DNA of 64,000 nucleotides from Eukaryota sp. GEM-RC1. Its lineage: Eukaryota. Both the position numbers and the translations under genes were made by a program. Shown here one piece after another: positions 1-64,000 of this stretch; position 1 is the first letter of the stretch, and every line of letters starts with the position of its first letter. The stretch covers positions 124,001 to 188,000 of the forward strand of contig JAUFOQ010000017.1 of NCBI GenBank assembly GCA_040285855.1. The letters run 5' to 3'. The notes beneath the pieces were generated by a model. The model did not search any database. It was not told the DNA's origin and saw nothing but the letters and a program-made list of their open reading frames with translations.

Positions 1-1
1 A

Positions 2-424
2 TTGTTTTTAAATATTGATGATTACCAGAAGAATTTTGTTGATGTTCCTTCATCTGAGACTATCTCTATCTCAGTTGGTCTTACTGATTCTCCAAAAACT
101 CTCAGTTTTAGTTTGACTGAGCGAAGTAAAAAGTTGTTTGTCAGAGCCAGAAGTCATTGGAATTCCCTAGTTAATAAGACGTTGGAGCTTTCGCTGGAGC
201 AACGAAGTTCTGTGTCTCATGATGACGTCAGAAATTTGATCAGACACCGAGAGAATCAACTTTCAAGTGTTTCTAAGAATTTCAATAACTTTGCAGATGT
301 CCTGGACTACTTTATTAAAATATTTGATAGTGACGACTTGTTTTCTGGCGGAATTCTTGACAGGAGTCGCCGTAAAACTAGGGCTAGCATCCTAGACATC
401 TTGCAAAAATGTCCTAGAATATAG
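2..424 (+). CDS. 3' end of an unknown protein-coding gene (runs off the window start)
   Basis: Open frame from the window edge to TAG at 422-424 with protein-like composition; no recognisable motif. Confidence 0.45.
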   Translation: MFLNIDDYQKNFVDVPSSETISISVGLTDSPKTLSFSLTERSKKLFVRARSHWNSLVNKTLELSLEQRSSVSHDDVRNLIRHRENQLSSVSKNFNNFADVLDYFIKIFDSDDLFSGGILDRSRRKTRASILDILQKCPRI

Positions 425-1680
425 TAAGTTTTTGATTTGTTTTGAACTTTTCCTATTGATGTATATTCTATCACCGTTTAATAAATCACGTGATTACTAA
501 AGGTTTGATAGTAAATGTTTTAGGTAAATCGTCTACCAGTATTGATTCAGCGAGTATTTGGAGAGCCTGAATGGTTGTCGTTTATCTTGGCTTTTCTTGA
601 AAACTAAAAGACTCAAGATGAAGATGCTCATGAGTTCGAACACACCTTGAAGAACACATTGTACAGAAAGAACTTTGATATTGATATACTAGATGATGAT
701 ACAAACTGCACTTGTATAGATACAGATTATTTGAATAGATCTAAAAAACCAAAGTACATAATTAATTAATGAGAATCTGTTTCCAAAAGCATCATTCAAA
801 AGCATCATTGAACAATAAACGATCAATATTATTTGATTATATAATTCACTCTCCTATTGTTAACCTCTGACGTATGAACATTATCATTCTAATATCGATC
901 CTTGGACACCCTAAGGCCATTTATTACAGAACACACCGTTGACTTCAATATCCAGTTGTCGAATGATCTTGATGAATGACGTTTGTCGTCAATCCCGAGG
1001 GATCACAAGTCTTGATACAATTACTTGATTTGATGAATATGTTTTTATTCAAATTCAAAAATTAGATGTAAAATCTCATCAAGTCAAGAGTGTGAGAAGT
1101 TTCATCACATATTTCTGTTAACTAGATATGCTTAAAGACTTGCAAACTTAGTAAACTTAGCAGACAATCACAACTGTTGTATCCCTCATACTCAGGGGTT
1201 GGAAATACCACTTTGATTGGGATTGTACTGTTGGATGGGACTTATGTTCTCAACAGCCGATGGAACTCCAACAGTGATACAAAGCGTCTCATTCAATTCA
1301 CATTTGTGTAGAATTAAAGAAGGATAAGGTAGATCGGTGTCACAGCATAGGTAGACAAAAGATCTACGTGCAGAAGAAGAATAATAATGATAATAAAAAT
1401 AAAAAAGAAGAAGAGAGATACGCTCATTGTTAAAACCCGTTATTGAAAGAACAACGCATCAAAACATCAAAGTAGATCGTCTTTTGTGTCGAACGAAAAC
1501 AAAGATGGTTTCATAAGCTGAGCTATCGAAGAGAAAGGTTGGGTGGAGGTTCTACTATAGGTTGGTACTCTATGGGACAGAAGGAGAAGTGATGGCACGT
1601 TATCATGTTTGCAGGGGCAAATGATGAGAAAGTCAAGATCAATAATTCTGCTAGTGGCACTCTCAGAACTCTTTGAGTAG

Positions 1681-4600
1681 ATGTCTATTGCCAAGGTGTC
1701 TTCTCTTCCAGCTGTGTGGCTTCAAGTCAAGTCTAACTTCTCCTTTACAGACTTAATCTCTTTTGCTCCTGACAATTCATCTTCTGACAGCACTCAATCT
1801 CCAAGAATTCGATCCTTATCTACCACTCCTGACCATCTTCTCCTCTTATGTAGTGACCGTTGTTTACGTATTCTTGATGCTAAATCTCTTCTCCAAGTTC
1901 ATTCGATTCCCTTCGAATCAAGACCTACATCTTTAACAGGTGTCACTTTGACCAACTCTCCTTCTACTATCTGGTGTGGTACTTCTAACAATGAGCTCAT
2001 CATCTACAACTCAACCGATTTCTCTCTTGTTAAACGTATCTCTTCCTTTTCTCATTCTATTACCTCTGTATTTGATTCGCCTACTCTCGGTGTTTTCGTG
2101 ATCACTGCCAATGGTCACGTTAGACTTTACAATAGGACTGAAGGAACTTTCCTTTCTGATATAAGTTCATTTGATGATCCTGTTAGAATCTTTACTGCTT
2201 TTCAGAATTACTTTTTCATTGTTATTAATACGTCAATAGTTAAGTTTCAAATTGATGAGTCATTTAAAGTCACCAGGTCTATCGGTGAAGACTTGCAAAT
2301 TGATGAAGTCCCTTCTGTTATTACCATTCTTGACAATGGCTATACACCCTTGTTAGTTGTTGGTACAATGAATGGTTTGATTAGGATTTATGACGTTTCT
2401 ACTGGGGATTTATTGAGTAAGGTCAAAAATCATAATCACCACGTAACTGCTATGATAGCTTCAGGTTCAACTTTATGGAGTGGCGATGATAGAGGAAATC
2501 TGGTTGTCTGGGATTTTTCAAATATTTCAGATCTTTCAAATCCATTGTGTTATAAAATTGGTGGTCATTCTGGTAAAGTAACTTCCATTACTTGTCAAGA
2601 ATCTACCACTTGGATTTCTAGTTCTGATGGATTTATAAGTTGTTGGAATAACCCAAAAGGTAGAAAAGCGTTTCTTAAGTTCTCACGGAAATCGGATGAA
2701 CATTTTGATCAAATTATGAGTGATTCGTCAAAAAGGCAAGTGTTGATGACTTCAATCAATTTGGTACTCCCATGGCCTTATCGTCACGTCATATGTCTCT
2801 TGATTCAACACCAGAGTTCATGACTCCTCCCGATTTCCCGATACGGTTTCAATCTGTTAATGATGAGGTTTTTGAGAAAATGTCTCAATTGGAAAAGAAA
2901 ATCTTCGTTTATCTGCAGAATTAAGTGAAATTAAAAGTAAAAACTCTGAACAAATGTTGAAGAAAATTTGCAAAATTCTGAAAATTCAAATGGGCGGAGA
3001 AGATTCTGAACTTTTAGAAGAAATTTCTAAATATTCCGCTCTTCAATCAGAAACTGAGCTCCTCTGTAATCTACTCTCATTGCTGTCTGTTGATTCAATT
3101 TCTGATTTACCAACTGAAATTGAGAGTATTTTAACTCAATTAAACAACGCTAATACTGCATTGGGCAAGCTTGAAACTGATAAATCTGTTGCAGAAAGAA
3201 CTGCTGCCGCAGCGGAGGCTAGTCTTACTAGTCTGAATGATGAGTTGTCACTGAAATCTACTGAATATTTAAAATTGACTGATAAATATGAGGATTTACT
3301 GACTGATTTCTCCACTGAACAACGCTCTAGACAGAAATTCAGTGAGCTTTTCAATTTGTGTCAACTAGATTTGTTTTATTCTTCAAAACGTTTGAATAAT
3401 TTGAAGCAAAACTTTGATGTACTAATTAAAAAAGTTCAAAACTTGGGCAAAAGTTTAAATATTTCTTGTTCTGAATTTCAAACAAACAACTCTGATGAGT
3501 TTGAATATTTGCAGTTTTCAATGAACCAATTTCATGATCAAATTAAAACAAACTTCTCCACTTTAAATCAGCAGATATTGACCAAAGATCAAACTATTTC
3601 TAGTCTTTCTTCACAATTGGATACTACTTTAAATGAGAATACTGGTCTTAAAGCTTTAGTTTCAGATTTAAATAACAGAGTAACTGAATTGACATCGACC
3701 CTTACCGAACTTGAATCTAGTTCCAAAGATCGTCAGACTAAATTGCAAGATCAAATTTCATCTTTAATTGAAGATAATGATGTGTTGAATTTACAACTGA
3801 CAAAAAGTGAAACTGAATTATCTGTAGCCAATACTCTTATTTCTGAATTACAAGAAAATTGTTCCAAATTGTCAACTACTAATCACCATTTGTCTGAAGA
3901 ATTAACTGAAAAGGGCTCCCAGTTATTGAATTTAGATCAACAGTTTAATAGTTTAAATTCAACGTTAGCAGAAGTACAGAGTGAAAATTTAAATTTGAAA
4001 TCAATAGGTGCTCAACAATCTGAAGAACTGAACTCTCTACAGTCCGATCTTGATGGTGTTTTGTCTTCAATCAAATTTGATTTGTCTGATTTGTCCTCGG
4101 ATTTACTTCGTAATGAACTTTCTGATTTCCAAGTTAATGAGCTTTCTGATGTAAGTTTGGTTGTTTCTAATTTGAAGAATCTGTTGGTAATGTTGTCAAA
4201 TAGTAATGCTGATCTGGATGAGAAATATTCAAATATTTCCACTACTTGTGTGGAATTAGAAGCGACTCTAGAACAATTGAAAACAGAGAATTCTAGAATT
4301 TCCAGTGATTTGTCATTGACTAATAATGAAGTTGACAGATTAAAATCAGTTCAGAACCAAACTCTTATGGAAAAGGAAGAAGTTCAGACTAAATTGCAAG
4401 ATCAAATTTCCTCTTTAATTGACGATAATGATGTATTGAATGTAAATCTGACAAAAGAGAAACTGAATTATCTGAAGCCAAGACTCTCATTTCTGAATTA
4501 CAAGAAAATTGTTCCAAATTGTCAACTACTAATCATCAATTGTCTGAAGAATTAACTGAAAAGGGCTCCCAGTTATTGAATTTAGATCAACAGTTTAATA

Positions 4601-7600
4601 ATTTAAATTCAACGTTATTAGAACTACAGAGTGAAAATTTAAATTTGAAATCAATAGGTGCTCAACAATCTGAAGTACTGAACTCTCTACAGTCCAATCT
4701 TGATGGTGTTCTGTCTTCAATCAAAAATGATTTGTCTGATTTGTCCTCGGTTTTACTTCGCAATGAACTTTCTGCTTTCCAAGTTAATGAGTTTTCTGAT
4801 GTAACTGTTGTTGTTTCTAATTTGAAGAATCAGTTGGAAATGTTGTCAAATAGTAATGTTGATCTGGATGAGAATTATTTAAATGTTTCTACTACTTGTG
4901 TAGAATTAAAAGCCACTCTAGAACAATTGAAAACAGAGAATTTTAGAATTTCCAGTGATTTGTCATTTACCAATGATGAAATTAACAGATTAAAATCAAT
5001 TCAAAAGCAAACTCTTATGGAAAAGGAAGAAGTTCAGACTAAATTACAAGATCAAATTTCCTCTTTAATTGAAGATAATGATGTATTGAATTTAAATCTG
5101 ACAAACAGAGAAACTGAATTATCTGAAGCCAAGACTCTCATTTCTGAATTACAAGAAAATTGTTCCAAATTGTCAACTACTAATCACCATTTGTCTGAAG
5201 AATTAACTGAAAAGGGCTCCCAGTTATTGAATTTAGATCAACAATTTAATAATTTAAATTCAACGTTAGCAGAAGTACAGAGTGAAAATTTAAATTTGAA
5301 ATCAATAGGTGTTCAACAATCTGAAGAACTGAACTCTCTACAGTCCGATCTTGATGGTGTTTTGTCTTCAATCAAAAATGATTTATCTGCTTTGTCTTCG
5401 GATTTACTTCGCAATGAACTTTCTGATTTCCAAGTTAATGAGCTTTCTGGTGTAACTGTTGTTGTTTCTAATTTGAAGAATCTGTTGGTAATGTTGTCAA
5501 ATAGTAATGTTGATCTGGATGAGAAATATTCAAATATTTCCACTACTTGTGTGAAATTAGAAGCCACTCTAGAACAATTGAAAACAGAGAATTTTAGAAT
5601 TTCCAGTGATTTGTCACTTACTAATGATGAAATTAACAGATTAAAATCAATTCAAAAGCAAACTCTTATGGAAAAGGAAGAAGTTCAGACTAAATTACAA
5701 GATCAAATTTCCTCTTTAATTGAAGATAATGATGTATTGAATTTAAATCTGACAAACAGAGAAACTGAATTATCTGAAGCCAAGACTCTCATTTCTGAAT
5801 TACAAGAAAATTGTTCCAAATTGTCAACTACTAATCACCATTTGTCTGAAGAATTAACTGAAAAGGGCTCCCAGTTATTGAATTTAGATCAACAGTTTAA
5901 TAGTTTAAATTCAACGTTAGCAGAAGTACAGAGTGAAAATTTAAATTTGAAATCAATAGGTGCTCAACAATCTGAAGAACTGAACTCTCTACAGTCCGAT
6001 CTTGATGGTGTTTTGTCTTCAATCAAATTTGATTTGTCTGATTTGTCCTCGGATTTACTTCGTAATGAACTTTCTGATTTCCAAGTTAATGAGCTTTCTG
6101 GTGTAACTGTTGTTGTTTCTAATTTGAAGAATCTGTTGGTAATGTTGTCAAATAGTAATGCTGATCTGGATGAGAAATTTTCAAATATTTCCACCACTTG
6201 TGTGGAATTAGAAGCCACTCTAGAACAATTGAAAACAGAGAATTCCAGAATTTCCAATGCTTTGTCATTTACCAATGATGAAATTAACAGATTAAAATCA
6301 ATTCAAAACCAAACTCTTATGGAAAAGGAAGAAGTTCAGACTAACTTAAAAGATCAAATTTCCTCTTTAATTCAAAGTAATGATGTTTTGAATTTAAAAC
6401 TGGCAAAAGAGAAACTGAATTGTCTGAAGCCAAAACTCTTATTTCTGAATTACAAGAAAATTGTTCCAAATTGTCAACTACTTATCATCAATTGTCTGAA
6501 GAATTAACTGAAAAGAACTCACAGTTATTGAATTTAGATCAACAATTTAATAATTTAAATTCAACGTTATCAGAAGTACAGAGTGAAAATTTAAATTTGA
6601 AATCAATAGGTGCTCAACAATCTGAAAAACTGAACTCTCTACAGTCCAATCTTGATGGTGTTTTGTCTTCCATCAAAAATGATTTGTCTGATTTGTTTTC
6701 GGATTTACTTCGCAATGAACTTTCTGAATTCCAAGTTAATGAGCTTTCTGATGTAAGTTTGGTTGTTTCTAATTTGAAGAATCTGTTGGTAATGTTGTCA
6801 AATAGTAATGCTGATCTGAATAAGAAATATTCAAATATTTCCACTTCTTGTGTGGAATTAGAAGCCACTCTAGAACAATTGAAAACAGAGAATTTTAGAA
6901 TTTCCAGTGATTTGTCACTTACTAATGATGAAATTGACAGATTAAAATCAATTCAGAACCAGACTCTTATGGAAAAGGAAGAAGTTCAGACCAAATTAAA
7001 AGATCAAATTTCCTCTTCACATTCGGAAATAGATGCTCTAAAATTAGAGATTTCTGGGAAAAACTCAGAATTATCTAACAATCAAAGCCTCATCGATGAG
7101 CTTAACTGTAATATTCATCATTTATCTTTGAGTAAGACTTCTCTTAATCAAGAGTTGAATCTTAAGAACGATCAAATCTCACAGTTAACTGATTCATTAA
7201 ACAATTCTCAACTACTCGAATCTAAACTGCTTAATCAAATTTCGACTTTGGAAGCGCAACGGCTATCTGTAACTAACAAGCTTGACAATCTAGTTCAAGA
7301 TTATCAGCGACTTGAGTCAAAAAGTGTAGAATCTACGTCCAAGATTTCAGAACTGGATCTGTTATTGCATCAATTCACCACTCAGTCCAATGAACAAATT
7401 TTAAATTTTCAAAATAGAGAATCAGCTCTAACTCATGACCTAAATATTTTAAAAGAACAATTACATGACAAAGAGACTGATCTTGGTAACCAAATTGCCA
7501 CTAATCTTGACTTTAAATCTACTATAAGTCAATTGGAGTCCAAAATTCAATTATTAACTGAGGAATGTTCTCACAAAGTAGAACAAAACTGTGGATTAAA

Positions 7601-9160
7601 TGATAATATTGAAACTTTAAATAAGTTAATCTCAGTGCTTGAACAAAACAATTTAGAGTTAAAAGATCAAAAATCTAAGTTGGAGAGCAAAAACTCTGAG
7701 ATGTCTGACTCCTTTAATAGTTTAACGACTGAAATCAATACCTCATTGTCATCAATCAAATCTGATCTGATTAATATTGGATGTGAATCAATTTTACACG
7801 TTCCTTCAGACTCGAGTTTCAGTAGTACTGCTAAATTTACTCTTGTAGTTTCAGAATTGTGTAAACAAATAATTGAAAATAATAGTTGTATTGATCTTCT
7901 GGAAAATCAAACTAATGAGCTAATAGTATCAGAATCTCATTCAAAGGCTCAAGTGGTGGAATTACAACAAGAAATTTCTTCACTGTCCACTAATCTAACT
8001 AACTTACTGGAAAATCACCAAAAGTTGAAATCAAAGTTGTGTCAGATATCGATGGAAAAGAAGAAATTCAGACTAAATTACAATTCAAAATTACATCATT
8101 GATCAAGTCCGTCAATAATTTAGAATCTCAAATATTTGAAAATGAGTCGTCTTTGGAGAAATATCATAATGCAAATATGGTGCTGAAAGAAGAAGTTGAT
8201 AATCAAACAACAGACAATCAAACCTTGTTAATTGAATTCGACCACTTAAATTCCGAAATTTTAAATTTAACTACAAAATTAAATTCTTCAAATGATAAGT
8301 TGACTGAATTAGAGAGTCAAAATTCAACGTTATTTGCTCAGTTTTCCGAATCTTCTAGTGCTCTCGAGTCATTAAAAGCCCAAGTTTCACACGTCATGGC
8401 CTCAATCAAATCCGATCTTTCACATTCTTGTTTCGAATCATTGTTCCCAGATCAAGATCTTTCAACAGATCTCGCCACTCTTGCTCCGTTGTTTTCCACC
8501 CTTCAATTAGAGTTTGTTAGATTAATCAAAGTTGAAAATGAGTTTCTCTCTATGGATCTACAATCGATATTAAAGAGTTTTTGTGATGAACACCGTCTGC
8601 TTACTGTTGATTCGATCCAGTATAAATCACTTGAAGAACAGTGCGTAAACTTGAAGAAGAAACGTGCCACTCAAAGAAAATTGATATTTAAATTAAGTGA
8701 ACAAAATTTAATGACTTCTTGGGAATTAGAGCATTTTAGAAGGGCATTTAATGATCTTACTGTGGATTATGACCAGCTAAAGTCCAGTCTTCCTGTCCTC
8801 ATTTTAAAATATTCAAACATTATTTCACAAAATTTGTCCAAGACAAGAACAGAATTATTTGAAGTTAAATCGGCTTTTGAATTCTACAAAACTTTAAGTT
8901 TTGATCTGGAACAGAAACTCTCGGCATCTGTTTTACATTCTACCTCTAATTTAATTTCATCTAGTAAACATTTTTCAGATTCTGAAACAACTCTGTTACG
9001 TCAAAATTTTGATGTCGTTACTCGAAAGTTGTCTGATTCGTACGCCACCAATGCCACTTTGAGAAATCAAATTTCTAATTTAATGGGTGAGTTACAAGCA
9101 CTACAGACTTTGGTCAATTTATCACAGAGCAATTTTAATGATGGTTTGACAAGTCTTTAA
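1681..9160 (+). CDS. Giant WD40-repeat plus long coiled-coil protein, copy A (about 2,490 aa once single-base frameshifts are repaired)
   Basis: ORFs 1681-2823 (WD motifs GLIRIYDV, HNHHVTAM..LWSGDDRGNLVVWD, GHSGKVTSI..ISSSDGFISCWN), 2954-4555, 4519-6507, 6420-8102 and 8039-9160 join through one-base shifts in A-runs; heptad-rich L/E/S/N/Q composition; full-length paralog on the minus strand. Confidence 0.8.
3749..7002 (+). repeat. Coding tandem repeat, 5 units of 651 bp (217 aa)
   Basis: Marker GATCAAATTTC recurs at about 3749, 4400, 5050, 5701, 6352 and 7002; peptide QDQISSLI...SELQENCSKLSTTNH...QTLMEKEE repeats. Confidence 0.95.
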
Positions 9161-11840
9161 GTGAGTAGTTTTTGTAAGGTTATCCATGTTCACCTAATAT
9201 TTGTATTGCAGAAGTTTTACTTTATTTCCTTGTAAATATGGGATTAATTTCTCATGTGTATGTTTACATACATTCAAGACACTTTATTCGGCACCCAATA
9301 AGGTAACCTTCCTACAAAACTATGAAATTGGAAAAAAAACAGACAATAAAACATACATTTCATCTACAATTTAATTAATACTGTAGTTCAAAAAAACGGG
9401 GTTTATGATCAATCAGTGAAGTGTATTTATAAAAATAAATTTATTCTTTTATCTTCTATCCATAAGTGTGCAGTGGTGTTTGAAAAAACTTCGAAAATTG
9501 CTGTGTTTACAAGCATTTCCTGGTGTTCATGTTTTGGATAAAAATTGATGGATTAATTTGTTGTAATGCCACGTGGCATCACTATAACATGATACTATTT
9601 ATAGATATAAAAAAATTTCTTGTGTACTTGCAACAACAAATTGAGAGTCTCAATTTGAGAACAGGCTACCAAAAAATTGATTCTATCTTTCACAGTTATT
9701 TAATTCAACAGATTTTGGATGTGGTTCATCAAAAGATTCAATGTTGTAAATTTCAATTTACTTTAATTAAGATTCAATTTTTGGATTCAAATTTGTTTTT
9801 TAATAATTAAACAATCTTTATAGTGATATCTTTTCTTCAGAACTTACAGTACGCCGTGTTAATCAATCCTAAATATACTCATATTTGTCTGATAGATCTA
9901 ACCTTGGCAAAAAACCAAAAGCCATGTGAACAAGTCCGTACTCATCCAGCGTCTTCTAGAAACCGTTGTCATCACATTGTGCAACCAGTGTAAAGAGAAA
10001 TCGATGAATTTGACTTCATTATGGATCAAATAAATGGAGAATTATAAGTTTGAAAGTTTCAATTCTTATTAGGGTGAACACTCAAATCTAAAATTGCAAC
10101 TCTGGAACTAATAATATACAACACTAGGGCTAGTATTAGGCGTATTACTGGACTAACCCTTCGTGGCTAGTATTAGGTTAATTCTTATAGGCTAAACATG
10201 AGATGTATACGAGGAGAGTATACGAGGAGAGTGTTCGAGAAACAAATCTTGAAGTTTGAAGTGTATTGTATTATGCTACGGTATGCATTACATCCTTCCT
10301 AAATTACTAAGTGCGACGACTTTGTGCTCGCACTTAGTAACTGCTTCCGTTCACAACAAATTTGATTCTGTCTTTCGTCTGCTAGTAGGTCATTACAGTT
10401 ATTTAATTGTACAGTTATATATAGTAGAGATGCAAAAAGGATTCATGACTTACATATAGCATGTAGTTGGTCTCTAACGGCATCATGCATAACAGAATGC
10501 GGTAAGTATTAGAGCGGTTAGCTGAAAAAACGATCAGTTTGTACTCATTTACTTAGCAGACACTAAGAGTGTTGTGTGTCTGTTCCATAGGTGTATTTAC
10601 CACTATAGATGGAAAATACAGAATACATGTATTCTGGGTATTTTGTATTTGTATTTGTATTTGGATTATTGTTGTATTATTGGTTTTTGTATTTAGTTAT
10701 TAGCATTTGCTCTTACTAATTCTATTTATTGTTACAAATGCACCTTCCCGTGACAAAAACACTGTTTGTGAAGCAAAAACAAATACATTATTATTATTTT
10801 TCTGCAAAAGTACGTACAATAGTAGTATGAAGTTGAGTGTGCTCAAGCAATTCCAGTCCATCCTATTCTGTTATGACTAGTTCTTCCAACACATTGACAT
10901 CCTCTCTATACTGTGTACATCTCAACTGTGCGGATGTCAGCGCAACAAGGTATTCTCTGAAAACCCCCTATGGAATAGGTTAACCTTGAAATGGAGAGTC
11001 AAGGGGCATGACATTTATTTTTCTTCAATTTTTTGGGAGGAACTTCATTTTTAGCATCTTTAAATGCACTGCTTTACTAATAACAACTGTAATCACATCA
11101 ACGAATTTAGAAGTTGAATCTATCTTTTTTATGTATAACATTTTTATTGACAACAACACTACAGTGTACATACATCTAATAATCAATATCCTCAAAGTCC
11201 AGATTGCTTAACTGGAAATACCAGTAGATGAAGTTGTAAACTTCACAAAAAGTTTTGTTCTTGTTGTAACATCATTTTCTAGTAGAAATGATTATTTTAA
11301 ATGGTCTTAGATAAGTAACACATATGTTGTCATCCGAAATACAACTGAAATACACTCTTAAAATAAATAATAATATGTATTCACTGTATTTGTATTTGTA
11401 TTAATACAAACGCATGAACTGGTATTTCAAATCTATGTACTGTTCAATTACTCTTGTTCAACATCATCCTGTCTTGGCATTGCTCTTATATTCCTCACTT
11501 AGAAGTCCCAGCAACAAATTGAACTGCATCAAATTTGGTTGTTGTTCTCTTGTTACTGACATATTCTTTTGTCAATAATCGTTAGGCCACTTTGTAAGAT
11601 CAGAAAATGTTCCTATCAGAATGCTAAGAGATGTTCAGTGCAATAATGGGATTATTTACCGCTTGAAGGAAATGAACGGTGACATCGATTGTCTGCGTGA
11701 TAGTGACCCAAAACCTCGTAATAAATTGATACAAGAATTAACAAATTTAAATTAATTCAAGGCTTTATTTGCAACAATAGATCAGTACAAACTACTTCAG
11801 AAAATCTAAGAAGGAAAATTATCCTAATCAACAAGAGAAC

Positions 11841-12680
11841 CAGGGATTGGAAAAATATATTTATATTTATTGTGTTTCAACAATATTTATTGACAATATG
11901 AGATCTTGAACAATATGGTATTGTTATTGTGAACAATAAATATATATTTATGGACAATATATTGCAATATTGGAAAACACATAAAAGAAGCAGTTTACTT
12001 GAAACTCAAATTTATTCTACGATATAATGATCCTGCGAACTGTGTTCTCGTCCCGGAAGTCACGATTGTAGAGCAAGAACAATTGCTTTTCAAAGGTAGA
12101 CGGATCCAATGTATGTCTGTGACATTCTAAAGTAAGCTTTGAACGACTGAAAAGCCCCTCCACTTTGTTCGATGTTGCACGAATGAACGATGGATCAATG
12201 TAGTCCGAATTTTTAGTGGTAGAATCAATTGTGTCTAGTTGAGAAGATATGTTGACAGTCGAAGGTGCCGAAGTGGCACTCATTCTCAATCTCTTTACTG
12301 CTTCTTTTTCTGAATCAGTGAGAGTAGATTCTTTAACTTCTAGTATCTGTATCACCCCTAGTTCGAAATCAGGAGAATGCCAGATAGTGGAGGGCGGATT
12401 ATACGAGGTGTATTGCTTCATCGTTGAGTATTCCCTTTTTCCTTCCCTCGTAAGAAAGCAATGTATGTTCTTTTATACAATGTATTCTCCCACAGCGATT
12501 CTAAACAACACTGGTGTAAAAACTTTTACACTGACAATAACTAACAGTATATTACAGTATATTGTTATTGTACGTGTACCAACAATACCATATTGTTATT
12601 GTGTATGTACCAACAATACCATATTGTTATTGTAACAATGACAATATATTGCGGTATCAATATATTTTTTCCAATCCCTG
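11841..12680 (-). mobile_element. Non-autonomous hAT transposon retaining the C-terminal dimerisation-domain fragment
   Basis: TIRs CAGGGATTGGAAAAA / TTTTTCCAATCCCTG; 8-bp TSD AAGAGAAC (11833-11840, 12681-12688); ORF 12017-12421(-) has hATC-like ATSNKVEGLFSRSKLTLECHRHTLDPSTFEKQLFL; subterminal ATTGTTATTG/ACAATA repeats. Confidence 0.92.
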
Positions 12681-12830
12681 AAGAGAACTAACAATTTACA
12701 GTACAATTCGACATTGCAAAAATTGTTTGCGGAATTTTATTTGTGTTATTTAACATCCCTGAGCTCTCACTGTAATGGAATTGGACTTAAATTATTGAAG
12801 TATGAAGAACAACGGAGTGATAAATTAAAC

Positions 12831-13492
12831 CAGTGTTATCAATTTTCAGAATGCGAAAAATGCGTCAAATGCGCGCATTTTGCGCATTTTGACGCATTTT
12901 TCGCATTTGGGATTTTGTGATCTTGCGCATATTGACTTTGAGATTTTTTTCTGAATCTTTTTGTTGTGCTTCTGTATAAGTCTCTATATACAATAACAGT
13001 GATGTTGATCTCAAAACAGTGTTTTGCAGTACCTCGTTCGTTGGACATATGCAAAGTTGTATTGTATACAAACCAATGAACATTCTTTTGATATCACAAT
13101 GGTTTTAAATCTGTGAAGTTAGTGGGATTCAACCAAAACTTTTGATCAAAAGTCTGTTTAACCCATATTTACGAACAATGTAAATCGATACAGAACCATA
13201 AACGGTTAATCTTATATAAAATACTGAATGAAATATGGTTTACAGACCATTTATTAAGACACCAACGTCCACTGTATGTCCTTAAAGTTGAAACACATTT
13301 TCTGTATAGAGTATGTGATCAACATTAACAGTTGTTTAATGAGATTGGTCAATGAGAAGAGGATGTGACGAAAAAGATTTTCATTTATGGGGTGTCTCAA
13401 GTTCGAAATCAAAATGCGCACGTAAAATGCGCGCATTTTGGCGCATTTTGGCGCATTTCATTTCTGGAAAAAGTGCGCATTTGATAACACTG
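12831..13492. mobile_element. hAT-type MITE
   Basis: TIRs CAGTGTTATCAA / TTGATAACACTG; 8-bp TSD AATTAAAC (12823-12830, 13493-13500); GCGCATTTT repeats clustered at both ends. Confidence 0.92.
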
Positions 13493-13528
13493 AATTAAAC
13501 TAAAATTGTAAAATTTCGATTCCAAGGA

Positions 13529-16500
13529 ATGTCTAGACTCCCGTCATTGAAGAAAAATCGTTCGTTCCTACTTAGCAGCAATGAGTCCTGTCAGGATTAT
13601 CCTCCTTCAAGAGTCTGCTCACCCTCACCTCAACTGATTCTGTCTTCTCTTTCCGATTCCCTATCCTGCATTGATGATCCTCCTCCTTCTAGTTCCTTCA
13701 TCTTCTTTCCTCAGTCATTGTGGGCACTCATCAACTCTCATCGGATCAGATGTCTTTTAAACTCTTCCCTTGATAACCAACGAAATGCCCTTCGTCTGCG
13801 TTTTTTCCAAGAAAACCTTCTCACCTTCTTTGTTAAAGCCTGCTCCTTGGGTTCACGGTTCTTTACAAGTGCTGTACTGGGAAGTAAACATTTCTTTGAA
13901 ACCAGCACGTTTCCAATTGTTTCAAGGGACTTCATCCCTCTTTCTTCTTTGGCTTCTTTTTTTAGAGCTGAAATACGATCTGTGTATTTGATCTATGATC
14001 GTCATTTTGACGCCAATCACATTCAACAGAGCAGACATTTGATTACTCGATTGGGACCCCTTGATTTGAATATGACCAGTGTAAACGTCATCAATCCATT
14101 ATCGCCCTATTTCTTACCAAATCTTCAAAGACTCCATTTCAACAATATTTATGATAATGTGTATACATTATTTTGTAAGTTTCTTGAAGATAATTCTAGT
14201 ATTAAAGAACTAGATGTATGCTTACGGGGATCTTTATCCAGCTCTAACCTTAAAGACGTGTTTTTAAACAATACCACGTTGAAAAAGGTGTCTTTGTCTA
14301 ATCGACATTCATCATTCATTCCTACAACTTCTTTTTTCAATTGTCTCTCTAAAAGTACTGGGATTGAAGCTCTTGACTTATCTAACATCGTTCACATCCA
14401 ATCTATAGTCCTTCTTCCTTTATTATCTTCTTCTACTCTTAAAAGTCTAGTGTTTCCTAGGCGTCTTCCACTGGATTCTACAATTCTTGAAGCTCTAAAA
14501 GATAATTCTACTATTCAAGAAGTTACTTTCCTTAATAACGTATTTAATTATGATCTTCTTGGAGCTATTTTAGATTGTAATAATTCGTTAAAAAAACTTG
14601 AGATTTCTATTCCCAATAGCAGGCACCCTTTTAATGATTCATTATCATCAATTTTTTAATCACTGGAGTCAAATACTTCTTTATTTGAGTTAATTGTTCA
14701 TAATTCAAATCACAATAATAACATGGATGTCCAATCAATTGAATTAATTTTACGGCACAATACTGGTCTGATTGTCTTAAATCTAGACCTTAATTTAAAT
14801 TCTCAAGTGTTTCGAAATCTTCTTGTTGGCGTTCAGTGTAATTCTCGACTAACGAAAGTCTGTGCTCGTTGCGGAAATTTGGATTTAGTTACGTTGATGA
14901 CACTATTTGAAATCTTAATGACAACTGATTATAAGCGATTGAATTGGAGCTTAGACATTTCTCTTAATGTTGAAAACCGGGTGTCTCGTGATTCTAAAAG
15001 AAATTCTCCTCATTTTCTTGATATCGACAAAGGTCTTTTTGTTATTCTCCCACCAATTCTCCTCGCATTACTACTGAAGAAGTTTCATCTCTGAAGTCTT
15101 TTTTGGATTCTTTTAATATCAAAGAGCTAACTCTTACAGGATGTCGTTTTTCATCAGCAGCAGTCACTAGTTTGTGTGATTTGATCAGGGTCAATAATAC
15201 TTTGACTTCTATTGACTTCAGAGGTTGTCTGTTATCTAAAACCGATTTTTGGTCCATAATGAATGCACTTGAACTTAATTCTTGTTTAAGAAACTTTATT
15301 CTCGAAAATAATTTCATTGGACTCTCTGAACTTGTTAAAATATTTAAATTAATTTCCACTCAATCAACAAAAACCCTTCGGAATATTATTATTCCTCCTC
15401 ATTTAATTAATGCTAAAACTGGTGTTTTTGTTATTCTCCCACCAATTCTCCTGAACATACTGCTGAACAAGTCTCATCTTTAAAGTGTTTTTTCCATTCT
15501 TTTAATATCCAAAAACTTACTCTTAAAGGATGTCGTTTTACTAGTGAAGCAATCACTGGTTTGTGTGAAATAATCACAGTCAATAATACTTTGACTTCTA
15601 TTGACTTCAGTTACTGTCGACAGTCTGTCAACCAGGACTTTTCCAACCTTATTACCGCACTTCAATTCAGTACCAGCTTAAGAAAAATCAATCTCAGTAA
15701 CACAAACGTTACGCTCAAAAATATTCTGACTATATTTGAACTGATATTAGCTGGGAAATTACCATTAAGTTTTATTATTGATCCTCATTCTGTCAATTTT
15801 GATGACGGTTATATTCTTTATAATCACGAGGTTGATTATTCTGATTTAGTCTCACTTTTAAAGGCTTTAAAATCAGAAGTTTCTATTAAACGTGTTGAGT
15901 GTCGTGGATTGAAATATCCAAATTTACAAGATCTTTTTGTTCTATTTGAAATTCTTTCCATTAACAACTCAGTGATTACTGTTGACATTTCTCCTCATTT
16001 AATTAATACTCAAACAGGTCTTTTTTGTTTTAGTCCCACCAATTCTCCCCAAATTACTACTGAGCAAGTCTCATCCTTAAGGTCCTTTTTGGAGTGTTTT
16101 AATATCAAAAAGCTTACTATTAAAGGATGTAGTTTTACCAGTGAAGCATCTGACTGTTTGTATGATTTAATCAGGGTCAATAATACTTTGACTTCTATTG
16201 ACTTTACTGGTCTTTCCATTATCAATTTTTCAAAAATAGTCAATGCTCTAGAACACAACTTTTCCTTGGAAAAGGCAAGTCTCCAACTTAATCTGCCTGC
16301 TTTGTTGACCATCTTTAAACTGGTTTCCACTGCCAAATTGAGACCAATCGTTCAAATTGATCCCCATTTGATTGATTTTGAAAATGGATTGATTGTATAT
16401 GAAAATGAGGTTACAAACACAGATTTGTTGGTATTCTTTCAGTTATTTAAAAATACTGAAATTAAACGTGTTGAGTGTTTCCTACTGGGAAATCTTTCAC

Positions 16501-17028
16501 TCAAGGGACGAATTGCTTTGTGGAATATACTTGCCTCATCCAAATCAGTGATTGCTATTGATATTTCCCCCCACTTTATAGCCATTGATAATGGAATTTT
16601 TTGCCTTTCTCCTAGAAGTTCCACTCAAATGTCTACCAGTGAAGTTTCTTTATTACAGTCGTTTTTCAAAAGTTTCTCAAAGAAGGAGCTTGATGTTCAA
16701 TGGTGTGACTTTTCAGACAAGGCAATCATCAATCTGCACGACTTCCTTAGAAAGAAGGGATCATTGACTTCTGTTGACTTCAGTAATTGTGAGCTTTCTG
16801 ACAGTAATTTATGGAGGATTCTTGATTCACTTGAGTTGAACTCTAGTTCAATACTTTCCAAAGTCAATTTTGAACATAATTCTATTACAGGTAAGGGTGC
16901 ATTGACAATTGAAGCAGCTTTACAATTGAATGAAAACGTTATTGAGATCAATCTCGAGAATAACTCGATTGACTCCTGAAACAAAAAAGCTCATTGAGAG
17001 AAACTCTAACAATCGTATCACGTGTTGA
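13529..17028 (+). CDS. RNI-like leucine-rich-repeat protein with larger internal repeats (frameshifted in this sequence)
   Basis: ORFs 13529-14659, 14723-15094, 15103-15483 and 15561-16979 join at T-runs; recurring NNTLTSIDF, NIKELTL.GC.F, L..NSSL..L and DISPH.I...G.FCFSP motifs; probable true end ..ETKKLIERNSNNRITC* at 17028. Confidence 0.75.
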
Positions 17029-18236
17029 TTGACTTTGGTAGACTAATTCTGGAGTTGCTTTTAATGTTCCATCGTTGTAGATTATTTTTCAGAGTTTCAA
17101 TTAAACAATGCATTACAAGCAAAGTTCTTTTCGCTAAATTAAATGTTTACGATTACAAAAAGATTAATAGAACGATCTATTTATAGAAGTGGACAACTAC
17201 GCTTTCTATATGAGAAACTGTTCATACATAAACATCAGGATATTAAGTTGTATCTGGAAATGTGTCTAGTTTTACTGACGACTTCTTGGAGTCTTAGTTG
17301 AGCGACGATTCTTCTATTTTCTCTTCATGAACTGTTTTTGTCCAAATCATGGAATCTTGAAGTAGTAGAGTACTCAAATTACTTTTCTTTACTTTAAGAT
17401 TTTATCAGTACTTTAAGAACATTGTTACTCCGGCATCCACGTGTTCCTATCTACAGTATAAATTAACGACCTTTATGAAGAAATTTCCCAAAAAAGTACA
17501 AAGCTAAACCTCTATATATAGTATCAAGATCATCATTCTTACTACTAAGCCAATGTCTGCTTCATCAAAGAACATGTTTTCAAGTATCAATAGTATCTAA
17601 ACTGTCCAGTCTAGAACTAACAATCGGTTCTTCCTCGAAAAATGCAGTGTTTGCTATTGTTCACGTGTCGACACGATTTACAGTTCATAATGAACAACAC
17701 TGTATGTTTTTGAGATCTGGGTTACTAGTTCCCAAGAAAACACGTCAACACACGTCCCGGTTCCTCCCCTGTTCTATTACCAATCACTAGTGTCCTTGTT
17801 AAATTGAAAATTTAACATGCTAACCAGCCCGTTTTTTAAAAAAACACAACCAAACTACTGAGTAGACAGAATAAGTTCAACAGATGATGAACAACTACCC
17901 GAGGATTTTTTTCAGAAAAAAGAAAAAGGTGTTTTTTAAAAGAGAAGTGAACCTGCAGTGGAGAAACCAAGATTTAACTCAAGGTTCTTGACTAATCAAG
18001 ACCAACTACTGATTGTATTTAGTAAATGCATGTTTCATCCAAAACAATCACGAAGGATATATCACGTGATTCAATGTATAGTACAATTTTAAAATAACAT
18101 CAGAATATAAGAACAGTGGAAATAGTGCAACGAGTTCAATTGAATCCTTTGTTGAATGACTGAATATAATCTCAAATAAGGTTCTAAATTAACACAGTGA
18201 CAAAAAATCCGTACAAAACTGCTTACACAGCTCCAC

Positions 18237-21200
18237 TTAAAGACTTGTCAAACCATCATTAAAATTGCTCTGTGATAAATTGACCAAAGTCTGTAGTGCT
18301 TGTAACTCACCCATTAAATTAGAAATTTGATTTCTCAAAGTGGCATTGGTGGCGTACGAATCAGACAACTTTCGAGTAACGACATCAAAATTTTGACGTA
18401 ACAGAGTTGTTTCAGAATCTGAAAAATATTTACTAGATGAAATTAAATTAGAGGTAGAATGTAAAACAGATGCCGAGAGTTTCTGTTCCAGATCAAAACT
18501 TAAAGTTTTGTAGAATTCAAAAGCCGATTTAACTTCAAATAATTCTGTGCTTGTCCTGGACAAATTTTGTGAAATAATGTTTGAATATTTTAAAATGAGA
18601 ACAGGAAGACTGGACTTTAGCTGGTCATATTCCACAGTAAGATCATTAAATGACCTTCTAAAATGCTCCAATTCCCAAGAAGTCATTAAATTTTGTTCAC
18701 TTAATTTAAATATCAATTTTCTTTGAGTGGCACGTTTCTTCTTCAAGTTTACGCACTGTTCTTCAAGTGATTTATACTGGATCGAATCAACAGTAAGCAG
18801 ACGGTGTTCATCACAAAAACTCTTTAATATCGATTGTAGATCCATAGAGAGAAACTCATTTTCAACTTTGATTAATCTAACAAACTCTAATTGAAGGGTG
18901 GAAAACAACGGAGCAAGAGCGGTAAGGTCTGTTGAAAGATCTTGATCTGAGAACAATGATTCGAAACAAGAATGTGACAGATCAGATTTGATTGAGGCCA
19001 TGACGTGTGAAACTTGGGCTTTTAATGACTCGAGATCACTAGAAGATTCGGAAAACTGAGCAGATAACGTTGAATTTTGACTCTCTAATTCAGTCAACTT
19101 ATCATTTGAAGAATTTAAATTTGTAGTTAAATTTAAAATTTCGGAATTTAAGTGGTCGAATTCAATTAACAAGGTTTGATTGTCCGTTGTTTGATTATCG
19201 ACTTCTTCTTTCAGCACCATATTTGCATTATGATATTCCTCCAAAGACGACTCATTTTCAAATAATTGAGATTCTAAATTATTGACGGACTTGATCAATG
19301 ATGTAATTTTGAATTGTAATTTAGTCTGAATTTCTTCTTTTCCATCGATATCTGACACAACTTTGATTTCAACTTTTGGTGATTTTCCTGTAAGTTAGTT
19401 AGATTAGTGGACAGTGAAGAAATTTCTTGTTGTAATTCCACCACTTGAGCCTTTGAATGAGATTCTGATAGTATTAGCTCATTAGTTTGATTTTCCAGAA
19501 GATCAATACAACTATTATTTTCAATAATTTTTTTACACAATTCTGCAACAACAAGAGTAAATTTAGCAGTACTACTGAAACTCGAGTCTGAAGGAACGTG
19601 TAAAATTGATTCGCATTCAATATTAATCAGATCAGATTTGATTGATGACAATGAGGTATTGATTTCAGTCGTTAAACTATTAAAGGAGGCAGACATCTCA
19701 GAGTTTTTGCTCTCCAACTCAGATTTTTGATCTTTTAACTCTAAATTATTCTGTTCAAGCACTGAGATTAACTTATTTAAAGTTTCAATATTATCATTTA
19801 AACCAAAGTTTTGTTCTACTTTGTGAGAACATTCCTCGGTTAATAATTGAATTTTGGACTCTAATTGACTTATAGTAGATTTCAAGTCAAGATTAGTGGC
19901 AATTTGGTTTCCAAGATCAGTCTCTTTGTCATGTAATTGTTCTTTTAAAATATTTAGGTCATGAGTGAGAGTTGATTCTCTATTTTGGAAATTTAAAATT
20001 TGTTCATTGGACTGAGTGGTGAATTGATGCAATAACAGATCCAGTTCTGAAATCTTGGACGTAGATTCTACACTTTTTGACTCAAGTCGCTGATAATCTT
20101 GAACTAGATTGTCAAGCTTGTTAGTTACAGATAGCCGTTGCGCTTCCAAAGTCGAAATTTGATTAAGCAGTTTAGATTCGAGTAGTTGAGAATTGTTTAA
20201 TGAATCAGTTAACTTTGAGATTTGATCGTTCTTAAGATTCAACTCTTGATTAAGAGAAGTCTTGCTCAAAGATAAATGATGAATATTACAGTTAAGCTCA
20301 TCGATAAGGCCTTGATTGTTAGATAATTCTGAGTTTTTCCCAGAAATCTCTAATTTTAGAGCATCTATTTCCGAATGTAAAGAGGAAATTTGATCGTGCA
20401 ATTTAGTCTGAACTTCTTCCTTTTCTATAAGAGTCTGGTTCTGAATTGATTTTAATCTGTCAATTTCATCATTAGTAAGTGACAAACCACTGGAAATTCT
20501 AAAATTCTCTGTTTTCAATTGTTCTAGAGTGGCTTCTAATTCCACACAAGAAGTGGAAATATTTGAATATTTCTTATTCAGATCAAAATTACTATTTGAC
20601 AACATTACCAACTGATTCTTCAAATTAGAAACAACCAAACTTACATCAGAAAGCTCATTAACTTGGAAAGCAGAAAGTTCATTGCGAAGTAAATCCGAGG
20701 ACAAATCAGACAAATCATTTTTGATTGAAGACAGAACAACATCAAGATTGGACTGTAGAGAGTTCAGTTCTTCAGATTGTTGAGCACCTATTGATTTCAA
20801 ATTTAAATTTTCACTCTGTACTTCTGATAACCTTGAATTTAAATTATTAAATTGTTGATCTAAATTCAATAACTGGGAGTCCTTTTCAGTTAATTCTTCA
20901 GACAATTGGTGATTAGTAGTTGACAATTTGGAACAATTTTCTTGTAATTCAGAAATAAGAGTGTTGGCTTCAGATAAGTCAGTTTCTCTTTTTGTTAGAT
21001 TTAAACTCAATACATCATTATTTTCAATTAAAGAGGAAATTTGATCTTCCAATTTAGTCTGAACTTCTTCCTTTTCCATAAGAGTTTGCTTTTGAACTGA
21101 TTTTAATCTGTCAATTTCATCATTAGTAAGTGACAAATCACTGGAAATTCTAAAATTCTCTGTTTTCAATTGTTCTAGAGTGGCTTCTAATTCTACACAA

Positions 21201-24200
21201 GTAGTGGAAATATTTGAATATTTCTTATCCAGATCAGCATTACTATTTGACAACATTACCAACAGATTCTTCAAGTTAGAAACAACAACAGTTACATCAG
21301 AAAGCTCATTAACTTGGAAAGCAGAAAGTTCATTGCGAAGTAAATCCTGAGGACAAATCAGACAAATCATTTTTGATTGAAGATAAAACACAATCAAGAT
21401 TGGACTGTAGAGAGTTCAGTTCTTCAGATTGTTGAGCACCTATTGATTTCAAATTTAAATTGTCACTCTGCACTTCTGATAACGTTGAATTTAAATTATT
21501 AAATTGTTGATCTAAATTCAATAACTGGGAGTCCTTTTCAGTTAATTCTTCAGACAATTGGTGATTAGTAGTAGACAATTTGGAACAATTTTCTTGTAAT
21601 TCAGAAATAAGAGTCTTGGCTTCAGATAATTCAGTTTCTTCCTTTGTCAGTTTTAAATTCAATACATCATTACTTTGAATTAAAGAGGAAATTTGATCTT
21701 GCAATTTAGTCTGAACGTCTTCCTTTTCCATGAGAGTTTGGTTTTGATTTGATTTTAATCTGTCAATTTCATCATTAGTAAGTGACAAATCATTGGAAAT
21801 TCTAAAATTCTCTGTTTTCAATTGTTCTAGAGTGGCTTCTAATTCTACACAAGTAGTGGAAATATTTGAATATTTCTTATTCAGATCAGCATTACTATTT
21901 GACAACATTACCAACAGATTCTTCAAATTAGAAACAACCAAACTTACATCAGAAAGCTCATTAACTTGGAAATCAGAAAGTTCATTACGAAGTAAATCCG
22001 AGGACAAAGCAGACAAATCATTTTTGATTGAAGACAAAACACCATCAAGATTGGACTGTAGAGAGTTCAGTTTTTCAGATTGTTGAGCACCTATTGATTT
22101 CAGATTTAAACTTTCACTCTGTACTTCCGATAACGTTGAATTTAAATTATTAAATTGTTGATCTAAATTCAATAACTGGGAGTCCCTTTCAGTTAATTCT
22201 TCAGACAATTGGTGATTAGTGGTAGACAATTTGGAACAATTTTCTTGTAATTCAGAAATAAGAGTCTTGGCTTCAGATAATTCAGTTTCTTCCTTTGTCA
22301 GTTTTAAATTCAATACATCATTACTTTGAATTAAAGAGGAAATTTGATCTTGCAATTTAGTCTGAACTTCTTCCTTTCCATGAGAGTTTGGTTTTGATTT
22401 GATTTTAATCTGTCAATTTCATCATTAGTAAGTGACAAATCATTGGAAATTCTAAAATTCTCTGTTTTCAATTGTTCTAGAGTGGCTTCTAATTCTACAC
22501 AAGTAGTGGAAATATTTGAATATTTCTTATTCAGATCAGCATTACTATTTGACAACATTACCAACAGATTCTTCAAGTTAGAAACAACAACAGTTACATC
22601 AGAAAGCTCATTAACTTGGAAAGCAGAAAGTTCATTGCGAAGTAAATCCGAGGACAAATCAGACAAATCATTTTTGATTGAAGATAAAACACAATCAAGA
22701 TTGGACTGTAGAGAGTTCAGTTCTTCAGATTGTTGAGCACCTATTGATTTCAAATTTAAATTGTCACTCTGCACTTCTGATAACGTTGAATTTAAATTAT
22801 TAAATTGTTGATCTAAATTCAATAACTGGGAGTCCTTTTCAGTTAATTCTTCAGACAATTGGTGATTAGTAGTAGACAATTTGGAACAATTTTCTTGTAA
22901 TTCAGAAATAAGAGTTTTGGCTTCAGATAATTCAGTTTCTCCCTTTGTCAGTTTTAAATTCAATACATCATTACTTTGAATTAAAGAGGAAATTTGATCT
23001 TGTAATTTAGTCTGAACTTCTTCCTTTCCATGAGAGTTTGGTTTTGATTTGATTTTAATCTGTCAATTTCATCATTAGTAAGTGACAAATCATTGGAAAT
23101 TCTAAAATTCTCTGGTTTCAATTGTTCTAGAGTGGCTTCTAATTCTACACAAGTAGTGGAAATATTTGAATATTTCTTATTCAGATCAGCATTACTATTT
23201 GACAACATTACCAACAGATTCTTCAAATTAGAAACAACCAAACTTACATCAGAAAGCTCATTAACTTGGAAATCAGAAAGTTCATTACGAAGTAAATCCG
23301 AGGACAAATCAGACAAATCATTTTTGATTGAAGACAAAACACCATCAAGATTGGACTGTAGAGAGTTCAGTTTTTCAGATTGTTGAGCACCTATTGATTT
23401 CAAATTTAAATTTTCACTCTGGACTTCTGATAACGTTGAATTTAAATTATTAAATTGTTGATCTAAATTCAATAACTGTGAGTTCTTTTCAGTTAATTCT
23501 TCAGACAATTGATGATAAGTAGTTGACAATTTGGAACAATTTTCTTGTAATTCAGAAATAAGAGTTTTGGCTTCAGACAATTCAGTTTCTCTTTTTGCCA
23601 GTTTTAAATTCAAAACATCATTACTTTGAATTAAAGAGGAAATTTGATCTTGCAATTTAGTCTGAACTTCTTCTTTTCCATAAGAGTTTGGTTTTGAATT
23701 GATTTTAATCTGTTAATTTCATCATTGGTAAATGACAAAGCATTAGAAATTCTAAAATTCTCTGTTTTCAATTGTTCTAGAGTGGCTTCTAATTCTACAC
23801 AAGTAGTGGAAATATTTGAATATTTCTTATTCAGATCAGCATTACTATTTGACAACATTACCAACAGATTCTTCAAATTAGAAACAACCAAACTTACATC
23901 AGAAAGCTCATAAACTTGGAAATCAGAAAGTTCATTACGAAGTAAATCCGAGGACAAATCAGACAAATCATTTTTGATTGAAGACAAAACACCATCAAGA
24001 TTGGACTGTAGAGAGTTCAGTTTTTCAGATTGTTGAGCACCTATTGATTTCAAATTTAAATTTTCACTCTGGACTTCTGATAACGTTGAATTTAAATTAT
24101 TAAATTGTTGATCTAAATTCAATAACTGTGAGTTCTTTTCAGTTAATTCTTCAGACAATTGATGATAAGTAGTTGACAATTTGGAACAATTTTCTTGTAA

Positions 24201-27200
24201 TTCAGAAATAAGAGTTTTGGCTTCAGACAATTCAGTTTCTCTTTTGCCAGTTTTAAATTCAAAACATCATTACTTTGAATTAAAGAGGAAATTTGATCTT
24301 TTAATTTAGTCTGAACTTCTTCCTTTTCCATAAGAGTTTGGTTTTGAACTGATTTTAATCTGTCAATTTCATCATTAGTAAGTGACAAATCACTGGAAAT
24401 ACTAGAATTCTCTGTTTTCAATTGTTCTAGAGTCGCTTCTAATTCTACACAAGTAGTGGAAATATTTGAACATTTCGTATTCAGATCAACATTACTATTT
24501 AACAATATTACCAACAGATTCTTCAAATTAGAAACAACAACAGTTACATCAGAAAGCTCATTAACTTGGAAATCAGAAAGTTCATTACGAAGTAAATCCG
24601 AGGACAAATCAGACAAATCATTTTTGATTGAAGACAAAACACCATCAAGATTGGACTGTAGACAGTTCAGTTCTTCAGATTGTTGAGCACCTATTGATTT
24701 CAAGTTTAAATTTTCACTCTGTACTTCCGATAACGTTGAATTTAAATTATTAAATTGTTGATCTAAATTCAATAACTGGGAGTCCCTTTCAGTTAATTCT
24801 TCAGACAATTGATGATTAGTAGTTGACAATTTGGAACAATTTTCTTGTAATTCAGAAATAAGAGTCTTGGCTTCAGATAATTCAGTTTCTCTTTTTGTCA
24901 GATTTAAATTCAACACATCATTACCTTCAATTAAAGAGGAAATTTGATCTTGCAATTTAGTCTGAACTTCTTCCTTTCCATAAGAGTTTGGTTCTGAACT
25001 GATCTTAATCTGTCAACTTCATTATTAGTCAATGACAAATCACTGGAAATTCTAGAATTCTCTGTTTTCAATTGTAGTAAAGTGGCTTCTAATTCTACAC
25101 AAGTAGTGGAAATATTTGAATATTTCTTATTCAGATCAACATTACTATTGGACAACATTACCAACTGATTCTTCAAATTAGAAACAACAGAACTTACATC
25201 TGAAAGCTCATTAACTTGGAAATCAGAAAGTTCATTACGAAGTAAATTCGAGGACAATTCAAACAAATCATTTTTGATTGAAGGCAAAACATCATCAAGA
25301 TTGGACTGTAGAGAGTTCAGTTCTTCAGATTGTTGAGCCCCTATTAGATTTAAATTTTCACTCTGTAGTTCTGATAACGTTGAATTTAAATTATTAAATT
25401 GTTGATCTAAATTCAATAACTGGGAGTCCTTTTCAGTTAATTCTTCAGACAATTGGTGATTAGTAGTAGAAAATTTGGAACAATTTTCTTGTAATTCAGA
25501 AATAAGAGTCTTGGCTTCAGATAATTCAGTTTCTCTTTTGTCAGATTTAAATTCAACACATCATTATATTCAATTAAAGAGGAAATTTGATCTTGTAATT
25601 TAGTCTGAATTTCTTCCTTTTCCATAAGAGTTTGCTTTTGAATTGATTTTAATCTGTCAATTTCATCATTAGTAAGTGACAAATCACTGGAAATTCTAGA
25701 ATTCTCTGTTTTCAATTGTTCTAGAGTCGCTTCTAATTCCACACAAGTAGTGGAAATATTTGAATATTTCTCATCCAGATCAGCATTACTATTTGACAAC
25801 ATTACCAACAGATTCTTCAAATTAGAAACAACCAAACTTACATCAGAAAGCTCATTAACTTGGAAATCAGAAAGTTCATTGCGAAGTAAATCCGAGGACA
25901 AATCAAACAAATCATTTTTGATTGAAGAAAAGACATCATCAAGATTGGACTGTAGAGAGTTCAGTTCTTCAGATTGTTGAGCACCTATTAGATTTAAATT
26001 TTCACTCTGTAGTTCTGATAACGTTGAATTTAAATTATTAAATTGTTGATCTAAATTCAATAACTGGGAGTCCTTTTCAGTTAATTCTTCAGACAATTGG
26101 TGATTAGTAGTAGAAAATTTGGAACAATTTTCTTGTAATTCAGAAATAAGAGTCTTGGCTTCAGATAATTCAGTTTCTCTTTTGTCAGATTTAAATTCAA
26201 CACATCATTATATTCAATTAAAGAGGAAATTTGATCTTGTAATTTAGTCTGAATTTCTTCCCTTTCCATAAGAGTTTGCTTTTGAATTGATTTTAATCTG
26301 TCAATTTCATCATTAGTAAGTGACAAATCACTGGAAATTCTAGAATTCTCTGTTTTCAATTGTTCTAGAGTCGCTTCTAATTCCACACAAGTAGTGGAAA
26401 TATTTGAATATTTCTCACCCAGATCAGCATTACTATTTGACAACATTACCAACAGATTCTTCAAATTAGAAACAACCAAACTTACATCAGAAAGCTCATT
26501 AACTTGGAAATCAGAAAGTTCATTGCGAAGTAAATCCGAGGACAAATCAAACAAATCATTTTTGATTGAAGAAAAGACATCATCAAGATTGGACTGTAGA
26601 GAGTTCAGTTCTTCAGATTGTTGAGCACCTATTGATTTCAAGTTTAGATTTTCACTCTGTACTTCCGATAACGTTGAATTTAAATTATTAAATTGTTGAT
26701 CTAAATTCAATAACTGGGAGTCCCTTTCAGTTAATTCTTCAGACAATTGGTGATTAGTAGTTGACAATTTGGAACAATTTTCTTGTAATTCAGAAATAAG
26801 AGTATTGGCTTCAGATAATTCAGTTTCTCTTTTGTCAGACTTACATTCAACACATCATTACCTTCAATTAAAGAGGAAATTTGATCTTGCAATTTAGTCT
26901 GAGCTTCTTCCTTTTCCATAAGAGTTTGGTTCTGAACTGATCTTAATCTGTCAACTTCATTATTAGTCAATGACAAATCACTGGAAATTCTAGAATTCTC
27001 TGTTTTCAATTGTTGTAAAGTGGCTTCTAATTCTACACAAGTAGTGGAAATATTTGAATATTTCTTATCCAGATCAGCATTACTATTTGACAACATTACC
27101 AACAGATTCTTCAAATTAGAAACAACCAAACTTACATCAGAAAGCTCATTAACTTGGAATTCAGAAAGTTCATTTATGAAGTAAATCCGAGGACAAATCA

Positions 27201-30200
27201 GACAAATCATTTTTGATTGAAGACAAAACACCATCAAGATTGGACTGTAGAGAGTTCAGTTCTTCATATTGTTGAGCGCCTATTGATTTCAAATTTAAAT
27301 TTTCACTCTGTACTTCTGATAACGTTGAATTTAAATTATTAAATTGTTGATCTAAATTCAATAACTGGGAGTCCCTTTCAGTTAATTCTTCAGACAATTG
27401 ATGATTAGTAGTAGACAATTTGGAACAATTTTCTTGCAATTCAGAAATAAGAGTCTTGGCTTCAGATAATTCAGTTTCTCTTTTTGTCAGAGTTAAATTC
27501 AACACATCATTATCTTCAATTAAAGAGTAAATTTGATCTTGCAATTTAGTCTGAGCTTCTTCCTTTCCATAAGAGTTTGGTTCTGAACTGATTTTAATCT
27601 GTCAACTTCATTATTAGTCAATGACAAATCACTGGAAATTCTAGAATTCTCTGTTTTCAATTGTTCTAGAGTCGCTTCTAATTCCACACAAGTAGTGGAA
27701 ATATTTGAATATTTCTCATCCAGATCAGCATTACTATTTGACAACATTACCAACAGATTCTTCAAATTAGAAACAACCAAACTTACATCAGAAAGCTCAT
27801 TAACTTGGAATTCAGAAAGTTCATTGCGAAGTAAATCCGAGGACAAATCAGACAAATCATTTTTGATTGAAGACAAAACACCATCAAGATTGGACTGTAG
27901 AGAGTTCAGTTCTTCATATTGTTGAGCGCCTATTGATTTCAAATTTAAATTTTCACTCTGTACTTCTGATAACGTTGAATTTAAATTATTAAATTGTTGA
28001 TCTAAATTCAATAACTGGGAATCCTTTTCAGTTAATTCTTCAGACAATTGGTGATTAGTGGTAGACAATTTGGAACAATTTTCTTGTAATTCAGAAATAA
28101 GAGTCTTGGCTTCAGATAATTCAGTTTCTCTTTTTGTCAGATTTACATTCAACACATCATTACCTTCAATTAAAGAGGAAATTTGGTCTTGCAATTTAGT
28201 CTGAGCTTCTTCCTTTCCATAAGAGTTTGGTTCTGAACTGATTTTAATCTGTCAACTTCATTATTAGTCAATGACAAATCACTGGAAATTCGAGAATTCT
28301 CTGTTTTCAATTGTTGTAAAGTGGCTTCTAATTTCACACAAGTAGTGGAAATATTTGAATATTTCTTATCCAGATCAGCATTACTATTTGACAACATTAC
28401 CAACAGATTCTTCAAATTAGAAACAACCAAACTTACATCAGAAAGCTCATTAACTTGGAAATCAAAAGTTCATTACGAAGTAAATCCGAGGACAAATCAG
28501 ACAAATCATTTTTGATTGAAGACAAAACACCATCAAGATTGGACTGTAGACAGTTCAGTTCTTCATATTGTTGAGCACCTATTGATTTCAAATTTAAATT
28601 GTCACTCTGTACTTCTGATAACGTTGAATTTAAATTATTAAATTGTTGATCTAAATTCAATAACTGGGAGCCCTTTTCAGTTAATTCTTCAGACAATTGG
28701 TGATTAGTGGTAGACAATTTGGAACAATTTTCTTGTAATTCAGAAATAAGAGTATTGGCTTCAGATAATTCAGTTTCTCTTTTGTCAGTTTTAAATTCAA
28801 CACATCATTATCTTCAATTAAAGAGGAAATTTGATCTAGCAATTTAGTCTGACGATCTTTGGAACTAGATTCAAGTTCGGTAAGGGTCGATGTCAATTCA
28901 GTTACTCTGTTATTTAAATCTGAAACTAAAGTTTTAAGACCAGTATTCTCATTTAAAGTAGTATCAAATTGTGAAGAAAGACTAGAAATAGTTTGATCTT
29001 TGGTCAATATCTGCTGATTTAAAGTGGAGAAGTTTGTTTTAATTTGATCATGAAATTCGTTCATTGAAAACTGCAAATATTCAAACTCATCAGAGTTGTT
29101 TGTTTGAAATTCAGAACAAGAAATATTTAAACTTTTGCCCAAGTTTTGAACTTTTTTAATTAGTACATCAAAGTTTTGCTTCAAATTTTTCAAACGTTTT
29201 GAAGAATAAAACAAATCTAGTTGACACAAATTGAAAAGCTCACTGAATTTCTGTCTAGAGCGTTGTTCAGTGAAGAATATAGTCAGTAAATCATCATATT
29301 TATCAGTCAATTTTAAATATTCAGTAGATTTCAGTGACAACTCATCATTCAGACCAGCAAGACTAGCCTCCGCTGCGGCAGCAGTTCTTTCTGCAACAGA
29401 TTTATCAGTTTCAAGTTTGCCCAATGCAGTATTAGCGTTGTTTAATTGAGTTAAAATACTCTCAATTTCAATTGGTAAATCAGAAATTGAATCAGTAGAG
29501 AGCAAGGAAAGTAGATTAGAGAGGAGCTCAGTTTCTGATTGAAGAGCGGAATATTTAGAAATTTCTTCTAAAAGTTCAGAATCTTCTCCGCCCATTTGAA
29601 TTTTCAGAATTTTGCAAATTTTCTTCAACATTTGTTCAGAGTTTTTACTTTTAATTTCATTTAATTCTGTAGATAAACGAAGATTTTCTTTTCCAATTGG
29701 GACATTTTCTCAAAAACCTCATCATTAACAGATTGAAACCGTATCGGGAAATCGGGAGGAGTCATGAACTCTGGCGTTGAATTAAGAGACAAATGACGTG
29801 ACGATAAAGCCATAGGGGTCCCAAATTGATTGAAGTCATCAACACTTGCCTTTTTTGACGAATCTCTCATAATTTGATCAAAATGTTCATCAGATTTCCT
29901 TGAGAACTTAAGAAACTCATTTCTATCTTTTGGGTTATTCCAACAACTTATAAATCCATCAAAACTAGAAATCCAAATGGTAGATTCTTGACAAGTAATG
30001 GAAGTTACTTTACCAGAATGACCACCAATTTTATAACACAATGGATTTAAAAGATCTGAAATATTTGAAAAATCCCAGACAACCAGATTTCCTTTATCAT
30101 CGCCACTCCATAAAGTTGAACCTGAAGCCATCATAGCAGTTACGTGGTGATTATGATTTTTGACCTCACTCAATAAATCCCCAGTAGAAACGTCATAAAT

Positions 30201-30904
30201 CCTAATCAAACCATTCATTGTACCAACAACTAACAAAGGTGTATAGCCATTGTCAAGAATAGTAATAACGGAAGGGACTTCATCAACTTGCAATTCCCCA
30301 CCGATAGACCTGGTGACTTTAAATGACTCATCAATTTGAAACTTAACTATTGACTTATTAATAACAATGAAAAGTAATTCTGAAAAGCAGTAAAGATTCT
30401 AACAGGATCATCAAATGAGCTTATATCAGAGAGGAAAGTTCCTTCAGTCCTATTGTAAAGTCTAACGTGACCATTGGCAGTAATCACGAAAACACCAAGA
30501 GTAGGCGAATCAAATACAGAGGTAATAGAATGAGAAAAGGAAGAGATACGTTTAACAAGAGAGAAATCGGTTGAGTTGTAGATGATGAGCTCCTTGTTAG
30601 AAGTACCACACCAGATAGTAGAAGGAGAGTTGGTCAAAGTGACACCTGTTAAAGATGTAGGTCTTGATTCGAAGGGAATCGAATGAGCTTGGAGAAGAGA
30701 TTTAGCATCAAGAATGCGTATACAACGGTCACTACATAAGAGGAGAAGGTGGTCAGAAGTGGTAGATAAGGATCGAATTCGTGGAGACTGAGTATTCCCA
30801 AATAATGAATTGTCAGGAGCAAACGAGATTAAGTCTGTAAAGGAGAAGTTAGACTTTATTTGAAGCCACACAGCTGGAAGAGAAGACACCTTGGCAATAG
30901 ACAT
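18237..30904 (-). CDS. Giant WD40-repeat plus long coiled-coil protein, copy B (about 4,200 aa once frameshifts are repaired)
   Basis: Colinear, highly similar paralog of 1681-9160 from MSIAKVSSLPAVWLQ (ATG 30904) to SNFNDGLTSL* (18237); broken into many ORFs by one-base shifts, mostly at homopolymers. Confidence 0.8.
20385..28836 (-). repeat. Coding tandem repeat, 13 units of about 651 bp (two units carry a 6-nt in-frame deletion)
   Basis: Marker GAAATTTGATC (or a one-base variant) at about 20385, 21036, 21688, 22339, 22989, 23639, 24289, 24939, 25583, 26227, 26877, 27527, 28177 and 28826; two units read NLNLIGAQQ instead of NLNLKSIGAQQ. Confidence 0.93.
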
Positions 30905-31029
30905 ATCAATGTACAAGTTGCGACTATGTACATTGAATTTTGTAAAGAATTCTTTTGTATCTTAAAAATACATAAAATCTAAAGACGTAAACAAAGTTAA
31001 CAACACTATTCCATGACATGATCTTGAAC

Positions 31030-31580
31030 CCCAAAGAGTTTCTTCAAAATTCCGTCGAAATACTGGAAACATTGAACGAAATATAGAAAAGACAAAACGA
31101 TCCCTCCAAATAACATTCTTGCCAAATTCGTTTCACAATTGATTAAAAGATGACAAAATCATTTGAGCTGGAGAACCCAAATTCCCATAAATGGAAATAA
31201 CGAATGGTTGAAACACCAAAGCATTGTGTCTTTGTGAATTCAATTTAGAAATATAATCACAAAAATGAAGAAATTTCTTATCTTCAGCATTATCCAAAGG
31301 TGAAAATTGATGATCCAATATTTTACTACAAACAGCATCATTACATGGATCCACAGTGGTGAAATCCAAAACTACTTCTTTACAATTTAACCATAAACCA
31401 ATTAAATCACCACGACTCTTACTGCGAATGAAAGAATCAGAAAATGCCGACAATAGAGGTTCAATTTTACTGTGAAATCGGTTTGAATTATATTCAGAAA
31501 GACATTGATCGCGAATACTGTTATAAAGAACAAAACTAATTCCGAATAAGATCTGAATAAGATTACGTAGCACGGCAGAA
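31030..31580 (-). mobile_element. 3' fragment of an RLE-type non-LTR retrotransposon (restriction-like endonuclease domain)
   Basis: SRGDLIG...VVLDFTTVDPC...AEDKK...FQPFVISIYGNLG...WRDRFVFSIF; similar to the endonuclease region of the element at 61.4-62 kb. Confidence 0.7.
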
Positions 31581-32505
31581 TACGTACGAAATTACCGGGA
31601 CGATCGATACTACTACTAAGGACAAAAGTTCACTTCTAGGACATACATGAACACTTTATATATTCACATTTGTAATATTGTGTAGTTGTAGTACAGTAGA
31701 ATGTTTCACATTCAAACTACTTGTTGTACCCATGTGAATTTTCTTTGCACGGCTTTTCACGTGAATCACCAACACTGTCGATTGAGAAGCATTGTGAAAC
31801 TTGTAAGAGAACAAATTGTTTAGATCTTTTGATTTCATCATTTGGAAAAATAGAAATGTCAATACATGTATGGTTACTTCGGTTATCAGTGCTATGTTAT
31901 CTCTAGGAAGGCTTTATGAAGATGACTAGAATGTAGTTTACAATTTCATGAAATTCGCACTTTCAGGGTATTGAGGATTACAAGCATTTAGTGATTATAT
32001 GTATGTTTGTTGTTCCACTATTGTTGTCGAGATCACTACGCAGTACTAATACAGCATTACGTGTAAATACGATAGTACTAAACCGTTCGTATGCCAAACT
32101 ATGATTTCGACTCATTACAATACAACACTCTCTATAATATCCATGTCCGTACTTTGTATCTCCTTACACGCCCTAGTTGATGGTAGTTGACGTTGCAATA
32201 TGGTAAAATGACGTAGACGACGGTTTTCTTTATTTGACGTGTTATATTGTAGTTATTAGTTGTGCTGTGAAAGAAATTACAGAATTGAATTAAAAAGATA
32301 GGTTCCATTGTTGTTGTGTAACAGTGTTCAATACCAAAAAAACAACAAGAATTGCCAACATATTAGAGTAAAATCAAATAAAAATTTCAATTTAAACTTC
32401 TCGATACCGTTTTAAATAGCCCAACCCAACAAATATAAGTGAAGAAATTAAAAAATGTATTATTCCAATTCCTTGCCATAAAAAACTAAATAAAAAACTA
32501 ACTAA

Positions 32506-33409
32506 CTAATCAGAGCTTTCCTCGTCTGTAACTAGATCATCAGAATCACTCTCAGGCTTCTTAAACGCATCATCAAGCTCTCCCACTGGTACAACACGGT
32601 CAGGCTTGAGCTTGTCCACCTTTTCTCTATGTTCAACCTTATTCTTATACTTCAGGTTGTACTCCCGCTTAGCTCTGGCTCTGAGCTGAGTAGGAGTGAC
32701 GAAGGAATCGTTCTTGTACATTGTAGCACCTGAGAACTCACCTTCAAAGATTCTAATAGGATTTAGCACCATACGGGGTCCAATCTCTACCAGTTCAAGG
32801 TCTGATCGTATGGAATCGTCACCTTCTTCAGCAGCAACAGCGGCTACTTCTGAAGCGGTAATGGCATCAACAGTGAGTGTTTTGTCAACCATTTGATAGT
32901 TTCGGAACCAGATCTTGTTATCAACAATGGAAAAGGAAAGAAGATGGTCGATAAAAGGTTTGGTTTTGTGATGAGACTTTGGGGATCGGAAGAAGTGGGT
33001 GAACATTTGTTTTAGAAGCCTCCACTGAGGTTCGGTATCAAAGGCTCCATCGAAATGTAGGATTGGTCGAGAATATAAAAGAGAGTTTCCTGTAAGTTTA
33101 AGCTCATCCATAGTATGAACTGATATTAGAGAGAAAGGTGTACGTACCGTTGAGTACATGGAATTTAACAGAAGGACCATCGAGAAGAGACATCCATAGA
33201 TAACAATCCTGTTTCTTTCTCACTTCGAAGAAAAGTGAGCCAGTGCAGTTCCGAGATTCAGCTATTTCAGATATATTTGTAAAAGGTTGTTTCTTGTCAA
33301 GTTTGGCTTCAGATTTGTGATGGGGTAGCAACTTCATCAAGTCTTGCATTAAATGGCGATAACGGGAGGTCATCCCCCGAGATCCTAGGACAAGTACTCT
33401 GTTGTTCAT
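32506..33409 (-). CDS. BRX1: Ribosome biogenesis protein Brix/BRX1; one intron
   Basis: MNNRVLVLGSRG..RYRHLMQDL..LLPH, GPSVKFHVLN|VHTMDELKLTGN, IWFRNYQ, LVEIGPRMVLNPIRIFEGEFSGATMY; 28-nt GT-AG intron at 33120-33147 restores the frame. Confidence 0.95.
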
Positions 33410-33715
33410 TACAAAGTGATGTGATGGGAATTGGAAACAAAATATTTCCACACAAGAGTTTTCCAACAAACACCATCACATTGGTTTCAATGATGATTAT
33501 ATTGCTTTCCCCTAATATCTTTGTTAATTGGTAACATTTTTATGTAAAAGACTTTCAGTAAATGTGATCTACTTTATAACCTGTAAAACAGAAGGACAAT
33601 AGAATTTAAAATGTTTACAGTAGATTTGTGTCTGGGAATCTCAATCTGAGACTCGGACTGAGAGGTTTGTTCAGAATAATTGTTCATGTTCTTGAATTAA
33701 TTCTGAACCTCTAAA

Positions 33716-34270
33716 ATGAGCTTCTGGGTTGAAGGCGACGACGACACCAACACAAACAGACAAACTCCTACACAACAACCACCCCAAGCAGTCCCAAATG
33801 CATCTCCCCAAAACCACAATTCTTTTGACGAGGGCTACCAACTTGGTGTTCGTCTAGCTGAGGTTATTCAACAAGGAACTGACCCTCTTACCGTCTTCTC
33901 CACTGAGGAACTCACTAAGATTAGAATAAGTCTTCAGGAAGCCAATATTCCGATACCAGATACTGCTTCTCCTCAAGAAATGTTTGAAGCTCTCGCAGGT
34001 ATAGCAATGGACATGGTAGAGTCTAGTTCTTTGACTTTCTGGAAACGAGCATGTGCTCTTATGGCGGATTTCACTTCTGAGGAGTCAGATAATGCCAATC
34101 TCACTACTTATAACAAACAACTCGATCTCATTAAGCAAATCGTATCTGGTTTTGAAAATAAGGATGACCAACAAATAGTTGATTCGTTGATAAATGAACT
34201 CTCTCAATTAGGAGAATTGCCCGAGAAGGTGGTTGAAATGTTGTGTGCTGAACTGTCTCCACTTGGATGA
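33716..34270 (+). CDS. PEX19-like protein (C-terminal helical bundle), no CaaX box
   Basis: C-terminus YNKQLDLIKQIVSGFE..IVDSLINELSQLGELPEKVV resembles the Pex19 pattern Y..Q..II..I...FE...I..LM..MQ..G.PP.E; acidic/Q-P-rich N-terminus. Confidence 0.55.
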   Translation: MSFWVEGDDDTNTNRQTPTQQPPQAVPNASPQNHNSFDEGYQLGVRLAEVIQQGTDPLTVFSTEELTKIRISLQEANIPIPDTASPQEMFEALAGIAMDMVESSSLTFWKRACALMADFTSEESDNANLTTYNKQLDLIKQIVSGFENKDDQQIVDSLINELSQLGELPEKVVEMLCAELSPLG

Positions 34271-34559
34271 GTTTATCCACTCTATGTACATTAGTTTTCT
34301 TTGATTGGTAATTATCTCTGCCAGTGAATTTGTTCTCTATTATTGTTTTGTCTATTTGGAAACTCTGTTTCTTTTTTGATTCTTGGAGTGTCCCACCTTT
34401 ATGTATGTGTTTATAAACAGGGTTTCTGTTTTAGTATGTACTAGTAAGACGGCATATTGACTTGGCAAATACAGCCACCCCCATCGATAATTGGATTTTC
34501 AAATATACAGTAAATCAAAATTGACAACTTTTTTGCAACAATAGATTAATACATTCTTA

Positions 34560-34940
34560 TTCAGACATGTTAAAAAAGAAGCTAAATTCTCTATATCAAC
34601 ACGATATATGCTTCTATACAACTTGGAATTGATGGCTTCTTAGGAATGCTTCTGTAAAGCGCAAACATAATCCATACAGAACCATTAAAGAACTTGCCGC
34701 TAGCTGGTCCAATTTTTCCAAGAATTGCAAATAGAACAAATGAAAATTTTGAATATATATTTTCATTGAGTTGCTTCAAAGTATCAGCATAATTAAAACG
34801 CTTACGGTGTTCAGCCTTTTCAAGATGACCATTAGAAACGAGTCTTTGTAGATTGAAGAACAAAATTAAAACTACGTTGTGCATTAATTGATGTTTGGTC
34901 AGTGTAACTAGAAGTACTTGAAAAGTGACACTCAACAATC
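34560..34940 (-). mobile_element. Degenerate 3' fragment of an RLE-type non-LTR retrotransposon
   Basis: LEKAEHRKRFNY..LN..YSKFSFVLFAILGKIGPA matches the AE.K...Y...P F.S..G.LG tail of the other RLE fragments. Confidence 0.5.
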
Positions 34941-35327
34941 AGGACAAAAAGGAAAACATACATTTTGACGCATTAATTGATATAATCGACTGTAATTAAA
35001 ACAGTAAGACTGCTAATACTAATACTAATACATGCATACAAATGTACTTGTCAATAGTTCTTCTTGTTTTGCAATCAGCAACTTCACTGGTTGTTAAAAG
35101 ACAAGCAATTCATGAGGCTTGCCTTTGAGAAAGTAGGAGTCGCTGATGGGTTGTGTGTAAAGGTATGCAAATACTGACTGAGCACTAAAATCAGTTGAAG
35201 AATAGAACTAACACTAACACTTACACCTTCATGGTTTACTGTAGCCTCTCTTTTTAAGAGATAATATTCAGTATCAATGATTGCTAAATCTCTTTGTAAA
35301 ATCTGAACTGTAAACTATACCCCATCT

Positions 35328-35993
35328 TTGGTTTTGGTAGACGCTCTGTTACAGTTATTCTCCTGTTCGATGATGCAGATAGTAGGCTTGTTGTACGATT
35401 TGTTTATGCTGTATTTTGAAAAGAGACATGGGCGCCACCTCCGTCGAATTCTCTGTCACAACGTTAGTGGAAAGATTCTTGACGTTGGAAGTGGTACTGG
35501 TGCAAATCTGAGGTTCATCAAAGAATCAACTCGATCGATGATTGACAAAACGGAATTAACACTGGTAGATCCGAACAAGAACTTCAACATGAGAGCAAAA
35601 CAGAAGGCGCAAAAACTAGGTCTCAATGTCAATATCGAAGCAGTTCCTTTTGAAGACTTTGATACTGATGATCGATATGACTATGTTTTATCTTCACTGA
35701 CAATGTGCTCCTGCAAAGATCTCCAACTGTACACTCAAAATGCAATGAAACTCCTGAAACCTGGAGGGGAGTTTAGGTTCATGGAACACACTTACTCTGA
35801 GAACAGATATCTAAGGAAAGGACAACAAATAATTGACAAGATCATAGTCCATGTCTTCAGAGAACATCCCCATCTAACACGACCAATTATTGAAACTATT
35901 CAGTCATTTGATTGGAATTGTGAACTAGTCTCTTCAAGAACAATAGTTTTTCCTATATGTAGAGTTGTTCTAGGAGTTTGTAAACAGAAATAG
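35328..35993 (+). CDS. Class I SAM-dependent methyltransferase (METTL7/UbiE-like)
   Basis: ILDVGSGTGAN (motif I), LVDPN, YDYVLSSLTMCS, LLKPGGEFRFMEH, HLTRPI. The start is uncertain (possibly ATG 35277 plus a short intron). Confidence 0.88.
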   Translation: MVLVDALLQLFSCSMMQIVGLLYDLFMLYFEKRHGRHLRRILCHNVSGKILDVGSGTGANLRFIKESTRSMIDKTELTLVDPNKNFNMRAKQKAQKLGLNVNIEAVPFEDFDTDDRYDYVLSSLTMCSCKDLQLYTQNAMKLLKPGGEFRFMEHTYSENRYLRKGQQIIDKIIVHVFREHPHLTRPIIETIQSFDWNCELVSSRTIVFPICRVVLGVCKQK

Positions 35994-36264
35994 AGTGTAT
36001 AATTTCTCCTGGTGCTTGAAATTAAATTGTATGAATCAGAAAATTCAATTTTGATGTTGATTCGAGTCAAACTCATGAGTTTCGCAGGAATTGCACCCTA
36101 TAGAGAGAGTTGACTAAAATTGCAACACTAGGTGAGACTTTCAAACCGTTTTTCAAGAGTTAAGATTTTAGTTCATTGTTAAAAAATAATTAGTCGATCC
36201 AATTTTATCACATAAACCACAGAATTAAAGTTCAAACAAAGACAACAACAGTATTTATCAGACC

Positions 36265-38440
36265 TTAAGCCCTACTTCTAGAGGATTGGGCTATCAATCC
36301 CTGCTTATAAGCAAAGATAAGATCCACCAACTTGTCTCTTCTTTTAGACAGCTCTGATCCCTTATCAGTATCAGCAACTCTCTTCCTTTGATTATGTAGC
36401 TCAATCACTTGCAAATCACTCACCATTAAAGAAGAATCATTAATACAGGTCTCCCGCCCAGCAAAAGGACGATGACTTGACAAAAGAGTCCATGTGATGA
36501 TTCTACTAGAGTAAACCCACTTATTCCAGTTGTTTTCCAGTAAGCACTGGAGAAACCACCATCAATCACTAACAAGTGACCATCAGCTTTAACTGGAACT
36601 TCCCCTTTAGGCATTTTAACTGGAGTATGTCCCTGAATGATCTTCGCATCCTCCCCTTCAACCCCAAACTCCTTCAACCACTTCATTACCATCTCTTTAG
36701 ACTCACGAAGAGAAAAGAACTCAGCATTCTGCTCTTTCTTGGCTTCCTTGTCCGCAACAAAGTAAGATTCAAAGGTCTTCATTGCAGTACGTTGAAACAA
36801 AGGAGATTCAGGATGAGACCACAGCCAAAAGAGAAGGTCACGTGATGATGATTGCCCCTGCTTACGAATCTCTTCAACAGCAGTATAGCTACGTTCTCTA
36901 GTAGTTGCAGGTAGAATACCAGTCACATCCGAAGCGATACTAAAGGAATCAACAAAGTAGAAAGCTTCCCTAGTCTTCCGATCTAAATAATCAAAGAGCT
37001 CTTTCCCCTTTAGACTTCGATGCTCATCAACTTGGACAGACACCACGTCCCCGTTTTGATCAACGGGGATTCCTGCGTGCAAGAGAAGTTTATCGTCATG
37101 GATCTTGTAGAGCCCACCGTTATTGATTAAAAAGTTAACGTGTTTTTGAAGTGTTTGAGAGTCTAAAAATGACTCTCTAAAGTGCTTCACCAAATTAACT
37201 TCACCATCGGTAAGTTCATAAGGATTTTGTGAGTCGAAATCAATCGTGGGAAAGTAATTATCAAGCATTTCATATTCTTGATCATCCTCCAACGTAACAA
37301 ATAGCTTCCCATCATCACCCTGACGAATTCTATGCAGAAAGTTTCTGCAATCAAAATTCCAATAAGGCCTCCGTTCGGTATACTTTTTCTCAAGTTTAAA
37401 CTGAATAATAGCCATTGCTTTCTGCATTCTAGCTAACTGTACAGCTTCTCCAGGATCTTCAATCTCTTTGTTTGGCTTAAATCGCTCAGCAGGATCATCC
37501 TTGTAAACAAGATCAACAAATCTAATCAAAGGAGTTAGAGAAATGCCATATCCAGCTTCAAGAGTGTGTAAGTTGTCATAACGAACCGAGATCCGAAGAA
37601 TTGAAGCAATACAAACATCAGATCCAAGAGCACCACCCATCCATAACGCTTTGGTAAGACTTATACAAGACAATCATACCATCATGATTACCCCAAATGA
37701 ACTCTACTGAATCTAAGCTCATTAATAGATCAACACAGCGTTCAGCATAGTTACCTCTATCGTATATATCCCCCAATACATAAACCTTGTTAATGATGAG
37801 TCGTTGAATGGAATGACAAAGGGCTTTAACTAGATCAGCAGCAGCTCCGATATCAATGATCCCCTGGAGAATCTCTTTATAGTAGTCTTTCTTAGATTCT
37901 TCTTCTTCTTGAGGGGAAAGAAGCTCATTGATGACGTAGCTGAACTGAGATGGTAAAGCCTTTGTCACTTTGGATCGAGTGTACTTAGCAGAAACTCTAC
38001 GACAGAGTTGAACTAGGCGATATAAGGTGGATAGGTAAAAGTCATTCTCATCAAGAGCAGACTTAACATGTTGGCGGAGCATTAGAGGAAGCTTTTCATT
38101 AGGATAGCATATAAGAGTGCTGAGCTCGTTCTTTTGTTGGGTGGTTATATGAAAAGTGAAACATTGTTCGATCTTTCTTCTCAAGTTACCAGATGCAGAG
38201 CGAATAACATGTTCCACTGATTCATAGGCTCCATGCTTCAATGAGAAAGTGACTTGGCAAACAAACAAGATCAGATAGAAACTGACAGGAAGGGGTGGGA
38301 AGATTCAGTATGGCATTGAGATTAACTGCTTCTGTGAGTGCAGATTCCATAGTCGGGAATTGCTTGCTGAGAGTTTCAAGAACTTCACGGTCATAACCAT
38401 GGGGAGACAGTATCCCAGAGAAAGTACGTTCAAGAGACAT
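36265..38440 (-). CDS. fbp: Fructose-1,6-bisphosphatase class III (Firmicute-type), two introns
   Basis: NLP..QFLSDL|HGAYE..EHVIRSASG, LGDIYDRG, WGNHD|ALWMG, RYDNL.TLE.GYGI, HAGIP, GHTPVK..GE.PVKADG.LLVIDGGFS.AY..TGISGFTL; 31-nt introns at 38236-38266 and 37649-37679; one T-run frameshift near 36480. Confidence 0.92.
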
Positions 38441-39551
38441 GTCTGAAAAGATATATTCAAAAATCGGTAGGGGACAAAAAAAGGGACTTGTCATTGACAA
38501 GTCCTCATTGACAATGTCCATCGAGCACTGGAATTTTCCAGAGAAGTCAAAATTGTGAAGGAAGATTATTTCGGATTCTTACTCGATCTTCCATATTAGA
38601 TTTACAGAATCTACATGTACATGTACTTGCAGTAGTAATTGCGGTAAGAACAGTCGTAAAAATTAGCCCATTTAGAATGGTGTTGATGGATGGTTTGGGA
38701 ATATTGTTCTTCAATTTTAGGGAGGCAATTTTTCTGTAATATATTACAGTCATCAATAACATTGTAGAAAGTCATCTCCAAAGAATTGTGGTAAAAAAAT
38801 CATGAATGATTTTTTACATATACTATAATCTGTTTAAAAAGTTCTGTTTACGCACATGGTTTAACCCAAATACTAAATATGTGTCCCAATGAATTGCCAC
38901 TACAAAGTCCTAAAACAAGCATAGTAGAAGGTATGCTTGTATTGTTTCGCTTAATATACTCTCAGTTTTTTTTGTAAAAAAGCATTGGTCTCTTTATATA
39001 CAACCGTAGAGAACTATATTAGAATTTTTGATTTCATTTCATTTATTACTTGTACGAAAGCCCTTAGCCATCATAATTGTTAATTGGACTGGAACATTTG
39101 ATGGACAAGTCTACAACGCAAGCATCACTATAGTTCTAGGCAAGGCTGTGAAAAAATATAAACATTTAAATAACGACAATAAAGTATTGCAAAAATAATT
39201 TATTTTCTCAGGTAACATGCGGCAATTATTGATTTTGCTAGTTGAAATACGGCAATCATTTATTGCTGATCTAGAAATTATTGAAATTAATGGTACTGAT
39301 CTGTGTGTATTTTGTTTTAAACATTAGTTTAATTACTAATTTACCATAAGTATAGATACCGTAAATTTATTAGTGGATAAAGTGAAGTTAACTGCAAAAT
39401 CACCGAATCAGTTTTTTCTCCTCCACTTCATCAATGAAAGAAGTTGCCTTGTTTTTCTTCCGGAAAACTGAACAACAACCTTCTAATCTTCCTGAGGGTA
39501 AAGTCTCTTACACTTGTCAGAGATGCCCAATATAAGTGTGTCTATTCTTTA

Positions 39552-39627
39552 TGTTAGTACTGGTACAGTACCCTTAAAATAAATTTACTTTTACCTTTCC
39601 ACATGTCCTCTAGATACCTAGACAACA
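39552..39627 (+). repeat. 5' LTR (76 bp)
   Basis: TGTTAGTAC...TAGACAACA; differs from 42896-42971 at 5 of 76 positions. Confidence 0.92.
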
Positions 39628-42600
39628 ATAATTATTATTGGGAATTGATCTAATGAAACAGTTAGGACTACTGACCGAAGACGGACCAGTCATCCGGATT
39701 GACAAGGCCATCCTGGCCACCGTGAACGATGAGTCTGAGTTCGACTCACGCATCATACAACCTCTTTATAGCCATTCTATTGATAACATTGTAGACTTTA
39801 ATACACATGTATTCGATTCAGGTTGCACAATCAAACTAGATGATGATAACAGAGCTAAGAGCTTATTGAGCCTGCTTCAGGAGTTTTATTTTCAACAGCT
39901 CCTCACAAAGACGGCATCGATTGTCCTCCCATGGCGATCGACTTCTACAATGAAGAGTCCACTGTGAGACGGAAACTTCGACGGCTCAATCCAATGAAAC
40001 AGAGGATTGCCGAAGAGATTTTCGATGAACTTGTCCGGCAGGACTTCGCTGAGTTAACAACTTCCAATGGACAGTTCAGTTCACCGGTAGTACTGGTGGT
40101 CTATCCCGATCAACGTAAGCCCCGCCTTACGGGAGACTTCAGTGGTTCCGATGGAATCAACGCATTGACCCGAGTTGTCGAACCGAATCTTTCAAAGATC
40201 ATCGACATCTTGAAATTTCTGAGTGAAGCTAACTTCATAGCGACCTTGGATCTTCCGAAAGCCTTCTGGCAATTGAACCTCGCAGAAAAGGACAGAGAAA
40301 AGACAACTCTGGTAATCCCTGGCAAAGCCATCCGATTTAAAAGAGCTTGTTTTGGATTCAAGAACGTCCCTGCGATATTTCAAAATTTGATGTATGAAAT
40401 ATTCGACCATGAGGGAATATTCATTTACATCGATGACATCATCATAGTAGGCCGTACATTCGAAGAATTTATGAGCCGAATACGATTCGTTCTGACTAAA
40501 GCATTAACACGTAGAGTCAACATTTGGCCTACCCAAATGCCACTTCGTGACAATGAAACATTTACTAAAGATCTTGGGTAGTAAGTTCGTTAACAATACA
40601 CACAATATTGACCCATCGCGTATCACAGCTCTCCTAGAGTTGCCCGTACCAACCACAATCAAAGAAGTTTGTAGCTTCTTGGGTTCGATAAACTACATAA
40701 AAGACTTTATCCCAGGTGCGTCAGACCTTCTGGCTCCAATCATCAACTTAGTCAAGAACAACGGTCGTTCAGTAAAATGGACCCCACTCCATCAATCTAA
40801 TTTTGAGACAATCAGAAATAAGATCATCAATCACATGCCCCTCAGTCTACCAGACAGGGATCAACGCGTGCTGATCAGTGAAGACGCCAGTGATATTGCC
40901 GTATGTGGTGTCATTTGGCAGGAAATACCTCCCAACGCACAAGATGGAACTCCTTTAAACAACAGGACAGTTATCCCACTAGCTTTCTACAGCAAACTCC
41001 TCACGGAATCTCAACAAAACTGGGCAACAATTCAGAAAGAGTTTGACGCTATTGTTCTGATCCTAACGGAATCACCCATGTCATCATTTCTCCTAAGCAG
41101 GGATCTAACCATCTTTACTTTAGGAGAAAAACAGAGTATTCAAGCGTTGGATACCTATCCTAAGCGAATTCCAATTCTCAGTGATCCACACCGTTGGAGC
41201 AGACAACTACTGGGCAGACATGTTATCTCGAAACATTGAAAACTCTCAACCCGAAAATATAAACCTAGTCACATCTTGCCCTGAGCCGATGGCCTATATC
41301 GTACTGATGACGATATGGAATATCAATCACTGACCACCGAGTGAATCAACATGATTAGTGAACCATTAATCAACAAGTCAAAAATCTTTGACATTTGGCT
41401 ATCCAAAGTACGCTCCACACAAGTAGAAGCCAAGAACAACAACGACGTATTGTTTCAGCATCCCACTGCTGTATACAATGAAGAGCTCCAGCTATTCCTA
41501 AATAGCCATGGTAAGATACTCATCCCTATGAGCCTCCGGACAACCACGATTAACCACATCCATGGTTTTCCTCACGCAGGCCACCCCAGCCTAAGAGTGA
41601 GCATTGATCGGCTAAACTCTAGTGACTATTTCTGGCCTAAGATTGCCAAAGATATGAAGAAACACTGCATGCAATGTCCAGCTTGTCAAAAGACAGCTCC
41701 CCTTGCTAAACTCAAAATCAAACCATCAGGTAACCTTTGGGCAGACAAACCATTTGCCAAAATGAATGCCGACACCATTGGACCTTTGCCGACAGACACC
41801 ACCGAGAACTGTCACCTCCTCGTATTCATAGACTCGTTTACCCACTATACAGTCTTATGTCCCTTGAAGGAGCTCAATGCTTAAGAAACCGATCATGCAT
41901 TAGTGTGTAATGTATGTGCCATCTTTGGTATACCTCACCTGATTCATGGCGATAATGGCAAGGAGTTTGCCAACCATGTCTTTAATGGCGTGTGTCAGGC
42001 TTTTGATATCGATACGGAGAAATCCATCCCCAGTTTTTCGCATAGCAACGGATTAGTGGAACGTCGCCACAGAGACATCCTGCAGTCATTAAGAAAGATG
42101 CTTATCGATTTTAATGATTACGACAACTGGTCCAAGTACACTCCAATCGTACAACTGTTAGTTAACACAACTAAGAGTAGAGTGACAGGCTTCACCCCAT
42201 CCCAACTCATATTTGGATCAGCCACCAGCCCTGGTAGCGATCCTAGCAAGATCCTAGTTTGTCTCTCACAGGAAAGCCAATCAGAAGATTCCTTCCTGGC
42301 AGATTATCAATTTAAAATTCAATGAATTTTGAAAAACCGGGAAGAGGTAGAGATCAATCAATCTTCCACTCAACCCGTGATAACTGCCGAACCAACCTCG
42401 TCGTCTCTGTACTCGAGTGGAGACTTGGTTCTTAAAGCTTACTCCAAAACTAAGAAGCTTCATGGTAAGCTCAAAGGTCCATTCCTGGTCCTCGACACGC
42501 CTACTGCAAGCTCTCTTACCTTACAGAACATTATCACTGGACACCAGTTCAAATCTAGTGTTCACCAATGTAAGAAATACCTTACTGACAAACCCTCGTC

Positions 42601-42895
42601 TGACGAGTTCCACACAGCTGTTGCCGCCTGTGACTCAGAGGAAATGGTTGTGATTAAGGTGCTGTCCCAATCCGATTCATCCTCAGCACCTGTGTGTTCA
42701 GTCGTCTGGTTTGATGGCGATACCACCGAGGTACCTTTGGATCAAATAAAGAATACAAAAGCCTATTCGGAGTTTATTAAATCTAATCCCTCCTATAAAC
42801 CATCTACTAAAAAGAAACGAATTGTTCAGGGTAGTACCAGCCGTGCCTCTCCACCTGCCAAGAGGACCAGGTCCTCGAGAAAGGGGAAAAAATAG

Positions 42896-42971
42896 TGTTA
42901 GTACTAGTACAGTACCCTTAAAAGAAATTTACTTTTACCTTTCCACATGTCCTTTAGATATTTAGACAACA
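42896..42971 (+). repeat. 3' LTR (76 bp)
   Basis: Direct repeat of 39552-39627; begins immediately after the pol TAG stop and the polypurine tract. Confidence 0.92.
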
Positions 42972-44150
42972 TTTAGAACAAAGGATATACTAACTTAATG
43001 TCCCACATCAACAAACATCGCAAAAACAATGACTCTGAAATGGCTGCTGCAAACGGTGATATTCCCATTACTACTTATGTACAACGAAATCCACCTGACA
43101 AAGCTCAGTGAGTGATCAAAAAACAGTTCAGTGCATCTTTATCATGTTGTGAAACAATACAAATTATTTTAATCATTGCAATTATTTATTTTTGTATTGC
43201 AAATACGGCAAACATTTATTCTACTGTACTAAAATACGGCAATTATTGATTTTGCTTTATTCAGAGTGCAATAATTTATTTAAATCATTTTTTAACAGCC
43301 CTGGTTCTAGGACACAATGATAAAATGAAGTTTCTCAAGTTTACAGCAACTATAGTTGTCCTATTAACACTAGCTTTAGGGAATCGTTTGATTTAACGGT
43401 GGTCGATCATTTATGAGATTAGCGAAGACCTTGTTTGACCAAAAATTAATGACGGGCAATATTTTGATGTTAATTTTGGTTCAATTGATTTACCTGGGTG
43501 TCATATTTGACGTTATTAATTTTCCATTCCAATGTTGGTGATCTTGTCATGAATATTCTTCCATTATACAATTTCAATGTAGAGTCGACGTGGTAAAGAT
43601 GCTCTTTGTATTCTCTCTGATTTTGAAAAGTTGAACGAACAAAAGAATGAAAAAAATTGGTTGCAAGTTTTCTTTGATTCTTATTGTCTTTACAATGTTT
43701 AAAACAATTCATGTTATGATTTCGAAAGGTTTATCAATTCCCAGTCTATTCTGTGAAGAAGAAGCTGATGTGAGTTTCAATGAGAATTAATGTTCCTTTA
43801 ATGTTATTGAGTTCTAGGTTTTGTTCTTATCTCACTGATTTTGTTCTACAGACATTCGAAAAAATACATACAAAAGAGAGATTAAAAGGACCCCAATTCA
43901 AGTATAGTAAAGGGTATGTTTGTACAGTTTTTAAGGTTGCTAGTATCGGGACCCTGATTATAAATACAATCAACATTGATTGTACTCAACCCCTAGTTTT
44001 GATCGATCAAAATGGAAACTGAATGAACTAATTAGACTATAAGTAAAACTATGTTTTAAGCAACGGAGTTTATCGTGGAGAATTTTGTGAGAAAAGCGGT
44101 AAATCAATGAAGATCACAGATGAAACAATTCAGTGGTAGATATAGCTAAT

Positions 44151-44635
44151 TTAGACGATGCAAGATGATGCCGAAGCGATTCTAGGCCATATTTCAGCAC
44201 ATTCTTTGGCAACGGGACCAGTAACAGCTGATCCTTTCATTTCACCTTTCTGGTTGACGATAACACCGGCATTATCTTCCATACTGATGAACACACCATT
44301 CTTACGTCTCCAAGTGGCACGTTGTCTTACAACGACGGCGGGAGTAGCTGACGATTAGATGTGAATATATGACAAACTCTTTTTTCTGAGTTCGGGCTTA
44401 CCCTTCTTGACGGTTCCTAAGAAAAGATTTCCGACACCAGCCTTTGGGAGTCTATTTAAACGGCCTTGGACACCGTTAACGGAGATAACATAGAGATTCT
44501 TGGCTCCAGAATTATCAGCACAGTTAATGAGAGCTCCGGCGTTAAGACCAAGAGTCATACGGAATTTGGATCCAGTGGCACCACCTCTAGCTGAGATGAA
44601 TGATCAGCAAGTGAGGACATACCACGCTTAGACAT
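44151..44635 (-). CDS. RPL23: 60S ribosomal protein L23 (uL14); two introns
   Basis: [99 protein letters not shown]; introns at 44591-44622 (32 nt) and 44348-44377 (30 nt). Confidence 0.98.
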
Positions 44636-45193
44636 TGGAAAAAAGGATCTTTCCACTTCCCTTCACATGCAGCATCTCATCAATTTCAAAACAACGATTC
44701 CCTAATCTTAGACTAATTCTTAAGTCTAATTCATCATGTTCTTCCGGCCTGTTTTCCAATACAATCTTAATTTCCCCCCTCAAGTTTTTTCCAAAGAAGT
44801 TACTTGAAACTCAGGAAAACACACTACGTAAAAGCAATTGTAGGAAAAGTTTACAGTACTTAAGGATATGTAGTGTTACTTCTTGGTCTTGATAGTGTAT
44901 GACCATGTAGAGTCATCCCATGGGAACAGGTGATTTGTCTATCCAGTCAACTTTACAGAACTTGTCTTTAAGTCGTTCAATAATGAAGTTTTAGATACAT
45001 GAGTCACTGAGGTCAATGATAATGGTATCCATGTTCTTAGACCAATCAAAGTAGTCTTGGTTACTTCAGTAGCTGTTGTTTTTTGTTTGTTTTTCGTCTA
45101 TGAGTGTTTTGTATATTTTTATACAAACAAAACCACACTTCACGATCTGGTATCGTCCAATGAACATTATAGCATTTTAAGACATTCCTGTAT

Positions 45194-47566
45194 ATGGTGA
45201 TAAATTTTGGTTTGCTCAAATGTCACCTTGTAGAGGTAGTAGAGATGTACACCACAGAAAATTCCTTGTCCAAAAATAACGTGTCTATGGATGCGGAGGA
45301 GAAGCTGCTTGTGCAACTATGCCCATGTGTCCACCCTCGTTGTATGTGTGAGGGGTCGTGTCCAGGAAATCTTCTCCTGGACGACTTCTGTCCTGCTTGT
45401 TCTCATCCTGTACATGAACACGGGAACATCAGGAATTTGACCACAGATCAACGGACACAATTAGTCAGGCACGCTTCTGCCCTTCGAAGGCTGAATATGT
45501 CAATACTTGACCAACCATTTGAATCACTGGTACAACGAACAGAACATATTTCGGCTATCCGCTCCATCCTCACCAGTACTGTTGCTGGTAGTGTTTTTAC
45601 AGATTTTCCCCTGCCACCCGACAAAGAACCGCCGTATGAACTGCCTACTTTATCTGAAGTCTTCCGTAACTTCCCTATCCTCTATCCGTCTTCGACTCCA
45701 GAGGTTACCCTATGTAACATATTTCGTGCCTTTTCCAGTCTCTTAAACGACTTTAAATTACCCCCAACTGTGTCTTCTGACGTTACTCAAGAAGAGTGGG
45801 ACAACATGTCTCGTCTTTGGATCAAATGGAAATACCAAGGCCACGCTCTCGTTGACTGCTTCGGTCCTCGTTTCTTCTGTGCATCCTTTACCGACATCCA
45901 GAAATACCTCAAACATCTCAATGGAAAGAACCAAACCTTAACCCACATCATCACTGTCTTTGACATTCTAGGTCAAGAACTCCGCTCTCTGTACTCTTCC
46001 CCTCTCATAGATCCTGATATTACAGATCCCAATCATCTACAACGTTTCTACCCATATTATCCTGTCCCTCTTGAGTTTTCTGTTCCAATGAAAACTCAAC
46101 CAACTAAGTCAAAAACGGTAAAGGAGGAGCCCAAAACAGAGGATTTAGATCAAACAGTGGTAGAAGTTCCGGAGAACCGCAAACGTCTAGCTTCATCAGT
46201 AAGTACAACCTGTACAGAATTGAAAAAGGTCAAAATTGAAGATGATGAGCCATCATGTACAATCAAAATTGATCCTCAACCTGAAGAGTTCCGCAATTAC
46301 ATTCCCAACTTGGTAGTTCCTACTCCTGAAACTCCAAGAGCGCCAATCAACCTCCAAAAGTCATTTAAAAGCAGAGATGAAAGAGCTAAAGAATTAGAAG
46401 ATTCTGGAAAGTTGTCGTTTAGATTGATTAAGAATGATGGATCTATGGAAATGCTGAAGCTATTAAATGAATATTCAAATATTATTTTTGAAATGCTTCC
46501 TAATATGCCAAAGGAGTATATCATTAGATTAGTTTTTGACTATTCCCACAGGGTGTTGCTAGTTGAACAAATGGAACCCGTCTCTGTTAATTCAAGTCTA
46601 CCTCCACAAAAGGTTTTGATTGGCGGAGTGTGTTTTAAACCACACGAACCTCAGGGACTGATTGAGATTGTTTTCCTTGCGATTACTGAGAGGATTCGAA
46701 AGACTGGGCATGGAACTCGGCTTATGAATCATATGAAGGATTGGGCAATCAAGGAATCCTTTCAATTTATTTTGACCTATGCTGACGACAGTGCAATTGG
46801 ATATTTTCAAAAGCAAGGATTCACTAAAAAGATTACAATGCCAAGAGATCGGTACGGAGGGTGGATTAAAGACTATAATGGTGCAACATTAATGGAATGT
46901 ATATTGTACAAGCAATATGATTGGCTGGCAATTCCGGAAATGTTACGTGCTCAGATCAAATACATCAATCAACGACTTGCTGACGATAACTTTCCTCAAC
47001 GGATACGTTTCCCTGTCACTCAATGTGTTAAAACTGATATCAAAGCCCTTCAACGTACTGACCGTGCCGTCTTTGGTGTTGGAAATACTAACAGACGGAA
47101 CTCTATCTTCTGCACCCCCGTATACCCCCACGTTGCTGAGATTCCTTGTCTACAAGGGACTGAGATTTCAGATGATCATAAGAACTTGAGCAGTAAGCTC
47201 ACTGCTGAAGAAGATGTGCTGTTCTTACACCAAAAACTTGAAGAGATTTATGAAGAACTTTCTAGATATAATGAAGAGCGCTGTGAACGAATCTTTAGTA
47301 TATCGGTACCAGATCATAACATCACACATTACTATGATTCTGTTAAAGACCCGGTAGATTTACGACTAATACGGGTTCGATTGGATAGCAAGAAGTACTA
47401 TCGGACTCCACACATATTCTGGGCAGATGTTGCAAGGATGTGTGAAAATGCTGCTAGTTTTAATGCAAAGACTGCATTTGGAAAGATTGCTGGTAATATG
47501 CTACAAAAGGCAAAAAGACTTGTACCGGACCGACTATCGTTTCTGGATTTTAAAATTGGTGAGTAG
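45194..47566 (+). CDS. GCN5: GCN5/PCAF histone acetyltransferase with PCAF-like N-terminal Zn domain, GNAT domain and bromodomain
   Basis: LPNMPKEYIIRLVFD, IGGVCF, IEIVFLAI, GHGTRLMNHMK, LTYADDSAIGYFQKQGF, IKDYNGATLMEC; bromodomain YYDSVKDPVDL...F.AD..RMCENA..FN. The real start may be ATG 45245 or 45287. Confidence 0.95.
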   Translation: MVINFGLLKCHLVEVVEMYTTENSLSKNNVSMDAEEKLLVQLCPCVHPRCMCEGSCPGNLLLDDFCPACSHPVHEHGNIRNLTTDQRTQLVRHASALRRLNMSILDQPFESLVQRTEHISAIRSILTSTVAGSVFTDFPLPPDKEPPYELPTLSEVFRNFPILYPSSTPEVTLCNIFRAFSSLLNDFKLPPTVSSDVTQEEWDNMSRLWIKWKYQGHALVDCFGPRFFCASFTDIQKYLKHLNGKNQTLTHIITVFDILGQELRSLYSSPLIDPDITDPNHLQRFYPYYPVPLEFSVPMKTQPTKSKTVKEEPKTEDLDQTVVEVPENRKRLASSVSTTCTELKKVKIEDDEPSCTIKIDPQPEEFRNYIPNLVVPTPETPRAPINLQKSFKSRDERAKELEDSGKLSFRLIKNDGSMEMLKLLNEYSNIIFEMLPNMPKEYIIRLVFDYSHRVLLVEQMEPVSVNSSLPPQKVLIGGVCFKPHEPQGLIEIVFLAITERIRKTGHGTRLMNHMKDWAIKESFQFILTYADDSAIGYFQKQGFTKKITMPRDRYGGWIKDYNGATLMECILYKQYDWLAIPEMLRAQIKYINQRLADDNFPQRIRFPVTQCVKTDIKALQRTDRAVFGVGNTNRRNSIFCTPVYPHVAEIPCLQGTEISDDHKNLSSKLTAEEDVLFLHQKLEEIYEELSRYNEERCERIFSISVPDHNITHYYDSVKDPVDLRLIRVRLDSKKYYRTPHIFWADVARMCENAASFNAKTAFGKIAGNMLQKAKRLVPDRLSFLDFKIGE

Positions 47567-47876
47567 ATATTTGAATTGAGTTTTATTATTATCCGTTTTA
47601 TATTTGCTATTTGCCATGATGTTTGGTCTGTTTATTAACAACAATAGTTAAAATAGTTAATTTATTATCAGATTGCCGAGATGGCGTGAAGAAAAATAAA
47701 CAGATCCTCATGATCGTTTTAAAACCGAACTTCTTAATCATTTAATCTTCTTTAAAGATACAGTATACGCAGAATCATCTATCCACTTACTAATACTAGT
47801 AAGTAAGTTTCATTTAAAGTGATGAGACGGTTAGAGTCAACTTTTAAACAAATCGTCAAAACAGAACGTGACAGTC

Positions 47877-50800
47877 TCAATCAAAAACAATAGTATCAAA
47901 AGAAAACGCTTCAGAACTTAAATCTACGGCAATACTTTGAGGTGTTCGAAGTCTGATTTCTTCAACAAAGGGTGACGTTTTTACTGGAGAATCAGTTTGA
48001 TAGAATTGAGGTCTATCAAAACGAGACTTCAGTTTATTTGACAACAACCCAACGTTCAACAAAGAACGGATAAGCAGAGACGCTGGAGGTACATAGTTTC
48101 TTGTATATCCTGGACCAGAACGAGTTGGTGATGAGAACGGTGTTTGTTTAATTGGTGAAAACTGGGCAGAGGAAATTTTAGATTGTGTTACTGCACTTGA
48201 GTGCTTTCGAAGGGTAATTACTCGGCCTGATTGGATTTCAGTAGGTGAGTGAGAATGACGAGCAACATGTTTATGTAAATATTTACAACAATTCAGACAC
48301 AAATTGACAATCTGGCCCTTTTCTTCAGTGCATTGATGACAGGTAATCGTAGCGGGAACTGTTGCATTTAATAACAAATGATGATAACACGGGTTGACGT
48401 TGGAGTTAAAAGAAGGAACAAAAGGAAGTGTAAGTGAGGCACTCATAACTGATTTTGAAATTTTGGTGAGAAACCATTTTTTATAACAACTTTGACACAG
48501 TAAGGGCTGTTGTTCCTGTCGGTGAGCAATATCAATCAATTCTGAAGCAAACTTTCCCAAACGGGGAGCTGTTTGACCTAAGGTAGCATTTAAAGAGGGA
48601 AGAAAAGCAGGGGAAACTATGGATCCAGTGGAAATACAATCAGAAGATAATTGACCGCAATCGTGACAGACGTGGTCTGATTTACTTTGATTGGTGTAGA
48701 AGTTGACTTTTCTTAAATTGGAAACCATTTGGATTCTTGTAAGTTTCAAATGTTTTAGAAAAATTAAAGAATACGTAAAGATAAACACAAGAATGAAGGC
48801 CACTGTACAAATAAAAGTTGCCAAATAAAGATGACGAAAAGAAGGTAAAAAATCGTAATTGATTGATGAGAAATCACAAATGACTGAGGGAAACGAATCT
48901 GAAGAAATAGAGATCAGTAGGTAATCAGATCTATGGTTGATGACAAAATGGTGGTCAACAATGCAAAACGATGGATTTTGTGAATACAATCTGAAATTGA
49001 ACAAGCTGCAATCAATATGAGAACTATCAGAGATCTTTGAGGTCAGTAGAATTTGTAAAATTCTGTTGATATTGTCAGTCTTAAAAGTGAGCAAATAGGT
49101 TACATCAACTTCAAACTCGGGAATCACTTTGATTGAGGGCACGTGTAGACTTGACCCTTGACCAGGTTTTAGTTGATAGTTGCCTTTGGATAACGGGAGA
49201 AAAACAAGTGTATAACAATTGTGTAGTGACGGTGAAAAGTTTGGGTGTTCTGCTCGGAGACAGAAATTTAAAATATTAGAGTTTTCAAACTCTGACACAT
49301 CGAAGGTAAATGATCGTTTAATGATTGTCCAATCACCTGTGTAATTTGAGGTTAAATCAACTCGATCATCAAGGTCAAAATCAACTTGAACTGACGATGA
49401 TAAGAAAATAGTTGAAGACTCCCGAACAAAAGAGGTGGGAGAAGCATTGGAAAAATTTAAATTAATTGATGTTTTTAATAATGGTAGAGAAGACTTAAAA
49501 ACAGGTGCTGAGACAAGATAATCAACTTTGCTCGCATTTGGAAATATAAAATATTTTGGGATATTATAAAAACACACCGCAGAGTAATTGGTAACGATAC
49601 CATAATTGTCAATCAATACAACGTCATCGAGCTCATCAAAGATTCTGGGACAGTCAAGTAAAGATGATCGATGTACAACGCCACAAAGCTCAGTTGCTGA
49701 ACAGAATATTTGAAATTTTCCATTTTCAACTGGTGTAAATGAGGTCAAAGAGGGTCGTTGAATCTTGGGCAAGAAGTCAAGAGAAGTCAAAGTCACAGTG
49801 CGAGTCTGGATTCCTTGAGATGGGAACAAAACAAATAAGGAAGCTGTAAACGTGGCAGGCTCATAAAGAACAGAACTAACAAGGTCGTAAAGATTGATTT
49901 CGTGATAGTTTCCGGAATTGTCATGAATGAATGTTTGATTAATCGACAAAAAGTAATCCGGTGAAGCGACAACCATGAAAAAGGTATAATCTGAGTCAAG
50001 AGAAGGAAGCGTAATCATTGACAATGGATTAAAGGGGGTCCTGAATTGAGCTCAACAATCACGTCATCAATCAAATCAGAAATGCACTGACCCGCACATA
50101 AAGAATATTTCGAATCGTGATTGCAATCAGAAAACAGTGCAGGGAAAGAAATTTTGTTGGTAAAAGGGTGATTGAAATGCAGGGAGAAATCTAAAATTTT
50201 TAAGTTAAGAAGCTGTATAAAAGAAAAATAATCCACTGGAACAAATTTTAAAATAGATTCAATTGTTGACGGAATTTGTAATTCCGATACAATTAAATCA
50301 TCAACAGCCACATAAAGCTCATCCTGATTTCGAAGTAAACTAAGAACAAACGTTGACTTCAGAAGACTTCTGTGGACTGGAAGAGACTCCTTTTCAAAAA
50401 TACCGTCCACTGTAATGACAAAGAGATCAGGATCAGTGGATTTAAATGACAGAAACAGTTGATCATTAACACTCAAGAGACGCCTATTGTCCGTAATCAT
50501 TCCTGCAAAGAGCTCAAAATCAATACGGAAACTTTCCTTTTCGATATTCATTGACATCACATAATTTAAGGAAAACTGACAGTTATTAACTCCGCCACCT
50601 CTAGTGATTGGTATAAAGGCAAACTCAGTTCCATAATCAGAAGAGCTCACACACTTATACTTGCCGTTATCAGCAGGTGGACTATAAAACCCAACCCCCA
50701 CATCAGTACAAATATTTAAAATATCATCCAAATATTCATCAATTCTCTCACAAATAGCGTTACATTCACTATCAAACACCACAGCTCCCTGAACTGTCTT

Positions 50801-52185
50801 TTCACAGGGAAACAAATCATCAGAATAAGGAGCTGTACTCCACCCAGAAGGTGTGGCTAAACACCTCCTTCCGTATCTAAAGAATCCTTTCTTTGTACAG
50901 AGGAAGGGACAATCATCAGTACCAGTAGTAGATGGACCAGTGTAGAGAGTATCAGAGGGAGCAGAAGTGCAGGGGAACAGTAAACAAGAGTTGTCTGGAG
51001 AGTAATGACCAGCTGGAATAGGAAAGAGGCGACCATCAGAACAGTATGAAGTCACTGGACACAAATCAGATTGACAATCACCTTCTAGAATGGATGACTC
51101 ATCAACAGACGATTGAAAATACATTTGGTTTGAGTGTAATTGCTGACGTGGTTCTAGGAAGACGTGATCAAAATTGATTGATTGAAGAGCGTGTGATGAT
51201 GATCCACTTCCTATTAAAAATAATTGATTGTCAATGACTTGGAAATCATTTGTTTTCAAAAAAACAGGTAACGATGTGTTAATAAAAGACAACGTACCAG
51301 TGACTGGTTGAAAATCAACTTGATCAAAATTAGAAATTTGGAATTTTTTTGGATATTGAGAAAAATTTAAAACACAACTGAATGATCTTGAAATCAAATC
51401 TCGGAAAAAAACTTCATCTGCAAAACAATAGAACCATCGATTGAAGTAATATCAGGACTGAAACCATCAATCAAATGTCGAAGATCAGAATACACGTCAC
51501 ATAAGCAACCACTATCACAATTCGACTCTATATAACTAATACTAGAACCAAGCTGATTCCATAATTCTAAAATAATAAACTCTTCAAAAGAAGGAATTGA
51601 ACTAACTAAATGAAGTAACTTTAAACCCAATACTCCCAAGAAAGAAGTTCCAGAGTCAAGGACCTCTGAGTGACAAGAAGAAAGGCTAAAAGAGTCTAAA
51701 GTTAAAGACAGAAGACAGGGAAAATCAAGTGCATGATGAAAGAGGAAAGAAGATATTTGAGAAGATAAAGGATGTGTTTGTAATAGAAGATACTCGTTGT
51801 TGACGTGATCTAGGTCAGAAGAGGGAAAGGTGTTGATATGATAAAATATAGAAGTTAAGTTGGCTATAGTAAGAAAGAGATCAGAAGAATCATAGAAGAA
51901 GTCCTGGACACTGGGGGATAGATGAGAGATACTTTTTAAACCCAAAGACGTACAGCAAGACGAAGAACCGAAAGGTTGAGCAAATGTGAAGATCGATGGG
52001 AGATGAAGTTGATCATGAAAACACAAACCACAATGATCAACAACTATTGGCCTGTTGGTATTTGATGTAGGCAAATGGAAAAATTGGGAAAGTTCAACAC
52101 TAAGGGAAACCAGATCGAACAAATCTGAAGAGATTACAGGATGGAGAAGGATGGACAATATCAAGATGTAAGGCAATGATAACAT
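47877..52185 (-). CDS. Large type I membrane protein: signal peptide, Cys-rich ectodomain, one TM helix, cytoplasmic B-box-like Zn finger (about 1,435 aa)
   Basis: ORFs 51394-52185, 50015-51397 and 47877-50024 each join by one missing base in a homopolymer; signal MLSLPYILILSILLHPVISS; repeats CP..SYC..PAGHYSP, C..GFF..C..PSGWS, C..VGVGFYSP; TM LYLATFICTVAFILVFIFTYSLIFL; CYHH..A.ITCHQC...LCLNCCKYLH..H.H. Confidence 0.75.
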
Positions 52186-52403
52186 TAAGAGTTGACATTA
52201 GTCCAGAGTGCAAATTTTGCAACCAGACCTACTATGTACTACTGTAGTACCATTGACTGTACTCATCAGCCCTTTTTCAGACACAGGCTACATCTATCAA
52301 TTTCTTCCTTCAAATTGTGCATAAATACTTGATCGGTGTCTACACAATGCAAACAAAATACTGCAGATGAAACCTTCTACTTCTACTAGGTTTTTTCTAA
52401 GGG

Positions 52404-52997
52404 ATGTCTCAACTACCCATTATAAGAGTGTTGATATTAGGTGACTCTCAATCTGGCAAATCTTCGCTACTCTATAAGTTATGCATGTCTCATTCACACA
52501 TTGCTGCTCAAGATCCTGTTCCTTATTGTGAAACTACCGTACAAAACATGTATAAACTCGAAGTTTGGGAACCCCCGCTTGTTGTAAATCTAAGCAATCC
52601 TGATGTAATTCCTTCACAATTGTTTCAGCTTGCTGATGTTATCATTATAACAGTTGACATGACTACTGAAAACTCCATCAACTCAATTGAGAGATGGGTT
52701 AAGGTTGTTTTTTCTCGTGTGAAGTCTCGTAAAATCATGATCGTTGCTACCAAAAAGGATGTCGCTGTGTCCGATGAGTTGGAAATTGATGGTATTGAGT
52801 CTTCTTTTGCCCATAAAGCCATGTCTCTAAGTAAACCCCAGTTTCCTGTAATGTACGCGGGTTCTTGTTCACTTCTAGTTGACGAGGAAGAATCATTTAG
52901 TACCGTGACTTCTATTCTCAATCAACACGCTATTGATCATTTAGCTGAACAAGGAATAGCAACTCCCATGAGTGATTACAGTTGTGTGCTTTTGTAG
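52404..52997 (+). CDS. Divergent Ras-superfamily small GTPase with C-terminal CaaL
   Basis: G1 GDSQSGKSS; G3 position LEVWEPP; ADVIIITVDMT; G4 TKKD; terminal CVLL. Confidence 0.8.
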   Translation: MSQLPIIRVLILGDSQSGKSSLLYKLCMSHSHIAAQDPVPYCETTVQNMYKLEVWEPPLVVNLSNPDVIPSQLFQLADVIIITVDMTTENSINSIERWVKVVFSRVKSRKIMIVATKKDVAVSDELEIDGIESSFAHKAMSLSKPQFPVMYAGSCSLLVDEEESFSTVTSILNQHAIDHLAEQGIATPMSDYSCVLL

Positions 52998-53425
52998 CGA
53001 GTCTTTGTCTTTTGAGTTTACAGATTTACTGCCAATGTCCCAACCATTACAGCAATTTGACGAATTCTTTGTTGAAACTGGGGGTAACTTTGTACATGTA
53101 CTGTATGTGATAAAAAAATGTGTACTATTAATTAAGACTATAAAACAAATTATCAAACGAATAACCCAATCCCAAGACAATACAAGTACATGTACTTGCC
53201 ACCAAACTTGGCCAAAATATATCTATGGCACAAAGAACCAAAGGTTATGCAAGTAAGATCTGTTGAACTTACTTGTAAATTAATGAAACAGTGTAATATG
53301 ACTGTGTTGAGATTTTTACAGACGCTTTTATCTATAGTGTGAGCACAGAAGAACTCCATGTCCATACCATTGTTTAGAAATCAAGAATTACAAATATATA
53401 TATGTAGATAAACAGGTCAGGAAAG

Positions 53426-54231
53426 TTACACCCCGTATCCACCACTGGCAATCATATCTGTACCGGTGATATAAGTGGATGCATCTGAAGCCAGGAACTG
53501 GACAAGTGAAGCAATTTCGGCTACTTCACCAAATCTTCGCATGGGGATATCAGCAATTAATCTATCAATTACTTTTTGAGGAATTTTTTGAACCATTTCA
53601 GTGTTAATAAAACCAGGTAGAACTGAATTGACTCTAACGTTTTTACGAGCACATTCCTTGGCAAGAGCTTTGGTCATTCCGATAACACCAGCTTTGGCTG
53701 CAGAGTAGTTGCTTTGTCCAAAACCACCAACTAGAGTAAGCAAAAAATGGGTCACAAAATACCTTTGCCAATAATACTGGCGATGTTGATGACAGATCCA
53801 CTTCCACGTGCTGTCATATGAGGGATGACACAGTGACAAACGTTCTAGAATGAATGAAAAACATGACATACCCAGACACCAGTTAAATTGACGTCTATGA
53901 CTTGCTTGAATGCTTCAGGGGTCATTTTATCAAGTAGCGAATCGCGTGTGATTCCTGCGTTGTTAACAACAACATCGATCTTACCGTGTGTTTCAAGTAC
54001 GTCGGAGATGAATGTGGTAACAGAATCGTGATCAGCAACATTGCAGATGTGACCAGAAGCTTTGATACCAAGAGTGTTAAGTTCTGTTTCGGTTTCAGTA
54101 ACGGAGGTCTGATCGAGATCACAAAAGGCGATATCAGATCCTGCTTTAGCCAAATAGATAGCAATAGCTTTACCTATACCTCGAGCAGCACCAGTGATAA
54201 GAGAGAGTTTACCTTCAAGAGAAAAAGACAT
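53426..54231 (-). CDS. Short-chain dehydrogenase, FabG / 3-oxoacyl-ACP reductase-like; two introns
   Basis: TGAARGIG, VVNNAGITRD, VNLTGVW|NV, INIASIIGK|VGGFGQSNYSAAKAG, VLPGFINTEM, IPMRRFG; introns at 53845-53871 (27 nt) and 53731-53762 (32 nt). Confidence 0.95.
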
Positions 54232-54351
54232 TGAAAAAGTGGAAATGTCGAAACGACCAAAATGTTGACTGTGGAAACGTGTCAACTCTTGCAGAATTGA
54301 GCATTGGATTACACCATCTATTTAATAGTAAATAGTACACACATATATATA

Positions 54352-54434
54352 CAGTAAACTCTCTCTAATTGAAACGACTTGGTGAATGGAGTTTCGTTTC
54401 AATTACAGAGAGTTTTCAATTACAGAGAGTTTCT
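54352..54434. mobile_element. Tiny pogo/Tc1-like palindromic MITE or orphan end
   Basis: TA|CAGTAAACTCTC start; 22-bp inverted arms 54356-54377 / 54394-54415 (one mismatch); right arm TTTCAATTACAGAGAGTTT duplicated. Confidence 0.55.
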
Positions 54435-55740
54435 ATAAACCTACCGTTAACTTCACATACACATGTTTACTACGCTTATTTATTCCATAACATCAATTAT
54501 TTCGTTCGTGTTGCTGAAAAATGAACGTATGTTTGTCTGTCTTAAATTGTACTTCTCTTTTCTCACACTGCTACTTAATTGTCTCTTATTACTTGATTTA
54601 CGGTTGTGGTGTCATTGAATTCGTGATTGTGAACACATCTAGAGAGAATTCTTAAAGAATCCTCCAGTTCTTTAATCACTCAGAAAGATAAGTCTTCAAG
54701 AGTGAGAGAGGGGTGGTCACGAGCATAAGAATCCCCAAATAATTACTGGAATTCAGCAGAGTAATTCCATCAACTAAAAATAGTTTAATAATATCAAACA
54801 GATAATTCTTTACGCTTCCTAAAAGAGTGATAATTTTGGTATGCGTGAAACCAATGTCAGTATATTCTGACCAATAAAGATTAATAAAAATCATAATACA
54901 TGTAGAACATCTTTGTCTCGTCAAGTCCGTCAGAGTTGGTGAGAAAACTTGGTAAAATTAAATTACACTCATTGAGAAATGTTTCAGTAAGGAAATGTTT
55001 TAATGATGGTAAAATATGACTAATGTTGACAACAATACACTCCTGAAGCATTTCAAAAGAAACTACAATGTACTTAAAATCTACAACAGTGAGATATCTC
55101 ATGACCACAGATGCTGTTTTGAATTGAACAATATTGATACCTTCAAGTACGAAGGGAAAGGAAAAGATGATATTATAAATGAATTACATGTATACAGACT
55201 TTGTAACTATACCAACACCTCAGGCTTATTAATATACCGATACACTGGACAACATGACCTTTTAAAATGATAACCTTTATTCTTGTACAATTTTCATTAA
55301 GAACCATAGATTGCCTAGCATCTGACAATTGTAGGATCGTTAAATCGTTCAACAACATAGGGTTTTAACATTGTTGATTTTAAATGAGTAGCAGTAGCAG
55401 TAGCAAAGTGTCGTGACGTCATGGCATTTGAAAAAAGATAGTGTAATGGTCCAAAGCAGTGCTGATTATATTTGTTTCATTAGCCTCTTCCGCAAGTAAT
55501 GATTCGAAACATATTTGGCGTCGCAAAAATTCCCGATTTTGTTTAGGAATGCAGAATTTCTCCATCATTTTTGGTTCAAATTTGAGTTCAGCAAAATAAT
55601 AGCGGATGCAGTTTTTCATTTGTCAGCCCACAGAATTTTCGTACTTTAGGCCTATATGCGAAGAATCACACTACACATTCTTACTTTCAAATATGAATTT
55701 TGTTTGGCTAATATTTCTGAAACTACTATTGACTGTACTA

Positions 55741-55811
55741 CAGTCTACCCTCTGAATAGTGACACCTCTGCGGCTGTCACTATATAGAGTGTCACTATTC
55801 AGTAGTAGAAT
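55741..55811. mobile_element. Tiny pogo/Tc1-like palindromic MITE or orphan end
   Basis: TA|CAGTCTACCCTC start; perfect 14-bp inverted arms 55752-55765 / 55789-55802; TGTCACTAT duplicated; same layout as 54352-54434. Confidence 0.5.
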
Positions 55812-55862
55812 ATCAGACAATGCGTCTGAAGCAACTTTGCTTTTCCTTCATTATAGTCTGAA

Positions 55863-56378
55863 ATGAAAGTCTTTCTAGTAATTACTTTGCTTGTTGTACT
55901 CGCTTTTGCAGGATGTCGTTGTCCGCGTACATGTTCTTTCGGGTATTCAGGATCTATTGTTCAATGTTTCTGCTGGTGTCAACAAATCGCCAGTTCAATA
56001 CATGCATCACCTGATGCCAGGTGTACTCATTTCCCCAAGGGTACCTTCAGTTCCGGTGGTTGTTCCCTTTGTGCTTCTAACATCAACAGTCTCAGTAAAG
56101 ACACCGCAGCAGTGGAAGTATTTGAAAAGAGTCTGTCAGAAGCCATAATGGGAGTCGGGTCTAACAACTCCATGATCTTCCCTCTTCGTCGTTGTAAATG
56201 TCCTGGAAACTGTAATTGGGGTTATTCTGGTTCATACAATAATTGCGTATCTTGGGCCCAAGCTCAGTATTCCAGTTTCTTGAAAGGTCAATATACCATC
56301 ACATACTTCCCTCGTGGAATGTATTCTTCAGGAGGGTGTACTATCTGTGGTCAGACTGACCCTTGTCATCCCTTTTAA
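55863..56378 (+). CDS. Secreted Cys-rich protein with two tandem related domains, paralog 1 (171 aa)
   Basis: Signal MKVFLVITLLVVLAFA; two CxCP..C..GYSG...C..W.Q...FP.G..SSGGC..C units separated by a linker ending in RR; equal-length paralog at 60483. Confidence 0.88.
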   Translation: MKVFLVITLLVVLAFAGCRCPRTCSFGYSGSIVQCFCWCQQIASSIHASPDARCTHFPKGTFSSGGCSLCASNINSLSKDTAAVEVFEKSLSEAIMGVGSNNSMIFPLRRCKCPGNCNWGYSGSYNNCVSWAQAQYSSFLKGQYTITYFPRGMYSSGGCTICGQTDPCHPF

Positions 56379-57051
56379 GAGTGTTTTCTGATTGATTATG
56401 AGAGATTTGTGTTCTTTATTTCACTCTTTTCAAGAGATCTTTTCTACTTTTAATTTAGAGTATTTCAAACAGCAAATGTACCCGACTATGTTAGTTAGTC
56501 TGTTGTGCTGGGAGTTTCCAGTCATTATATGTACTTTTTGTGAAACAACTTTAAGATGAAGTGGCTACGTTTGTGTGATTTAGATTGGTTTTGATCTGTT
56601 TTACAGTCACTGTATACAATGAACAATTATTCGAAGCAACTTTTGTTCGGTTCAAATGGTGACATTGCCACAAATACAGGAGTTTGGAATAACAACAAAA
56701 ATGCATTGTAATTAGGTGGACAAAACTACTTTCATCCAAAATGCTCAATGCAATCAACACTTATGGAATGAACAATTATACACAGTAAGTGGTAGAAAAT
56801 GTATGAATCAGTTTTCCCACACATTCTTTTGTCACAAATTTACTATGTATTTTGTAATTTTTGTGTTTATTATTCTATAACATTGTATGATTTACAGGAG
56901 GGACTTTGTAAATTATTAATCTGTTTTGAGTAAATGGAAACTAATGAGGAAAAAGTGAAACAGTTTTTTGCTCTAACGGTTTATAGAGTAGTGTGTTCTC
57001 AAAATCTATATAAGACCACACATTGTTGAGTGATGTACAAGAAATAGCGTA

Positions 57052-57163
57052 CAGTACACTATTTGCCGTACACTACCGTAAATTACAGTACGGCACTATA
57101 CTCAGTATCCGTAAAATACGGTAACTGTAAAAATATCGAAATTATTTACGGCAAATGTTACCG
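57052..57163. repeat. Short TA-flanked palindromic element (MITE-like)
   Basis: ATTTGCCGTA (57061-57070) / TACGGCAAAT (57147-57156); internal CCGTA/TACGG repeats; TA on both sides. Confidence 0.5.
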
Positions 57164-58218
57164 TAGTGAGATATATAATACTCTTTTACATACCCCGTAA
57201 ATCGAAACATCAAAGCATTCTTGATCATTTTCATGAGTTCTGTAACAGCTGAGCCATTTTTTGTTGCATTCATTAGTACTTAAAAGAAGAGAATTGACTG
57301 GGTCGGATACATGACAAGAGCTGAAATACTTAGAAGTTGGTACAACCTTATTGTTTTTATTAATCAAATGTGATAATCCTGCTAAGACAACTTCAAAAAC
57401 CGTGCTATGTTGATGATCCTTCGTTCAGGTAGAAATTGTATCAACTCTTTTGGTTAACGAAAAGGATGTTACATATAGTTGTTTGGATTGAGGGATCTTA
57501 TTTTTGTAGTTGTTGAAAAACTGTCAGAACGTGTGAACATGAATACCCATTCTTTAAGGGATTAAGATGAACATGATAGGATCTATACATAATAAGAAGT
57601 TTTTCAATAATACAGTGTATTAAAACGTTCTAATATTCGATCGAAAAAATACATAATGAGCTCATGATTAATAACACTCTAGACAAATTGATTAACATAG
57701 AATCAAAGTGAACATTTACTATACACAACGCTGTCAACTTGATGATTGAGCAAAGAACGGATTCTTAAGTTGAATCTTATGAGATTCAATCCAAAGGGAC
57801 TTCTTCGTCTGGATGGATTAGTTGTTGAAGGAGAAGCGAAGTTTGGATAGAATGTCTTCTCATTAGTAAATGATTTCCTCATTGGAGAGCCCTAGGCAAA
57901 GACTTGAACATCACAAGGGGAAGCAGGGCTAAAGAAACTGTAAGGGAGATGCTAAGAAACAAGAAGTGGGATGACTAGCAGGAAGTGGTGGGTGTATGGA
58001 AGGAATCTAGAAGGGAAGTTGGCAATAGGATACCGAGAGCAAGTGATGTAGGACTAAGAGAGTCAGAGCATTGCAGATACATAGGATGAGAAGACCTAGG
58101 ACTAGCAAATGAGCGCGTAAGACAAGGCTACAAATTTTAAAGGTGTGGCTATAACAGGGATGGGAAACTCAATATGATGAAAGGAAAGTGATTATGGTTG
58201 ACCGGAAACTTCGACACC

Positions 58219-60151
58219 ATGGCACAACCACGTAAGTGTTTCACTCGGTCGTGTGCTCTGAACTCGCTGCTTATACCTTCAGCAGTTCACCAGATTCGGT
58301 CTGACATTCCATTCTAATGTCACCGAAGTCTGCCATGAAGCTTCTTTGCTTCTTCATTCTTTCCTTGTCACTTTCCCTATAGCGGCCAGAGCTATTGCGG
58401 AACAGGATGTCTGGTATCTCTTTATGACCGTCATCAACAAAAGTAGCTTTCCTGCTCCTCAAACTTCGAAAGGACAAAGGCTTTTGTTGAATGTTTTCTA
58501 TGATGGTTTTCTTCCAGAGTCCCCTGCTTCTTTTGTTCCTCCTTTTACTTTGGAACACCAAAACTTTTTAATTTCTGAGTGGAATTCTGATATACTCACT
58601 TATGGGTTACTCCTCCAGAATTTCTTGAACTCCTGGCTAGCCACACAGACCTTTTCTGTGGTGAATAGCCCTAATCTTTCTCAGTGGTTTACTTGCCGTT
58701 CTCGTCAGTTTGCAGCTAATGTTAAGTCTTCTCTGCCCAAAATATCCAGAGCTTGGATTAAAAATTTTCTATATGCCCATTGTCGGGTCATTGAGACACC
58801 TCCTCAATTTTCTTCGCATCTTCTTTATCTCTTTTATAATCTTCCATTTAATGCTCCTTCTTTTGTTAATGTTTCCATTGACAATCAGTCCGAAAAAATC
58901 TTTTTACTTAACGCTGTCTATTTTATTTTCCATCTTTTCGATCGTTTTCCTGTCTCGGAAGGACTTTTATCTTCTGCTGACCACATGAATGTTTCTCCTA
59001 AAGAAATTCGTGAATTGTTTATCTTTAACCTATCAATTGCACAATTCTTAGAAACATATTTAAGTGATTTTTCCCATTGTTGGAGACGGCTCCGACTGAT
59101 CCCCCTAGCTTCTCACAAAGGGTCAAAACTGTTGGATATACCTCCAAACATCTTCAGAAATTCTACCAAATTTCCGAATGGTACAAGATCTGGAAGATTG
59201 TTCATTTCCCAACGAATTTTTAAAACCTGTCCACATTCAAAGTTTCGAATGTGGAACAAAAATTATAAAAAAAATAACAAGAAGCTAACACTGAAAACCA
59301 ACGGAAATGAGCTTCTGATCACCTTCCACAGGACTGAGCCAACCTTGGAGAAAGAAGGAGAGCCGCCAAAAAAGAAAAAGAGGCGGACAAAACATGAGGT
59401 GCAGCAAGAACCTAAAGCCAACTGCATCAAATCCATCAATTTAAAAAGATCGAAGAAGCAGCCTCGCCGTCGCCCTCCAACTGCCCAGGAGATTATCCCT
59501 GAAGGCCCATTAGTGGGTGTGGATCTTGGTCAGTCACGTCTTTGTGGTTACTATTTGAATGAAGAAAACCACGGACTGATCAAGTGTCCTACAGGCCGCC
59601 AGTTTCGAACAAACCCTTCTCCTCACAAAATGTCACCGAACCAATATTCCGTGCAAAATATTCACCTATATTTGAATCACTGGAATTTGGTAAGAAAACA
59701 GGTGTATAAAGAGAGTAACCGGTCGAAGTGGAAGTCGATTAAGTTCGACAATCGAAGACGCAGAGAACGCCGCTTTCGTGAAGCTCTGAATACTTTCCAA
59801 GAGATTTCTGGTCATCCAGAGGAACTGTATCTGGCTGTCGGCTCAGCAAACTTTCCTTCCCATTTCAGGAAAGTTAAAAGATATGGATCAGCTCGATGCT
59901 TTCGGAAATGGCTGAATCACCAAAAAGGAGTAAAACACTTTCCCACCAGTGAATTCAACACTAGCAAACTGTCAAGCTGCTGTATGTCTCTAAACGAAGC
60001 AACCAGATGGTGGCAAATGAGAGTCTGTGCCAACTGCCATCAAGTATATGACAGAGATGTTTCCGCTGCTAAAAATATTCAGACTAGGAAGAAAGCAGAG
60101 TTGTGGCCTGGAAGATACGTCTGTCCTGAGGTAATGTCGAGGAGAGTCTAA
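58219..60151 (+). CDS. Fanzor (Fanzor1-like eukaryotic TnpB homolog), RNA-guided endonuclease; about 643 aa with one frameshift near 58308 (continuous frame 58262-60151)
   Basis: RuvC-I VGVDLG (D 59522), LAVGSANF, RuvC-II TSEFNTSK (E 59951), Zn finger SCC...CANC, RuvC-III DRDVSAAKNI (D 60056); N-terminus SCALNSLL...NVTEVCHEASLLLH; basic NLS-like PPKKKKRR and KRSKKQPRRR. Confidence 0.9.
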
Positions 60152-60460
60152 TGGAGAGATCGGTAGAAATGATAAACAAAACCACTTTGAGACCGATCTG
60201 GTGATGTATCTATCCCGGTAGATATGTTTGTCAGGTCCATTTAGATAGATTAAGTCTAAGAAACTTTGTTCTGTGTAAGCGGTGTAAGCTGTGTAAGCAG
60301 TCGGTCTATCTAAGTGATGTAGCCCGTTGATGAAGATCATGATTATCTTTGTCAGATGACGCTATATGTCTCTTACAACCTGTGAAAACAGGAGTGAATT
60401 TCATAATTGGGAGTAAGCAGTTGTTATGAAATTCACAGTACGTGAATGATCTGTCAATTC
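60152..60460 (+). ncRNA. Candidate Fanzor omega-RNA (scaffold plus 3' guide); boundaries inferred
   Basis: Consecutive hairpins after the Fanzor stop: 60157-64/60192-99, 60195-60237 (alternative to the first), 60238-51/60303-16, 60328-37/60345-54, CCTGT-GAAA-ACAGG 60379-60392, 60394-407/60423-36; many G-U pairs in the + sense. Confidence 0.6.
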
Positions 60461-60482
60461 GTTTCTATTGCAATCTCACACC

Positions 60483-60998
60483 ATGAAACTCGTTTTTGTT
60501 ATTACTCTGTTCATTGCACTGGCTTTTGCTGGTTGTCGATGTCCGGGTTCTTGCTCATTTGGATATACAGGAACTTCTCCACAGTGTTTCTGTTGGTGCC
60601 AACAAACTGCTAGATCAGTCCAAGCAAGACCTGATGCAAGATGTACTTACTTCCCTAGTGGTTCCTTCAGCTCTGGTGGATGCTCTCTTTGTGCTTCTAA
60701 CATTAACAGTCTCACCAGCGAAACTTCTGCTACCGAAGTCTTCGAAAAGAGCCTTTCAGATGCCTTAATTGGAGTCGAAACCAATAGCGGAATGATCTTC
60801 CCTGTTCGTCGTTGCAGATGCCCTGGACGTTGTGAATGGGGTTATACAGGTTCATACTCAGCATGTTCTTCTTGGGCCCAATCTCAGGCTTCTAGTTTCT
60901 TGAATGGGCAATATACAGTGACTTATTTTCCTCATGGAATGTATTCTTCTGGAGGATGTAGTGTTTGTGGTCATACTGATCCTTGTAAGACCTTTTAA
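60483..60998 (+). CDS. Secreted Cys-rich protein with two tandem related domains, paralog 2 (171 aa)
   Basis: MKLVFVITLFIALAFA-GCRCP...; ungapped alignment to 55863-56378 with the cysteines and the RR site conserved. Confidence 0.88.
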   Translation: MKLVFVITLFIALAFAGCRCPGSCSFGYTGTSPQCFCWCQQTARSVQARPDARCTYFPSGSFSSGGCSLCASNINSLTSETSATEVFEKSLSDALIGVETNSGMIFPVRRCRCPGRCEWGYTGSYSACSSWAQSQASSFLNGQYTVTYFPHGMYSSGGCSVCGHTDPCKTF

Positions 60999-61100
60999 GA
61001 GTTTGCGATAGAAGACTGACTGTTATGACAGAACTTACACAACCTTATTTGTAAAGATAGTTTTTAAAGAAAATATTTTTCTGACAACAACACTACAGTG

Positions 61101-61373
61101 CAATGTTCGAAGACACGCGTGGACTTGTTTGGACACGCAGACACGTTTGGACATGGACACGGTGTCTTGTGAAAAACACGCAAAAGACACCGCATATGTT
61201 TGTGTTTTTCTGCAAAAACCTAGAAAACTTCGAAAGTACCCTTTTATTTCCCTCAATATTAAAAAATAATAAGATATATATCATCTTATTAAATAACAAA
61301 GACACCGTGTGGACACGCGTGTTAACACCGACACGGTGTCTTTTAAAAAACACGTGGGAAATTTCGAACACTG
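61101..61373. mobile_element. hAT-type MITE inserted in the 3' tail of the non-LTR element
   Basis: TIRs CAATGTTCGAA / TTCGAACACTG (10/11 match); 8-bp TSD CTACAGTG (61093-61100, 61374-61381); GACACG repeats; empty site at 11159-11166. Confidence 0.92.
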
Positions 61374-62950
61374 CTACAGTGTACATACATCTGATAATCA
61401 ATATCCTCAAAGTCCAGACTGCTTAACTGGAAATTTTCACCTACCTTATCCTCATAATGTCTGCCAAGAGATAATAAAGCGCTAGTTACAGAAGTCACCA
61501 TACCTTTAAAGATAGCAAACACGATTCGATTTTTCCAAAATCTGAGATCAAAAGTCCTAGATGTTTTTTCTTTAACAATCTTCACAAAGATTTCAAGTAA
61601 TGATGTTACAGATTCACCTAAAGAACCGTATAGTGAAAAGACAAAGGGTACAACAAGTAATTCGAGTGTGAAGCCGAATTCAATAGTTTCAATTTATCAA
61701 CATATTTTTGCATTTTATATTTTTCACTAATCAACAAGGGGTTTTTAGCATTAGATTTAGCAAGTTTCTTGTCAGAATCATTACAAACATCGATAGACAT
61801 AACATCAGCAATAATGAAAGATCTATCAAGACCAGGAAATATGACATCACCACGGCTATTTCCAAACGATTTGTCAACATCTGTGTCATCAAACAAACCA
61901 GCCAGAACTGGTTCTAAAAAGGAAACTATTCCATAAGATTTACACATACAATATAATTGATCCCTTACTGAATCATGAACCTTACTTCCAAAAAAAACGG
62001 TTACAATTCAATAACTGTGTAGGTGTTACAGATTGCCCACATTGGCATTTCAAATTACGTGGAAGGTTATCAGGCCAAATATATGACCGTAAACGCATGT
62101 TTAATGACCAAGAGTTATCATCAAGAAGAAGACTGTAAACTTGAGGGATTTGTGTAATCAGACATGAAGCAGAGCTATTAGAAACATCCGTTTAGAAATT
62201 TGCAAATGCGGGATTTTTTTCCTTGAGCGTGCCAAGCCGAACATTATAATCCAAGCTTTCAAAAATATTTGTGAGTTTCTGTCGTAATTTTTTCAGACAG
62301 AACTGAAGATTAGTCAAACATCTTTCAGGTATTTCAGACACAGATTCTGGGAAACATTGGGACCAAACGGGAAAAGGTAATTTGATTAACGCTTTATTTA
62401 AGTCAAATAAATATTTACATGAATTGGGGTTAATAAGTGAAATAACATTAGGAAATCGATTAACAAATTCAAAGACGAAATTTTTTCCACCGCCTAAAAA
62501 AGCAGATTTGCAAAGAATTGAAGATTTGGTAAAACCAATACCACCAAAATGAGCAGAAGTAAACAAATGACTTCTAAGTAACGTTGAATCAACTTCTAAC
62601 AATGAAGCTAAAAAATTAATCCTTAACTCGTTAAAAGATCTACAAAAGTTCAGAGCGATTGAAGGACCAGTAGATCTCAAAAGATGTGTGATTTTTTCGG
62701 AGTAATAAATTTTTAAAATACAAAACTTGATATGTTTTTCAATATCATATGAAGAAATTGTGTTGAGTTCTGAACCAGTTTTTTCCAAACAATTAGATAA
62801 TTCTTGAGAAGTTTTAGGAACATTCCCAAGACAACAACCTAGAAAACGAAAAGCGTCTTCAACATAATTGATAAATAGAATCTGAACTCCATTAATAAAT
62901 AATTCTTGTGTAGATCTAACAATTAATAAACATTTGTTTGGGTTCAGAGA

Positions 62951-63919
62951 CATAGTTGCAAAATACAAAATACAGTATTTTTTTGTATTCTGTATTTTTC
63001 TGTATTATGTATTGTATTTTTTCTGGAAAAGTGTATTATGTATTTGTATTTTTTGTATTTATTTATCAGCCCGAAAATCCCTTCAATTGACGAATATGAC
63101 TCAAATCAATGAGAGCAACACTCGACAGCGGATCTTTCTGATCAATTGTACTATTGTTTGGTACAATTGGGCCATGTATTATTTTCACTCGCAGAAATAC
63201 TAGTACAATTGTCTGCTGAATTTTCGGAACGTTCCAGTACAGTACGTCAACGGCGTGTGCTAGATGACTAAAAAGTGAAACACCGATCAAGTCAAGTAAC
63301 AAAAATTTGGAAACGCTTAATAACGTTCATTCCAAAGAATCGAAAAGTACCAAACCATGTGAAGTTGTGCAATCTAGTTTCACTACTGTCAGTCAGTGAT
63401 GAAGATCTAAATCCCTGATGAGACGAGCTACACGACACTCAGATTGATCCTGTTTTGAAGATCTACTTGTTGTCTTTGGAGACTATGATTTCGAGTTTAT
63501 ACATTTTTACCTACAATCGATATATTAAGACGATTTACAACTAATGTACAAGACAAAAAGTGTGCAAAGTCACATTGAATAACTGTATAACTCCACGACA
63601 GTTCTTTCCGTGGACCAAATGAACATTTGAACCCTCGGTGCATTTCAGAATCGAAATAACAATTGGGTTGATAAATGAAAAGAAGTTCAAGAGTGCGTAC
63701 CGAAGACGTGAACCATGATAACCCTGATGATCAATCACGTTTGCAGTCGTTGGACTCAATACACTTGGTTTAATACTTGCAATTACTAGAAAAGGAAATA
63801 CAATTAATACAGTATTCTGTATTGTATTTGTATTCTGTATCTGTATTGTATTTTTGTATTCTGTATTTTTTGTATTCTGTATTGGATTATTTTTTTTGTC
63901 CGTGTATTTTGCAACTATG
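62951..63919. mobile_element. Non-autonomous hAT element inserted into the RT coding sequence
   Basis: Perfect TIRs CATAGTTGCAAAATAC / GTATTTTGCAACTATG; 8-bp TSD TTCAGAGA (62943-62950, 63920-63927); TGTATT subterminal repeats; removing it rejoins GLSLN-PNKC. Confidence 0.93.
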
Positions 63920-64000
63920 TTCAGAGATAAACCTAATGTTTCATAAATATCAACTACTTCCACAGCAACCCTTTTTAACAATTCAATGGGACCAATAATA

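Follow-up and report, generated by a model that had tools for sequence, protein, structure and literature searches.

Results

The Fanzor gene of the window is interrupted by two lesions

The window, by which we mean the whole 64-kb stretch of DNA analysed here, comes from Eukaryota sp. GEM-RC1, a skoliomonad metamonad, and carries a Fanzor gene flanked on both sides by host genes. Two genes nearby have spliceosomal introns of 27 and 28 nt, so the description of the host as a tiny-intron protist holds. A reading of the same DNA made from the sequence alone (hereafter the sequence-only reading) had presented the locus as a Fanzor nuclease gene, starting at 58219, that keeps about 1.9 kb of open frame unlike the decayed transposons around it. 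An intact gene from 58219 was not confirmed; the window gene is a broken, frameshifted copy of a many-copy Fanzor-type gene and one member of a mobile family with broken and whole copies. Proteins of the Fanzor type have been shown in other systems to be RNA-guided DNA cutters. Its reading frames and lesions are as follows.

58219..58317 (+), N-terminal frame of the Fanzor gene, from an ATG to a premature TAA at 58315
58303..58320 (+), frameshift of net +4 against the paralogues, located in a short tandem repeat (CATTC/CATTC)
58316..60151 (+), main Fanzor frame (REC, WED, RuvC, TNB), 97.4% identical to residues 32-646 of P0015
59207..59222 (+), in-frame loss of four residues (NEFL) inside the WED block

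The ATG frame, which encodes an FTRSCALNSLL segment, ends at codon 33; its residues 1-31 are 100% identical to those of the paralogues P0015 and P0002. When P0015 was aligned to the window copy by tblastn, residues 1-31 were found in frame 1 and residues 32-646 in frame 2, and the 629-codon open stretch at 58262-60148 lies in a different frame from the ATG at 58219, with its first ATG at 58424. The N-terminal pattern CxLNSLL..V...EASLL, previously taken as a single unit, is divided accordingly, with CxLNSLL and EASLL in different frames. Repair of the frameshift by a tiny GT-AG intron was ruled out, since all ten in-frame candidates (43-109 nt) also removed residues that are conserved in the paralogues.

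The second lesion sits in a WED helix, where what is left of the sequence can be read as NEFLK in one frame and as RIFK in a second, which fits the loss of one unit of a short tandem repeat. P0052, located on another contig, shows the same repeat loss as a frameshift. In addition, residues L163, Y356 and G413 are altered in the window copy, while every other aligned row spanning these sites has L at 163, a hydrophobic residue at 356 and G at 413. The annotated product P0007 (575 aa, starting at 58424) is missing the first 67 residues, and because the first WED strand and REC helix are absent from it, the window copy likely makes no working protein. With a frameshift at codons 32-33 and a deletion in a WED helix, the earlier label "possibly active" is not supported for this copy; it applies instead to the full-length paralogues P0015 and P0011.

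The catalytic motifs are retained in a single frame

Downstream of the frameshift, the following elements were recognized.

59297..59305 (+), WED TNG, counterpart by alignment of the Fanzor1 'TDG'
59369..59473 (+), basic linker holding two clusters that resemble an NLS (KKKKRR; K.SKKQPRRR), identified by sequence
59522..59530 (+), RuvC-I Asp within DLG, where RCL relatives and most Fanzors read DPG
59840..59842 (+), Gly where TnpBs have the canonical RuvC-II Glu, by alignment
59951..59953 (+), relocated RuvC-II Glu (E-alt), in the alignment column of SpuFz1 E541
59972..60037 (+), TNB zinc knuckle SSCC ... CANC, with Ser for the first canonical Cys
60056..60058 (+), RuvC-III Asp, by alignment

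The C-terminal motifs that had been listed were confirmed, in order and in one frame (59513-60079): VGVDLG (59513-59530, RuvC-I, residue 438 in whole-copy family numbering), LAVGSANF (59831-59854), TSEFNTSK (59945-59968), SSCC (59972-59983), CANC (60026-60037) and DRDVSAAKNI (60050-60079). The proposal of a complete D-E-D triad with a relocated glutamate was also borne out. Fanzor E-alt proteins are defined by a Glu six residues ahead of the zinc knuckle and a small residue at the canonical site; here Gly 59840 occupies the column (alignment A6) that holds the canonical Glu in 3/3 prokaryotic TnpBs, and Glu 59951 lies in the E-alt column. Across three species at 32-59% identity, none of the three acidic residues is lost. 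A split RuvC with D-E-D followed by a TNB zinc knuckle, the arrangement by which the TnpB/Fanzor/Cas12 superfamily is recognized, is thus present, and the Pfam model PF07282 scored 26.9 bits against the window protein (cut-off 26.3, E 5e-6), indicating that the motif match goes beyond chance. Against the NCBIfam TnpB/Cas12f model the score was 22.8 bits (cut-off 100).

Fanzors have a CCCC zinc finger. The one reported here as SCC..CANC is present, but its first Cys is a Ser followed by an extra Cys, giving SSCC rather than CxxC, and SSCC or SGCC was found in 3/3 species. The two basic clusters noted ahead of RuvC-I lie at 59369-59386 and about 59444-59473; the LKG.KK of this linker is common to the three species, with G changed to R in the window copy, and we infer that the linker acts as an NLS. 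The TDG motif of the Fanzor1 WED domain, as defined in PMC10711439, has the form SDG in RCL family 2.

The family is a divergent Fanzor1-like variant

A predicted model of the C-terminal 216 residues reached a pLDDT of 78 and a pTM of 0.72. In the Foldseek check that had been proposed, all 28 PDB matches listed (E up to 0.001) were TnpB-, Cas12- or Fanzor-type entries, and SpuFz1 had the highest query TM-score (0.59). Comparison of the model with SpuFz1 by VIA gave Z 12.6, an rmsd of 4.0 A and 181 aligned residues, a Z value tied with Cas12 and TnpB chains; the fold as modelled does not tell Fanzor1 from Cas12 or TnpB. REC2 of Fanzor1 consists of two kinked helices; one was modelled here (51-71, 74-103), and the stretch for the other helix had a pLDDT under 50. 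A full-length AlphaFold model built from 12 near-identical rows (pLDDT 31) was set aside.

Profile searches gave further information on family membership. With outside Fanzor1s included, profile A7 had SpuFz1 as its best PDB match (E 3e-11), spanning the region from the WED TDG strand to RuvC-III; a profile built solely from skoliomonad sequences missed SpuFz1, its PDB matches being confined to TNB domains. The best three Atlas clusters (score 0.97-0.98) were TNB-bearing, mostly viral proteins of 656-804 aa. Among 1.84 billion representatives we obtained 27 matches, the weakest three of which (P0054, P0055 and P0056) are all E-alt and align with Fanzor1. The phylogeny that had been suggested (14 rows) united the skoliomonad sequences, including DPG-bearing RCL proteins, in one clade with support of 99/98, but joined the other Fanzor1s to it weakly (64/50). 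The assignment to Fanzor1 therefore stands as Fanzor1-like, with a weak placement in the tree, and the suggestion of a divergent, poorly sampled lineage is supported.

At 646 aa the protein falls within the Fanzor1 size range (about 600-800 aa) and has a REC1 insertion, recognized by sequence only. RuvC-I and the conserved Trp are 69 residues apart, compared to 30 in the Fanzor2-like L005 and 20-30 in TnpBs and Fanzor2. The features of Fanzor2 and IS607EU elements (about 400-500 aa, a short RuvC insertion and a recombinase partner) were not found. By alignment, the family is a divergent Fanzor1-like variant, departing from the usual pattern in having DLG for DPG, a shorter REC2 and SSCC for the first CxxC.

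The best-characterized point of comparison is SpuFz1, the Fanzor1 of the Spu-1 elements of Spizellomyces punctatus (PDB 8gkh; Saito et al. 2023, PMC10432273). Both proteins are of similar size (638 aa by chain offset vs 646 aa) and share an E-alt RuvC, a C-terminal zinc knuckle and a TDG/TNG strand; both are encoded by a lone ORF without a transposase, exist as many whole and partial copies per genome, and are followed after the stop by a structured non-coding region. In contrast, the C-terminal domains are 15-18% identical, and in the skoliomonad family DLG stands for DPN, REC2 is shorter, the zinc knuckle begins with SSCC and RuvC-I is preceded by a long basic linker. The candidate RNA region measures ~290 nt where the SpuFz1 scaffold has 75 nt, terminal inverted repeats were not found around the window copy, and a single genome harbours two WED alleles.

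Outside the skoliomonads, the nearest relatives by sequence are a Fanzor1 of Amoeboaphelidium protococcarum (P0054) and the metagenomic L002 and L006. Common to them and the skoliomonad family are the KW..L.F helix, a Gly in place of the canonical Glu, E..TS and RD.AA.N, but they are 17-25% identical and have both the first REC2 helix and the CxxC. The ORF upstream of L006 shows DDE motifs by eye and is presumably Tc1/mariner-like; the window copy has no such ORF. The TnpBs of IS200/IS605 and IS607 and Cas12f (PF07282; NF040570) share the RuvC-TNB fold; the skoliomonad family differs from them in its Gly for the canonical Glu and its large REC and WED insertions. Fanzor1 is already on record in this host group, since Supplementary Table 1 of PMC10432273 lists three such proteins, GKT27103.1 among them, for the free-living metamonad Aduncisulcus paluster; those proteins carry DPG and CPxC and were absent from our sequence matches. 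Skoliomonad names do not appear in that table, and none of the papers in the collection searched mentions Fanzor and metamonad together.

Copies are dispersed in three genomes and carry two WED alleles

Fifteen of the family's gene models bear the label Eukaryota sp. GEM-RC1. They are spread over 7 contigs, their locus tags are non-adjacent, and they give at least 15 dispersed loci at 88-99% identity when compared as proteins. Whole copies are P0015, P0011 and P0022 (646-651 aa), and full-length paralogues of 646 and 648 aa are 93-97% identical. The family is also found in two sister species, TZLM1 and TZLM3-RCL; homologous gene models form clusters of 11 and 82. Near-identical, mostly fragmentary copies are dispersed by the dozen in each of the three genomes, and in TZLM1 one copy is split by a retrotransposon while others are fused to unrelated genes in the gene models. 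The locus thus has the eukaryotic, multi-copy and mobile-element setting of a Fanzor. Searches of metagenome and viral contigs with P0015, A1, P0054 and L006 found no DNA of close relatives; a search with A4 found six distant loci, three of them canonical TnpBs.

The GEM copies carry two alleles of a 61-residue WED block.

59159..59329 (+), dimorphic WED block, allele A, equivalent to residues 313-373 of P0015

The alleles agree at 38/61 positions inside the block (62%) and at 574/585 outside (98%). Of 32 shared variants, 24 fall within 65 residues, compared to a maximum of 13 in 20,000 permutations. The block maps by residue offset to the TAM-contacting region, and likely reads the target-adjacent motif (TAM). 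A variable WED region has been proposed to evolve for changed TAM recognition (PMC11423790).

A folded non-coding region follows the stop codon

Two further features were found downstream of the gene.

60152..60445 (+), candidate omega-RNA scaffold with five stable helices; its identity as omega-RNA is a proposal
60186..60206 (+), non-coding motif in common with TZLM1 P0025, whose read-through tail has FETDLQM against FETDLVM here

The ~290 nt 3' of the stop fold strongly (z -4.96, reached by 0/100 shuffles) into helices at 60203-60228, 60238-60316, 60317-60367, 60379-60392 and 60394-60436, with pair probabilities above 0.8. This region had the lowest MFE of 56 tiles of 300 nt over 30150-63450; by z-score an LTR-element tile reached -3.8, compared to -3.2 and -4.0 for the downstream region. 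The signal appears only with the full 300 nt, as 150-nt windows gave z -0.9 to -2.7, weaker than some coding windows. Rfam returned no match for the region. The FETDL motif occurs once in six frames of the 64 kb and lies at a similar distance from the stop in the window copy and in P0025. We consider the region a candidate guide-RNA scaffold, with the right end of the element likely just past the last helix.

On the other side of the gene, tblastn, two Exo1 profiles and a Fanzor profile detected no transposase, Exo1 remnant or second Fanzor in 56400-58300, and a six-frame Pfam search of that interval returned no family, hence no serine recombinase partner. Matches to element ends in the 1.8 kb upstream did not rise above chance (100-268/300 shuffles reach the score), and neither terminal inverted repeats nor a target duplication was found around the window copy. 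A 13-nt direct match between 57080 and 60429, considered as a target duplication, was attributed to chance.

One relative is fused to Exo1

In Eukaryota sp. TZLM3-RCL, P0062 (1323 aa) consists of a Fanzor fused C-terminally to an Exo1 nuclease whose catalytic motifs are intact; its Fanzor half is homologous from end to end (28% identity, E 2e-80). The nearest parallels are XPG/FEN-like Fanzor fusions in fungi and aphelids. No Exo1 lies upstream of the window copy or the TZLM1 copies, which begin at their own Met. In a word-seed and length-limited search, 0/12 matches (proteins of 727-2316 aa) carried both domains. By eye, the N-terminus of a 1219-aa Amoeboaphelidium occidentale row in the Saito table (PMC10432273) looks XPG-like, so such fusions may already exist unannotated in published data, and the supplements of other Fanzor papers may list related ones. 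Judged by titles and the beginnings of abstracts, the papers found on Fanzor with Exo1 or FEN1, and on TnpB with fused exonuclease, transposon and resection, were reviews and engineering studies.

Discussion

Taken together, the D-E-D residues, the RuvC/TNB fold, the dispersed loci, the whole copies, the two breaks and the folded tail make it rather probable that the window gene is a broken copy of a young mobile gene, whose whole sisters are divergent Fanzor1-like proteins and likely RNA-guided DNA nucleases. Against the nuclease part of this reading, a multi-copy Fanzor1 of Chlamydomonas gave no cleavage in an assay (PMC10530073).

We consider it unlikely that the window copy is whole in the cell, with both breaks being assembly errors in an active nuclease gene. 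The genomes of the named relatives are Nanopore (R9.4/R9.5) assemblies corrected with Illumina data (PMC11316075). Many sister models (12 across three TZLM1 groups, 2 from GEM) break off at a handful of common positions, on codons that A or T runs typically produce, which points to uncorrected errors in repeats; the WED lesion is also partly one extra C within a C run. However, the N-terminal break, a net change of 4 bases where a short duplication lies, is not a homopolymer slip, P0052 shows the same WED repeat loss on another contig, and the window copy is substituted at otherwise conserved sites. A fully whole protein would require both lesions to be errors.

Slightly less likely still is that the family binds DNA by an RNA guide but cuts poorly or never, acting as a regulator or helper of the element. 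Its marks of lost cutting would be SSCC, a DLG in the GEM and TZLM1 copies where DPG is near-exclusive in Fanzors (PMC10711439), and a REC2 that lacks ~21 residues between RuvC-I and the conserved Trp relative to 4/4 outside Fanzor1-type rows; the family also has Gly at the site of the SpuFz1 metal ligand N385. Against this, the three acidic residues are kept in three species, active TnpBs normally have DLG, Fanzors with DPG have Gly at D+2, and in the RCL relatives an equally short REC2 occurs alongside DPG.

That the gene is not Fanzor1 but an independently captured prokaryotic D-phi-G, E-alt TnpB appears very improbable. DLG with E-alt is the signature of a prokaryotic clade, skoliomonads feed on bacteria and the Fanzor1 grouping is weak; yet the family forms one clade with DPG-bearing RCL proteins, has 646 aa, TNG, a long REC insertion and, between RuvC-I and RuvC-II, the helix of the Fanzor1 type, and even its weakest matches align with Fanzor1. 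Least credible is a domesticated single host gene with a cellular role, since the long open frame, neighbouring host genes and lack of a nearby transposase are outweighed by the dozens of dispersed, mostly fragmentary copies and by the interrupted and joined copies of TZLM1.

For the favoured reading, of a broken copy with whole, nuclease-encoding sisters, a mechanism can be drawn by analogy with published systems (PMC10432273, PMC11423790, PMC13565253). The tail would be transcribed through the right end of the element, so that ~15 nt of flanking DNA becomes the guide; the protein would bind this RNA and enter the nucleus via the basic linker. REC and WED would then read a short TAM, the protein would cut empty alleles of the insertion site, and repair off the occupied allele would copy the element back, in restorative or intron-like homing. 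Movement to new sites would require a transposase in trans, as none lies beside the window copy. The RNA tail of the window copy could nonetheless serve as a guide in trans for a whole paralogue. From the position of the block and its mosaic flanks, the two WED alleles may give two TAM preferences on one shared scaffold, with recombination exchanging alleles between copies.

A bolder reading, which we regard as doubtful, is that this is a transposase-free homing Fanzor element that swaps its WED TAM-reader by recombination and whose older form was fused to Exo1. Two alleles would then give one genome two target specificities on one scaffold, the older form would persist in two sister-species families, and Exo1 would push the cut toward homologous repair. 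If true, the element would amount to a naturally occurring cut-and-resect editor whose PAM-like module can be exchanged. The natural fusion bears on how eukaryotic OMEGA elements spread (recombination homing) and resembles engineered exonuclease-Cas fusions.

Thousands of Fanzors are known, and one more broken copy matters little. Any test for programmable nuclease activity would belong with the sister copies instead of the window copy, because they are whole, have all three cutting residues and come in two WED versions. As skoliomonad hosts are from alkaline hypersaline lakes, the enzymes may tolerate unusual conditions. P0015 and P0011 form a natural pair, and since they are 98% identical outside the 61-residue block, a single TAM screen would directly test the proposal of PMC11423790 and could reveal a swappable specificity module.

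The window copy is probably a broken gene

All six motifs and both basic clusters on which a sequence-only reading had recognized a Fanzor nuclease were found in their places, all in one frame, within an open frame of 629 codons, stop to stop (58262-60148), and Pfam matched the window copy to PF07282 at 26.9 bits (cut-off 26.3). The same reading had placed the start of the gene at 58219; the ATG there lies in a different frame, which ends at a TAA at 58315. When we ran tblastn with the whole of P0015, a full-length paralogue, the match fell into two pieces, residues 1-31 in frame 1 (100% identical) and residues 32-646 in frame 2 (97.4%). The annotated product begins at 58424 and is 67 residues short; both the FTRSCAL strand and the EASLL helix are among those missing. 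In addition to the frameshift, four residues (NEFL) are absent from the WED domain, and L163, Y356 and G413 are altered. At the WED lesion, one frame of the remaining DNA encodes NEFLK and another RIFK, which fits the loss of one short-tandem-repeat unit, and P0052, a copy on a different contig, carries the same WED loss as a frameshift.

That the host has tiny introns, as had been proposed, was borne out by introns of 28 nt and 27 nt in genes that we take, from their motifs, to be Brix-type and short-chain reductase genes, respectively. A tiny intron mending the frameshift was rejected, as the 10 in-frame GT-AG candidates are all 43-109 nt long, and each would cut out residues conserved in all three species. 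The genomes of the named relatives are Nanopore assemblies with Illumina correction, and 14 sister models stop at four common points, suggesting residual errors in repeats; we nevertheless consider it improbable that the window copy is really whole. It is likely dead, with a likely live family behind it.

The family is found in skoliomonads

The proteins closest to the window copy carry the source labels Eukaryota sp. GEM-RC1, TZLM1-RC and TZLM3-RCL (hereafter GEM, TZLM1 and RCL); TZLM1-RC is presumably Skoliomonas litria. The window itself probably comes from GEM-RC1 or from a very near relative. From GEM, 15 gene models were retrieved on 7 contigs with non-adjacent locus tags, the window's 575-aa product included. 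TZLM1 yielded clusters of 82, 27, 9, 8 and 5 models as well as single ones, and some of these models are fragments of a single locus; RCL yielded clusters of 9, 4 and 3. Whole frames are present in P0015 (646 aa), P0011 (648 aa) and P0022 (651 aa). A HMMER search of 1.84 billion representatives returned 27 matches, the three weakest of which (E 5e-5 to 6e-4) are outside proteins with a relocated RuvC-II Glu (E-alt), one from Amoeboaphelidium protococcarum; the remaining 24 were skoliomonad wherever the source was looked up, which covered part of them.

GEM-RC, TZLM3-RCL and Skoliomonas litria are described as soda-lake skoliomonad metamonads in the accessible part of PMC11316075, whose main text, to that extent, contains neither 'Fanzor' nor 'TnpB'. 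Fanzor1 has already been recorded in a metamonad, in three Aduncisulcus paluster rows of supplementary file 3 of PMC10432273, from which skoliomonad names are absent. A literature search for Fanzor and metamonad, with most subscription papers outside its reach, found no paper.

Surroundings of the window copy

The following features were observed in the window:

1681-9163 (+) and 18234-30961 (-), large inverted duplication of a WD40 and coiled-coil gene with an internal tandem array of ~650-bp units; second copy with many frameshifts
39552-42971, decayed LTR retrotransposon with 76-bp direct repeats at each end; RT, RNase H and integrase motifs assigned by eye
55863-56378 and 60483-60998 (+), paralogous small Cys-rich proteins flanking the Fanzor gene, 4620 bp apart; signal-peptide-like start, two internal repeats CRCP..C.FGY.G, DNA 76% identical, no Pfam family
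57057-57168, palindrome-rich stretch of ~100-110 bp resembling a miniature CACTA element; CACTA start (57057, 57071), TAGTG end, 10/11 terminal inverted match, no target duplication, no second copy in the window
61096-61434, MITE-like insert with internal GACACGGTGTC palindromes; its part 61374-61434 is repeated at 11159-11219
61346-63004 (-) and 31070-31591 (-), frameshifted non-LTR retrotransposon; motifs presumably those of an RT C-terminus, zinc knuckle and restriction-like endonuclease

The TZLM1 model P0070 is a Fanzor copy broken up by the same non-LTR family as 61346-63004. Two metagenomic loci, L006 (1069-4216) and L002 (1379-3958), each hold a whole Fanzor1 gene encoding a CxxC knuckle at the N-terminus; that of L006 sits behind an ORF with Tc1/mariner-like DDE motifs.

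Around the window copy no element ends could be fixed, and no transposase or Exo1 traces were found upstream of it. Downstream, the segment 60149-60460 has a folding energy of -94.4 kcal/mol (z -4.96; 0/100 shuffles as low). As a 300-nt tile the region has the lowest energy among 56 tiles spanning 30150-63450, with a z of -3.2 in one set of 15 shuffles and -4.0 in another, comparable to one tile of the LTR element (z -3.8). Five stem regions downstream of the stop have a pair probability > 0.8. Read-through past the stop of the TZLM1 model P0025 gives FETDLQM, and the window's non-coding DNA holds FETDLVM at 60186, roughly as far from the stop; FETDL occurs once in the six frames of the 64 kb, and cross-species conservation downstream amounts to this one motif in one copy. 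By analogy with Spizellomyces punctatus Fanzor1 (SpuFz1; PMC10432273, in part), the region is likely an omega-RNA scaffold whose end would fall around the last hairpin (60394-60436), which 46 nt separate from the next host gene.

A Fanzor1-like variant

In a 21-row alignment that includes 3 prokaryotic TnpBs, the Gly at 59840 shares a column with the canonical Glu of all three, and Glu 59951 occupies the E-alt column (defined in the available text of PMC10711439 and PMC10530073). The C-terminal 216 residues were modelled with pLDDT 78 and pTM 0.72. PDB matches listed by Foldseek were TnpB, Cas12 and Fanzor chains, SpuFz1 having the top query TM-score among them (0.59). VIA-align aligned the model with SpuFz1 at Z 12.6 and rmsd 4.0 Å over 181 residues, tied with Cas12o, Cas12X, PpFz1 and Cas12f (Z 12.6-13.7), so the fold establishes the superfamily but does not decide the subfamily. 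A profile including outside Fanzor1s placed SpuFz1 at the top (E 3e-11), the match running from the TDG strand as far as RuvC-III, and one of skoliomonads alone retrieved TNB domains only. In a 14-row tree, from which the outside protein P0055 was excluded because it has no RuvC-I, the skoliomonad rows group as a single clade (99/98), which has a long branch and is joined weakly to the other Fanzor1s (64/50). Size, TNG and the long RuvC-I/II helix point to Fanzor1, of which a TDG-type WED motif is a hallmark (PMC10711439, in part).

RuvC-I reads DLG in GEM and TZLM1, in contrast to the DPG of Fanzor1, which RCL still has. In all three skoliomonad species, 68-69 residues separate RuvC-I from a conserved Trp, where four outside rows have 90, 90, 91 and 106, and this shorter spacing suggests that one REC2 helix of the two has been lost; the shortened stretch was modelled with pLDDT < 50. 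Unlike in the Fanzor1 pattern, Ser replaces the first Cys of the zinc knuckle and an extra Cys follows. A basic linker of ~60 residues precedes RuvC-I, with LKG.KK conserved in all three species. On these features of sequence, we therefore class the family as Fanzor1-like, a variant and not a plain Fanzor1 member.

Two WED alleles

Residues 313-373 of P0015 are at least partly covered by 11 of the 15 GEM models, and this WED block occurs as allele A in 5 (the window copy among them) and as allele B in 6. P0015 (allele A) and the full-length P0011 (allele B) are identical at 38/61 positions within the block and 574/585 outside. Among variants common to at least two copies, 24/32 fall in 65 residues (maximum 13 in 20,000 random placements), which, the block having been picked after inspection and the variants being linked, shows one block, not 24 events. 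The alleles are about equidistant from TZLM1 (32/61 and 31/61), whose 13 listed copies have a single block type. The flanks are mosaic, allele B copies showing three patterns at 279-282, one identical to A.

According to the accessible part of PMC11423790, the non-conserved part of WED carries a helix contacting the target-adjacent motif (TAM) and may evolve to alter TAMs. The WED TAM contact R291 of SpuFz1 lies 37 residues ahead of TDG; mapped by offset only, its counterpart would be P0015 residue 326, in the block and adjoining the window copy's deletion.

An Exo1 fusion in the sister species

The RCL protein P0062 (1323 aa) carries the domains XPG_N and XPG_I, aligns with human Exo1 (E 3e-38) and retains the five acidic motifs found in animal Exo1 rows; past Exo1, its Fanzor part is homologous to the full length of P0015. 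P0060 and P0057 have the same junction, and P0048 and P0068, a second RCL family at ~30% identity, retain the Exo1 end and linker. P0058 is also among the RCL Exo1-Fanzor proteins. The fusion is seen in gene models, in which a predicted intron may lie at the junction. In one RCL family DVEPNPG stands right ahead of the Exo1 Met, resembling the 2A motif D(V/I)ExNPG-P except that the final Pro is absent.

Both domains together occurred in 0/12 long matches searched for further fusions, and the main texts of PMC3627910 and PMC10530073, as far as accessible, do not mention exonuclease fusions. In Saito's table (PMC10432273, supplementary file 3), the N-terminus of row 630, KAI3658238.1 of Amoeboaphelidium occidentale (1219 aa), looks XPG-like by eye. 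RCL lies outside GEM and TZLM1 in the midpoint-drawn tree. Because of this position, and because the head is present in two divergent RCL families, loss of the Exo1 head in the GEM/TZLM1 line would be the simpler reading.

Implications

What we observe is the anatomy of the sequence, its fold, the number of copies, the breaks, the alleles and the fusion models. In a mechanism built on them, the family protein would be guided by RNA and would read a TAM, empty alleles would be cut and the element restored by gene conversion (a model reviewed in PMC13565253, in part), and mobilisation would be supplied in trans. The main interest of the family lies in the allele pair together with the Exo1 fusion.
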